A DNA stretch of 56,661 bases, the filler included, from Streblomastix strix (Eukaryota): the NCBI GenBank assembly GCA_008636045.1. It is 3 parts of 3 records of this genome, joined end to end, with 100 filler letters (N's around TTAATTAATTAA, not from the genome) between each part and the next. Parts side by side here need not be neighbours in the genome. Positions count along the whole stretch, not along the records: positions 18,928 to 37,748 come from SNRW01000581.1; 2 more parts are not named here. One strand, 5' to 3'. Made by a program: the position numbers and the translations under genes. The notes under the pieces are model-generated. The model was not told the origin of the DNA. It worked only from the letters and a program-made list of their open reading frames with translations, and did not search any database. Each line of letters begins with the position of its first letter. Positions within the stretch are counted from its first letter, which is position 1. Positions 1 through 56,661 of the stretch are shown piece by piece.

Positions 1-2
1 TA

Positions 3-3000
3 AATGCAGATGCAAAATAATTATATGACAAAATTATTAGCTTCTAACAACGATCAGCACGAAATTTTGTATTTAAAGAAGGAATATTACTTAGAATGAT
101 GCGATAAGGTGGATGGGTACTATTAGATGGAGTAGAATCAGCTCCTCATGAAGTAGAACGGCTTATGTCATTATTAGAAGAAGAACCAACACTTGCTATC
201 TATGAAGGAGTAAGACCTTTAATATTTCATGGTCGTGGTGTAGTTCGAGATAATTCTGGAGAAAATGAAATTTCTTAATAATTTAAAGATGGCGAAGTAA
301 ATTTATCTGAAGAAAAAGTTGAAATTGCAGAAGGATTTCAAATCTTCATTACAAGTAATGATTTAAAAAAAACTGTCACCTGCGCTTAGATCAAGATGCT
401 TTTGCATATAGATGGAAACTGTTTAACAAGAAAGTCATGCTAAAGAGCTTGCTGAAAGTGTTCTTTTTTAATCAGATACTGGACGTCTTTATAGCGTCCC
501 AATTGCAAGAATGCTTGCTGGAGTGTTTTTTGAAGGAAAAACAAAGAGTAAAACCCAAAACCTTTTATTTAGCAAAGACACATTCTCACCTCATAGAATT
601 GTGAATGCTGCTCGTGGTATTGGATAAGATGAAATTACAGCGGAAAGCATTGCATCTGGTGTCGCAATGTCTTTTGTATAATGTTTCAAATCTGAAGAAG
701 ATCAACACATTATTTCAACAAATGCTGAAGGAATATTAGCAAAAATTGCTGATGAAAAGTTACCAAGTAATACAAATAAGTGGGAAGAATTTAATAAACA
801 TGCCGGACAACTCGAATATGTGATATTATTTGATTTCATTCAAAAGAAAGGAAAAGATTGGCCAACAGATGCAGAAGAAGAATTAAATTTACTATTCAAA
901 AAACATTATATGAAAAATGATAGAATGAAGAATATTCACAAATTTGACAAAGATATCACAATTCCAGAGCTAGATGAAATGATATAAAAGTTTGAACATA
1001 TTACATTAGAGTGGATAAAAGATATGAAATTTAGCGACATTAGAAAGACTGTATCAGTTTTGTCAGAAGTTAACTTCATAGTTACTTCATTTTGTGGAAT
1101 TGGAACAACAATAGCATCTCGATTCTACAGAATTCACCATCTTTTGGAATCTCTGAATCCTGCAAGTGAACTTTCTGGATTAAATGTGAGCTAAGGTGAG
1201 AAACTATATTAGAAAAGTATCAATAAAGATAGTTTTTAAGTTATTGGAATTGAAGGAAAGAACGCAGAAGATTGGGCACTTATTATTGCAAAAATTTAAT
1301 TTCTCTGTGATAAATTTTTCACACTCCCAGATGCATTCCCTGCTATGCATATCTATTCTTATATATTCAATATATATATGAAATGCTTCTTTGATTAAGA
1401 ATTAATAAAATCAATGAAAATCAAACAAACTTTGATAATTTTATCAGAAAATAAAATACTTCGTGAAATACTTCGATATATTAATTTAATTAGCGAAGAA
1501 GATGAATCAGCTGCAGTTGTTGGTCATCTCGCTAGATCAGATCATTAAATTGAAATGTATATCTTTTCAAAAACAATTCCTCTTCTTACATAAGATGATA
1601 AAACAATTCAGATTATTCTATAAATTGACAACAATCCTATCATTCGCATTGGTTAACAAGAATTAAGAACTTCAATTACAGAAATTTCTGAAAATATTTC
1701 AATATCTCAATTTGAAAATCTTCCTCTTCTTGATATTAACATATCATCATAATCAGTCAAAGAAGTTTAAGATGGATTATAAAGTATAAAAAATCTGAAA
1801 GCCGAACATAAATTATGGATTCTTTCAGATATATTCTCAAATATTTCAAGCAGTTTTTTGAGTTAGAATGAAATGTTATAATAATTAATTGAAGCTATTC
1901 GTTCATTTAGAAATGTGGCTATAGGAGTTGGTAATTAACCATTTGGACCATCATTAACCCCACTTGATTCTACTTTAAGTGAAAAAGCGTTTGAATGTAT
2001 TCGATTTATTTCAGAATTTAAATAGAAACAATCATCTGAAATTGCAGTCAATCTCCTATAACAATATAAAAGTGTTGATTCATCAATAAAATACTTTTCT
2101 TCATATGAATATTAAGCTATTTAAATTTCAAAAATATTCAAAGAAGTGGGAATTGATTTGTGGGATAAAGAAATCAAATTTTTATTAGAAGTTCGTTCAT
2201 AAATTAATGAAACAGATGAAATGGGTCGGATGAAAAAAGAATTGAAATAAATTATTCCACGGTTTAAAGTTCAATGTGATAATTTGATTTAATTAGGGCA
2301 AGGAACAAAATTCGAGAAAGAAACAGAAATTGCAGCATAATTTTATAGAAAACGTTGCGAGCCTCTGAAAGATGCTGACCCATCAAAAATTCAAAATAGT
2401 ATAGATTAACTTTCTGTTTTCAACTAGAAAATAGCACAACGAAAAGATATTGGAAACAATAATGGAAATATCCCAATTTTAATTAAAGATTATTATGAAG
2501 ATTTTAGATACGATGAAGCTGTGACAGCCCTTATAAACTTCTCACGCCGACAAGAAGCTATATCAAAGGCATCTGAGAATGCTTCATTTGAAAACATAGT
2601 CTTTATGCTAGCTCAATTCTGTATAATGTCAAATGTTGATAATATTGTTAATCCTTTCTATCATCTTCTTGAAAATGCAAAAGAAGGATCGAAATTGAAA
2701 AAGGAAGATATTGAAAAATTAAAATAGTTGAGTCGAGCTCATCTTCTTTGCCGTAATTTACAGAAAAATCAGAATAGTATAATCAAACTTCCTGATGTTC
2801 TCCAAGCACTTATTGATGGAGATGAAAGAATTGTGAACAAGCTTTAGCATACACCAAACTGTGTTGAATTCATTCAGTTCCCAACATTTATTCCTTCTGA
2901 TCTAATTGCTTGCATTCAAATTACTACACAGTCAGGAATATTCTATGGTCCTATTGGATTTAACTAAGATAATATCAAACAAGTAATTAATTATGAGCCT

Positions 3001-6000
3001 AAAGATAAAAAAGAAGCACTTTTAATTTGTGCAGAACTTCTTGTTGGAAAAGAATTTCAAAATCTTATTAAAGAATTAGATATTTCTTCATGGTAAATGA
3101 AAATTGGATAACTAGAAAGAAAAAAAGGATTTTAATTTATGTTGATGGTTTCAGAGGATATTGATAATCGAAACCTTGATATGATATATTTATTAGATCC
3201 AGATTCTGACTAAGATTAAATAAAAAATTCTTTACGTGATCATCCATGTGAAGGGATTATTCATGATATGTACTCATCAGAATATAAAATTGCATTATCC
3301 GTACAAAATGAATGGGAAAAGAATCGTAGATTATCTGTTCTTCATATTCTTCTATTTGCTCTTACAATGAAAGAAGAAATCTCAAAACAGGATTACCAAA
3401 TTAACAGTTAAAATTGGGAAGAAAGAATACGTTCTATGATCTTATAATTAGATAGGAGAAATACTCCTTATGGATATCGCATTGCAAATTTACTTGGGTG
3501 TGTTTTAATTGAAGATTTAGAAGCATAAATTGCTCGATCAATAATCAATAATGTTCTTCATCAATCTGTAAATTATCGTCGTATTTTTGAAAATTAAGGA
3601 TTAGATGTAACAATTCTTCTCTGTTTAAAAGAATATGTTCAACGATTACTTATAGAAGAACGTGTACCTCTTGAATAAACTCCACTTATTGATCTCCAAA
3701 CATCTTTGGGATATTTAATATTCAAATCATTTGAAAATGAAGCATAAAGAGAATAATAATCAATTGAATAAAATAATTATTCTAATTAAAAATTACTTTG
3801 TAATGCGTTGAAAGACTTGATTGAAGATATATCAAATTGGTTGATTCGTCATCCTGAATAAATCATTAGATATTACGACAACTAATCTAATCTAATATTT
3901 TTGAATTAAAATGAAAAATAAATTGCATAATGGATCCGAGATGCAGGATAAAAACTAATTGATAAAGCAGATTAAAGTTTTGAAGGAGCTATTGAAGTTG
4001 CCAGAATGATTCACTTAGCATATTTCAAAGAATTTAATTGTTATCGATTATTATGTTTATGTAACAATAACATGCTTGATGGGTATTTTGTTGGTAGAAG
4101 ATATGCATATAATAGTGTTTGGGAGAAAAGTAAATAACTCATTATTTAGCACAATTTAAAAGCTAATGGACCATTCACAAAAACTTTTAATGATTACAAA
4201 TAATTATTTCCAAATATTGAAGAATTATTTAATTAAAGAGGTTAATCTTTGGTCTTCAAAAATGAAATGTTATAAAGAGTAAGAATAAATACAAATTTTA
4301 TTTCTTTAACAACTGCAATTTAATAATTTTCTCCTCTTTTTTCTTCAATTAATGTGGATAAATCAAGAATCATTATTCCAAATGAGATTATTGCAGCAAA
4401 TGAAATAAATTAAAATCCAGATGAAAAAGAATTTAATGCACTTATTTAAGGAGATAATGACTCATTATAATTTTTATCATCTTCAATTCTTGCAGATTTT
4501 GGAGTTCATATTGATAGATCATCCACATCAAACAGCGGAATCGTAACGATTGAAAATCTTTCAAGTTCTAATATATCTGTTGATCTTATAACTTAAGAAG
4601 AATAGAAACTAAAAGCAAAATTGGTATCCAATGCTATTAAAGCAGGATAAAGGATAGAAATACAATTCCATATCACTGGACCATCTTCTGAAGAACCAAT
4701 TATGGCATGGGCATCATATGAGATCATTGCAAAGAGTACAAGAGAAATTAAATAACCAGCTCGGTGTTAAGTACGAGCATGGGTTAGACGAGTACCTCTT
4801 TGTTGTATAATTGAATCATCCTCATCATTAGTTCTTGGAAATAATTCTTAATGTACATTAGCTCCAAAAACATTCACTGAAATTGTAAGTTTAACAAATC
4901 ATATCCCTACAACTTAACTATCATCAAAAGCTATAGGGTGGTCTCTTTCATCAGAATCTGGAAACATGGCTGAAGCACCTAATATTGAAATAAATAAAGA
5001 AAAACAAGAATTAACTATGAAATTTGAAACTGAAACCACTGGATTGTGCACAGGTAAAATGATTGTTGGACTTGGCCATGCTGAATTATATTAATTATAA
5101 CTGAGTGTACCTGTGAGCCGAATCACATCAATTGGTGTTTTTCATCCTGCAAATCCAGATAGCACTTTTATTTCTTTGACATAATGCAATAGTACACATA
5201 TTGTAGTATATAACAAAGGAAATTTAAAGAAGAATTTGACCTTATAGTCAAGTAATTCATCTGATACATTTGAACCATAATCTCTTAATATTGATCCTCT
5301 TTCACAGGCATTAGTGAAAGTTAACTTTATTAGAGGTGATCGAAGAACAATTTCTGTTGGAAAAGCCAAACTTTAAATTATACTTATCAAGAATAAAATA
5401 ACATTCAACGATAAAGATGATTATACTCGAATTTCAATGGAATAAGATGGATATTTCCCATGTATATTGATTAATAATAAAGATGGAACATCAAACTTCA
5501 ATTACACAAAAAAAGACTAATATTTAAAAAGAAATTGCCCATCTTTTATTTTACAAAACCAAACATATATTCCAGATTATACACCTCCATTTGAACAAAA
5601 TCCTATTCATTTAAATCGATGGGTATTGGATCCAGATTAAGGACTACGTTTTGTTAATGCTGAAGATTAAATTTCTTCAGATACAATTGTACTTTGGGCA
5701 GAAAAAGGATAATAACAAGAATATATTCGCACTATTGATTTAGGATTAGATAAACATGTGAAAGATGCTATGAAAAAGGTTTCGGAGGCATCAAACTTGA
5801 CAAACTAATCAACTTCATAAATTCCAAAATTAATTGTTGATGCAACTAATTTCTTTTTTAAGATATTCAATCGTATTGATTAAATTAATTATTAATCTCT
5901 TATTAATTGTGCAAATAAAGGAAAGGCTGAAAAGAATGCAGATGCATTATTCTGTAAAATTATACTTGCGCTTGATAAAGAAGTAAAAAGAAATGCAAAA

Positions 6001-9000
6001 GTCTCAATTCTAGATATCATAACTTAAATCGCACGAATTGCTACAAAGAGAAAAGATTGGACTTCATCCATTCCTTCTATTCCCACAACATGGAAAGATT
6101 AAGGATAATAATTAGAATTGAAAAAACTAACTTTACATCTTATTTGGGGATCAATAATTCTTCTTCACACACTTTGCAATCCAAGAAATCTTACTGATGA
6201 AGAAATTAGTAATTTTAAAGAAATGTTGATTCAAGGTCCGTAAAATGAAGAAATTAATCCAAAACAAAGATAAATTGAGAATGCATCAAATATTTAATCT
6301 GTATTTGGACAAGAAGTTTAACGAATTGGTGTAATATATGGACGATTTATTAAAGCTGAAATTATTGATGAAATACTAAAAAAGGTAGAATAAATGAATA
6401 TACCAATATTTCCTCCTATTTCAAAAGATAAGGAGAATGATTAACCAATATCAATAGCAGGATTACTTAAATAAGTTGAATAACAATTTGAATTAACTAT
6501 TAATTAATTTTAAACATCTAAAAATCCTTCTGATTTAAATCGACTCCTTATTATTATTCCATCTCTTACCAAATAAGCAATTATTGCAATCTAACACATT
6601 GGAAATTAAAATATTTCTAAACTTGTTGCAAATCTTGGAACATTAACTATAATTATATAAGAACTTCAAAGAAGTATAGAAAACATGCTACTTCTTGAAG
6701 AGAATATAAAAAAAGCAGCTGAAGGATGCTATTAAACTTGGGCTAATTTATTAAAAGTTAAAGTTCAACCTCCTCAACAACTTAAAATATCATAAACAAA
6801 ATTAAATGAATTATTTAATTCTGATTAATATACACAAAATGTTGAAATAGTTCCAATATAAGAATGTACACTTAGGCGTGGAGTGTGGTAAACTTAAGCA
6901 GAATAAATAAGTTAAAATTAAGGAAGAAGAAATTAATTAAGATTTGGAGATATGAATATGAGAGCAATGGTGAATAAAGGAATGAGTAATGATGATGAGG
7001 ATTCTAAATAAGATTCAAATGATGGTATATATACTTCTCCTGTTTTATTAAGTTCTCGATCAACTCATTAATCTGCCTAATAATCAGAACCAATGAAAAT
7101 AATTCCAATTAAAAAAAATAATTCAGAATTACCAATTGATAAAATATTGGTAGCTATGAGAGATGCTTACGTTGAAAAACCACCACCTGAAGAATTAAAT
7201 GAAGGAGAAGAGTATCAACAAATTGCTGTCAATCCAAATGAAATTTAATCTCGTCTTATTTAAGCTAATATTGTTGAAATGCTTGAAGGGAAGAAAGTTG
7301 AAGATTTGCTAATAATTGAGTATAATGCAGTTAAAAGAGCACCACGTGGAAAAGATAACTAAATAAAATTGTCTGAAGGAAGAAATATTGCATTTATTGA
7401 TGGTACTTTAGATCGTCATGATTTTGATAGTATTGAAGGAAGAAGTGAGATTATTGAACTTCATGCTTTATCTCTTTAAATTTAATCACTGTTATATGCA
7501 GAGATATCAAGAATGATAATACCATTTGATTAAAACAAGACTATTCCTTTTACAATAAAAGATACTGAAGTTTCTTTGATCGTTGATGTTAGCGCATCGA
7601 TGACAAAGCTTGCAAAAGCGAAATAAATGGGATCTATGGTTTTAATTGCTGGAATCTCGGATGTTCTTGCAAGTTTTGGAATTCCATTGTAATTCTTTGC
7701 ATTTGCAGACAGAGAAGCTATATGGAAACTTTCTGACTCGACTAGACCTAATCATCTTTAAGATATGATAAGAGTTATTGATGCCTTGAGAACAGGAGGA
7801 CGTCCTGGATCATTCCCGTTAGATGCAGCTATTACAGGTTATTAAGAATGGGACAAAAGGTTAAAAAGTATTGAAGGGGCAATTAAAGGCGCTACAAATC
7901 ACTTAACTATTATTATTTCCGACTTCATTAGTGCTCAAGTCCTGGATAGAGATCGAGATTGGTCAAAGGAAGATATTGGTTAATGCATTCTTATATCTTT
8001 AAACACAGAATTTAATATGAATCATCTTGAAGATAAGAAAATTCCTAAGGAAGTCTACGATAATGGACTCATTCCAAACTTTGTAATTGGTGGAAATATT
8101 ACTTCATTTCGTATTAATCCCATGGAACTATGCATGGGATTTTCTCCCCCTGAAAATAGCACTCTACTTTCTATTATGAAAAAGATTTCTCTTTTACTCA
8201 AAACAAATTCAAAAGCACCTACAAAAGGAACATCAACTAATCTTAAGACTTGCTCGCCAATACATGATCAAGCAATGTTTTGGACAAATCTTGGCCATAC
8301 ACATGAAATTGCCACCAAAACAGGCAACGATTTCTTTGTTTAAATGAAATCTTTGTAGAACTTCGCTCTTATGACAATTAATACTTCTCCATATAGTGCA
8401 GTAGTTCGAGTGCCAGAAAATATTGAAACTGACAGGGGATGGTTAGAAAGATAAAGCGCTACGATTGCTCAAACTCCATTTGGTGGATTTTCTCATGATG
8501 TGGCAACTATGGCACTTACACACTCACTTGCACCGAATCGAGCAGCTGGAAAGGAACCATCGCCATCTTCTGGATAATTATGGATACCTGGTCTTCGAAG
8601 ATTTATTGCTTCTGGATTCACTTATCCGAATCTGTTTTTGAAGAAGAGTCGTCAAAATCAAAAGGCATATTCAATTACATTCGTGATAGACAATACTCTT
8701 AGAATCTTTTCTGCAGCAAACATTTCTCATACAGTCAGTACAATTGCTGCATTGATTGGATCAATTGCACTTGTTCCAGAAGGAGATGATATTGTTGTTG
8801 ATGTTATTATAGCATGTCAATAATAAATCCAACTCCTTGTATATAACTTCCCAGCAAAATAACTTTCGGATGGAAGTTTAATATCGGACATCTTTCGTAC
8901 AATGCATAAACATGCTGGAGAAGAAAGTGGAATAGGATCTGGATTAAATGCAGCTCTGCAAATTGCATCCAGGCGAAGTGGGGTTGGATTTGGTAGACGT

Positions 9001-10473
9001 GTAATTGCCTTAACAGATAGTATTGTTACAAACATAACGGAGATAAATTGTTTAAGATAATCTCTTCTTGATTGCGATGCTAGTGGAATTGATGTAGTTG
9101 GTGTTGGATTGGGAATTGCTCCTTTACAACTTCCATAATTGTTCCCAACAGCATTCTATGCATAATATCCTACTGAACTTGGAAATGCGATGGCAGCTGC
9201 ATTGAGTGTTTCAAGATTAGGATCAAATGGAGAAATAACAGCTCAATAGTTGTTTTCTGAAGTTGATGTATAGCGTGAGTAGTAATTAGAAATACTTTTA
9301 TGTGGTGATCCATCGTAATGTCCTCAACTATCGAAAAGTATCAGAGAACGAGAACTCTCTTAAGATTTTATGGAAGCGATTGGAAACACAGATCTCCTTT
9401 TCATGAAAGGATCAGCAATTGGACTAACTCAGAATCCAGAAGAAAAACCATATTATGAAAATTCATTTCAAGGATTCCGAATGCTTATAGTTTGTTTATA
9501 TCTTGGATAATATGAAGCAGATCCAAGTAAATTTAAACAAAAATCATTTGACGATTAGTGTGGAAAAGTTCTTCACAAGAAAGGATTTGAATATACATTT
9601 GTGAGTTCATATGGTGAAGGACTAGCTGAATTGCAGTTAGTGGAGAATGGTCGTTGCCCTTACAGTTAACTTTGGCTATTCTCTACAAATGGTAAAGGAG
9701 TGCTTCCTTAAGAAGCAAAAGACAAAGATACCAACAAAATTGTTCCATTTATGCAAGCAGTTGCAGATTTCTGGCTAGGAGGTGGAGGATTGTTCTTATT
9801 CTGCGATAATACTCCTTTTACTTTTGAAGCAAATTATCTTCTAGAAAAACATCTCAACTTTTCTCATGCTGGAAGAAATGGTCCATCTGCTGTATAATTA
9901 CATGGTAACTACTATGGAACAAAATAAATTCACGAAGCTCCAAGTGATATGGCAGCATGTGGTTCATTCTATAGATAATCCAGGCTGGAAGCACCTGGTA
10001 TTGCAAAAACTCGAATTTCATTACGCCCAGGGTTAGTTCATTTCTCAGAAGGAATTACCATATCATCTGCTTGCAATAGTTAGAGTTAACCATTGACTGA
10101 TCCTGCGTAACTCTGGCCTTTCACTCCGTTTGGGTGGACATCAGAAAACGTGTCTCCACCTCGACCATTCATTCTCTATTTTGATCCAAAAATTCCTCCT
10201 GAATCTTCTGCTGCTTATGACAGTGAAGCTTGTACAAAAGCAAAACCATCTCCAGGTCCAATTGTACTTCATGGTGGATTCACATCAGCATTCTCAGAAT
10301 TTGATTAGGATGAAAAAGGAATGGGAAGATTAGTTGTTTCCATTGCATGTTGGCTTACTCGAATCGAGGAGAGGATGTATGCTGCAAAGCGCAGTGGAAC
10401 ACCATTACTCTACACTACACCAGCCCTGAAAGGAACATATACTGTTCAAGGAGTTTTTTCTGGATGGAAATGA
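3..10473 (+). CDS. Giant midasin/MoxR-like AAA+ protein with Ig-like region, tandem vWA domains and C-terminal class I GATase-like domain (5'-partial, >3400 aa, intron-free)
   Basis: With TAA/TAG=Gln, frame 3 (3-371) reads FVFKEGILLRMMRQGGWVLLDGVESAPHEVERLMSLLEE...FQIFITSND. After one extra A in the A8 run at 365-372, frame 1 continues LSPALRSRC and was open wherever I checked up to TGA 10471-10473. Standard-code fragments 2521, 8017 and 8638 all lie in this frame. Confidence 0.9.
60..420 (+). other. Midasin-type AAA+ module (C-terminal half): Walker B region, sensor-1, Arg finger
   Basis: FVFKEGILLRMMRQGGWVLLDG, FQIFITSN and LSPALRSR match the midasin/MoxR consensus F.W.DG.L..AM..G.W.LLDE / F..FAT.N / LS.A.R.RF. 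Confidence 0.85.
4490..5390 (+). other. Beta-rich region, probably 2-3 PapD/ASH-like Ig domains
   Basis: ADFGVHIDRSSTSNSGIVTIENLSSSNISVDL...IKAGQRIEIQFHI and IVVYNKGNLKKNLTL...FEPQSLNIDPLSQALVKVNF follow the DFG..vti.N / P....I.P.....v.v.F pattern of ASH/PapD-like folds. Confidence 0.5.
7561..8000 (+). other. vWA domain 1 with intact MIDAS DxSxS motif
   Basis: EVSLIVDVSASM...LQFFAFAD...FPLDAAI...LTIIISDF. Confidence 0.85.
8521..9210 (+). other. vWA domain 2, midasin C-terminal type with degenerate MIDAS
   Basis: APNRAAGKEPSPSSGQLWIPGLRRFIASGFTYPNLFLKKSRQNQKAYSITFVIDNT parallels the midasin P......G.RLN...I..IAS.F...KIW.RR.....Y.I.IAID.S.S segment. Further on: VIALTD and IDVVGVGLG. Confidence 0.75.
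9440..10360 (+). other. Class I glutamine amidotransferase-like (flavodoxin-fold) domain
   Basis: FQGFRMLIVCLY...LHKKGFEY...YSQLWLFS...AVADFWLGGGGLFLFCDNTPF...EGITIS...GPIVLHGGFTSAF...GRLVVSIACWL is a typical GATase-like/ThuA-like pattern. Confidence 0.55.
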
Positions 10474-10799
10474 TAACTATTATTTAATATTTATTTCACT
10501 TTCAAACTCGAGATAATGTGATTATTTTTCAAATGTATATCTATCTATATTCAACTATTAGTATCAATAAATATTTTAGAGTTCTTTATTAAGATTATAA
10601 TATATTATATTGAAATTATTTTCTAATATTCAAAAATCTAATTTTTCGAATTAATTTCTAAAGCATCTCTATCTTTTTCATGTTTAATTTTCAAAAATTA
10701 ATATTGTTTTGAAGAATCTGTAGTGTATTAAAACTTAAATAATTTTAAGATAATTTCTTTATAAAATCTATAGACTGGGTAATAATATCTAATAAGAAT

Positions 10800-11830
10800 A
10801 ATACAATAATCAAATTTTGAAATTGTCAAATCATCTACTATCTGAGATTATTATTGTACATCTCCATCGGAGACTGTTTCTGCACCCATTAATTTTGATA
10901 TTTCCAAATTAGCAGTTGAAACTAGATGCTCCATTGAGCTACCTATCCCTATAGGTCGGCCATTTGAAAAATAAGAAAACAAATATCGATGCATACAAAC
11001 GCTGAACATGTTCTCGAATTGTTCGGACTTCTTTGTGAAAGAACAACTGCATTTACCTTCAAATTTACCAGTATATGATGACATGTACAAGCACAGGAGC
11101 GATTTTCGCTTATTTGCAAGTGAATGAGATTACAGCGTCAAAAGCTGAAACAAGGAGAGCCCTTTGAAAGTTATCTATATAGAAGATATAATTTATTATC
11201 ATGATATTCAAGGAATTATAGAAACGATAAAACGCGTCTTCGATGGATTTTTTCGGTGGAACTGCTTGCTTAAGCGCAGATGCAGGATTAGAAGTCAGGG
11301 GGTATTCATGCATCGAAGGTGACAAAACATGTATAGGAACAGCCGCTCTAAATCCAGATCGTGTAATAAGCTGCTGAATTGAATGCAACATGCCAAATTT
11401 ATAATATTAAATGTCACTATTACCCCTTTTGACCTTGCAAATAATTCAATGTTTGTTAGAATGAAATACTAAAGAGATATTTGTTGACTTAATAACCACG
11501 AATCATATTCCATTGTATTTCGCGAAATGATCAGTCTATATCCAAATTTAATTGAAGAGTTCACTAAAAGAGCAAAATAATTTGATTCAAATTATTATAT
11601 AATCATTTCTCTCGCAATTAAGCATTTGCATACTCTAAGATTCATACAAGAATTAAGAAACCTTGCCTAGATATACTCTCAAATAGGAAAATATTCAGCA
11701 ATAGCTCTAAGAAAAATACAATATGTTCCATTATATTTTACGTTCTTCTCAACATAAGTCATTTAATCATTTTAAACAGACGTAATAATTACAAGATATT
11801 AAATATAATTAGCAATTTAAAGTTTTATTG
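10800..11830 (+). pseudogene. Decayed coding sequence of unknown identity
   Basis: Higher GC than its flanks, with long open stretches (SPSETVSAPINFDISKLAVETRCSIELPIPIGRPF; MDFFGGTACLSADAGLEVRGYSCIEGDKTCIG) broken by TGA and frameshifts. Confidence 0.3.
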
Positions 11831-13287
11831 TTTATATTCGAATATTTCAATTTTAAAATTTTCATTTGCGAGGCATATTTTTTGCAATTTTTCAAACTAC
11901 AAATTTTAACATATAAACATATCACCATCATGACTTGAATAAAGAGCCGTAATAAATTAAGTAGAACTCTGCTCAAACTCGAATACAATATAAAAAATTA
12001 TAATAATTAAATTTTATAATGCTGTCTCATCAGATTCGGAGGACTAATTAGCTTTCCAATTTATATTCTAGAGCTCATTAATTGAATATGTAGGATAATT
12101 ATAGAACAAATAATTTACAATCATTCTAACGTTATTAATATAATAATCGTAAAGAAAAGTTTCTAATTCTAAAACTAAAAACAAAAAACTACTAAATTCA
12201 TCAAGTTGTGGATTGGTTAAAAGAATTCTTATGGATATTCTTTCAAAATAAAACAAAAAAAATTCCTAGATAACTTAGTATAGTATCTTTACTCCCATTG
12301 GTCTAATATAACTCTATTTTAACTTTATCTATTTGAAATTTAACTCATATTGATATTTATAGATATAAAGGAGTTTCAAATTAAGATATTAAAGTTAAAG
12401 TGCAAATGGAGGGTATCGTTGAAGATATTGTGAATGTGTTTCATTTGACTTTATTTAAATTGTAATATACAAGGCTCGAATATTTAATAACGAATGTATG
12501 GGAAACTCCTTATGGTGATGAAGAAATATTTATATTTGTGCGTATAGTAAAGGAATGGAATTGAGAGGAAATTATAATTATCGCCATTATCACATTCAAG
12601 ATAATGATCATGATCGTAAATGATACAATAAAAATTTCATGAAAATTGGCCAAAAAGAAGAAGAAAATGATAAATTCAAGAAATTGATCAAGAAATTGAA
12701 GATCTGATAATTAAGAGTGCCAATAGGTTCCACATAGTGCAAAAAAATAATAAATTTGAAAATTTAAAATTTGGTAATCCTTACAAAGTAGAAAATGATC
12801 AGGTTAACTATAAACTATAGTAATTCAAACTCTTATATTTTCTATCCGAATTTAAAAAGATGATGGTTTCAGTATATGAAACAATATTTATCTTATTTAT
12901 TTTTAAGAATCAACCGCTGAATCATGGATAAGTATAATTTCAATTAATGATGAACTTTAAAATATAATTACTTAAAATTTTTGGATTGTAATATATTTAT
13001 TTGCATAATATGAGAATGATCAAGAAGTAAACTAATAAATCATAACATATATAAAGACGGATGACTGATTTGAAAATGCGCAATAGTCACTGAACCGATT
13101 TTATTCTCTGTATGTTAGAAACACATATATGTAATAAGAATAATAATTCATTGAAGCAGATGTTGCTAGTTTCGATTTTCTTATTTTTTGGAAATTCAGA
13201 TATAGGTAAGATTATTGAACGAATTTTCAATATTTAGAGAAGAAATGTGTTTTCCTCATGTTTAACGAAAATTTTTTTATTTATATT

Positions 13288-13701
13288 TGTACATACATAC
13301 GAAGTTGCCTACAAAATGATACAATTACATTCAGCAATTCAGCCAGCAGCACCAAATTTTGATTTTACCGTATTTGCGCGTTGTAGTTTCGCAATTTTTA
13401 TATGCATCACAATTTTAAGTGAATTTGCACATATATACGTAATTGCCTAAAAAATAATATATTTATACTCTATTATTTGCACAACTGCACCAAATTATAA
13501 TTTTACTGCATATGCACATTGTAGCTTCGCTTATTATTTATATATTACATTTTTAATGATATATGTACATAAATACGTAATTATCCACAAAATAATAAGA
13601 TTACACTCAATAATTTGGCCATATTCACCAAATTTTTATTTAACCACATTCGCAGATTGTGGTTTCGCGTGATGTTTATATGTCACATTTTTTATTAAAC
13701 T
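13288..13701. repeat. Diverged 138-bp tandem repeat, 3 copies
   Basis: Units start TGYACATAHATACG at 13288, 13426 and 13564 and share the CACCAAATT and TTGTRGYTTCGC blocks. Confidence 0.85.
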
Positions 13702-13759
13702 CATATATTATTTTATTTTAATTTTAAGAGTATGAATTAGTAACACAAAATCAGTTAAA

Positions 13760-15570
13760 AAGATTTTGAAGATTAGGATAATTGTTCAGAAAAATCAAGA
13801 AGAAGGAACTCAAAATCTATAGTTAATTTCAGATAAAAGAGATGAATGATCGAGGAGGATTTTGATGACCAGAATAAGTCTATAACTCCAATTTATCATG
13901 TTATTGAAACTTCCACTAATGATAAAGATAGTTACACCAATTCTTTATTATTACTTCCAAATTACAATGGACAAAAGGGCAGTTAAAATTTGAATGATAT
14001 TAGACCTTAAACTCATTTAAGAATAACGCTTATTAGGATGAAAATGATAATATTTACTTATTACGACACTAAATTGCAACAATTAAAATAAAAAAATGTA
14101 AATTTGAATGATGCTAGACCTAAATAACCATAAAATATTAATGGTTAAGATGGAGAAGGTGGAAATAATAACTTATGACGACCATCAAATTTCAATAAAT
14201 AAAACATAAATGAAAATTTAATTGATATCTGATATTAAACTGAATAAAATATTGCAAACTTAAAAAGTATTTAATATCGATCTAAGTATAATTTACGAAC
14301 AAATGCGAGAAAGTTAAAGAACAAAGAAATAGAATATTTGTAACTTTAATTAAAACAAAAAAGGAACAGTAGCATGTTGCATAATTGCGGTCAATCCAAC
14401 ATAAAATGCAGCGCATGCGGGGCTTTACATTTTAGTTCCTAAATAATTAGAGAAAATTCAACATTTAATGATTATTGTAATCATGAAAAAGACAAAAGTA
14501 CTCCGGTCGATGAATTAAATGGAATAATGAAATATATATTCAATAAAGTTCATCCCAAGTTTTTGAATTTTATGGAGTATATCAGAAACTACAATTCAGC
14601 GCTTGCGAGTGCGGCACTTCGTGGAGATATTTAAGTGATTCCTGGGTGAAGTCCTTATATATTACGATTTCAAGGAATTCCATTGGTGCAAGTAGGTCCA
14701 TTATATCTTGAGAAAAATAATCCATCTTATGCATAATTGAATATAGTTGACGCCAGAGAAACATACACAAGAAGAAATACCAACAAAGCAAATGAATAAT
14801 GTGATAAGGAACTAATGTATTTATTGAGCCAATAGATAGAAGATAATAATCCAAATGCAGTGAGTTTTTGATCAATGAGAAATAAATTAGTTAAAAAGAA
14901 TGAAGCGGCACAAAATGAAGGAAGGGCAATTTAAGATCTTTATTTATATTTCATGAAAAAGGGACTGGGCTTACTGAGAATGTGCATTCATTACCTTCAG
15001 CGGATGAAATTGCAGCTGTTTGCGCCTCTATATATGAAGGAGAGTTTTAAGATGTATCATACGTTTCATTTCAAAAGCATGGAGGGTTAAACTATTTAAA
15101 TGTAACAGATCCAACAAGAGATGGCATGGTTTTTCTTGTGTCGTTCCCTGAAGCAGTTAGGAGTTGGAGTTGCAACGATTAAAAGAAAATCTTAGATAAT
15201 TGACATGCTAATCAATAGTAAGAAGAAGAAAATTTAGATCTTAATGAAATCAATGAAGAAAATGAAGATTTTCCAAATTAGCCAATCGATACAAATTTGA
15301 AGAAAAATATTTCATAAAGCGAATATTACTGATATAGAATTGCTAGAAGAGCAAACTTCTCATCACTACATCTCTCCAATAAGCTTTTCTAAGAAAATTT
15401 AATATATGCTGCTTTATCTGTAGTTTCTTCCAAACTAAACTTGGTAAATAATCATCAATAAACTCTAAGAGTTGAAAAGTATAAAGGGCTAAGAAACTAC
15501 ATCAACCGATTAATTATTTAAGAAGGAGTACTGTCAGGGGAAAGATTCGTACTTCCTAGTTGATTTAAGG
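13760..15570 (+). mobile_element. Decayed Helitron Rep/helicase ORF, N-terminal part only
   Basis: Helitron motifs in the expected order: Zn-finger KCSACGALHF (~14404), FMEYIRNYNSALAS, PY..RFQG...GPLYLEKNNPSYAQLNIVD, LPSADEIAAV, DPTRDGMVFLVSFP, EYY*YRIARR...KLFQ, HQQTLRVEKYKGL, GERFVLPS*F. Multiple TGA stops and frameshifts. Truncated before the Rep catalytic and PIF1 helicase domains; 5' boundary approximate. Confidence 0.9.
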
Positions 15571-15574
15571 AGAA

Positions 15575-15892
15575 TGTGATAAATTTTGCTTAACATTAAT
15601 TAATAATTTTACCAGTAATGATGGGTAATAAAAATGTCTTTACTGCTGTTGTAATTTAATCAGTACTTTATGTTACAAATTTAGTTAAATCAACTTTGAT
15701 TTATTTGAAAAATTGGCTTAAATAATTAAAGTATTTTATTATCTCTGAATCAATAATTTAAAATAAATTATTCCTATCGTTTATATATTTTTATTACTCT
15801 TCCTATTATTATATTATTTTATTTGCATATTCTTACTAAATAGATTTTTCTTCTTCATCAATCATTTCTAAATCACTTAAGTTTTGATACAT
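15575..15892 (-). pseudogene. Truncated fiber-like ORF
   Basis: MYQNLSDLEMIDEEEK...DLTKFVTQSTDQITTAVKTF. The FVT.STDQ.IT..KTF motif recurs in the contig-2 fiber protein. Cut at the Helitron junction. Confidence 0.5.
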
Positions 15893-15917
15893 TTTTATTA
15901 CAAAAATAATAGGTTTT

Positions 15918-16481
15918 TCACTCATAATTACCATTCCTTAGTTTATTAATTGATATTTACATACATTTTTTATTAATATCATAAATATTAACAGTATCAT
16001 ATGGTAAATAGGAGTATTAATGAACCTCTAACTTTCTAAATTTAAGACTATTATGATAATAAACATTAAAATCTTAATTAAAACTGTATCCTTCAAAATC
16101 ATGTCCTTCATATATATTTAAACGTTGACTCCCTTTTGGTAAATCATCAAAATATTCAAATTTTTATCCACATCCAGTTTTATTTTTTCTATTTGTTTAA
16201 CATGTTAACCATCGTAAATTTTCCAATCAATTATCACTTTTTACTCTATTAATATTATCAATTTCTGGAAGATTATTAAGATTTGGTATAAATTACATAG
16301 CTAATATGCGATGTAAATAATAATACTTACTGTTTAAAGCAATTCCTTAATATCCTGTTGAGCTAATATTTATTATAAGAATATTTCCATTAGAAATTTT
16401 CCATATTGTATATAGTTAATCAGCAAGTATCTCATAATCGTCTTGAGCAATTAAGGTTTCTCAATTGTTTTACTCTGCCAT
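15918..16481 (-). pseudogene. HNH homing-type endonuclease (NUMOD4/HNH_3-like), disrupted
   Basis: MAEQNN*ETLIAQDDYEI...YLHRILAMQFIPNLNNLPEIDNINRVKSDN*LENLRWLT. This is the HR..A..FIPN...LP.VDH.N....DN...NL.W signature, with two TGA and a frameshift. Confidence 0.85.
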
Positions 16482-16507
16482 TTATTAAACAAGTAAAAAT
16501 AAATTAA

Positions 16508-17141
16508 TCAAAAACCGTTATCTGTAATATCTAACTCTAGTGCATCATTTAATCGGATTAAATCGCAATTAACTCGAAACAGTTTCTAAATAGAACTGAA
16601 CATGACATTATCTAATATTTTAACTGATTCATTTTTGATCAAAATATCTTGTATGAGGTTATATTATTGCTTCTTTTAATACAATCTCTACTTCTTATTC
16701 ATCATTCTAGGTAATCAAATTCCAAAATTTAATGACGTTATTTGATGAGAATATGAAATCATCACCTCGTTAACGATATATAATCGTACGCTATACAACG
16801 TCAATGACGAATTTTAAAACTATCATATTTGGATGGGAAAGATATTATAATTTAGGTTATTCTTCTGCTATTTATTTTATTGTTTCTTCTGGTTCAATCT
16901 GAGCAGTTGTTCTATCCACTTTCTAATATTTATTAACTTTATATTTCTTATAGGATATGGTTGTTTATGATTCATTTACAACATCCAATTATTCTTTTGA
17001 TTTAGCATTTATGCCAGAACTTTCAGTTTTAATCGTTTAATCGATCGTTGGCATTGATTTAATCCTGTTAATTGCATCATCGATCAATTGCAATCTTATT
17101 TTTTCTTCATCTGTTAATTCTTTACGTTTAATTTTTGATAA
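16508..17141 (-). pseudogene. Hypothetical virus-like ORF, frameshifted
   Basis: SKIKRKELTDEEKIRLQLIDDAINRIKSMP...LNDALELDITDNGF*. Start codon lost; lies directly upstream of the HNH gene. Confidence 0.45.
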
Positions 17142-18827
17142 TTATTTTTATAAAATTTTTGATAAATTAATTATTTTATCACAATTATACAATTACTGTT
17201 CAAAAAAATAACTTATTGATTGAGATTGTTAAATTGCAAAATTCGATACTATGCATATTCGTGTATATAAATTTCTAAAGAATTTTCATCTATGGTTGAT
17301 GTTCTTTTGGAATATGATAGAATATGAATGTAAAAATAGTAATGAATAGAAAAAATTAATGAAATCATGGTTCATCAGTACCTTCCAGATCAGTCATTAG
17401 AAAAATTTATACCTTAAATGCTATTTTTTTCATATAATTATAAAATTTAATAGAACAGATATGAGCTCAAGTTAGATATATTTTACTTATATATACATAT
17501 ATAATATACATACATAATATTAATATTATATTATCTCATCTGAATCTTTAGAAAAATTTTCTTCATTTGATATTTTCATCATGCTGTATAATATTATTAT
17601 TATAATAATTTCAATCGTTATTAAATCAATAATTTTTTTCAATTGATTTATAATTATTTTATAATAATTTATTCATTGAAATTGGAAGAGTATCAATTTA
17701 CTGTTACTTAAGAATTTTGATACATAATTCCAAAACAAGATAATAATTTAATATTAAATATAATTAAATATTTAATAATTAAATAATTTAAATTAAATTA
17801 TTATAATATAAAGTTATATGATATCAAAAATCATATATACGTCCGAAATAAATAAGCTTATCAAAATTAAATAAATAAATTAAGCTAGATTTATAATGGT
17901 TTAATTGATGATCAGTTTTTAACATTAATAAACTTCATCATTTATTTTTCATTATATAATTTTATTATGATCTAATTTCCATCGAAAGTTTTAACATAGC
18001 GGTAGTCAAACATATCACCTATCACAACTCACAATTCGTTCAATTAACGAACTTAATCGAAAATATGATAAGTTTCGATTTTAGAACTATATATATTACT
18101 TTTATCGTATTTATTAATGCATTATTTGATAGAAGTATTTTTATATTTATTTATCTATTTATATTAAAAGTTTTTATTTAGATATTTTGTGATAGAATTA
18201 TAATATTAATTATTTTGGTCAACCATTTTATATTTCATAACGTAGCAACTATATTATTAGTTTAATCATCAGTTAGAATTTTAGGTTAACGTGATTTGGA
18301 TCATTTCAGATAACAATCTTGGATTAAATCTTTCAGTAATGGACTTTGACGAATAGGAGCAATTGATTTTTTTATTCAATTAATTTTTGAAAAAAAATCA
18401 TATGAATTGATATCTTTTTTTATTTAAATCGTCTTCATAATAAATTTTATTTTTCACTTTTATATTTATCAGCTATGCATCGACTAAGAAAATATTCACT
18501 AAACAACAGAAAAATGAATATAACCAATATATTGCACTAAAAAATTACTCAATTGTTACAATATAATCTATATCATAATAAAAATAAAAGTTCAATTTAA
18601 GACATATTATTTCAAGCAGAATTTTTTTTAGCAAAATCAAATTTGTTCGTATGGGTTAATATAACTGTGGATGAACTAACAATTGATTTATTTATATTTT
18701 CAATGATATTAATGGAATAATCAATAAGATTGTGATTTTTGAGCACAATTTCTTCTTTCTGCGATTAATTTTTTTTAAAAATAAAAAATTTCTTTTAAAG
18801 TTGCATATTTTTTAATAAATAGATTTT

Positions 18828-18927
18828 NNNNNNNNNNNNNNNNNNNNNNNNNNNNNNNNNNNNNNNNNNNNTTAATTAATTAANNNNNNNNNNNNNNNNN
18901 NNNNNNNNNNNNNNNNNNNNNNNNNNN
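18828..18927. other. Artificial contig linker (44 N + TTAATTAATTAA + 44 N)
   Basis: Exactly 100 bp with an all-frame stop linker; identical to 37749-37848. Confidence 0.98.
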
Positions 18928-18972
18928 GTAGTATAATATAGCAATGATGGAACAAAAATAAACATACTAAAC

Positions 18973-19308
18973 TCATGAAATTTCATCAATTGAAATAACT
19001 TTCTTATCTATTAATACACTAATTAATTTATCTAATTAATTATTCAAAGAGTCAGAATGCCAAGCATTATCATTTTCAATTATGCTATTATTTTTATCAC
19101 GACTTTTTCTCAAAGAGATTGCGCCTTAGAGTTTAGTAATACAAAACCCTTTGACTTTAAATGTCTTATTTAATTTTTATGTAGTCATTTAGTCCATTGA
19201 TTCCTTATTCAATACAAGATACTATTTGAATTCATCAACTGTATCAAATGTTACAAACTCAGGCAAATACTTCTCTAAAATCTTCAATTATTGTAGATTG
19301 TTGTTCAT
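18973..19308 (-). pseudogene. Small Maverick-associated hypothetical protein
   Basis: MNNNLQQLKILEKYLPEFVTFDTVDEFKQYLVLNKESMDQMTTQKLNKTFKVKGFCITKLQGAISLRK followed by a frameshift. Resembles small ORFs of parabasalid Mavericks (recollection, not searched). Confidence 0.55.
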
Positions 19309-19382
19309 TTTATTAACTTCCTTCTATTTACTGTCAAATATTACTAGACTCGTTTTATTTGAAACAAAATCATAATGTTTAA

Positions 19383-19754
19383 TCAAAATTCAAAATAGAT
19401 TTCAAGTACAAATGATATGTTATTTTAATCAACAAATTCACTAACAATATTCTTAAACCAAAATTATGTACTTCTATCATGATTTAGTTGATTAAAGTGT
19501 TTATCTGTACATTTTTCATCACATCTACTTATATACTAATCATTATCTTAATCTTCTTATACAAATGATGCATGTAAATAAAGATCTTAATCAATTAATT
19601 GCTTATTTGTTCTACATTATTCAAAAATATTCTCTCTATTATTTTTCGATGTGACAAATTCTACAGGCAGTTGAAACTGGTTAATCCCTTCATCTGTTTG
19701 TACGGTTGAATTTTAAGTTAATATCATCCGTTTTCTGTTAAGTTATGAGACCAT
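19383..19754 (-). CDS. Putative minor capsid (penton-like) protein, 123 aa
   Basis: Intact ORF: MVSQLNRKRMILTQ...FQLPVEFVTSKNNR...LYLHASFVQ...TQFWFKNIVSEFVDQNNISFVLEIYFEF*. All-beta pattern ending in a hydrophobic strand, as in polinton/virophage minor capsid proteins; near the MCP gene. Confidence 0.5.
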
Positions 19755-20109
19755 TTTTATATCCAAAAATAAACAACAAAGTTGTCTGGTATAAATGCTA
19801 AATTCAATGATTGAACTATTCTTCTTTTTCAAGATATGCATCAGCTATGCGTATTAAACCTCTCACATAATCTAGCACTGTATATAAATTTTATGCGTAT
19901 TTTTTTTTAATTTTGCATTAAAATCTTAAAGTTCTTTAGTCTTTTATCAATGTGTATTCAGTAGTTATGTTTATAGTTGTGTATGTAACTCATATGTTTA
20001 TTGTTCCATTTTAGATTAGATAAAAATAATTACTTTATTTAATAAAGCAGGCAATAAAATTGCTTATTAATCAAAGAGTATAATTAACAGAGTTCAGAAT
20101 CTACGATTA

Positions 20110-20397
20110 TCACAAATCATTCTCAACTTCATATTATAGATATCTTTATTCTTCAAATTCATATGCTACTCTAGCATTATGTAACTTACATTAATCATTA
20201 CTAAGTTATTTCATTTATTTAATATACTTATATTTATCACTATCAATCTTAATTTTATCTTTGTAATCAGTGATTTGGTCATCTGTTAAGAATAATTAGC
20301 AACTATTTATCCAAAACTTTTCATAATTAACATATGGGATATTACTTGTCAATGTTATCTCATTTTCATTATTTGTATATATTATCTTATAATCCAT
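20110..20397 (-). CDS. Hypothetical viral protein (~95 aa)
   Basis: MDYKIIYTNNENEITLTSNIPYVNYEKFW...YNEVENDL*, preceded by a TAAAATG start context. Confidence 0.5.
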
Positions 20398-20440
20398 TTT
20401 ATTAGATAAATAAATAAAAAATAATTATTAAATTAATTTT

Positions 20441-22150
20441 TCATCCTTCAATCTAACTTATCACTTTATCAAATGTTTTATTAACATCATAAACGCATGA
20501 GCCTCCATTAGCAGGTCCAAACAGCCAGAATGTATCATGTATAGTGCATAGAATTGGAGTAGGTGGTCTTTTACCCATTAGATCAACATTATTATAACAA
20601 TCTATATCACCTTAATAAATTTGTGCTCCTCATAATTCAACTGATACATTTTAATTCTGAGTGTATAATCCTTCAAATGTTAGTGCACCATTACTATTAC
20701 GTTCACATTATAGAGTGATCATGAAAGAAGTAAGATCAGTGTGAGGATTCAATCTCATTGAAGCTGTATTTCTTGGTGTTGTCAAAGCATCTTCGAATTC
20801 ATCAGTTGCTTCGAATTACAGATCTTGATTACTTGCATTCAATTACATTTAGAAGAATTATTAATCTAGTGTATTCATTGGCATACCCTGGAAATTTCTT
20901 CAACATGTAGTAACTTACATATTATGATAGCATGGATTTTCATAACAAGTTATTGCTCTAGCATCTTTAGGAAAAAGCAAGCATAAGTCAGTTACATGAG
21001 AAAATGGAATATTTTATGATGTTCTAATTCCTGTTTAGTAGTACTTGTTAGAAATGACCATGTTTCAACTCTCTGTGAAGGTACAACAAATGGTCTATTA
21101 GCATAGAATTCACGCACTCTTTATAAACATTCATCTGTTGTCTTATATATTCTTATATTTGCTGTCAATTTAGTTACAACGTAATTTTTTATTGATAATG
21201 TCACTGGACTAATACTACACATCAAATTCTTCAATCCACTATCTATTATTTGTTCAATACTTATTTTTGTAATAAGATCTGCAATACGTCCCATTTGAGT
21301 AAATTACTTAGTATATTGATAATCCAAACTCCAATTTCTGAAGAAAAGATCAATATTCAATTTGTCCGGTCCGCTTGCCATGAGATCAGTCTTATTCATA
21401 GTGTAGTATTTAACCGTACTGATAATTGGATTCATTTAGGCTAATACGAATGCGTTGGTGTTAATTTTAAATTTAATTTTCAAATCATCGAATAGTGAAT
21501 TAGGACAGTCAGTAAACCCACTAAATACAAGGATATCATCTAACGGAATTGATAATCAAAATCTTATAGGTATAGTATACGGTACAGAAACTTAATCTTT
21601 AATATCATCTTCAATCTCTCTTATTGCTACATAAGTTCCACAAGCTGATATGTCATTTTTGCGTATATTTTCATACAGTGAATGAATGTGTTTTCTATTA
21701 TTTTTCTCATTTCGCGGTTTAATAGTGTTATAGATAAATTATTCGGTAGTTGAATCATTCTACAACGTTCAATCAATAGTACTACCCCTATGATAAATAG
21801 TGTATTCTCTTATAACTTAACTAGCTGATTTTAGTCCAATGAACAATACTGTTCCATCTTTATAAGCCTCTTCAAATCCTTCAAATTTGTAGTCAAACTG
21901 AACATTAGCTGTGAGTACTATTGAAAGAAATGATTTCTAAATTAATGTTACATCGTGATCAGTGTCAGATAAACTAATTAAAATTTCCTTATCGAATAAT
22001 ACAAACATTTAGCTCTCCGGTTTTATTACTTTGATTGAATCTTGGTGTTCTCCATCATTTCTAAATGCAACAACAGAATTACTTTTTAATGTTGCTTCGA
22101 TAGTCCCGAGTTATTGCAAATGCATTGACTTATTAAGAAAACAGTTCAAT
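20441..22150 (-). pseudogene. Putative major capsid protein (Maverick/Polinton type, ~560 aa), disrupted
   Basis: LFIGLKSASQVIREYTIYHRG...EQFIYNTIKPRNEK..RKHIHSLYE...ACGTY...SIPLDDILVFSGF..PNSLF.DLKIKF...FVVPSQRVE...LLFPKD...ERNSNGALTFEGL...PILCTIHDTFWLF. Beta-rich, capsid-sized and similar to Trichomonas Maverick MCP-family sequences as I recall them. Four in-frame TGA and at least one frameshift. Confidence 0.7.
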
Positions 22151-22214
22151 TTTATATTTGAAGCAAAAATAAACTAATCATATGCAGTAAGTTAAACTTT
22201 GAATTGAAATATTT

Positions 22215-22622
22215 TCAAAAATCTTCTTTACCAATTTCTTGAATAATATATTGTGATCCATTTATAGCTTAATTACTTGGAATCCCAAGATTAGTTCCCA
22301 TAACCCTATTTGTATTTCTTGAGACATTCGGATTAAGTCTTATGTATCTATTATTTCCAATTGATTATCTTACTCTAGGTTCATCAATGAAATTCCCTAC
22401 ATCTTCTCTAAAATTTGTCATGTTCGTCACTTTGTCTTAACTATTATTTGCATATATTAAATCTAAACCACTTTACACAACTTATAAACCTCTACTTACT
22501 ATAGGTGGAGCGAGGGTATCGATATATGGTTTAAGGGGTTTATATATATGTGAGCCAACCCAGCTAGCTCCTTATCCAAATTTTTGTGCTATCTATTTGA
22601 ATTTTTGAAAGATTCCAGCCAT
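22215..22622 (-). CDS. Small protein with N-terminal cationic amphipathic helix (candidate membrane-lytic virion protein), 135 aa
   Basis: Intact ORF beginning MAGIFQKFKQIAQKFGQGASWVGSHIYKPLKPYID, immediately upstream of the MCP gene. Confidence 0.65.
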
Positions 22623-22679
22623 TTCATTTACGAAAAATAAACATCATTAGAGGCTGAATCGTATTAACTAACAAATTAT

Positions 22680-24296
22680 TCAAACAAAGTAACACCCACT
22701 AATATATTAATTAACAAACTTATCTGCTTTTAATTCAGATGATATATGAATATGCCAGCGAGCAGGATTGTCCGTATCAGCAATCGTGAGATATGCGGAA
22801 GGAATATCTTGAATTGGATCAGTGTTGAAGTCATATAATATCATAACAGGAAACAATAATGTCCTTTTGGGATCTATTGACTAAATCATACTAAGTATAT
22901 ACAATTTAACTTAAATAAACCCTTTCTATCTCAAATGCATATTGAACATGACTAATTTATTAACAGTATCATCAATAATATAGATCTTAAAGGCATCTAA
23001 GTCATATGAAGTATAGGCTATTGCAAGTAATTAGTCTCTTGATACCTCTATTACTGTATATTATGGAAATACTGATAGTGGAATAGGCATTGGTGGTAGA
23101 ATATCATATTACATAATCACACTATCTATATGAGATATTGGTTGTCCATTTGATGTTATGTTATTCTAATTTTATTCATATTGTTATGAATCAATTAAAT
23201 AACTTCCACTAAATTCACATAAATCTATAGGATAATACCCAAATCCTTAATTCACAACATCATCTAGAGTGTCATTTCTATTAATCTATATCATACCAGC
23301 GAATAAGGTAAAGGAGGTCTTTATTGGGAAGAATTTAGCTAATCTAGGGTATAAATCAGAATCTATTGTTTTAAATACTTTGAATACTTTATTTACATGT
23401 TAACTGCTAACTTCAGCTTGGAAATTAAATGTACATATTGGACCTTCTTTAACAAAATATGCAGCTCTTAGGGGACTGAATGTATTATTATTCACTAATT
23501 TAGTATTGTTAATGAAATAGTTAGATAGTAAAACAGGAATACTTGGATCATAAGGTTGAACTTCATCACCTATTGCCTCCGTTTACTTCAATATAACATC
23601 TTATACCCATGAAAATGATTTCATTCCATCAATAACAGAATTGATATGCCAGTCATCAACAATATTTATCTTTCAATCACCATTTACATCATTAGTTGCT
23701 CTCTTTAATGGTTCATAATCCGTATAATAAACACCTGCAATTGCAATATGAGTATTACCTTTAATTGGAGTAACTTAATCAACATTTCCAATTGACAGAC
23801 CTAAATAATGTCCTTTTTCACTAATATATCCCATTACATTCTGTTTATGACCAACATCATCTCCTAATACTAATGCATGTTTGCTAAATGGCCACAATTC
23901 TTCAAGAAAGTTAGTGAACACAAAGCCCATGAAATCATTACATAGATACAGTCCATTGTTATATTCTACTTTGTTTCTCAACTTATAGAAATAGAAGTAT
24001 TCATCTGCTGGATTATACATTTATACATTAGCTGCTAATTAACTCTTAGGAATTTTAAATATTTTAACTTATTGTATTTCAATAGGTACAATAGGTTATG
24101 GAATTGGTAATATATTTAATTTATCATCATTATCTTTAACTTAATCTTGAAGATATTATAGTACAACAATGATTTGATTAGCTATTCCATCAACAATCGA
24201 TTTAGGCTCACATTCATGAATATAAGCTTATAATTCCGGGAATTATGATAGTCCTACAACATCCAATAATGCTTCATCAATGTATACATTGCTCAT
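22680..24296 (-). pseudogene. Putative receptor-binding protein with ~3 beta-head domains and a dockerin-like Ca-binding loop (538 aa, one internal TGA)
   Basis: Single frame from ATG 24296 to TGA 22680. Repeated head-like units (e.g. YFVKEGPICTFNF...LYP...FFP...GMIQIN...FSGSY). DVNGD*KINIVD at ~23655-23690. Confidence 0.6.
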
Positions 24297-24362
24297 TTTA
24301 TAGTCCAAAAATAATACGAAGTCTTATATCCTTTCAGGATTAATAGTAGTCGATCTACAAAA

Positions 24363-27300
24363 TCATTTAACCCATGTAGCGGATGCACATTAAATATATG
24401 TATTAGTTGTTGATTTACAGGTAATAAGTCCAGTTGAAAGAGAAATCGATACATAACCACCATTATCGATAGTATTGTACGGAAATGGGATATATGTTAT
24501 AACAGCAACGTCGTCCTAAACTAAGTAATCAGGGTTAAATGTTCCCATATTATAATTTCCTCCATTAGCGAGTAATGAAAATATATAAAGATTCCCGATT
24601 CTTATTAATTTATATTATATTACTGCACCATTCATACCACTAAATGCAGATGATGTTAAATCTTCAATCCCACCAAATGATGATAATAATCTATCTCCAC
24701 CACCAGCCAATAAGACAGATGTATCATCTTTACCTGTTTTAGCAAATCCAGCAGCATTAACATTTAAATTGAATGTTTTTGTGCCATATATCGTTTAATT
24801 ATCATAACGACTAATAAAAGCACTATAAATTTCTGCTCCTGTCAAATAATCTTCATCAAACTCCGATATTGATAACTCATCATCATCTCTTCGTAATACT
24901 CCATGAATTATTTAAAGTTCTTAACCCGTTTTCTTCACATAATTAGAATCATCAACGCTTCCACTTGCGAACTCAGATAATGGTTTCGTTGTTCCATTTA
25001 TTAATAATACTTGCTAGTCTGTACCACCTGAGTTAATGAATTATGTTGCTGTTAAATTACCTCTAATAGAACCGCTATAGATAGACGAAACGAATTCACT
25101 TTCCACTGCTCCTAATGTTACATAATCATCATCTAGTGGCTCTGGATATGGTTGGTCTAGTGTTGTTTTTCGTTAAATTCCTTAAATATCTTATACATCA
25201 CCATCTTTTTTTACATAATTTAAATCACGAATTGTGATAGTGAATTCTGAGATTGATTTAGTGCCACCAGCTCCAGGTAATACAACAACATTATCAGCGC
25301 CTGATTTGATAAATGATGAACCAGTTACAGTTGACATTCCATCTATAGAACTTACGAATCTACATGCATTATTGAATGTCTTATTTGTATTTATTGTTTA
25401 TGAAGTACTTAAAGTCATATAATTGGAAAGTTCGGTTGTATCTGCATTCTCACCTAATAATTCATCTGTTTCTATTTTATTGTAATAATCAGTCAAATCA
25501 ACATCTCCGACATCAACCTATGATATTAATTGATCAGTTTCTATTTTGATACATGTTGTTGATTAATTTGCTTTATTATCTAAGAGATTATTTGTTTCAC
25601 CTTTAGTGCATGAATCAATCAGTTATGTCTTATCTGTTTTAAGTAATAAGAGTGCATCATCTTCACTTTTCGAATAAGAAACTCCATTATCTGCTTTATT
25701 ATTTAATAAGTTATTTGTTTCACCTTTAGTATATGAATCAATCAGTTATGTCTTATCAGCTTTCAATAATAAAACTGCATCATCTTCTGTCTTGGTGTAT
25801 GTTGTTGATTTATTAGGTTTCAATAATTATAGTGCATCATCTTCACCTTTTGTATAGGAAACTCCAGTATCTTCTTTATTATTTAATAAGTTATTTGTTT
25901 CACCTCTAGTATATGAATCAATAAGTTATGTCTTATCAGCTTTCAATAATTAAAGAACATCATTTTCTGTCTTGGTATATGTTGTTGATTTATCAGCTTT
26001 CAATAGTAATAGTGTATCATCTTCTGATATAGTGTATAAAGCACTTTAAATATCTGCAATTTATCTTACTCCTCCACCTGCGCAAACAACACTTGAATTA
26101 TCATAAGTTTAAAACATGATTCCAATTGAATGTATTGTTGTATTAAGTGTCTTTTGACCACTAATACTTTGATCATAATCTGTATCAACAAAATTTTTAT
26201 TTTTAGCTGGAGTTAATATATTTCCATTAATTGATATATCAGTTATTGCATTGCCTCCTCCAGTAGCTGTTCTTAAATTTGAGATAACATTACTCATATC
26301 AGGTAGTTCAGTTTCTAGTACTTTTAAGTCTGTTCCATCCCACCAATAATCTGTTACTTCCTTATCAACAATAAATAAATTGTCTCCAATCACTAGTTTT
26401 GCTAAATTATCTTGAACAGCCAACCAGTCATTCAACTCTGGTTATGTTGAGAATACATATGCATTTGACTTTCCAGTTGCAATATCTCTAACTTCTTATA
26501 ATTTCGGTTGTGTTACTAACGAACTTACTAACATATCTTCTCCACCTGCAAGAAGAATAGATGCATCATTTTTACTCAATTTCGATATGTTGGAAACACT
26601 AATTACACCGAATTATTTTTATCCTATTATTGTTTGAGCAGAAACTAAATCAACATAATTTGTCAAATCAGCAACATTAGCTTTCAGTAATAATAGAGCA
26701 TCATCTTCTGTCTTGGAATATGAGTCAATTAATTCAGTTTTATCTGCTTTCAGTGGTAAGAATGCATAAGTTTCTGTTTTAGTATAAGTATCTGATTTAT
26801 CAGCTTTCACTAATAGGAGAGCGTCATCCTCTGGCTTGAAATAACTTTCCACAATATCAGCAACATTAGCCTTTGCATCGAGTAGAGTATCAGTTTCTGT
26901 CTTTGAATAAGTATCTAATTTATCTGATTTTAGTAATAAGAGAGCACCATTTTCTGTCTTAGAATAACTATCAACAATATCTGCAACATTTTCCTTTAAT
27001 ATTAAGAGAGCATCATCTTCTGTCTTAGAATACGAGTCAATTAATTCAGTTTTATCTGCTTTAACATCGAGTAGAGTATCGGTTACAGTCTTAGTATAAG
27101 TATCAGTTTTATCAGCTTTTATATCAAATATTTCATTTTATCCAGGTCTAGTGTATACGTCAGGAGCACGAGCATTATTTATCATATTGATCTGATTATT
27201 AATGTTTTCGACCTATTCGACTAAGCCACTTGAATAATATCTAATTTTTCCGAACAAAATTTCATCATGTTTTATGAGCACATCTAAAGAGTATAAGTCT

Positions 27301-27878
27301 GCATCTGCGATTTAATTACCAAAAATAATTTAGATCAATCAATGAATCTGAGATAGAACTGCTATTAATCTTTTACTTGCTACAGACAATAATTTTGATG
27401 AGATATCTCCAAGATCAAGGATATTAGTTATTTTTCTTACTTTTTATAGGCATATTTTATATGAATCTCTGAGAAGATTGACTTTATCGATATCTAATGT
27501 AAGTATATTTACATTATTTATTGTAATATCTCTTAATGTTCTAGTGCCATCGTGCATAAATTTCCCACAACATCCTTCATCTTCAGTATTAAGGATAACT
27601 TAGTTTTCCACTACATCAAACGTATATGCAATAATTCTTATTAATTAATGTTCAGTTAATATGAAATGTGTTGATTTATTAGTCATATGTTCATATTCAT
27701 CTATTATATCAAGTAATTATCGACATATTGATAGATCTGGAACAATTATTTCTTCCAGTATAGATGATCTTCTTCTTGAACGTACAGAATATACAAACAC
27801 TTTATCTTATTCCTTTTCGAATTGTGAATCTATTTCAACTATTGCAGGAATTATCGGTACGGATTATCGAGGTGACAT
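24363..27878 (-). pseudogene. Long fiber/tail-fiber-like protein (~1170 aa, at least one internal TGA)
   Basis: One reading frame that includes the standard-code fragments ending at 26852 and 26435. Two arrays of YSKTE(D/T)D.LL..KADK repeats, about 5 copies of QTI.G.KTF / F.K.G.....VLLAGGG shaft motifs, and a C-terminal LIRIGNLYIF...GYVSISLSTG...SATWVK head resembling phage receptor-binding domains. Confidence 0.75.
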
Positions 27879-27963
27879 TGGTTCTCTTTAACTTATTTTT
27901 TCAGATGGTGATACTGATCCTTTCAATGATATTTATTCTTACCAAAAATAACAGGTCTAATAG

Positions 27964-28107
27964 TCACGAATAAAGTGATAAATTAATTGGAGTCTTTTCC
28001 TCTTCTTTAGTTAGCGTGTTATAATCAGAAGCAGCAATAAGAAATAAGCCAATGTTTGCAATAGCGATGAGCATTAATGAAGTTCCAATAACTATATCGA
28101 ATAGCAT
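27964..28107 (-). CDS. Possible small single-pass membrane protein (47 aa)
   Basis: MLFDIVIGTSLMLIAIANIGLFLIAASDYNTLTKEEEKTPINLSLYS*: hydrophobic helix plus charged tail; fills the gap between the fiber and Fic genes. Confidence 0.4.
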   Translation of the reverse strand: MLFDIVIGTSLMLIAIANIGLFLIAASDYNTLTKEEEKTPINLSLYS

Positions 28108-28126
28108 TTCATTTATTATTAAAAAG

Positions 28127-28834
28127 ATGCCAAGATAAACTATTAAAATTAAAGAGTTTACAATAACGTTCAATGATGATGGTTATGATTAAATAGGTAA
28201 AGTAATAGATACGATTGATGCAGATAGATTAATGTATAAGAAAATTATGAATTCAAACTGTATTGAATAAGATATATTATCAAATGATGACATTAATGAT
28301 GCAATTGAATATCTGAAGAGTAATGAAGTGCTATATATCGATGAACTGTACTAAGTACTGTTCAAAAGAGAGGCGTTTGGGCATTGTAGTGTATATGTTA
28401 ATGATAAGAATAATTCAAAAATAATCTCTTCTGCTAATGTTGGAATTTAGCATAAAAACATCGATCCAGAATAACTGTAATAGTTAGTGGACTTCGCTTA
28501 CGAATATGACTAATCAAATAAGGTTATGGTTCTGTATACATGCTATCTATTATATGAACGTATTCATTCGCATGAAGATGGGAATGGTAGAATGGGAATA
28601 TTATTGTTTCTAGAAAATATATACCAATTGACTGACTCGTTTGTTCCTTTATCAACTGCATTACGATATAACAAGTAAGTGAAACTATTAATGAATGAAA
28701 CATTTGAGCAAATCAGTTTTGGAGAAATAACAAAGAAACTATAGATCAAAAGTGGTGATGCAGCGATCTACATAGTTGAGATATAAGAGATTGATTTGAA
28801 AAATTTTTATGAGATTATTATTGATAATTAATGA
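28127..28834 (+). CDS. Fic/Doc-domain protein (AMPylase family)
   Basis: 235-aa ORF MPRQTIKIKEF... containing YLLYERIHSHEDGNGRMGILLFLE (Fic motif HPFxDGNGRxxR) at ~28565. The frame stays open past the TGA to 28918, so the stop may be a secondary mutation. Confidence 0.85.
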
Positions 28835-29270
28835 ACAAAATCATAATATTTCACATTAAATTTAGATGATAATACAAGTAAATTAATTGTTAAATTATTG
28901 AATGTGATTAGAATGTGATTTATTTGTGAGCATGCGAAGCCGAATGCATTGCCGCAGAGTAACGATCCCGTGTCTAATAAAATATAGAATTCAGAGATAA
29001 GAATTCCGTGTATCTGCTAACGATTTATAACTCCTCTTTATTCGACGCCTTTAGAAAGCTATCATAACTAACTTATAGGATTTACTTTAAATTAATGATA
29101 TAATTGATCGATATAACCAGTGAAAATGAATTATTTTTGCGTTATTGGTATGCGTTAATGGTTTATGTACAAATGAGATATAATGTCCAATATTTCGAGT
29201 GCACATACACTGCATGAGGATTATTTTAAGATAATTCTTGAATTAGTATTCTATCATGGAGATATACATT

Positions 29271-29584
29271 AATTTATCCATCTGCACTTGGTGCACTGCC
29301 TGCACGGAGTAAGTTGATAAAGAATTTTGAGATCTGCCATCAACCATTTCGCCATATTAATATTTAATTAGACACGATATTAGCAGAATCATTAGAAAAA
29401 ATAAACTTGATCCAATGATTACATGCAATAATCAAAATCGTTCATTTTATAAAATATTACACACTTCAGAATGGTGATGATTCAATAATATTTCAATTAT
29501 AGCATAAATAGTTGATGGCAGATCTCAAAATAGTTTGCCAAGTTACCCCGTGCAGGTCGTGCACCCCGTGCAGATGGACAAATT
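29271..29584. repeat. 79-bp imperfect inverted repeat (arms 29271-29349 and 29506-29584) with TGCAC iterons
   Basis: By hand count 67/79 positions match, including a perfect 21-bp ATTTTGAGATCTGCCATCAAC. Spacer is 156 bp. Each arm has three TGCAC at 9-bp period. Confidence 0.9.
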
Positions 29585-29651
29585 GATTCATTACTCTATG
29601 ATTCTAGCACAAAAAATAAATTCATTCATTTAACTGCACGATCACTTTTAT

Positions 29652-31050
29652 TCATATGTATTCATTATTTTCTTCTTATTTCTCTAGTTCAACTATTTAT
29701 GCTTCAGCTTTTTTCTCATCAGCATCTTCATCTGGCATATTCTTATATATCTTAACCATTTCTTCTTTCATCGTATAGAATCTCTTTCTTTATCCATTTG
29801 TTTTTCTCCATACTTGGCTACATATATTATTTAACGCTAATTGAAAAATTTTTAGTACCATATCTTGAGGTTTCCATAGCTCTACTTGTGATATGATTAC
29901 TCCATCTTTGAACTACTTGAAATGATCAATTATAATGTCATCAACTTTTGACTTTGATGCTCTTATTATATCTTTCTTAGCTTATGTCATTGGAATATTT
30001 CTTGGATTAAATTAAGAAATTTCTCTAGTCATAAAGAATGTGAATAAATTAATATAAAATTCTTCATCAAAACTATTGCAAAGATTAGTGAAGTAAGCTA
30101 GATCTCTTCGATGAACTGAATTGCATTTGAATACAACATAATGTCTATCATTATTCTCAATTTATATAGGAAAAATATTATTAATTACAAGTATCATATT
30201 CACTACATTCTCAACTTCATGCTTTGGTATATTTTTTTCATTAACAACAAACGAATATTCAGTAATTATCGACTTCATTGCATCCATATTGGACATTCTC
30301 GATTCTCCAAAATTCTTCATTTCATTAGCAATTGTCAATATTTTATTTTCGATAGCTGCATTAAACTTTCCAACAAAATCATCTATATCAGTAATGTTCT
30401 TCGATGAGTATCCTGCTAACAGTTCACATAATACGTTAGTGAATACATTCTTTCCAATACCTTATAATCCTTGAAGTATAATGGCAGTTTCAGTTTTCTT
30501 GCCAGCATTCTACACAATAAAAGCAAACTAATTTAGTAAATATTCATAAATCAATTCATCATTTGCAGAGATAGTATCTTTCGCTAATTCTAAGAATCCT
30601 TCTATTTTTGTATAGTTCACTTCTTCTAATTGTAAGTACTTATATCCTTAGAATACACTAAAAATCTTAGGGTTTTAACTAATGAATCTTACACCTATCT
30701 TCTCGAATAGTGAATTATATTATTCTAAGGCATCGATTGCAGTTATATTCTTTTTACTATCTTACCAAAGTCTTATTAAACGTAATTAATCATAGATAGC
30801 AGTCTTATTTTATAATGAATTGTATTAGTATTATGTAAACAATCATATTCTTTAATGACAAAACATCATCCGTTTTAGCAAGTTTCAACTTTTATTATTT
30901 TAAGCAAATCTTCAGTAACTGATTTTAATTAATTTTAATATTATTCATTTAATGCTTTACTAGATACATCTGTTAATGTGAACACATCTTTTAGGTCAAT
31001 TTCATGCTTCTCAATTTATTACACCGTATCAACTATTTTCGATTATTTTT
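29652..31050 (-). pseudogene. Superfamily 3 (D5/NrS-1-like primase-associated) helicase, 5'-truncated
   Basis: KKTETAIILQGLQGIGKNVF (Walker A at 30447-30470), GKFNAAIENKILTIANE (Walker B), MKSIITE...NEK...ILVINN...IENNDRHYVV (motif C / Arg-finger region). One TGA and a frameshift near the 5' end. Confidence 0.9.
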
Positions 31051-34000
31051 TCACTTCAATTACTTTTATTACTAATTTGGTTATTGCTGTTATTGTTACT
31101 TATTTTATTTAGGAATGAGAAATGATGGTTTTAATATGAGTGTGGATGGAAATATCTTCTTATCCGCTGCTTATGTTATTGAATTTAGTTTTATTATTGG
31201 TGAAGCTAAACTAATATTTGCATTTCTATAAATGTTGCTGTTTAAATTGCTTTTATTGTTAATGTTTGCATTTGAAGTTAAATTCTATGGTTTAGGAATT
31301 ACATTAATAGTTAAAGTTGATTTAATTGAATTTTGTTCTTATTTTAGTGAAATTTAAAGAGGAAGAGGAGGAGGTTCTAGGAGAGAATATTATTGATGTA
31401 ATTTGGGTTAATTTTAATTTTCAATTATTAATTTATCTTTCTTTTCATTATCTTCTTTGTCTTTCACCATTTCTTTCTCTTATATTTTATTATTCTCCAT
31501 TTTCTTCCCAATATTTGACTTTTTTCTTATCATTATTTTCTTACTTTTTTGCTAATTCACTTTTACAGTATCTTTTGTTGTATCTTCATCAGAATCATCA
31601 ATTATAATTTCTTCTCTTTATTATTATTAATTCTAATCCTTATCCACCTCTTTTAATTCATCTTTCTTATTATCTCCACTATTAACTTACTCATTTTCTA
31701 TATCTTTATTCATTTATTTCTTTTACTTATAATGTTTACTGTCTTTATCATTATTAACTTTATTTCCAGTTTTATTTTTATTTTTCTTATTTTCTTCTGT
31801 CTGTTATTTCAATTCTTTATATCTTTCTCTTCTTCTTGCGTTCCTTTAAAATTTTTGCTAATCACCTTTTTTTTATTTTTATAATATTTCATCTTAATTA
31901 TAATCCTCAGAATCATCGTCATCTTCCTAGGTTTATTTATTCTTCTTCTTAACTCTTCTAATTGCAACTGTTTTCTTTGTATTTCCATCTTTTTTATCTT
32001 CACCTTCTTCTTCATCATCATTATCTTATTCATCATCATCTTATTCATCATCAACGGAATCCAATAATCCAGCATTAACCATTCTATCTTCAAATTCAAT
32101 CCATTATTCTCTTTCTTCTTTCTCTTCTCTTTGTCTTTCTCTTTCTACTCTCTGTCTAATCATTATCCTCATTTGCTTCTTCTTCTCTCTTTCCATATTG
32201 TGGATTCTCTCCATCTCAATATTGGCTTTATGAGCTTTATATTCTTCTCCACCAAGTGGGAGAAATACCTGAATGTGAATATATGAATATATGAATATAT
32301 ATAGAATAAGAATAAATTAGATGGTAAAGAGAGAAATGGAATAATATGAATAACAATAAATTATTTAATTAAACACACTTCCATTTCACCTTATCCTTCA
32401 ATTGATTGCTTTTTAACCCATAAACCCAGTTCTTCTACTTCTTATTCTTCTTCTTTTTTTTTATTCTTCTAATTTTCTTTTTCTTTATTTAATTAATTTA
32501 AATTACTGTTAGAATCAAATTCTTCATCTTCTTATGCTTCTAAATCAATTTCTCCTTCAATGAATATTTCATCTAATATCTAATCTTTATCCTTCTTTAT
32601 TTCTTTCTCATTAGCATTCTCATATTAAAATGAATCTGGATCAATATATGAAGGACCAAATATATATTCAAATCCGCTATTCCATTTGGTTATGTCTGAA
32701 TGCCAATCTTCATTGATATTACTGTTTAAGTTGTTTCCTTATTCATCAAATTTCTATTTTCCACCTTTTGTTATTTTTTCTGCAAATAGAGAATTATTTT
32801 AATTTGTTCTTGGTCTTTAAATGTTCAAAGTTTGATGTTTTAATTTCTTCTTTACTTTGACATCTCCAGAAACCCAGGGAGAAGATGAAGAGTAAAAAGG
32901 AGATGAAAGTGAAGTGGAATGTTGAAGTTGCTGAATAAGAAGAAATAAGAAATAAGAATAATAATTGTATATCAATTTAATTTAATTTTATTTAATTACA
33001 TACTTTAACTTTCATCCATTATTCATCCCAATCTTTCCAACGACTATTTCCTAATCCAAGTGCCAATCCTTAATTAAACTGAAATTAATTTAATATATTA
33101 ATTAAATAATATAAATATAATTAAAATTATTATTATATTCGAATACTTCTTAACTCAACCATTTACTCCAATCGTCCAACCAATTATTCTGTTTCTTATT
33201 AATTCTTATTTCTTATAGACTATCTTTATCAATATCTTTATTATCCAACTATTCCGTCTTCTTTTCATTAATTAAAGAAGAATTATTGAATGAATCGCTA
33301 TAACCATAAATATTGGCAATTTTCATCTTCATCATTTCATCTGCAATTTATTCTTCATTCACATCATTCATATTCAGACCTTATTATATTTCATCTTTTA
33401 TTTCATTATATTCATCAAATATAGAATTCTTGTTTTCATTCTCTATTTCATATAAATCTATTAACAAATTATCCTTCTCTTTATTCCCTGATATTCTTTC
33501 ATATATTTTCTCATTTTCATCTAAAAACATCATCGCTAAATCATCATCTTCACTCCATTCTGAATAATCAATATTGTCTCGACTATTCTTCTGATCTTTC
33601 TTATAGTTTGATTTGGAGTAATTTTTGGTGTATTTGGAATATTTTCCTGTTTTCACTTGTTTTGATTCTTTTTCTTTGTTTCTGAGTTTGCGTGAAAAGA
33701 ATTGAGGAATAATTTAAGATAATTTTTATTCTTATTCTTCATTATTGACTAAATTCCTTATAATTTCATCTTCTTTTAATTTTTATTCTTCATTATTTTA
33801 TTCAGATTTGACTTTTATTTCATCCTCAAAATCTTTCTTCATAATTTCTTCTTCAATTACAGGTGATTATAAATTAATTGATTCTGGTTTGTTTCCATCT
33901 TCATCTTCTTTAACTGAATTTTATACATTTTCTTCATCTTAAGGTTTGAACATATTTGGAAACATATTCATTAATGTTTTACGTCCAAGATTTACAGCTT

Positions 34001-35141
34001 CTTTTTCTTTCTCTTTTGCTATCTCCAATTCTTTCAATTTCTTCTTCAATTCATTCTTTCTACTGTTATCTTATTAATTCTTATGTTTTCTCCTGTATTG
34101 TTTCCAGCTCTTCAGTTTCTCACGAAATTCTTATTCTTCTTATTCATCCCTCTCAATAAGCTCTTCATTTTCTGAACTCAATTCTTCTTCCGTGTCTGAA
34201 TCGCGTCTTTTCTTCTTTTTCTTTTCCATTGGTAGTTTTTTATGATCTTTTTCATAATCCTCTTCATCATCATCACTTTCATCATATGTATCACTTTCCA
34301 TCCAGTCTTCCCATTCAACTAAGTTTTAGTCAATTATATTATCCTTCCTTTTCAAATATTACTTCCCAGATTCAACTTCTGCATTATTATCTTAGCTCCC
34401 ATCAACAATTTCAACTTCATTTTCGCTTTCATTTATTCTTCTTCTCTTCAACTTATTTCCACTTTAACTTTTTTGATTTTTAGGAGTGATGATCTTTGTC
34501 TATTTTTTGAATAATTCTTATTTCTTCCCTTTCTTCATTTTTTATTTAAATAGAAAATCTTTCAGAAGTCTCAATCGGTAAATTAAGCCTTTTTTCTCTA
34601 AATTCAATTCATCAGAATATTCAGAAGACGAACTGTCAGATTCATTTTGATCAGCTTTTGTTCTATTTTTACGTTTTTCAATTCTTTATTGTTTTTTCTC
34701 TTTCTAATATTCATGTAGCTATCTTCTCATTAAACTAACTTCCTGCATTTCATCTTCAATCTCACTCTCTATCTCATCTTCACGAACTACTCCTGTTCGA
34801 TGTGATATTTGTGGACTTTAGATTGTTTGTCCAGCATCACTTCGTTAACTTTTAGTAGAGTCTAATTTTTATGGATGTTTGCTATCAGGACGTGAGAGAT
34901 GTTCCTGCTATTTTTTTGCCAAGCGATTAAGACGTCTTCGTTCAACAGCTTCTGTATTCCTCAATTACATAGGATATCTATTTCCAAAGAGCTCATCAGC
35001 AGATACTAATTCCGTTCTTATTTTTCCAGGAGTTAATTATTGTGGATTTTGCGAGTTATCTTCATTAGAACTATCATCCAGCACGAACACTTCAATGCCT
35101 TTTGGTTTATCACTTTAGCTTTGTGATTTATTGTTTTTCAT
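31051..35141 (-). CDS. Host hypothetical protein, highly charged and low-complexity, with ~3 introns
   Basis: ATG 35141 MKNNKSQSQSDKPKGIEVFVLDDSS... is open under TAR=Gln. GT-AG introns near 33085-33145, 32935-33000 and 32268-32378. Ends ...KPSFLIPKQNKQQQQQQPNQQQKQLK* at TGA 31051-31053. Confidence 0.7.
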
Positions 35142-35460
35142 TAACAGCCTCTCAAATATTCTAATTTTAAGGATTTTATTGTATTGTAAAATAATATTTG
35201 ATGAAAATAATGTTTATTAAACTAAATAAAATGAGTTAGAGAGCGAAAATAATGTGATTTATTGTTCAGAAATTTAGTTCTTTGAATGTAGGTTAGCATT
35301 GACATTAAATTCTTTAAAAATAGTTTTATTTGCAATATAATATATTTTTATTTGAAAAGAAGCATAAATATAAACTTAAATATTGTTGTTTATGTATTCT
35401 AAAGGTGATCATTATAATGAAAATCAAAAAAAAATTACCTCGATCTTCTTTCATGCTTGT

Positions 35461-37748
35461 TCACCAAAAACAAGCTTGGAAGAAAAAATAAATGAAAGAA
35501 AATACTAAAGATGCAAATGACAATGAGAGTGCATAACTTTACTTGAGTCCAGGAAAGAAAAACTGGCGCTATGCACTGGACAACATAATAATTACATACG
35601 CAAGAATAAAAGCACAAAGAACGAATATCAAAATAGCTGAAAAATTCGAAATAGACATGTTCCTGTTTCGCCAATTTCTGGTCATGTCTCTAGTAATACT
35701 TTTCGTGAAAAAGTTTGAATAGTCTTCATCTTATTCAGTGTACATGTCATATGAATCCTATTTCATCTTATTCTTCTTTTTTTTTATCTTTTTTTCCTTA
35801 TGTTCTCGATTTTTCCTTTTAATAAATTGTCTCATTTTATAAGAAAAGTTTTTGAATCCAATACTTGTATCTCCAAATGAAGCAAAAGCTATTGCAAGAA
35901 TACCTAAAATATGAGAATATATTATGAATTGTGCAACAACAGCAATGTGTCTTTATGAGAAGATAGCCACACTATTATCATTAGAGCCAGATAAGATAGA
36001 ATGTTGTTTACAGATAGAGTCAGGAAAGAGTAAAGGAGAAGCTTCAACTGCATCCTGAAGATATATAGCATTACTAATGTTCTATATATCATAATGATAT
36101 ATATTATTATTCACTTTCATATTCAATGATTGTATCCATAATAATGAACATCTTTCACGTCTGTCTTCATTATCCAACATCTGAGCATCATTTCCCCATA
36201 GAAACAATAAAAATATCACAAGAATGACTTCAGCCAATGCTAATAAAATAGTTCTCCTCCAGAAACTTAATGAAAGCTGATATACAAATGGTTTATTATT
36301 CTGATCATTTTAAGTTTCTCTTATTTTCTCGTCTGAAAGTAATTTGTTCTTTTCAATTTATCTTTTTCTATTCCTTTATGCATATTTAATTTCATCCAAT
36401 TCCTGTTTAATTTGATCAGATCGAGGAGGTTCATCTTTATTCACTGCTCTCTCTAAATCCCATAATGCACCAGATACTGTTCCAACAACAATTGCAGCAG
36501 AACCAATCAATTGGGTTATAATAAAAAGAAGCACTCCAAATATTGGTCTAATGTTTAGTATTCGAATACCCAATATTGTCTCTAATAAAGTTATCAGTAC
36601 AAAACCAATCATGTTGGCAAAGCAGAGAGAAATTGCACGATTGATGCTACAAATAATATTTCTGCTCATTTGGATAGAAAGCGCAACTCTGGAAATTCCA
36701 CTGTCAGCAATTGATTTTGTTGCTTTTCTCATTGATTTAAGAGAGCTTGTAAGCATATTGATATTAATCATTTCTTTTGATTCATCTTTGAATTCGCTTT
36801 TATATTCACTTCTTGGTTCATCATCATGCTATTCCTTCATTTATTCCATCTACTAATGTTTCTTCAAAATATGAAACCAAGATGAAGTACCTTTATTTCC
36901 AACACAAATTCCAACATCTCCAGATTCCAATACTTTAATTTCATCCATCTCTCCTAATCCAGCAGATGCAACAATTACTCTTTTACCCTCATTCTATAAT
37001 TATTTGATCTTCTCTATTGCTTCTGATGATGAGACATTCTAATTGATCTATATATTGGGTAATAATCTTATAATAGAAGCTGGATATAGCTTATTCTGAA
37101 ATGCAACATTACTATCAGTTAAGATCTCAATTGGAAGTTGTTGATTCCCTTTGAATGAAAGATTATTCAGTTTCTACAGGAATCCCAATGAAGATATTGC
37201 GCTCATTTAAGTATCAGTACCAACACCCAATAAAGCAATTAGTGTATATCCTCCTTTTTCATCTGCTTTTATTAGTGTTTATTATTGATCTGTATTGTAT
37301 TACAACAACTCATTCTAGTATTTCTTCTATCTAATATATGCATCTCTTAGTACTTCTGCATTATCTTCATCCGAATCTCCAAATCCTTCTTCCTCTTCCT
37401 CATCAATTCTCTTATTAATATTTGATCCACTCTATTTACGAGAAAGATCCAACAATGGGTTCCCAATTCCATTCTCAATTTCAGGTTCTATTCCTTCTAA
37501 ACCAGGGAATTATGATTTATAGACCTATGATGAATTAGGTCTTTAATTCTTATTCTAATTCTAATTCTATTATCTTTAATCAGATATAATTTCTTCTTCC
37601 TGTGTCTCATCACTTGAACTTGCACTAAGGAAACTATGTTTTTTAACTTGTGCGGTCTTCCTCATTTATTATTATGAGTTTCTAACACTTATTTATTACT
37701 ATTAAACTTGAGGATGTTATGGTGTTGGAGAAATGGTTTATTGTTATT
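35461..37748 (-). CDS. Degenerate P-type ATPase-like membrane protein (5'-partial)
   Basis: YTLIALLGVGTD, LPIEILTDSN and KIKQLQNEGKRVIVASAGLGEMDEIKVLESGDVGICVG align with the P-domain LG.D / I.V.MITGDN / V..LQ..G..VAM.GDG.ND..AL..ADVGI..G segments. Several TM helices follow. Intron at ~36055-36114. Confidence 0.65.
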
Positions 37749-37848
37749 NNNNNNNNNNNNNNNNNNNNNNNNNNNNNNNNNNNNNNNNNNNNTTAATTAA
37801 TTAANNNNNNNNNNNNNNNNNNNNNNNNNNNNNNNNNNNNNNNNNNNN
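37749..37848. other. Artificial contig linker (44 N + TTAATTAATTAA + 44 N)
   Basis: Same structure as 18828-18927. Confidence 0.98.
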
Positions 37849-38420
37849 AAATTGAAAGTTTTGGTGTCGTGGCCGACGATCTGTGGTCATTTCAAATTTT
37901 AATAGGGATTAGATGCTAATCTTGCCATCCAGATATGATCTAGAAAAAATAAGAAAATTTTGACATGAACCCCAGTCAATATTAAAAAAATTATTATTAG
38001 AATACCAATATTCTTAGTTTTTACGGAGAAAACGAGAAAAAGCTGTAGCTCGTGCAGATTTGCTCTGATATAAAATTTGTTGGTATAACACCTCTTTATT
38101 TGGCATTTTTCACAGAATGAGCTGGGGTTGTTTTGGAGGCACGTGTAGGCAAAAATTTTTCCCAGGCCTGTCTTCACTTTTGCCTAAAATGCCATGGTTA
38201 ACTGACATGATAAATAAATATAAATGATTTTTTATTTTGATTAAATAAAAAAATTTCTAATTTACTAAGTTTTGAGAAAATAAATCAAAAACAAAATGAA
38301 GAGATATTCTCCTTAGTCCAAAATAAGCATGGTAGATTTTCTTTATTCGAATTTTAAAATAATAATTATGAAATAACTATTTCGTATCTTTAAAATATTC
38401 CACATCATACATACTCACTG

Positions 38421-39321
38421 TCAATCATTGTGTAGATTTATCCTTGCTGGTAGTAGTTAATCCTAATATTCATTTCGATTGACAGCTACATAATCTTCCA
38501 ATTAACTGTTTAAGATTTTATGTAATATGAAGATAAACAGGAAAAGCATTGAAAAAATAGCAAATTACATTAGGAAAACAGATAACGTGAACTTAAAAAT
38601 TTTTGATATTAAAATCAGACTAAGCTATCGTAGATTTAGGTCTTCTGAAATGTTGTACTTATTATGTGGAAATTAGTATTGAACATCTTGATCATCAATA
38701 TGAAAAGTAATAATTAGTTTTGCTTTTGTAAGGAAATTCTTATTCTGTATAAAAGCAATTATTGGACAATTAGCTCCCTCAATAGGAAGTGAATATGGAT
38801 TTTCTGGATTAATGATAATCATAACACGTTTGCATGTAAACCATTCATCCTATAGAATAGAATAAATGAAAAAAAGATAATAAACAATAATCAACAATAA
38901 AATTTATCAAATTTAGTCATACAACAGTTGGAGTGTTCGAAATCCATGTATTTGTTGAATTAAGTATATCAATACCATTTCCACCAATGATCTTATAACG
39001 GAGTTTGTCTTTGAATATTTTGCTTTTGCTCTCTGCATAAAATGATAATTTGTATCGATATGGTTCATCATCAAGCAAAAGAGGTGCAGGAACTGTACAA
39101 AAAAATGATCTTTACTTCCAAACATCTTCATTCTGATGAAAATAAATTAGAAGTGTTAAATTAGGCATATATTCAAATAAAAAAGTCACACTATAACCCA
39201 ATGACAATGTGGAAACGAAGAGCATTATTCTAGCGCCACAAGCAAAATGATAACTAAGAGCATGTAAACTAAAAGTAAAGATTAAAATCATTAATTTTAT
39301 TGAAATTATTGTAGTTTTCAT
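38421..39321 (-). CDS. Hypothetical membrane protein (hydrophobic N-terminus, C-terminal TM helix), one intron
   Basis: MKTTIISIKLMILIFTFSL...WKQRSFFCTVPAPLLLDDEPYRYKLSF..., intron at ~38850-38922, then ...FTLSVFLMQFAIFSMLFLFIFILHK...LHND*. Confidence 0.7.
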
Positions 39322-40043
39322 TTAATAAATCTAAAGAACTTTGCTAATTACAAGTATTTACATTTATAAATTTTATAAAAACAATTTATTATTGATTTTT
39401 TTTCATTGTTTAACTCAAAAAATATAGTTTCTTTGTAAAAATGAATCAATGCAGATTTCTTGGTAGGGTTTTCTTATTTTGTTTATTTATTGTATTAATT
39501 ATTAATGAATGTTGAACATATAAAAGAAAAAATGTCTTATAAAGTATTAGCAAATGCTTGTATCTAGAAATCATATCACGAACATAAAAGAAACAACAAA
39601 TAAAATAATTGTTTTAGTCAAATATGAAAATCATAACATCATAATTACTCATTTAAATTAATATATCTATTATTGATTAATAAAATCGGGTTGCAAATTC
39701 ATTCAATAATCGAAAATCAAATCACATAATTTGAAGCTTAATTTCAGCACCTTGTTGTATTTTTATGAGTTTTAAACATAATATTTATAGTTAGAAATGA
39801 ATATTCTACATATTTGAAATATGAACCTAATTAACAAACACTTATTTTTTGCTCAAAAAAGACCATTTAAATTTTTAGAAAATAACGCCCGAAATTTGAT
39901 TCTTTCAATATTTAATTGCTCATTTATTATTTTAAACATGATTTTTTAATTATTCTCAACTAAAATAAAACAAAATTAATGCAATTTTTATCATTTTTTG
40001 TTATAATAATCTCTTTTAATTTTTCTTGTTTCTTTTATAGAAA

Positions 40044-43000
40044 ATGACACGAACTCCACGATATGAAGATTGTATATAAAGATATTTTATTAATTTTACA
40101 AATTACTTCTTATCTCATTAGACAAAATTATTGATAAGTTTACAGGAGGAGTATAAGGGCGTACATATTTAGCCTAGGAAATTGAAACTGAAAAATATGT
40201 TGTGATGAAAATAGTAGAATATTTTGAAGCAGAAGAGAAGATGAGAGCTAGATAGGAAGTTGAAAACTTGCAAAAACTGAAATCTTGATACATATTGAAA
40301 TATATAAACTCATTTCAGGACAGAAATGAACTATATATTATTTGTGAGTATTGTGTTGGTGGAGATCTATCTAAATATACTGAAAAGTTTTAGAAGCTTT
40401 CTGATACTGAGAAGAATTAAGTATTATTTGTATTTCTTAATTAATAAATTATTATTATATTTACTTTATATATTATTCATATAACAATACAGCATGCAAT
40501 TATTATAGCCAGCTAATTAATAGCTGGGATGACTTTAATGCACGACAATGGTATTATTATAAATCTAATCATTTCATAATTCAAATCATTTATATTAATC
40601 TGTTAATAATGTTTGGATAACATTTATAGGCATAATGCACCGTGACCTGAAACCAAAAAATATTTTTATGGATGCAGATGGCAATATTAAAATAGGTAAA
40701 TGACAATTTTTATATCTTTATGTTTATTTACTATTTTTAATATTCTTTATATTTATTTTTTCTTCAATATATTAATTTTCATCATATGGTTATTTTCTGA
40801 ATATTTAAGGGGATTTTGGAATAACCTAATAAATCTAACAGGATCAATCATATGTTGGAGAAGCAGGAACTGAGTATATATTTTAGACTATTGATTTTGA
40901 TTTGATTTACATCTAATATTATTTTTTATTCTTCTTTTTATTTCTTTCTCCACAATTAGAATCTACAAATCTCCTGAGCTCCTCACTTCCCATCGTTTTA
41001 CTCCTTCCTGCGATTGCTGGAGTTCTGGTGTTATATTATATGAGATATGTTCTGGTATTCATCCATTTGTGAGGAATAGTACAGATTAAGAATTGCAGAG
41101 AAGTTATAAGAAGAAAGTGATATTGTAACTTAGAATATAATAAGAGATGGAAATGAGGCAGACTAAGAAGATGTTTGCTACTTAGATTATGTGGTAAACA
41201 TAAAGATAATAACATTAATAATAACATTAATAACTTTAATAGTAATAACAGACGTAATTATATAAATAATCTTTATTATCTCCATTTCCACCTTCTTCTT
41301 CATCTTCATCATCTTCTTCATTCCATTTACGTCCTTAATCATCATCTCCTCCTTTTAATAATCATCAACATTCTCCATTCCAAATATAAATATAACCTTC
41401 TCCTCAATTTCTGGAGACAATCAAATCATCCAAATCATCCAATTCATCTCAGACAAACCCAATTAAATAATCTTAAACACAATCTAATACTCCTTCTTTA
41501 TCTTTAATAACATCGTCATTCATGGATAATATTAAACTATCTCAATAATCTAATTCTAATTCTTCTTCTAATCCACTTTCATAGTCATTCTTCACACTAT
41601 CTTTGGATGATTATGCTAAAAATGATGTGCTGAATTCAATCAAAAAGTATAAACTGAGAAATAAGCTTCCTGATTGGGTATGCCCTGAATTAAGAGGTCT
41701 GATTCTTGGGTTGATGAATTAAGTATGTGAATATAAATATAAATAAATAATTATTTTAATGATTATTTTAATATTACATTAATACATTTAACTTTTATTA
41801 TTTTAGTGTTTAATTATAATTTCTGCCAATTTATTTATATTACATAATATTAGAATCAATTAAAGCGTCTTTCCTTCAGAGATGCCATACAATACCCATT
41901 AGTATAGAACTATTTGTAATCATAAGGATATGATGAATAAGATAAAGAATATGAGAATGATAATATTGAATAAAGGCAAATTAATGAAAGAAGCGAAACA
42001 GTCAATTATTAAGTAGAAGGTATTCAATAATAAAGCGAGATTAGTAAAGTAAAAGAAAAAGATAATAATGAAAATTAGTAATAAAAGAAAAGAAACAGAG
42101 AAAACCTATAAGAACAAGAAGCAATAAAATTGGAGAAATTAAAAGATAATGAATAAATCAATAATAATAATAATGAGCTGAATGTAGATTTTGATAATGG
42201 AGTAATTGATATAAATTCAAAGAACAGGTGGACTGAATGCAAGACACAGACTGAAGTAAGTATTTAGACCCAACTTTGGAAGAAGGAATATTCTGAGAGC
42301 TTCAAAGATGGATAATTAAAGAAAGATGTTGATAAATAGAAACCAAAAGTTCAACTCAGACCAATGATATTTGGATAAGTGAAAATACCGTAAACAAAAC
42401 CATAACAACTTTCATAAATACAATCAGATTCATCTCCAATTGTTTCGTTATATTCATAATCATCATAAAATCATCCTCCAAATCAATTAAAAACAAATGA
42501 TCAACTTTAATTTCCTCATAATCAATAATAATTAGAAATAATTGATTAATCGAATATACAACAATTGTAAATTCCACCATCTTCATAATCACAATAATTA
42601 TAATAACAGTCAAATAATCCAATAGTCAACCTTGCTTCTAATCTCATAAATAAGATCTAAAATTAGATATAAGTAATTTCTACTAAAATCAATTCTACAA
42701 TTTAAGATCAATAAACTAAATCAACTCATAAATCTTAATCTTTAACACCTTCTCCTCCTCCTTCAATAAGTGATAAAGATATTTAATCTTCTTATTCACC
42801 TAATAATATATAATCTTATTCTACTGATTAATAATCTTCTATTTGTTTATAATCAGAAAATTAATAATAATTAAATAATACACAATTGGAATAGAATTAA
42901 GAATAACCAATAACTGATTAATAAATAGGTTCATAATCATCCAATCAAAATAATCAATTACATCCAGAAGCACAACATTTCAATGATGCAGAAGGATATA

Positions 43001-43295
43001 TCACAACAGACATACCTCATTTCCCTTAATTTAAGAATGCAGAAGGTACCATAACAACAAATATACCTGCATTCCCTCAATTTAACAATATATAAGGAAC
43101 AGTTACAAATAATATTCCTCCTTTTCCTTTCTAATCACCATAATACCCCTTTAAAAGATATCCTTAATAACATTTCTCTTAATAACAATTTGCATCGTAA
43201 GTATTGATTCGTCCAAAGATGTTTCTACATGACCCAACATAGCATATTCCTTCTACTTATTCATAATTATAATCACAAAAAATTAAACCTCAACC

Positions 43296-43369
<74 letters not shown>

Positions 43370-44154
43370 TACCTTAATAATAATCATAACCATAAACTTA
43401 ATCAAAATCTTCTTCTGCACCAAATTTTGCATCAATTTAATCTTCATCATCATCATCATCATCTACTAAAGAACATAAGAAACATAATAAACATAAGAAG
43501 CATCATAAACATAAGAAATAGAAAACTGACAATTAACAATAATCTTCTTCACTCCAGTAATAATAACCCAATTATAAAGCTTCATTATCAAATACACAAG
43601 TATTATCACAATACCTTGAAAATATATTCCCAGGAAGTTAGAATCCTAAAATAGACAACTTGAAGAAGATGTGCGAAATTACACAGGAAAGACTTCTGCT
43701 GTACAAAAGAGAGAACAGAAAACTCGATCGTTTAATGGGAGTACAGCCCCATTCAAATTCATAATCATCTCATTCAAGTTCAATTCATGACTCAAATCAA
43801 TCTCAATCTAATTCATAGTAGAGATCAAGATCAAGATCCAGTTATTCAGGAGATTCAGATGATATGAAGACCATCGATATTAGAAGTTAGATGAGGCAAA
43901 ATCAATTCATTTAATAGGAATAACATTATCGTTCATAATAATCACCTTCAAATATAAACGAAGAAGTTTAGGCATAATAAGCTGAAGATGTAACAAATTC
44001 AAATCCTCAATTGCATAACGATAATAAGAAGCATTTACATCACCATAATAAAGATCATTAACACAAGAAGAAAGACAAATTTAAACATAAACATATTAAA
44101 GTACCATCTGAAGGAGATCTTCAAGGGTAAGATATTAATGATAAGAAAAGTTGA
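40044..44154 (+). CDS. Ser/Thr protein kinase (NEK/CAMK-like) with long Q/S-rich tail; one in-frame TGA
   Basis: Spliced across ~6 GT-AG introns: GGVQGRTY, VVMK, ICEYCVGGDL, HRDLKPKNIF, IKIGDFG, GTEIYKSPE, DCWSSGVILYE. TGA at 40286-40288 is in frame; terminal TGA at 44152-44154. Confidence 0.9.
42979..43131 (+). repeat. 51-bp (17-aa) coding repeat x3 in the kinase tail
   Basis: FNDAEGYITTDIPHFPQ / FKNAEGTITTNIPAFPQ / FNNIQGTVTNNIPPFPF, starting at 42979, 43030 and 43081. Confidence 0.85.
43297..43368 (+). repeat. (TAA)24 microsatellite encoding poly-Gln
   Basis: 24 consecutive in-frame TAA codons inside the kinase ORF. Confidence 0.95.
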
Positions 44155-44220
44155 AAATACTATTCATTTTATTTATATGAGGATTTATTAAATAAACACA
44201 AATAATAATTACAAATTATA

Positions 44221-44682
44221 TCATTCGCTTATTAAAGATAATTTTTTAGTAGACATTCGAAACGGCCTCCCTTATGCTAGTGCAAAAATAGTCCCAAAAG
44301 ATATTGCGTTTTACATCTCAAGTTCGGAGGAATATGATGCGAAGGCAAGTCGTGGTAATCCTTCCGGAGGTTATGGATATTTTAACCAACTAATAAAATA
44401 GGAGGTAAAATTGATATTAAAAAAGTATTTTTCACACGTTACATCACCAAACTATCTTAAAAATGCTAGAATTTCAGAAAGAGGTGTCGTTGGAGGCATT
44501 CCTCCACAAAATATAGTATGAGGGGTTAACCCTTAAAATTTATAGAAAAATTCATCAGAAACAAGTTTTGGTTAATCTGCTTTCTTCTCATCTGCTCCAT
44601 GATTTTATGATGGAGTTGATTAAGTAGCGTCTGTTGGCGCAGCTTGTAATGTAGATGCTGTTTATGTTTAATTATCAGTCAT
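44221..44682 (-). CDS. RRM-domain RNA-binding protein
   Basis: MTDNQTQTAST...HTIFCGGMPPTTPLSEILAFLRQFGDV (RNP2)...RLAFASYSSELEMQNAI (RNP1)...LISE*. Probable 48-nt intron at 44390-44437. Confidence 0.8.
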
Positions 44683-45417
44683 TCTAAAATAAAATATTAT
44701 ATATTAATGAAAATGAGAATAATAATTTAGATAGCCCGTTATATATATTTTGATGTTTTCATCTTCAAAATGAAATTATAATAATAGATACAAAGGTTGT
44801 TTGATAATTACAAAGGGAGGAATATATTTAAAGATGTTCTATATAACTTTGTCATTGTTTATTACAGAAAATTTCGAGATTATGCTCTTTTATTCATTTT
44901 TTTTAATTACAAGGTATATTGTATGTTTATATCAATTTACATGTTTAAAAAATATGTTTTATGATATTGCAAGAATGATATTATACAAACGGCACATATA
45001 TGACCGAATTGAAAATTATTCTAAAGAATTGACTTTTTTGAGCCAGAACAAATTCTATTTTCATTTTCTTCCTCAAAAATTTAACAAAAAATTACATTAA
45101 CTATAAGTTTTTTACTTTATACCAAAATTTTTTATCAAATAAATCGATATAAGCCAACTGAAGTTTTATACGTTATATTTCAGCGTTGCAAGATTTTTAG
45201 CATGTATATTCTTGTTCATCATTTCTTAAATTATATTCTATTCATATTAATAAATTAACTATTAAATTTATAGAATTAAAATCCGTTTGATTTTTTTCAA
45301 GCAAAAACAAATTTGCTGTTTATATTTTTTTTTGCCTCGAAACCGAATTTATTTTGTACTTATTTTTCTAATTTTTATTTATTTATTAGACATTGAACAG
45401 TTTTAGAACCTAAATTA

Positions 45418-48400
45418 ATGTCAAATCCTCTTGCAAACATTGGAGCAAAGTGTGCAATTTTTTCTTAGATTTTGTTTATTTTCGTTATTACCAAAAATAA
45501 TCCTTATTAGACCACTTGCTGATATTAGAGAGGATGTTATTAGAATAATAGAAGATGTATGTTGCTTACTTAATATATAAATTTTTCCATAAATTACTTT
45601 TTTATGTATAATATTTTAGAACCCAAAAGAGGATTTTTTATAAATGATTTTACAAGCACAATAAACTTGCGATGTTAATTTTTTATAAGCAGCACTGATA
45701 GCAACAGGTTTAAATACATTCATAAATACTATATTCTATATTTTTTTTGCATATTTATAACTAATTTATAACTATTATAATATATTTATTTTATTTGATT
45801 ATTTTTTCTCTCAAATTCAGAAATTTTGACAATCAGAAATGATGTTCTATCATTTTCAAGTGTTATTGGATTTCTTTATTCTTGCTTGAAATCTGAACAT
45901 AAGGAAATAGTTAAATCGGCTGCATAAACAATAGGTATAAAGATGAAACGTTAATTAAATATAATTTTTTGTATTAATTATTTCAATTTTCTATTTAATT
46001 ATATTATTATATTATATTATATCATATCATAGCAAGCATTGTTAAAGATAATTTGGGAGCTGCTGAGTCAGTAAATTTGCTTGTTGTAGACTAAATGAAC
46101 TTTCTTAAATCTCATTTGAAGGAAAAAGAAGAGTCTGAAAATAAATTAATTTATTAATATTCATTTTCTTATTTTATTTTATTTTTAAATCAGAAACAAA
46201 AAATAATCCGCTCTTTCATAAGGTAAATCTAAAGAGGAAATTGCATAAAAAGCGAATGAAGACAAACATCGGAAAAATGCAGCTCTTATTCTGCTTGAAT
46301 AACTTTCCCGTCGTGCAAAAGCATAATTTGTGAAATATCTGGATGCAACTATCAACATTATGTGGGTATTATATATATTTATTCATATATTTTTTTATGT
46401 TATAATTGAGTATATTTAATATTATTATATTAACAACTAACATCTTTCACTCCATCCTCTAATCTATAGTCAATCCTCCAAACAGATGAGGTCATAGTCC
46501 ACACAGATGCATCCAGATGTTTTGGTGAGTGTGTCAGACAAGAAGAATAAAGGAACAGCGAGAAAACAAGAGAGAGATTCAAGAACTATGTTGAGGAGGT
46601 GTATCAGACAACTGTCAGGGATAAGCAGAATGTGATCAAGTTACATGGGGGGTTATTGGGACTGAGTGAGATGCTGAAGCTGAAATACGTTCATAGACAC
46701 GAGAGAATGGAGAGAATAATTGAAATTGTATTTGATATTCATTATATGTTATTAATGGATAATACTTTTATTTAATATTTATATTATTAGATCAACAACC
46801 TTAAAAACGCTACAATTCAACCAGTACGATAAGCTCTTGTACAAATACTCCCATCATTTGCACTCGCATTCCAGACAACAAGCGCAATAAGATGTATTAT
46901 GCACTGTGCTAATATACTTATAGCCAGTGCAGAACATGATAATGACTCGTAGAAGATAACTTTCTCAATTGCACCTCAACTTGTAAAGAACTTGGTTGAA
47001 ACAAGAAGAGTAATGCAGTTGAAGCTTGATACATTCAAATAGGAATTATAGGAAAGGAAGCTATAAATATAATATGAGTAAAATCAGATCAAATAGAAAG
47101 AATAATAAATAGTAAAGAAAGAAGAAGAATAGAAGAAAGGATTTCATAGAGAGAATGAAGAAGAAGATGAGATTAAATAACAATAGCAATTAAATTTGTA
47201 GTCAAGAAACACCGAATTTGAGATCTAGTTTGGGGAGTTAGAAAAGAAGATTGATAACCAAACTAACGATATCAATATGCTTACAAGTGCTATCAAGAAT
47301 TTCACACAAGGAATGAATAATGTTGTATAAAAGAATCTTGCATAATAAAAAGGTCAATAAGCTCATTAATTGGCACTCGACTGTTTCCGTGATCTTGTTG
47401 ATACACTTCGAGATGAGTTTTCTCTCTCAGATCAAATCCTTGAAGCTTTATTTAAGATTCCTCTGAGCACCAAACTCTGCACAACTTTATCAACAATATG
47501 CAAATATTTCCCTCATTTGTTACCATCAGTATAAACATCTCTATTAATACAGGTATATGAAATACTCAATCCAAATGTTTCACTTCAAACTAATTAGTAA
47601 CAATCATCACAAATATAGGCATCATAATCAATGGTACAACTTGATAGAGATTCATAAAGAAAGAATTCATTTAATAGTGGTTAGAGTGGAATGAATATTA
47701 ATTAGTAATAATAAGGAAGGCAAGGAAGTGGGAATAATTAAATTCCTTTAGTGTAGAAGATTCATATTCCAATGATTGCTGCATTTCCAATCACTCAACT
47801 TGGAGCTGTTCTTCCAATTCAGAAATATATTCAATATAAACAATAATTTTCTTCAGTATCATCAGTTCTTAGTAGTGGATCAGGATACAATTTGGGAATA
47901 TAAGCAAAAGGAATTCAATTCCAGCCCATCCCTGCAAACTGTAATCAAAGAACCGAGTTGTGCATTGCCTGTTTAATCAAAGGACAACCATCCTTATCTC
48001 TGCTGACTCATATTGAAACTGAGATTCCAGGTCTTATTGATGTCAGATGTCACATGTTGCATCCATCTTCTGCATTTATTAAATATCCTGAGACTCAGCC
48101 ATCTCAAATTAACATTCAGACGCCCACTTCAATAAGATTCCAATAAGACATTTCACAGATATAAGAAACTAAGAATTTATTATAGAATGTGTAGATGAGA
48201 TATATTCAGATTTAAGCACAAGGGAATGTTTTACAATAATAAATATCTAAACTATAATCACAGATATAATCAACAGAATAAGCAACTCCTGTTACTTAGA
48301 GAAGATTGGATGCACGTAATTCATAATAAATTTAATTATAGTAATAATAACAATAATAATTGTAGCAGCAAACACAAATAAATACACAAATACAATAAAC

Positions 48401-51400
48401 AGAATAAAATTTATTATTAAACAAACAAAGACAATAATAGTTTTATAATCAAATACAATCACTGAATTAATTGAATTAGAATTTATTTCATTAAATAGAT
48501 TCGCCCATTATATTCAATCATACATTTGATATAGAAAGATATTAGCAATCATTTCCTGGGCATTAAAACAGGCAAGGTTTTGGTTAATTAAACCAAATAT
48601 TGAACCTGACTTCAAATAGTCCACATTTATCCATTAGTCCAAACATTCAAATGAATATTAATCTACCAATGAATATGCAAATGAATCAAATACCATAATA
48701 ATAATTCATCTCATCTTCTCCAGCACTCAATGTACAAAGTTTATAATAAGGACTTTAATAATAAATGTTAATTAATAATTCAGCATTTTAATTACAATCC
48801 GATCCTAATCTAAACTTTAATATAAATTTGATGAACAATACTGGAATAATGAGTCAGACTGAATTAGGAAATAGAATTACTAATTTTGGTGCTTTTGGAG
48901 ACAGCTCTTAATTATAAAGACAATAATAAATGTCAGGATAAAGTGGAGCTGGATAAATAAGACAACAATAATTGGCATCAAACTCTCAAATTCAATTAGT
49001 AAATACATAATAATTATAATAGTTCACAAATAATGCACATGTTGATGATCACAACAGCAGATATGTATGTGAAGCTCTCTACATTATAGCCAACTTCGAC
49101 TTCACTGGTCATTATTTGGTTCATTATCTATGGGATGTTGTATGCCCTTATTTAATACATCATTCATCTGAAGTTAGATTGAAGTGTGTATAGGCTCTTG
49201 TTAAATTAGTTATTCCAAAGCCAAAGTTAAATTCTTTGAATGAGATAAACACAAAACAATAATTGAATTAGATGCTTATAAAGAATCAATATGATTAAGA
49301 TTATTATTATGATGATGAGTAGGATTAAAATGAATAAGAAATACTACATTATCCATCCCCTTAAGAAATATCACATGAATTACTTTCATCTCAATTATAA
49401 TTAGAAATGGTTGGTAAGAATGCGTATTGGATGATTACCAGAGCTATAATGAGAATGTTATTAGTTGTGATGGTTGCTGATCCAGATTCAGAAGTGAGAC
49501 TTGAGACTCTGAAAGATTTGAGTGAATAATATGACTTCTATTTGTCATTATCTGAGAATATTGAGACATTCTTACTCCCATTATTGAATGATGATTGTTT
49601 AGAGATTAGAAAGTAGTCAATTTCTACATTGAGTCGTCTATCATCAAAGAACTTGGGAATTATAACACCTCGTTTCCACTTACTGCTGGATAATGCACTC
49701 ACTTAGTTTGCTTTGTAAATACAAGACAAACAGCAAATGCAATTATTAGCACAGCACATCGTACGTATAATCCACGATGCTCCAACAATAGCAGCATAAC
49801 ACGCATAGAGAATAATCCGAGTGTTATAACCTACTCTTGTATTGCACACTCCTGAATTAACGAGAATAGCTTTAGATGGGATTGGAGAATTAGCCAGAGT
49901 AAGTTGGAGGAGATTTGACATATTCTTCAAAGAGTTATCGACTCCAATTATTTCTTTATTGACTCATTTCGTTGCTATTGAACCTGCAACTTCATAGACA
50001 GTGGGATCATCACAGACATATCTCATACATTCAGCTCTTCATACATTGGGTATATTAATTCAAGCCACTGGTATTGTTGTATCTCCATTCTCAATATTCC
50101 CACTTCTTCTACCAACACTATTGGCTTTCTTACTCAGACCATCTTCAATGCAGCTCTTCAAAGAAGCTCTCAGATTGATTGGGATTATTGGTCCAATCTC
50201 ACCAATGCACGCTCAGAAGTTATTATCTCTAACATCACCAACTACTGTTCCACATTAGGATGAGAATCACATTCATTGTATTTTGTCCCTTAAAGATCCA
50301 AATGCAGATATTGATGGAGTTGATGAAGAAGATGAAGAAGAGATAATCATTCACGACAGAGAATTGGAAGAAGAGGAAAGAATCAATAAATCAATTATGG
50401 AAGATTTGAAAGCTTTGAAGAATGGATAAGCTATTACTCCTTTTGTTATTGGTGGGTAGAAACATAATGAATCATTTATGTGGACTCATTAATTAGGATA
50501 AAAAGTATTAGCTACGGAATAAATAAGGAAGATGAGACTTGTAGATTGTTCATATGCAGTTACATCAATCTTACTCAGAGATCTATCTGGTGCATATGAG
50601 AGGGGGAATATGGTATAATCTGAATTCTTACTTTCTACGCTTCTTTGGATATCGTCTATTGATGCTTCACCTTTTCAAGGTCCCAAATCACTGGTTAGAA
50701 GGACTGCTAGATTAGGAATAACAATTGCGAGAAATGCGAGTGAATTAGTAATTAAATAGAATATGAATATGAATTCGTTTAATAACTACAATAACTAAGA
50801 CAGAATATTATAGATATAATAGTACTAGTAGATATATAATGATGCTTATCAATTCTTGCAGGGTGGCATTCCTATGTAATAGAACGAATAACATTTTAAT
50901 TATGCACCTACCTCTGTTATGATCAGTACAATATTTAGACTGTTGGCGATTCTTGTGAAGAATTATAAGGTTGAAATGAGAAAGAATATTGATGCAATGG
51001 TTGAGGTATGCATTAATATTGAAAAAAAAACTCTTATATTTTTTTATTATATTCATTTTTTTTTATGTTTATAATTTGATCTTATAGATAATCCGTTCTA
51101 ATTGGCAATTATATTTCCTTGATGTTGCTCCTCTATTTGAACAGCTATTTGTAACATATGAAGACTTTCGATAACAACTTCCACAATTCATGCCCCTCAT
51201 TATTGATATGCTGAATTATCCACATTGTATTCATCCTGCTTTGTATCTAATATAGATAACAGTGAAACATTTGGATGATTATATCCCAATTATTATGTCT
51301 TCACTTCTTCCTCTTCTTGATCCACAAACTTATTTATAACCAAGATTTGTTCAAGTATAGTAAATGTGTTTAGATTTGATCCTGTTAGTCAAGAATTATT

Positions 51401-54400
51401 TATTCCAATAAAATTAGACGCCTATTTTGCATTAATTGATACAATAATAGTAAATATTTTAATAATAACAATTATTGTAACAATAATAAAAGAAGACCGA
51501 TTAAGGGAAACAATAAACATAAATACAACAATAAACTTCGCAATAATAATTACCTCAATAATAAATATAACAACATTAATAGTAACAACTGCAGTAATTA
51601 GAACCAAAGAAATAAGACTAAGTTTCACATATTTTTCATTTATAATAAAGATGGTAAGAATTGATGTTATAATATTAGTTTTAGAATAATTAAATGAACA
51701 ACAAATAAAATAAACAAGATAGAACTGCAGCATAAACATCTTCTTCTTAATCAGTTACTAACTTAAAACCAGTTTAATAATAAACGAATACTAATAATTA
51801 ATAATACTAATTATAATTGCAGTAATATTAACAATAGAGTAGCCCAGGCTCAAATATTATTATACAATCTCCTTATATATAATAATAATAATAGTAATAA
51901 TAACAATCTTCGCTACTTTAGAGCACTTCGTCAAATCATCCTACATCTCCAGGAGCTGTAATGTCTCCTAATTTCTAATCAGTATAAACATCTCAGTCTT
52001 ATTAATCATACAATAGCAATAATTCAAATTCACCAGATAGTTTAAATAATCAATAAGCAATTAGATAAAATTAGGGAAAAAATTAAAACATAAATGATAA
52101 TTAAAATGTGAATAATTCATATTAATAGACTTAGAATATAATACCACTTTTCAATATCTTTTACTATCCACAACCTGATTTTTCACTTACACCTTCAACA
52201 TTCCGTTTAGATGCACTATTCACACTCTCAATTATTGCTAACCACATCGATGTATCTTAGTTTATGTCAATAATTATGCATTCAATCATCAAGATGCTAC
52301 CATTGAGAGTAATATTAGAGGATTGCAATCATCATTTCACGCATTTAGAACTGAAAAGACAAAAATAAAAGAAAATGGAAGAATTATAATAATAAATTGA
52401 GTAAAATGCATAAGGGAATGAACAAAAAGGAAAATAACAATAAAATTAGTCATAATCATCAAATGAATATGGAGATTTACATACATAATCGAATCGAGAT
52501 TAAACTTTATTATTATTATCACATCAGCATTCTTCATCATCTAAATCACAATAGTAAATACAATAATCATCTTCCTCATCTTCTTAACAAACTCTATCCA
52601 GATAGAAATCTAAATTAAGTGACATTAAAGACCAGCCCAGAAAGTTGAGTGAATATATAGATGAGAATGTTAGATATATAACAGAGATTACAAACATACC
52701 CTATAATATTTAATCTGGTTCATCTCTAGCAAGACATTTAGATTAATTTGCTCTTCCTGGTATAAATCCATTCTCTTTTGCATTGAAATGTTTTAGGTTG
52801 ATGCAGAAAATGCCTGGATCTTCACCATGGTAGAGAAATTTAATTGATGAAATTAATGATAATCTAAATAAAAATAAAAATGTTTTATAAACTTCATCTT
52901 CCCCAAATGATTTAGAACAATTATAATAATAGTTATAACCCAATCAAACTCTCACTCCAGGAATCACTCCATCCACAACTTCATTAAGATCTTATTCTAA
53001 TACACTCAATTAGACACTTCAATAGTCAACATAATAATCAACATAATAATTGTCACAATTAACTCCACAATCACTTCAAACTCCTCAAGCCTCTCTTTCA
53101 ATCAGTAATTCATCTCTTTTCTTCTCTCAACCAATACTGACAATTGAGAGATTGGGTCCCAGAGACACAAAGATTGAAGATGAAACTGCATTTCTCTTCT
53201 TTAGGAGAAAGAATCCTTATCATCTGTAATAATAATAACTACAGTAACAACTTATACTTTCATTTTAATAGTTTGGTCAGTAATAAGGAATATAATAATA
53301 ATAGCAGGGACAAGATTAAAGTCCTTAATTATCTCCATAATAGCAATAATTACAGTTCTTATAACAGTAATAACTATTCTTGTAATAGTAATTACTTTAA
53401 TATCAATAACAACAACAACAATTACAACAATATTCACAAATTGGTTCTCCATTTTTATTTTTTAATTCAAATTCAACACCATAACTTTAATCTGCAAGTC
53501 AATTATTGCAATAATAGCAAATTAATTCGAATTAAATATAGTAATAATCTTTATTATTATCTTAATCATCACAATCATAATAAAATCAAAATGCATCAAA
53601 TTAAAGTTTGAATTTGACTTATAATCAAAATCAGCAATAATAATAATAAATATAATAGCTTCAAAATGATCCAACTGTTCTTCCAGTATCTGAAGATGGT
53701 TATTCTTATGCTGATTTATTCATAATAGAACATGTAATACAAATCCTTGTTGCATTAGCTCATCAATCTAACCATGCATAGAAAATAGCTTCAACAGCTT
53801 TATTCTTTGGAAGGGTGAATAATAATATATAAATAAATGTAAGTAATGGGAATATAAATATTAATGCTATTTAAATGGGTATTTCTGATGTAGGAAATAA
53901 TAATATATCATTTTAATTGAATTAATCATTGAACAATTCAATTAATAATACAAGTTCAATGTCATTATAATCGAGTATAAATATTAGTGGATCAGGTTCA
54001 AATCTGAATAAAGGATTATTATTCTAAACTGGAATTGGAATCCCACTTTCACTATCAGCTTGGAGTGATACTTAAATATAATATTATTAATTGGATAAAA
54101 GAGAGAATATGAACTAATAATAATAATCAGGGAATTTGGATATTAGTAAAATTTAATAACAAACATTGGAAGATGATAACTTTTATGGATTTTGGGTACC
54201 TGGGATGAAGAAAAGACCAAAACTAACTAAAATCGACTAATTATCTTAATTATCCAGTTCACTATCATAATAACAACTTGCTTAGTCAGCATAATTATCC
54301 ACATAAAATTAATATTCATCTACATTTTAATAGAAGAAGGATTCTTTCTTAGATTTATTAATACATATGATGACAATGTTTGGAAGAGAGAGTTAAGGAG

Positions 54401-56661
54401 TTTTATAAATATTTGTGACTCGCATTGTTGCTTCTGTATTTGGAACACCTACTTTGCAAACTCTGTGCAATAAAGGAGCTGATCTGAATGAATAAAGCAC
54501 AGATGATTTGAGTTTAAATACAGTTTCAAATTAATAACAGTAATCTTCATAGATATTTTAATAGAGTAGCTCTAGCTCAAGTTCCAAAAGAAATTAATAG
54601 CTTGATTCTTCAAATTTAAGACGAACAACATATTAATAACAATCTAGCATGCATGATCCTCCAAATAGCAAATCTCCAATTATTCCTTCTTCTTCATCTT
54701 CATCATCATCAAATACACAACAATCACCACCATATCTCTAACTAACTAACATCACACTATCAGGTTCACAACCACTGTTATAAGGTCTTGGTCTTGGTTA
54801 CTCATATTCCAATACATATTCATCCCCATTGACACATGGAGGCTTAACAACCTGTGCATCTGGTGGAGGTGGAGGAGGAGGAACAGGATCTGGTGCTCTA
54901 TCTCTACCTCCATTCTTCTAAGAGGAGGAATTGGAGTAATAAAGGAAGCTTGTGATGCCTGAGGATGTGAGTCCATTCTCTATGGTTATCTAATCTCTGG
55001 GACCACCTTCTCCATCTTAGCAGAGTATGATACAAATACAGCAGTATTAGATTGCTCAACTTCTTTCTCAGAATATGAAGATAGATGAATTTTCAAATAT
55101 TTTTGCGTGTGATCATTGCAAAACAGAAGAAGATATAATCGTTCATCATCGCAACTTCACTTTTAAACTAATCAATTAATCTCCAATCCCTTCAATTATA
55201 TTATCACAACATGCATGTTCAGTCAACATCAACTCATTACTTCCATAACTTCTTCCTCATGCATTTGCTGCAATGTGGGATTGTATTCAGAAAAGAAATG
55301 GTGTATAAACATTGGAGAAGATTGTTTCCCATTTGGAAGACTTACTCAAGAATCCGATGCTGCCATTAGATGTTGGAATGGCTATTTTGAAGCTCGATGA
55401 ACACATGGAAAGAAGAGAGACGCCTTTGCACTTCAATTTAGACCTACTTTCAAGGATCGCAACCAGATGTCAGATGTTACCTGCTGCATTGAGGTACAAA
55501 GAGATGGCAATTATTTCTAAGATTGGTCTGAAACCAACAACAATATTCCCAGTTTGGCATTCACTTATAGGATCAAGAGTAGGAGATATGCAATGTACAC
55601 CCAATCTCTTATTCTTCAGGACTTATGAAGTAAATAAATAAGCAAGAGAAACATAATCATAGAATCAATCATTGAATGGATCACAATCATCACTATAGAG
55701 ATCAAGACATGGATCAGCTTCATCAAACAGAACATTCAACTCTGCAAATGCTGCAAAGTAAATATAATAACTTTAAAAGAACAGATCAATATCGCCAAGT
55801 GTTACACCTGCACTTACACAGAACTAGACTTATAATAATTTATTCAATTAAGATCTTCCAGATTAAATTGATGAGAATGAGTTGAATATTATGACTCTGT
55901 TACAGTTGAATGAATAGTTGAGAGAGAAGAATGCATCTTCTGGTATTGTTAACTTTGGAGAGGAGTTATTAGAGCTTGAAGTTGATGCATGGAAGATGGA
56001 AAAGATGAGGAATTGGGAGGAAGCAGAGAAATTTTATAGAAAAAATTTAGATTCAGATCCTTATTCATATCAATCATCATTTATTAGTGGGACTCTTTCT
56101 TCTTAATAAGCAGCTTAGAAATAGTAATAGAATAATAGTTATGATACACCTCCTACGTTATATTCTCCTTCATCATCATCATCATCTTCTTCTTCTTCAT
56201 CATCATCATCATCTTCAACAATTGTTCAACTCACTGGAGCTGCACCAGCAACATGGTCAAAGTAACTTATGGGTCTTGTGAGATGTCTGATGTAAATGGG
56301 TGAGGAAGAGGAAGTGCATAGATTAGCTATGCTCAATATTAGATCTGTTGCAGGGAATGCTAAAAGAGAACTTGCTACTATTGGCGCACAAGCTGCTCTT
56401 CATTTGCATTAATTTGATTCATTGAAAGAATTAACTGAGATGATGGATGGAGAATAAACAGAGAGAGGGTTCTATAATCGTATTTGATCAGCCAGAAATT
56501 AATAAGAGGATGAAACTATATAAGCTGTAGATGATGCAAGAGAATGGATTCGCCCTCAGTTTGGTGTGATGGGATCTTTTCATTCGCATGCTTCATAGAA
56601 CATTGGTCATAATGTCAGATACAATACATCTAAGCTAAGATCAGATTAATAATAGAATGAA
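45418..56661 (+). CDS. TOR: Target of rapamycin kinase (HEAT repeats and start of FAT domain; 3'-partial)
   Basis: Collinear TOR blocks: RKNAALILLEQL, LHGGLLGLSE, ANFDFTGHYL, LLVVMVADPDSEVRL...LNDDCLEIR...LSRLSSKN, ALHTLGILIQATGIVVSPF...EALRLIGIIG, LDDYIPII, IATRCQMLPAALRYKE, WKMEKMRNWEEA, GLVRCL, AQAALHLHQFD. About 8 GT-AG introns. Confidence 0.93.

Follow-up and report, generated by a model that had tools for sequence, protein, structure and literature searches.

The locus and its reading frame

The window, meaning the entire 56,661-nucleotide stretch of DNA under analysis (filler included), joins three contigs through N44-TTAATTAATTAA-N44 spacers at 18828-18927 and 37749-37848, and it contains the latter half of a giant gene of the termite-gut protist Streblomastix strix, EZS28_004141, which is read in genetic code 6. 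Due to this joining of contigs, the gene begins at a contig edge that cuts inside its sixth AAA module, leaving the module only partly present. The overlapping record P0245 (2,700 aa), whose last 98 residues are identical to window 3-296, supplies the start of module 6 together with the other five AAA modules, for a total of ~6,090 aa. The features encoded within the window are collected in Table 1.

Table 1. Features of the EZS28_004141 portion within the window
Feature	Position	Strand	Evidence and remarks
AAA module 6, 3' part, frame 3	3-371	+	Walker B WVLLDGVE at 114-137, without catalytic Glu; cut by contig edge
Frameshift, A8 run with one extra base	365-372	+	between module 6 Walker B and arginine finger
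AAA module 6 arginine finger LSPALRSRC	373-399	+	conserved in paralogues
AAA6 lid plus presumed helical long linker	400-4443	+	33-63% identity with paralogues in S. strix, by 150-aa block
Hypervariable patch in linker	3779-4252	+	contig differences and paralogue conservation
Beta-rich region including one or more PapD/ASH-like Ig domains	4444-5760	+	best match 5173-5352
Second segment, presumed helical or low-conservation	5761-7299	+	occupies place of midasin D/E-rich tail
vWA1	7540-8160	+	DVSAS at 7585-7599, IISDF at 7909-7926; vWA_Ro60 E 0.03
vWA2, midasin MIDAS-domain homologue	8488-9231	+	N-terminal finger 8488-8667 kept; DxSxS changed to DNTLR
GIFT/ThuA-like domain, class-I-GATase-like fold	9445-10392	+	family without name; conserved DNxP, EGxT, (D/H)xGFT
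TGA stop	10471-10473	+	junction where relatives run on into intact vWA3

Under code 6, the sequence at 100-10473 stays open for 3,457 codons, while in shuffled versions of the same 10.5 kb the longest frame averaged 366 aa and reached 632 at most. The paralogue P0009 aligns over 367-10470 in one block, so no intron is required there. To this extent the single >10 kb exon (3-10473) proposed in the preliminary description stands, but it comprises two frames, frame 3 (3-371) and frame 1 (373-10470), which are split by the one extra A of the A8 run. The intron-bearing host genes of the proposed contrast (e.g. the mTOR-like gene) sit on other contigs. The NCBI model leaves out ~372-429 and, by a splice beyond the stop, continues into 11222-11374. 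Neither join was accepted: the first would delete the arginine finger that paralogues conserve, and nothing in paralogues corresponds to the second. A search around the gene found no terminal repeats, a hallmark of mobile elements; an NCBIfam profile search returned nothing useful and a viral fold library yielded one generic match.

A predicted alternating AAA ring

Taken together, P0245 and window 3-399 encode six tandem dynein-related AAA modules, and six modules were found in P0245 and 14 other family proteins. The midasin-type AAA module originally noted in the window is supported by PF07728 (E 3e-4) and by best PDB matches that are midasins; for the ring as a whole, too, midasin ranks first among PDB matches (E 1e-51), and the ring's closest small relatives in PDB are NorQ, CbbQ and CobS (E 1e-11 to 8e-3). 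In this gene the catalytic Walker-B DE is present in modules 1, 3 and 5, whereas arginine fingers occur in modules 2, 4 and 6, as well as in module 1, with none in modules 3 or 5. Among the 15 family proteins, DE is found in module 1 of 14, module 3 of 13, module 5 of 7 (plus three with EE), module 2 of one and modules 4 and 6 of none. The corresponding arginine-finger counts for modules 4 (8/15) and 6 (6/15) are undercounts resulting from clipped segments. The low retention of DE in module 5 and the atypical Walker A of module 1 (GPTSASKS) are both observations that run against the overall explanation we prefer below.

From the linker to the vWA domains

The linker has no Pfam match between 400 and 4443, and it includes a hypervariable patch in which a single 841-nt contig has 21 differences, against 8 across 6,271 nt in five others combined. 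Of the 18 changed codons in the patch, 15 are non-synonymous, and paralogues conserve few other blocks as poorly. In the following beta-rich region, the best Ig match is to Cep192_D3 (E 2.9e-5) and a second is to Cep192_D6 (E 0.06), both below cut-off (curated, for the former), and an Ig profile match was obtained in only 1/9 family members. Of the Ig-like domains in the preliminary description, one PapD/ASH-like domain is retained at sub-cut-off significance, and the region may hold more. The segment that takes the place of the midasin tail is not acidic: the D+E fraction over any 200-aa stretch peaks at 0.175, versus 0.42-0.485 in six midasins, which indicates that there is no D/E tail.

Two vWA domains follow, one with an intact DVSAS and one degenerate, precisely as first described. 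The DxSxS of vWA1 is intact in the S. strix clade and mostly degenerate in other members. When aligned to the midasin C-terminal profile with HHalign, vWA2 scores a probability of 96.9 (E 1.3e-10, 200 columns), and a family profile searched against PDB sequences gave only weak vWA matches and the midasin MIDAS domain at E 0.36. Judged by sequence, vWA2 is the midasin MIDAS domain with its ring-docking finger retained and its metal site lost. Relatives of this gene carry a third, intact vWA (vWA3) after the GIFT-like domain, with a complete MIDAS (DxSxS...T...D). Its motif is present in 36/42 GIFT-bearing proteins of at least 2,400 aa, as counted by HMMER with --max; the six that lack it comprise this gene, counted twice, three records whose sequence stops within the GIFT domain, and a partial record.

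Relationship to midasin and other ring systems

The likeness to midasin (Rea1, MDN1) lies in a single polypeptide with six dynein-related AAA modules and a long linker, in a MIDAS-type vWA with a pore-docking finger and in a module 6 that lacks the Walker-B Glu in both. Such parallels could be expected of a divergent metamonad MDN1 working in 60S ribosome assembly, a scenario also favored by the ring's best PDB match, by one member named Midasin in UniRef and by the lack of a canonical S. strix MDN1 among the matches listed. However, the live modules of MDN1 are 2-5 (DE in 8/8 for each, and in 0/8 for modules 1 and 6) rather than 1, 3 and 5, the D/E-rich tail that precedes its vWA is missing here, and its intact, single C-terminal MIDAS domain corresponds to an internal vWA2 with a dead metal site. 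Furthermore, the family has in addition a GIFT-like domain, Ig domains and two more vWA domains, and its distribution is patchy, with six copies or more in a single genome. The Pfams listed for P0245 include none of the lid families that midasins possess (PF17865, PF17867 and PF21108). The AAA modules also group with a rotifer-type family apart from MDN1, in a FastTree-only tree without metamonad MDN1, and the family occurs in fungi, where a separate MDN1 is expected. We therefore regard a role as MDN1 as very unlikely. Based upon its Walker-B pattern, its missing D/E tail and the separate grouping of its modules, the gene is, at the level of sequence, not MDN1, and the earlier proposal of a non-ribosomal midasin paralogue is sustained by the same features and by at least five other S. 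strix copies.

The family that groups with these modules is that of bdelloid-rotifer-type proteins, of which one six-AAA example with weak midasin similarity was noted in PMC7943196. They share the alternating live/dead ring and their modules 1, 2, 4, 5 and 6 are sister groups to those described here, but the GIFT-like domain is present in 0/7 examined, several of which are partial records with unsure C-termini. MoxR-vWA chaperones (NorQ-NorD, CbbQ-CbbO and CobS-CobT) belong to the same AAA clade and likewise employ a vWA with an N-terminal finger, and consequently the docking logic is likely to be the same, although they function as a hexamer plus partner rather than as a single 6,000-aa chain.

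The GIFT-like domain

The extra ~300-aa GATase-like domain of the preliminary description is borne out at the level of fold. Its AlphaFold2 model (pLDDT 91) adopts a flavodoxin-like, class-I-GATase-like fold, which most closely matches the GIFT domains of IFT52 (N-terminus; Z 15.6, rmsd 2.7 Å over 200 residues), OST48 (15.3) and site-1 protease (14.8), followed by ThuA/DUF4350-like proteins (ThuA-like, 14.4), with true GATases at ~12 or less. Despite sharing this fold (rmsd 2.7-3.6 Å over 200-216 residues), the domain has only 9-16% identity to these proteins and possesses its own motifs (Table 1). No Pfam profile scored above cut-off for the domain in P0003; below cut-off, ThuA (E 0.03) was found in 2/16 and IFT52_GIFT (E 0.18) in 1/16 A2 members, and the nearest Atlas clusters are unnamed. 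Bacteria encode stand-alone homologues, which had no conserved MoxR, vWA or defense neighbors in 79 loci, the sole recurring neighbors being tandem copies and lineage synteny; in some GC-rich loci of this survey, ORF calling overlooked the match. This lack of neighbors is a further observation that runs against our preferred explanation.

The domain was originally regarded as the enzymatic tail of a machine possibly analogous to RNF213 (mysterin), itself a giant protein with six AAA modules in a single chain, few of them live. In this scenario, the ring would feed substrates to an active Cys-His amidase or deamidase. In the AlphaFold2 model, C135 (LFLFCDN) comes after the strand bearing the class I GATase nucleophile, and Cys and His occur together in 25/156 non-redundant homologues. 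D136, N137, E217, T220 and T295 are near invariant, and the possibility that such polar residues are catalytic sits uneasily with the non-catalytic function proposed below. However, the Cys is kept in only 31/156 homologues, S, P, A, F, T or V replaces it in 10/35 His-bearing members, and its co-occurrence with His is confined to the clade holding this gene and thus represents one clade rather than independent events. Within the LFCDN context, neither position -2 nor +2 of the elbow is Gly, and an HPE motif is missing. Given that IFT52 and OST48 GIFT domains are the closest folds and that so few homologues keep the Cys, an amidase effector is unlikely. The analogy to RNF213 is unsupported by sequence: among the chains listed at E 0.01 and E 1, neither half of the protein matched RNF213, and no E3 module was seen. 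The C-terminal placement of the domain holds for this copy, but its relatives continue into the intact vWA3.

A multi-copy family of anaerobic eukaryotes

The gene belongs to a multi-copy midasin-like family of anaerobic eukaryotes, in which six AAA modules are followed by the linker, PapD/ASH-like Ig domains, vWA1, vWA2, the GIFT-like domain and vWA3. All three groups of metamonads have members, as do Neocallimastigomycota and likely rumen ciliates. Literature searches turned up no paper on the family, although supplements of genome papers could list its genes. In S. strix, there are at least five further copies. Ends vary within the family, with kinase and PADR1 zinc-ribbon ends in paralogues and an ARM start in P0245, but mis-joined gene models may account for this ARM start and for the kinase tails (P0006 and P0007).

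In a tree of one 248-column domain, the fungal copies nest among metamonad copies, and an AU test rejects metamonad monophyly (p 5e-60). This nesting suggests transfer between gut eukaryotes, although ancient paralogy and loss could have produced it as well. The horizontal acquisition raised earlier consequently finds support as lateral movement of the family into gut fungi, whereas this particular gene looks native to metamonads.

All named carriers of the full architecture among the matches listed are anaerobes or microaerophiles, which, together with NorQ, CbbQ and CobS as the closest small relatives of the ring, would be consistent with a housekeeping remodeler acting in the maturation or repair of metalloenzymes that serve anaerobic metabolism, comparable to bacterial NorQ-NorD and CobS-CobT. 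A housekeeping gene would not usually occur as several divergent copies in a genome, with ends that vary, a hypervariable patch and one copy in decay, and the sister ring family is present in bdelloid rotifers, which are aerobes; we consider this role improbable. Somewhat less probable still is a ciliary or cytoskeletal remodeler sharing modules with flagellar assembly proteins. The nearest GIFT fold is that of IFT52, the nearest Ig is that of Cep192 and known carriers have flagella or cilia, but no other ciliated lineage appears among the matches listed (120 of 1,042), and GIFT and ASH folds are common in bacterial proteins too.

Condition of the copy in the window

There is about an even chance that the copy in the window is a pseudogene, as judged from its missing intact vWA3, its long branch (0.38 versus 0.06-0.13 for paralogues) and its neutral-looking variation. 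No vWA3 remnant was found in six frames of 1-18827, and a run X1 contig covers 9030-10873 gap-free across the TGA stop. Past base 400, 20/23 changed codons are non-synonymous, as would occur without selection (expectation 78-80% of sites, P 0.32). A competing and slightly less probable reading is that this copy is intact and functional, in which case the frameshift would reflect an error in assembly or at cell level, and the form without vWA3 would be a true short variant that grips with vWA1. The 3,366 stop-free codons and the DVSAS of vWA1 are in accord with this, as are the codon changes in the AAA6 segment, of which 5/6 are synonymous. S. strix paralogues read straight through the position of the frameshift, and one run X1 contig (depth 9.9) is one base shorter at the A8 run, but this frame-restoring contig has further differences and may derive from a paralogue. 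A second X1 contig (342-819) agrees gap-free with the window, although it has <31 bases left of the run. Moreover, code 6 stops only at TGA, so dead frames remain open longer.

Proposed mechanism and implications

Overall, the best explanation, held with middling confidence, is that the window contains a truncated and possibly decaying copy from a midasin-like family of pulling machines. Concerning the mechanism class, the family probably operates as a six-AAA ring that grips a non-ribosomal target protein. PMC13036017 describes entry of a vWA finger into the ring pore in NorQD and midasin, and PMC8837202 describes MIDAS extraction for Mdn1. By analogy with Mdn1 and NorQ-NorD, the predicted six-module ring would hydrolyze ATP at three interfaces (1/2, 3/4 and 5/6), with the vWA2 finger docking into its pore, while vWA3 (here perhaps vWA1) would bind the target through Mg2+. 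The GIFT-like domain, placed between vWA2 and vWA3, may act as a non-catalytic spacer or ligand-binding unit and the Ig domains as scaffold, and the ring would then use ATP to pull on the gripped target. Taking into account the copy number, the kinase, ARM and zinc-ribbon ends, the hypervariable part of the linker and the lateral spread between gut eukaryotes, we tentatively propose conflict or defense against symbionts, viruses or mobile elements as the most likely biological role. A more far-reaching view, which we find possible but doubtful, is that of an undescribed single-chain six-AAA lineage beside midasin and dynein, with a three-site ring, separate vWA domains for docking and gripping and a GIFT-like sensor between them, serving as an intracellular defense machine of anaerobic eukaryotes whose ~18 kb gene has been passed laterally among metamonads, gut fungi and rumen ciliates.

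The copy in the window is poorly suited to experiments; intact members, open to study, are carried by cultured trichomonads. Midasin and dynein are usually taken as the two outcomes of an ancestral six-AAA chain (PMC3495828), and a third, multi-copy lineage with an alternating live/dead ring and a three-vWA-plus-GIFT tail would offer a new handle on ring origins. The family is likewise a natural test of separating vWA docking from substrate gripping, and its occurrence in metamonads, Neocallimastigomycota and likely rumen ciliates makes it a candidate for eukaryote-to-eukaryote transfer of a very large gene.

Reading frame and state of the window gene

Translated under genetic code 6, the window gene carries an open frame (100-10473) far longer than expected by chance, as the longest frames of shuffled sequences averaged 366 aa and reached at most 632, and over 2,010 aa its protein is 100% identical to Streblomastix strix EZS28_004141 of NCBI. 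The preliminary description presented a single intact exon and contrasted it with intron-bearing host genes, and neither point held: a surplus A within an A8 run separates frame 3 (3-371) from frame 1 (373-10470) at a point where the paralogues are uninterrupted, and the comparison genes sit on other contigs. Artificial N44-TTAATTAATTAA-N44 spacers at 18828-18927 and 37749-37848 mark the window as three contigs unrelated to one another; arguments from gene neighbourhood do not hold across them, and the gene starts at a contig edge. An intron is not needed at the A-run, since the paralogues read through and the S. strix paralogue P0009 aligns with 367-10470 as a single block (51%).

The missing front is probably represented by P0245, a record from an 11,462-bp contig, whose last 98 residues are identical to window 3-296; it spans the first five AAA modules and enters module 6. 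Should P0245 come from this very locus, as opposed to a near-identical copy, the predicted full protein would measure ~6,090 aa. By eye, the first ~500 residues of P0245 appear ARM-like, which may reflect a mis-joined gene model.

The state of this copy was further compared with contigs of sequencing run X1. One matches the window across the A-run, with fewer than 31 bases on its left; another is one base short there and differs at other sites as well. Of 48 differences, 40 are listed, and 37 of these lie in the gene. Beyond base 400 the listed differences change 23 codons, 20 of them non-synonymously, a share expected in the absence of selection (P 0.32); in the AAA6 segment they change 6 codons, 5 of them synonymously. 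A single 841-nt contig holds 21 differences, versus 8 in 6,271 nt elsewhere. In the tree of the GIFT-like domain, the last domain of the window protein, the branch of the window copy is 0.38, compared with 0.06-0.13 in four paralogues. This variation would fit decay as well as diversifying selection.

A distinct set of live modules in the AAA ring

Among PDB structures, midasins are the top matches to the ring (E 1e-51), followed by NorQ, CbbQ and CobS. The suggested analogy to RNF213 is without support, as no RNF213 appears among the PDB matches listed for the ring or for the other half. In 15 family proteins, the Walker-B DE is present in module 1 (14/15), module 3 (13/15) and module 5 (7/15, with EE in 3 further proteins), and is rare or absent in module 2 (1/15) and modules 4 and 6 (0/15 each). 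In contrast, it is confined to modules 2-5 in midasins (n=8), whereas in rotifer-type proteins (n=5) it is confined to modules 1, 3 and 5. Arginine fingers of the window gene are found in modules 1, 2, 4 and 6 and not in modules 3 and 5. In a FastTree analysis of 168 modules (155 columns, built without metamonad MDN1), five of the family modules (1, 2, 4, 5 and 6) pair as sisters with their rotifer-type counterparts of the same number (support 0.86-1.0) and are set apart from MDN1, while one family module 3 is placed with MDN1 module 1. The midasin D/E-rich tract has no counterpart in the window gene (D+E 0.175 versus 0.42-0.485 in midasins). The proposal of a non-ribosomal midasin paralogue is thus upheld by the lack of this tract, the different live modules and the apparent separation of the modules from MDN1.

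The sister family itself comprises giant six-AAA proteins of bdelloid rotifers and metagenomes (P0261, P0262, P0273, P0287, P0297, P0299 and P0312). Live and dead modules alternate perfectly in the five proteins scored, and one member bears a midasin annotation in UniRef.

The tail and its GIFT-like domain

The domain content recognized earlier, consisting of an AAA module, Ig, two vWA domains and a GATase-like fold, was confirmed by PDB, profile and fold matches. A PapD/ASH-like Ig domain at 5173-5352 is a weak match, the type being detected in 1 of 9 family members. Intact forms of the vWA1 motif, DVSAS in the window gene, occur chiefly in the S. strix clade. The vWA2 domain matches the midasin MIDAS profile with a probability of 96.9 over 200 columns, N-terminal finger included, and its motif position reads DNTLR. 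In 36 of 42 GIFT-bearing proteins (>=2,400 aa, near-duplicates included), the GIFT-like domain is followed by a third vWA, whose motif is of the DxSxS or DxTGSM type, and a TDG-type motif occurs in 18/18 aligned vWA3 domains. The six proteins lacking this third vWA comprise two entries of the window gene, one partial record and three records that break off within the GIFT-like domain. The window copy ends at the GIFT-like domain/vWA3 junction; an X1 contig covers its stop gap-free, and no vWA3 remnant was found downstream of the stop on the window contig.

The GIFT-like domain is predicted with a pLDDT of 91 (63-row alignment). Its closest fold is IFT52N (Z 15.6, rmsd 2.7 A over 200 aligned residues), in a leading group that also has OST48, site-1 protease and a ThuA-like protein; true GATases score lower, and a second comparison points to the same superfamily. 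In a non-redundant set of 156 homologues (from 253 matches, 188 spanning both sites), the elbow-position Cys is kept in 31, while E217 (153/156), P139 (153/156), T220 (147/156), T295 (144/156) and N137 (139/156) are near-invariant. The notion of an enzymatic effector tail is probably wrong, given the IFT52N and OST48 folds and the sparse Cys, although Cys and His co-occur in 25 homologues, all from a single clade, leaving a weak case for an enzyme.

Distribution of the family and of its last domain

At least 5 further copies exist in S. strix records, and the gene models of some of them end in a kinase or a PADR1 zinc ribbon. Named members also come from Chilomastix, Kipferlia, Aduncisulcus, Dysnectes, Tritrichomonas and Histomonas and, among fungi, from Piromyces and Neocallimastix. 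Kinases or pseudokinases occur at the start of other family members, and residues 1-220 of P0379, a member from a metagenome record, resemble tandem ubiquitin-like repeats by eye. Several metagenome loci hold a single frame of >3,000 codons, a case that prokaryotic gene callers favour. Within 200 nt of an end, 14 of 25 metagenome loci carry one or more GGGGATT or CCCCAAT units, with tandem units in 7 of the 25; this repeat is the rumen-ciliate telomere according to bioRxiv 2022.01.05.474053.

In an IQ-TREE analysis of the GIFT-like domain (248 columns, 34 rows picked from 62), Chilomastix and S. strix are joined by the fungal rows and by two unnamed ones (100/100), within a clade (100/97) whose other named members are metamonads. 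Keeping the 14 named metamonad rows together was rejected by the AU test (p 5e-60), the group having been named after a first tree was viewed. Ancient paralogy is a possible account of the fungal nesting.

Amoebozoans and a dinoflagellate have the domain in stand-alone form, and in other relatives it is joined to EF-hand, WWE or LIM domains. A bacterial stand-alone form (~305 aa, signal-peptide-like starts) occurs in Bacteroidota and Myxococcota; this unnamed family is often encoded as tandem pairs or triples, and no conserved neighbours were found at loci L001-L079. With a bacterial homologue as query, the nearest Atlas clusters are unnamed and IFT52_GIFT, ThuA and DUF4350 clusters come next. 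A rotifer cluster of GIFT-like proteins is likewise unnamed.

Other features of the window

The repeat in the table suggests a high-copy element ~300 bp past the premature stop; it had no Pfam match. From its motifs, without a tool match, we take the broken frame to resemble a decayed Helitron Rep-helicase. The contig 2 block, presumably Polinton- or virus-like, includes genes for a DUF5906/VapE-like primase-helicase (E 1e-17) and for a repetitive, fibre-like protein of 991 aa, with a Fic-like gene (E 0.003) on the opposite strand. The divergent membrane protein presumably resembles a P-type ATPase in its C-terminal part, with no Pfam match. The mTOR-like gene is much expanded by Gln/Ser tracts, and its two overlapping frames would fit an intron near 51,000.

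Contigs and further features along the window
Feature	Position	Strand	Remark
Contig 1	1-18827		bounded by N-padded spacer
Contig 2	18928-37748		bounded by two N-padded spacers
Contig 3	37849-56661		bounded by N-padded spacer
Candidate high-copy repeat	10753-11136		depth ~415 vs ~9 over gene
Broken reading frame	13900-15560	+	decayed look
Gene block on contig 2	20875-30842		primase-helicase, Fic-like gene, fibre-like protein
Divergent membrane protein	35461-37748	-	
Protein-kinase fragment	40901-42181	+	E 3e-9
mTOR-like gene	46410-56487	+	HEAT repeats

Possible function

We found no description of the family in the literature searched, which covered paper listings and text passages. Three papers mention a rotifer gene with partial midasin similarity (PMC7943196), a planarian retroelement with midasin homology (PMC6431247) and a six-AAA ancestor with dynein and midasin as the only descendants described there (PMC3495828). 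In NorQ-NorD and midasin, the vWA finger goes into the ring pore (PMC13036017), and Mdn1 extracts UBL factors via its MIDAS (PMC8837202).

The best reading of the family protein is a grip-and-pull remodeller, which would operate with a three-site ring. Among its possible roles, defence is the most likely single one. For the last domain, the bacterial ~305-aa proteins offer a small, tractable model.

Follow-up and report, generated by a model that had tools for sequence, protein, structure and literature searches.

What kind of virus left a block of tightly packed genes, written in the TAR=Gln code of its host, at one end of a Streblomastix strix contig, and how would its intact relatives have copied their DNA? 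The window analysed here, a stretch of 56,661 nucleotides, joins three contigs through N-linkers; positions 1-18827 are unrelated to the element, which occupies the leftmost 12 kb of a contig of 18,821 bp. We consider it likely that the locus represents a degraded copy, truncated left and right, of a high-copy provirus family of the Metamonada group (MMN), the intact members of which are likely replicated by an AEP-Prim-Pol/SF3 enzyme and enclosed in icosahedral particles of double jelly-roll type.

Extent, genetic code and prior record of the element

The provirus remnant, an endogenous MMN Polinton-like virus, spans 18928..31053 (unstranded), as delimited by the N-linkers and by the end of homology to its relatives. 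The initial annotation described a decaying endogenous Polinton-like virus in the host's code, cut on the left. This description holds, as the capsid gene, SF3 helicase, Fic-like domain and palindrome are all present and the left boundary is the contig end, where an N-linker joins separate contigs, but the right end is cut as well, at a junction near 31053 into a host-like low-complexity ORF; homology to the relatives ends near 31053-31084.

Translation with table 11 yields 10 ORFs of at least 100 aa across the whole window, one of them inside the element, within the fibre gene, while table 6 renders the element region densely coding. TAA and TAG account for 136 of the 186 Gln codons (73%) in the element frames, compared to 63-72% in four host ORFs. 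Of 60 aligned TAR sites, 48 are occupied by Gln in the majority of intact paralogues, so TAR use is a family trait rather than decay of this copy. Some 11 packed ORFs had been seen to open under this code; the dense coding is real, but TGA stops, frameshifts and a lost start break genes, and this copy is unable to make capsid protein or replicase.

That code-adapted Polinton-like proviruses reside in S. strix, a protist of the termite gut, is already known, with family, code use and capsid fold in print; the portions covered of Bellas et al. (2023; PMC10120064) report the S. strix elements, their table-6 code and 820 capsid copies of the Metamonada/MMN group. The expectation that standard-code mining would miss the element is thereby overtaken, and of the roughly 820 copies this locus is a single, damaged one. 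It shares organism, capsid family (cluster MMPC_40) and table-6 coding with the S. strix elements of that study, the covered portions of which treat S. strix capsid genes only and show neither a gene map nor a replicase, Fic-like gene, motif or palindrome. Neither the kept sibling gene order, nor the upstream motif, nor the 97-bp inverted repeat described below was found in the literature searched, which lay mostly outside subscription journals. The remaining value of the locus is thus anatomical, in that it offers a first gene order, together with candidates for the replicase, the promoter or initiator and the origin, for Metamonada Polinton-like viruses, which a 2026 preprint (bioRxiv 10.64898/2026.06.19.733378), in the portion covered, leaves ungrouped and not yet placeable in any group, their capsids being too divergent.

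In each of the three runs aligned, including a run of a second study, 30 of 30 bins across 18928-31400 were covered, and 21,115 contigs of one run (X1) aligned to the element, mostly 90-99% alike, which indicates a multi-copy family. Summed depth was low at 19760-20175, 29328-29743 and 30576-31400, and is not taken as copy number.

Probable virion genes and their common upstream motif

The major capsid protein (MCP) gene of the element (20441..22149, minus strand), recognized by homology to the paralogue P0004 and belonging to the MMN group, cluster 40 in the covered portions of Bellas et al. (2023), lies where a capsid gene had been annotated (20441-22150), though as a pseudogene bearing four internal TGA codons and a frameshift near 21035. 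It is 85-87% identical to intact 562-aa S. strix paralogues such as P0004, and has 216 homologues in total; all 120 of the matches listed are from S. strix. By eye, P0004 agrees almost letter for letter with the published representative EZS28_010462, for which the covered portions of the same study report a Foldseek match to the Sputnik MCP, a double jelly-roll, at E 2.6e-12. Membership of cluster MMPC_40 is reached via P0004; in addition, hhalign finds remote similarity to an MCP of parabasalid type, the MCP profile matching over 312 columns (E 8e-5) the 547-aa protein encoded at L082, a gut-metagenome locus. Among the atlas look-alikes of this 547-aa protein (0.97-0.98) are a cluster of mostly parabasalid members and clusters in which 14-29% of the members bear Sputnik_MCP and Capsid_N families. 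An AF2 model of the MCP built from a 50-row alignment of close paralogues is of low confidence (pLDDT 41); with this model Foldseek gave no match at E<=0.001, vaccinia D13 and picornavirus capsids ranking high but not significantly, and a VIA fold search reached a best Z of 3.6. P0004 did not match DUF4106 at E 0.1, the viral contig collection yielded no MCP relatives, and a degenerate MCP pattern had no match in metagenome contigs.

We infer candidate roles for two small proteins. The 123-aa product of 19383..19754 (minus strand) is a candidate minor capsid (penton) protein, since it has two remote relatives, 123-125 aa long (E 4e-5 and 1e-4), and an upstream motif; its AF2 model (pLDDT 37) is uninformative. 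The 135-aa product of 22215..22622 (minus strand) begins with an amphipathic stretch (hydrophobic moment 0.51-0.68 across residues 1-20) and is a candidate lytic protein acting on membranes, akin to protein VI; in intact members it would help entry. Its homologues (29-35% identity) directly precede the MCP in five divergent sibling gene models. Kinship with a 127-aa protein of L082 was rejected as not significant (78 of 1000 shuffles).

Upstream of these lies a 538-aa gene of unassigned function (22680..24296, minus strand), initially read as separate ORFs and as a second fibre. It is in fact one gene, prematurely interrupted by a TGA at 23673-23675, as its full-length 538-aa paralogues (79-84% identity) make plain, and 11 of its 65 other matches adjoin an MCP locus tag. 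Searches of Pfam, PHROGs, PDB sequences and phages found nothing similar to the protein, and the idea that it consists of repeated fibre-head domains was discarded, all six pairwise hhalign comparisons falling below 1% probability. Two distinct attachment proteins are therefore not upheld, and support extends to one fibre-like gene, that of a repeat-rich protein of about 982 aa (24363..27311, minus strand) with repeat families D1-D3. Its repeats match SPO1-like phage proteins, of which one of 14 records is annotated as tail fiber, and the protein would act as the attachment fibre of intact members. Residue 1 of its siblings P0220 and P0221 aligns at 27311, which is not an ATG in this copy, the first ATG being at 27185. 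Sibling gene models keep the order fibre, 538-aa gene, 135-aa gene, MCP.

Three further minus-strand ORFs have no assigned function: one of 111 aa (18973..19308) without a match at cut-off, one of 95 aa (20110..20397) without the motif upstream, and one of about 197 aa (27339..27932), its start placed by the upstream motif, which is weakly similar to the pre-helicase ORF of L082 (1 of 1000 shuffles; BLASTP not significant).

The likely structural genes have in common the short upstream motif TTATTTTT[G/C]G, a candidate initiator or late promoter. It occurs on the minus strand at 19763..19772, 7-9 nt before the gene start, and with the same spacing at 22631-22640, 24305-24314, 27319-27328 and 27942-27951, making five gene starts altogether, one of which was itself placed by the motif; a variant occupies an upstream position at 22163-22172 (minus strand). 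Seven occurrences compare to a mean of 1.11 in shuffled sequence, an overstated excess, as the motif was picked after viewing the upstream regions. In intact members, this common element, probably an initiator for the host polymerase, would drive joint transcription of the structural genes, which share one orientation; should host genes prove to lack it, that would suggest that this amitochondriate gut protist hosts a transcription factor of viral or helper-virus origin. Among the matches listed in a search for oxymonad promoters, mostly outside subscription papers, nothing was relevant.

Predicted replication module, inverted repeat and Fic-like gene

The minus-strand gene at 29652..31053 is the C-terminal part of a predicted AEP primase-polymerase/SF3 helicase gene, recognized from DUF5906 (E 1e-17) and from its relatives; NrS-1-type helicase structures match at E 8e-36, and the SF3 helicase of the initial annotation is thus confirmed. 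It bears a frameshift near 30809, and about 330 N-terminal residues are lost at the junction near 31053. The gene model P0130 (EZS28_004147) is 100% identical across the helicase, and the closest full-length relative, P0131, is 86% identical and carries a Prim-Pol domain. Sequence comparison accordingly identifies the SF3 helicase as the C-terminal half of the putative Prim-Pol-helicase fusion known from relatives: the SF3 half of a Polinton-like virus replicase lies in the window, the Prim-Pol half in relatives, and the enzyme is broken in this copy. The motifs DxD and (T/S)xxGGxH are both present in 17 of 31 aligned long helicase relatives, including five of six S. strix rows, in a search limited to proteins of 694-2000 aa and hence favouring fused forms. 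Residues 1-310 of P0139 find Prim-Pol/PriCT clusters in the atlas at 0.94-0.96; a profile comparison of the N-terminal domain with P0169 gave no alignment to the Prim-Pol domain that Pfam assigns to the latter.

The matching structures (PDB 6k9c/6k9e, 'Primase') we take, partly from UniRef labels, to be the primase-polymerase-helicase of phage NrS-1. Its helicase domain is homologous and its domain order is shared by the long relatives, whereas it is a phage protein and its primase half is unmatched by sequence here. According to the covered portions of two 2026 preprints (bioRxiv 10.64898/2026.06.19.733378 and 10.64898/2026.10.13.758929), AEP-SF3 replicases are common in Polinton-like viruses, where, as in group 2 Maverick-Polintons, an N-terminal AEP and C-terminal SF3 domain likewise replace pPolB; the tyrosine recombinase said there to accompany them is not seen in this fragment.

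The observation that PolB, integrase and ATPase are not visible stands for the fragment, but 'no polymerase' was overstated: as the helicase relatives carry an AEP Prim-Pol domain, the family may still possess a polymerase. The 12-kb fragment, which has lost both element ends, contains no A32-like packaging ATPase, no integrase (RVE or tyrosine recombinase) and none of the pPolB, RVE integrase and cysteine protease of classical Maverick/Polinton group 1, nor, with both termini missing, a long inverted repeat linking two element ends. Integrase and packaging ATPase would reside in the missing parts.

An inverted repeat (29253..29602, unstranded), a candidate origin or terminator, separates the Fic-like gene from the helicase gene, which converge on it. 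Its two 97-nt arms (29253-29349 and 29506-29602), separated by a 156-nt spacer, are 81% complementary, fold with a z of -11.9 (0 of 100 shuffles) and each contain TGCAC three times with a period of 9 nt, so that the iteron palindrome first noted is indeed present. In intact members, the DNA would be copied by the AEP primase-polymerase fused to the SF3 helicase, this replicase loading at the inverted repeat, with its TGCAC units, that closely follows the replicase gene. An origin of the palindrome as a MITE was rejected, with no convincing target-site duplication; one X3 contig connects arm 2 with the end of the helicase gene.

The Fic AMPylase consensus motif is HPFxDGNGRxxR. The 235-aa product of 28127..28834 (plus strand, presumed start), proposed as a Fic enzyme, retains weak matches to Pfam Fic (E 9.4e-4; 20.4 bits, below the cut-off of 24) and PDB 4x2c (E 0.0044), but its motif, HSHEDGNGRMGI, is degenerate and lacks the canonical last Arg, and the 4x2c alignment shows HPFQDGNGRIGR at the motif position. 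It is a putative Fic-like enzyme, and the degeneracy may reflect decay of this copy. No paper pairing a Polinton with a Fic domain was found in a search mostly outside subscription papers.

Relation to Trichomonas-type elements and rival readings

Maverick-Polintons of Trichomonas vaginalis, Tritrichomonas and Histomonas likewise have MCPs of cluster 40, about 31-33% identical to those of S. strix (Table S5 of Bellas et al. 2023, in the portions covered), and resemble the S. strix family in high copy number. They differ in using the standard code and in the KilA, DNA polymerase and integrase reported or seen there, none of which is seen in this fragment. A helicase scan of the viral contig collection gave 79 distant loci (26-34% identity). 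In three metagenome loci of parabasalid type, L082, L083 and L085, a helicase of the same clade as in S. strix and the MCP gene are about 1.2 kb apart; the MCP is preceded on its upstream side by a small protein of amphipathic appearance, its similarity to the S. strix protein not being significant, and an rve-like integrase gene (Pfam E 1.8e-4) is present. There the helicase stands alone (447-462 aa), as opposed to its Prim-Pol fusion in long S. strix relatives. A tentative scenario, to which we give rather less than even credence, is that the Streblomastix branch swapped a Trichomonas-type pPolB for an AEP/SF3 enzyme firing from the TGCAC palindrome, with one TTATTTTT[G/C]G element for all virion genes and a non-canonical Fic effector; this combination was not found described in the literature searched, subscription papers being mostly outside it.

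The full element could instead be a classical Trichomonas-type Polinton, with pPolB, RVE integrase and ATPase beyond the left break, an accessory SF3 helicase and a gene set that looks odd through incompleteness. The left end is after all a contig break, the three metagenome loci combine an integrase with a stand-alone helicase, DDE integrases accompany PolB in Polinton-like viruses (2026 preprint, in the portion covered), and counts of T. vaginalis elements in the same capsid group relied on DNA polymerase genes. This possibility appears doubtful, since P0131 has the Prim-Pol domain and, in a weak test, no PolB, integrase or ATPase was recognized by eye in 10 unmatched S. strix gene-model stretches. 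That the capsid module is one mobile unit and the primase-helicase another, the latter including the palindrome and possibly the Fic-like gene, and that the two are adjacent by chance, is less likely still. None of the 13 other S. strix helicase models shares a contig with an MCP or 538-aa match among those listed, most of these contigs being short; the palindrome appears to go with the helicase in P0137, and independently mobile AEP-SF3 genes are proposed in the covered portion of a 2026 preprint. The helicase clade nonetheless sits beside MMN-type capsids in the three metagenome loci, near-identical and hence one case, and no repeat or target-site duplication is seen between the modules.

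The single decayed provirus preferred here also accounts better for the ORFs than ordinary host genes would: code and G+C content match the host, but hundreds of paralogues, kept order, the published capsid fold and a phage-type helicase make that reading vanishingly improbable, and copy number and capsid assignment already refute it. It is improbable, too, that the right junction, from host-like ORF into helicase remnant, is an assembly chimera or the real host-virus fusion gene EZS28_004147. The public model does splice 35141-31558 onto the helicase, and none of the contig pieces listed bridges the junction. Yet the helicase part begins mid-domain and the skipped part contains a viral frameshift; the fusion is probably a prediction artefact, as gene models in this assembly often merge adjacent viral genes.

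Capsid gene and genetic code

The element at 18928..31053 lies on the left of the middle contig (18928-37748; 18,821 bp), one of three divided by N-linkers at 18828-18927 and 37749-37848. Its proposed class, an endogenous Polinton-like virus (PLV), is borne out by its major capsid protein (MCP) family and, in the accessible portion of Bellas et al. (2023; PMC10120064), by the published assignment of S. strix EVEs, coded by the host's table, to the Metamonada group. That portion also counts 820 S. strix MCPs and already reports the S. strix element family together with its code and capsid fold. The gene set, initially annotated as unusual, is largely an effect of truncation, as the element is cut short at both ends.

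Translation of 22125-21010, within the MCP gene (20441..22149 (-)), with X at stops retrieved 216 homologues, and all of the matches listed (n = 120) were S. strix proteins. Intact 562-aa paralogues match the window MCP at 85-87% over two frames bearing four internal TGA codons and one frameshift, and this copy is therefore a pseudogene. The presence of a capsid gene is supported by these homologues and by a published Foldseek result for the paralogue EZS28_010462, which, in the accessible text, matches the Sputnik MCP (E 2.6e-12) and a Polinton MCP (PMC10120064); compared by eye, EZS28_010462 and the intact paralogue P0004 are nearly the same sequence. Our own structure model of the MCP (pLDDT 41) gave no significant match in a fold search, and Pfam DUF4106 did not match P0004. 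The MCP profile aligned to a 547-aa protein of the gut-metagenome locus L082 (E 8e-5), whose atlas neighbours include one cluster of mostly parabasalid members and others in which a minority of members carry capsid families, a route that agrees with the capsid assignment in the part of Bellas et al. available (PMC10120064).

Table 11 gives 10 ORFs of at least 100 aa in the whole window, of which 1 falls within the element; with table 6, the element reads as densely coding. In its frames, 136 of 186 Gln codons are TAR, compared to 63-72% in four host ORFs, and at 48 of the 60 TAR positions in the alignment most intact paralogues carry Gln, in keeping with the TAR=Gln coding first proposed. Because sibling copies are mostly 90-99% alike, decay of the window's copy cannot explain this usage, and the family would appear to have amplified under the host code.

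Probable structural genes and the upstream motif

The 538-aa gene (24296-22680 (-)) is a single gene with a premature TGA, and its 66 homologues, several exactly 538 aa long, all belong to S. strix. For 11 of the 65 non-self homologues, a contig of equal length carries an MCP locus tag no more than three tags away, and 2 further homologues are fused models found in both the 538-aa and MCP lists. In fused sibling models the fibre gene comes first, followed by the 538-aa gene, the 135-aa gene and the MCP. Two fibers had been claimed for the element. The 982-aa repeat protein is fibre-like, its repeats matching SPO1-like phage proteins in 14 records (1 annotated as a tail fiber), but the label of a second fibre is unsupported, since searches of Pfam, PHROGs, PDB sequences and phage genomes gave nothing for the 538-aa protein and it failed a test for repeated head domains. 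In place of the proposed Fic enzyme there is a Fic-like ORF, whose Pfam score falls short of the cut-off and whose motif is degenerate; the literature searched held no paper with both 'Polinton' and 'Fic domain'.

The 135-aa gene precedes the MCP also in divergent subfamilies, and its product, amphipathic at the N-terminus, is a candidate lytic protein with what we take to be a protein VI-like role. Two distant relatives match the 123-aa minor-capsid candidate in length; its structure model was uninformative.

The motif TTATTTTT[G/C]G, chosen after inspection, occurs in 7 copies in the window against a shuffle mean of 1.11. Of these, five precede the 123-aa, 135-aa, 538-aa, fibre and 197-aa genes, each 7-9 nt from the start (the last start being placed by the motif itself), and a variant sits 13 nt upstream of the longer MCP start. 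The element ahead of the 538-aa gene is read through in eight sibling models as well, and L082 genes show T-rich runs in a comparable upstream position. The simplest reading is a putative initiator, presumably of the Trichomonas-like kind. In sequencing runs X1 and X3, both of one sample, contigs connect 19784 with 24363, probably through a ~20-nt upstream sequence common to the 538-aa and 123-aa genes, or from a rearranged sibling.

Candidate replicase and inverted repeat

The claimed SF3 helicase (29652..31053 (-)) is confirmed as an SF3/NrS-1 type, with a frameshift near 30809 and a sharp junction near 31053 to a low-complexity host-like ORF. The S. strix gene model EZS28_004147 is 100% identical to this helicase frame; it also joins the viral remnant to the low-complexity host-like gene at 31051-35141 (-), probably a prediction artefact.

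A search limited to relatives of 694-2000 aa returned 40 matches, of which the closest full-length protein, P0131 (802 aa, 86%), aligned only from residue ~326-335 onward. Among the 31 relatives aligned, 17 (with 5 of the 6 S. strix sequences) show the primase-polymerase (AEP) motifs DxD and TxxGGxH in the N-terminal part that this copy lacks. An atlas search with that part of the relative P0139 reached clusters of the Prim-Pol and PriCT types at 0.94-0.96; when profiles were compared with P0169, the helicase aligned but the N-terminal part did not. Two preprints (bioRxiv 10.64898/2026.06.19.733378, 10.64898/2026.10.13.758929), in the parts available, call AEP-SF3 replicases common among PLVs, and Streblomastix sequences are already noted in a primase/polymerase tree in the available part of the Yaravirus preprint (10.1101/2020.01.28.923185). 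Against a simple fused replicase count the length filter, which favoured fusions; the near-identical loci L082, L083 and L085, in which the same helicase clade stands alone beside a Metamonada-type MCP and an rve-like integrase; and the 13 other S. strix helicase models, 0 of which lie on the contig of any listed match to the MCP or the 538-aa protein.

The claimed iteron palindrome is upheld by an inverted repeat far above chance (z -11.9), with three TGCAC units per arm at a 9-nt period, the units being kept while the spacers differ between arms. In one of six frames, the read-through tail of the sibling gene model P0137 can be aligned over both arms, outscoring 300/300 shuffles, a modest hint that the repeat may stay downstream of the helicase. 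The repeat is a candidate origin or two-way terminator. The replicase type, shared motif and palindrome were absent from the literature searched, and preprint supplements and figshare annotations may already contain them; the accessible text of the egovirus preprint (10.1101/2024.03.23.586382) has no mention of Streblomastix.

The Metamonada-type elements of the gut-metagenome loci L082 (336-8556), L083 and L085 use the standard code and comprise a fibre-like gene, an rve-like integrase, an amphipathic 127-aa protein, a 568-aa coiled-coil protein, the MCP and the helicase; their MCP is by eye close to a Histomonas MCP in the portion seen of Bellas Table S3 (PMC10120064). Helicases of the same clade in locus L080 (605-3142) and proteins P0156-P0164 are fused to an N-terminal domain of a second type (LYFDFD...SMHVV), probably a further AEP subtype, which suggests that domains have been swapped.

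Flanking sequence

Flanking host genes also use TAA/TAG=Gln, for example the Gln-rich TOR-kinase-like gene on the third contig (46671-56487 (+)), which has HEAT and mTOR_dom matches. The first contig holds an intron-free 3448-aa ORF (127-10473 (+)) with vWA-like segments by eye, and broken-up frames at 13800-15500 (+) (CSACGALHF, HGGLNYLNVTD...FP) that we take to resemble a Helitron Rep/helicase region. On the same, unrelated contig, disrupted HNH-endonuclease-like frames (LPEIDNINRVKSDN / LENLRWLT) at 15921-17054 (-), beside a 141-aa ORF, are possibly another viral remnant. In the stretch 18928-18964, the middle contig opens with GTAGTATA and has a motif-like TGTTTATTTTTG at 18964 (-); this might mark a terminus or one more gene beginning there.
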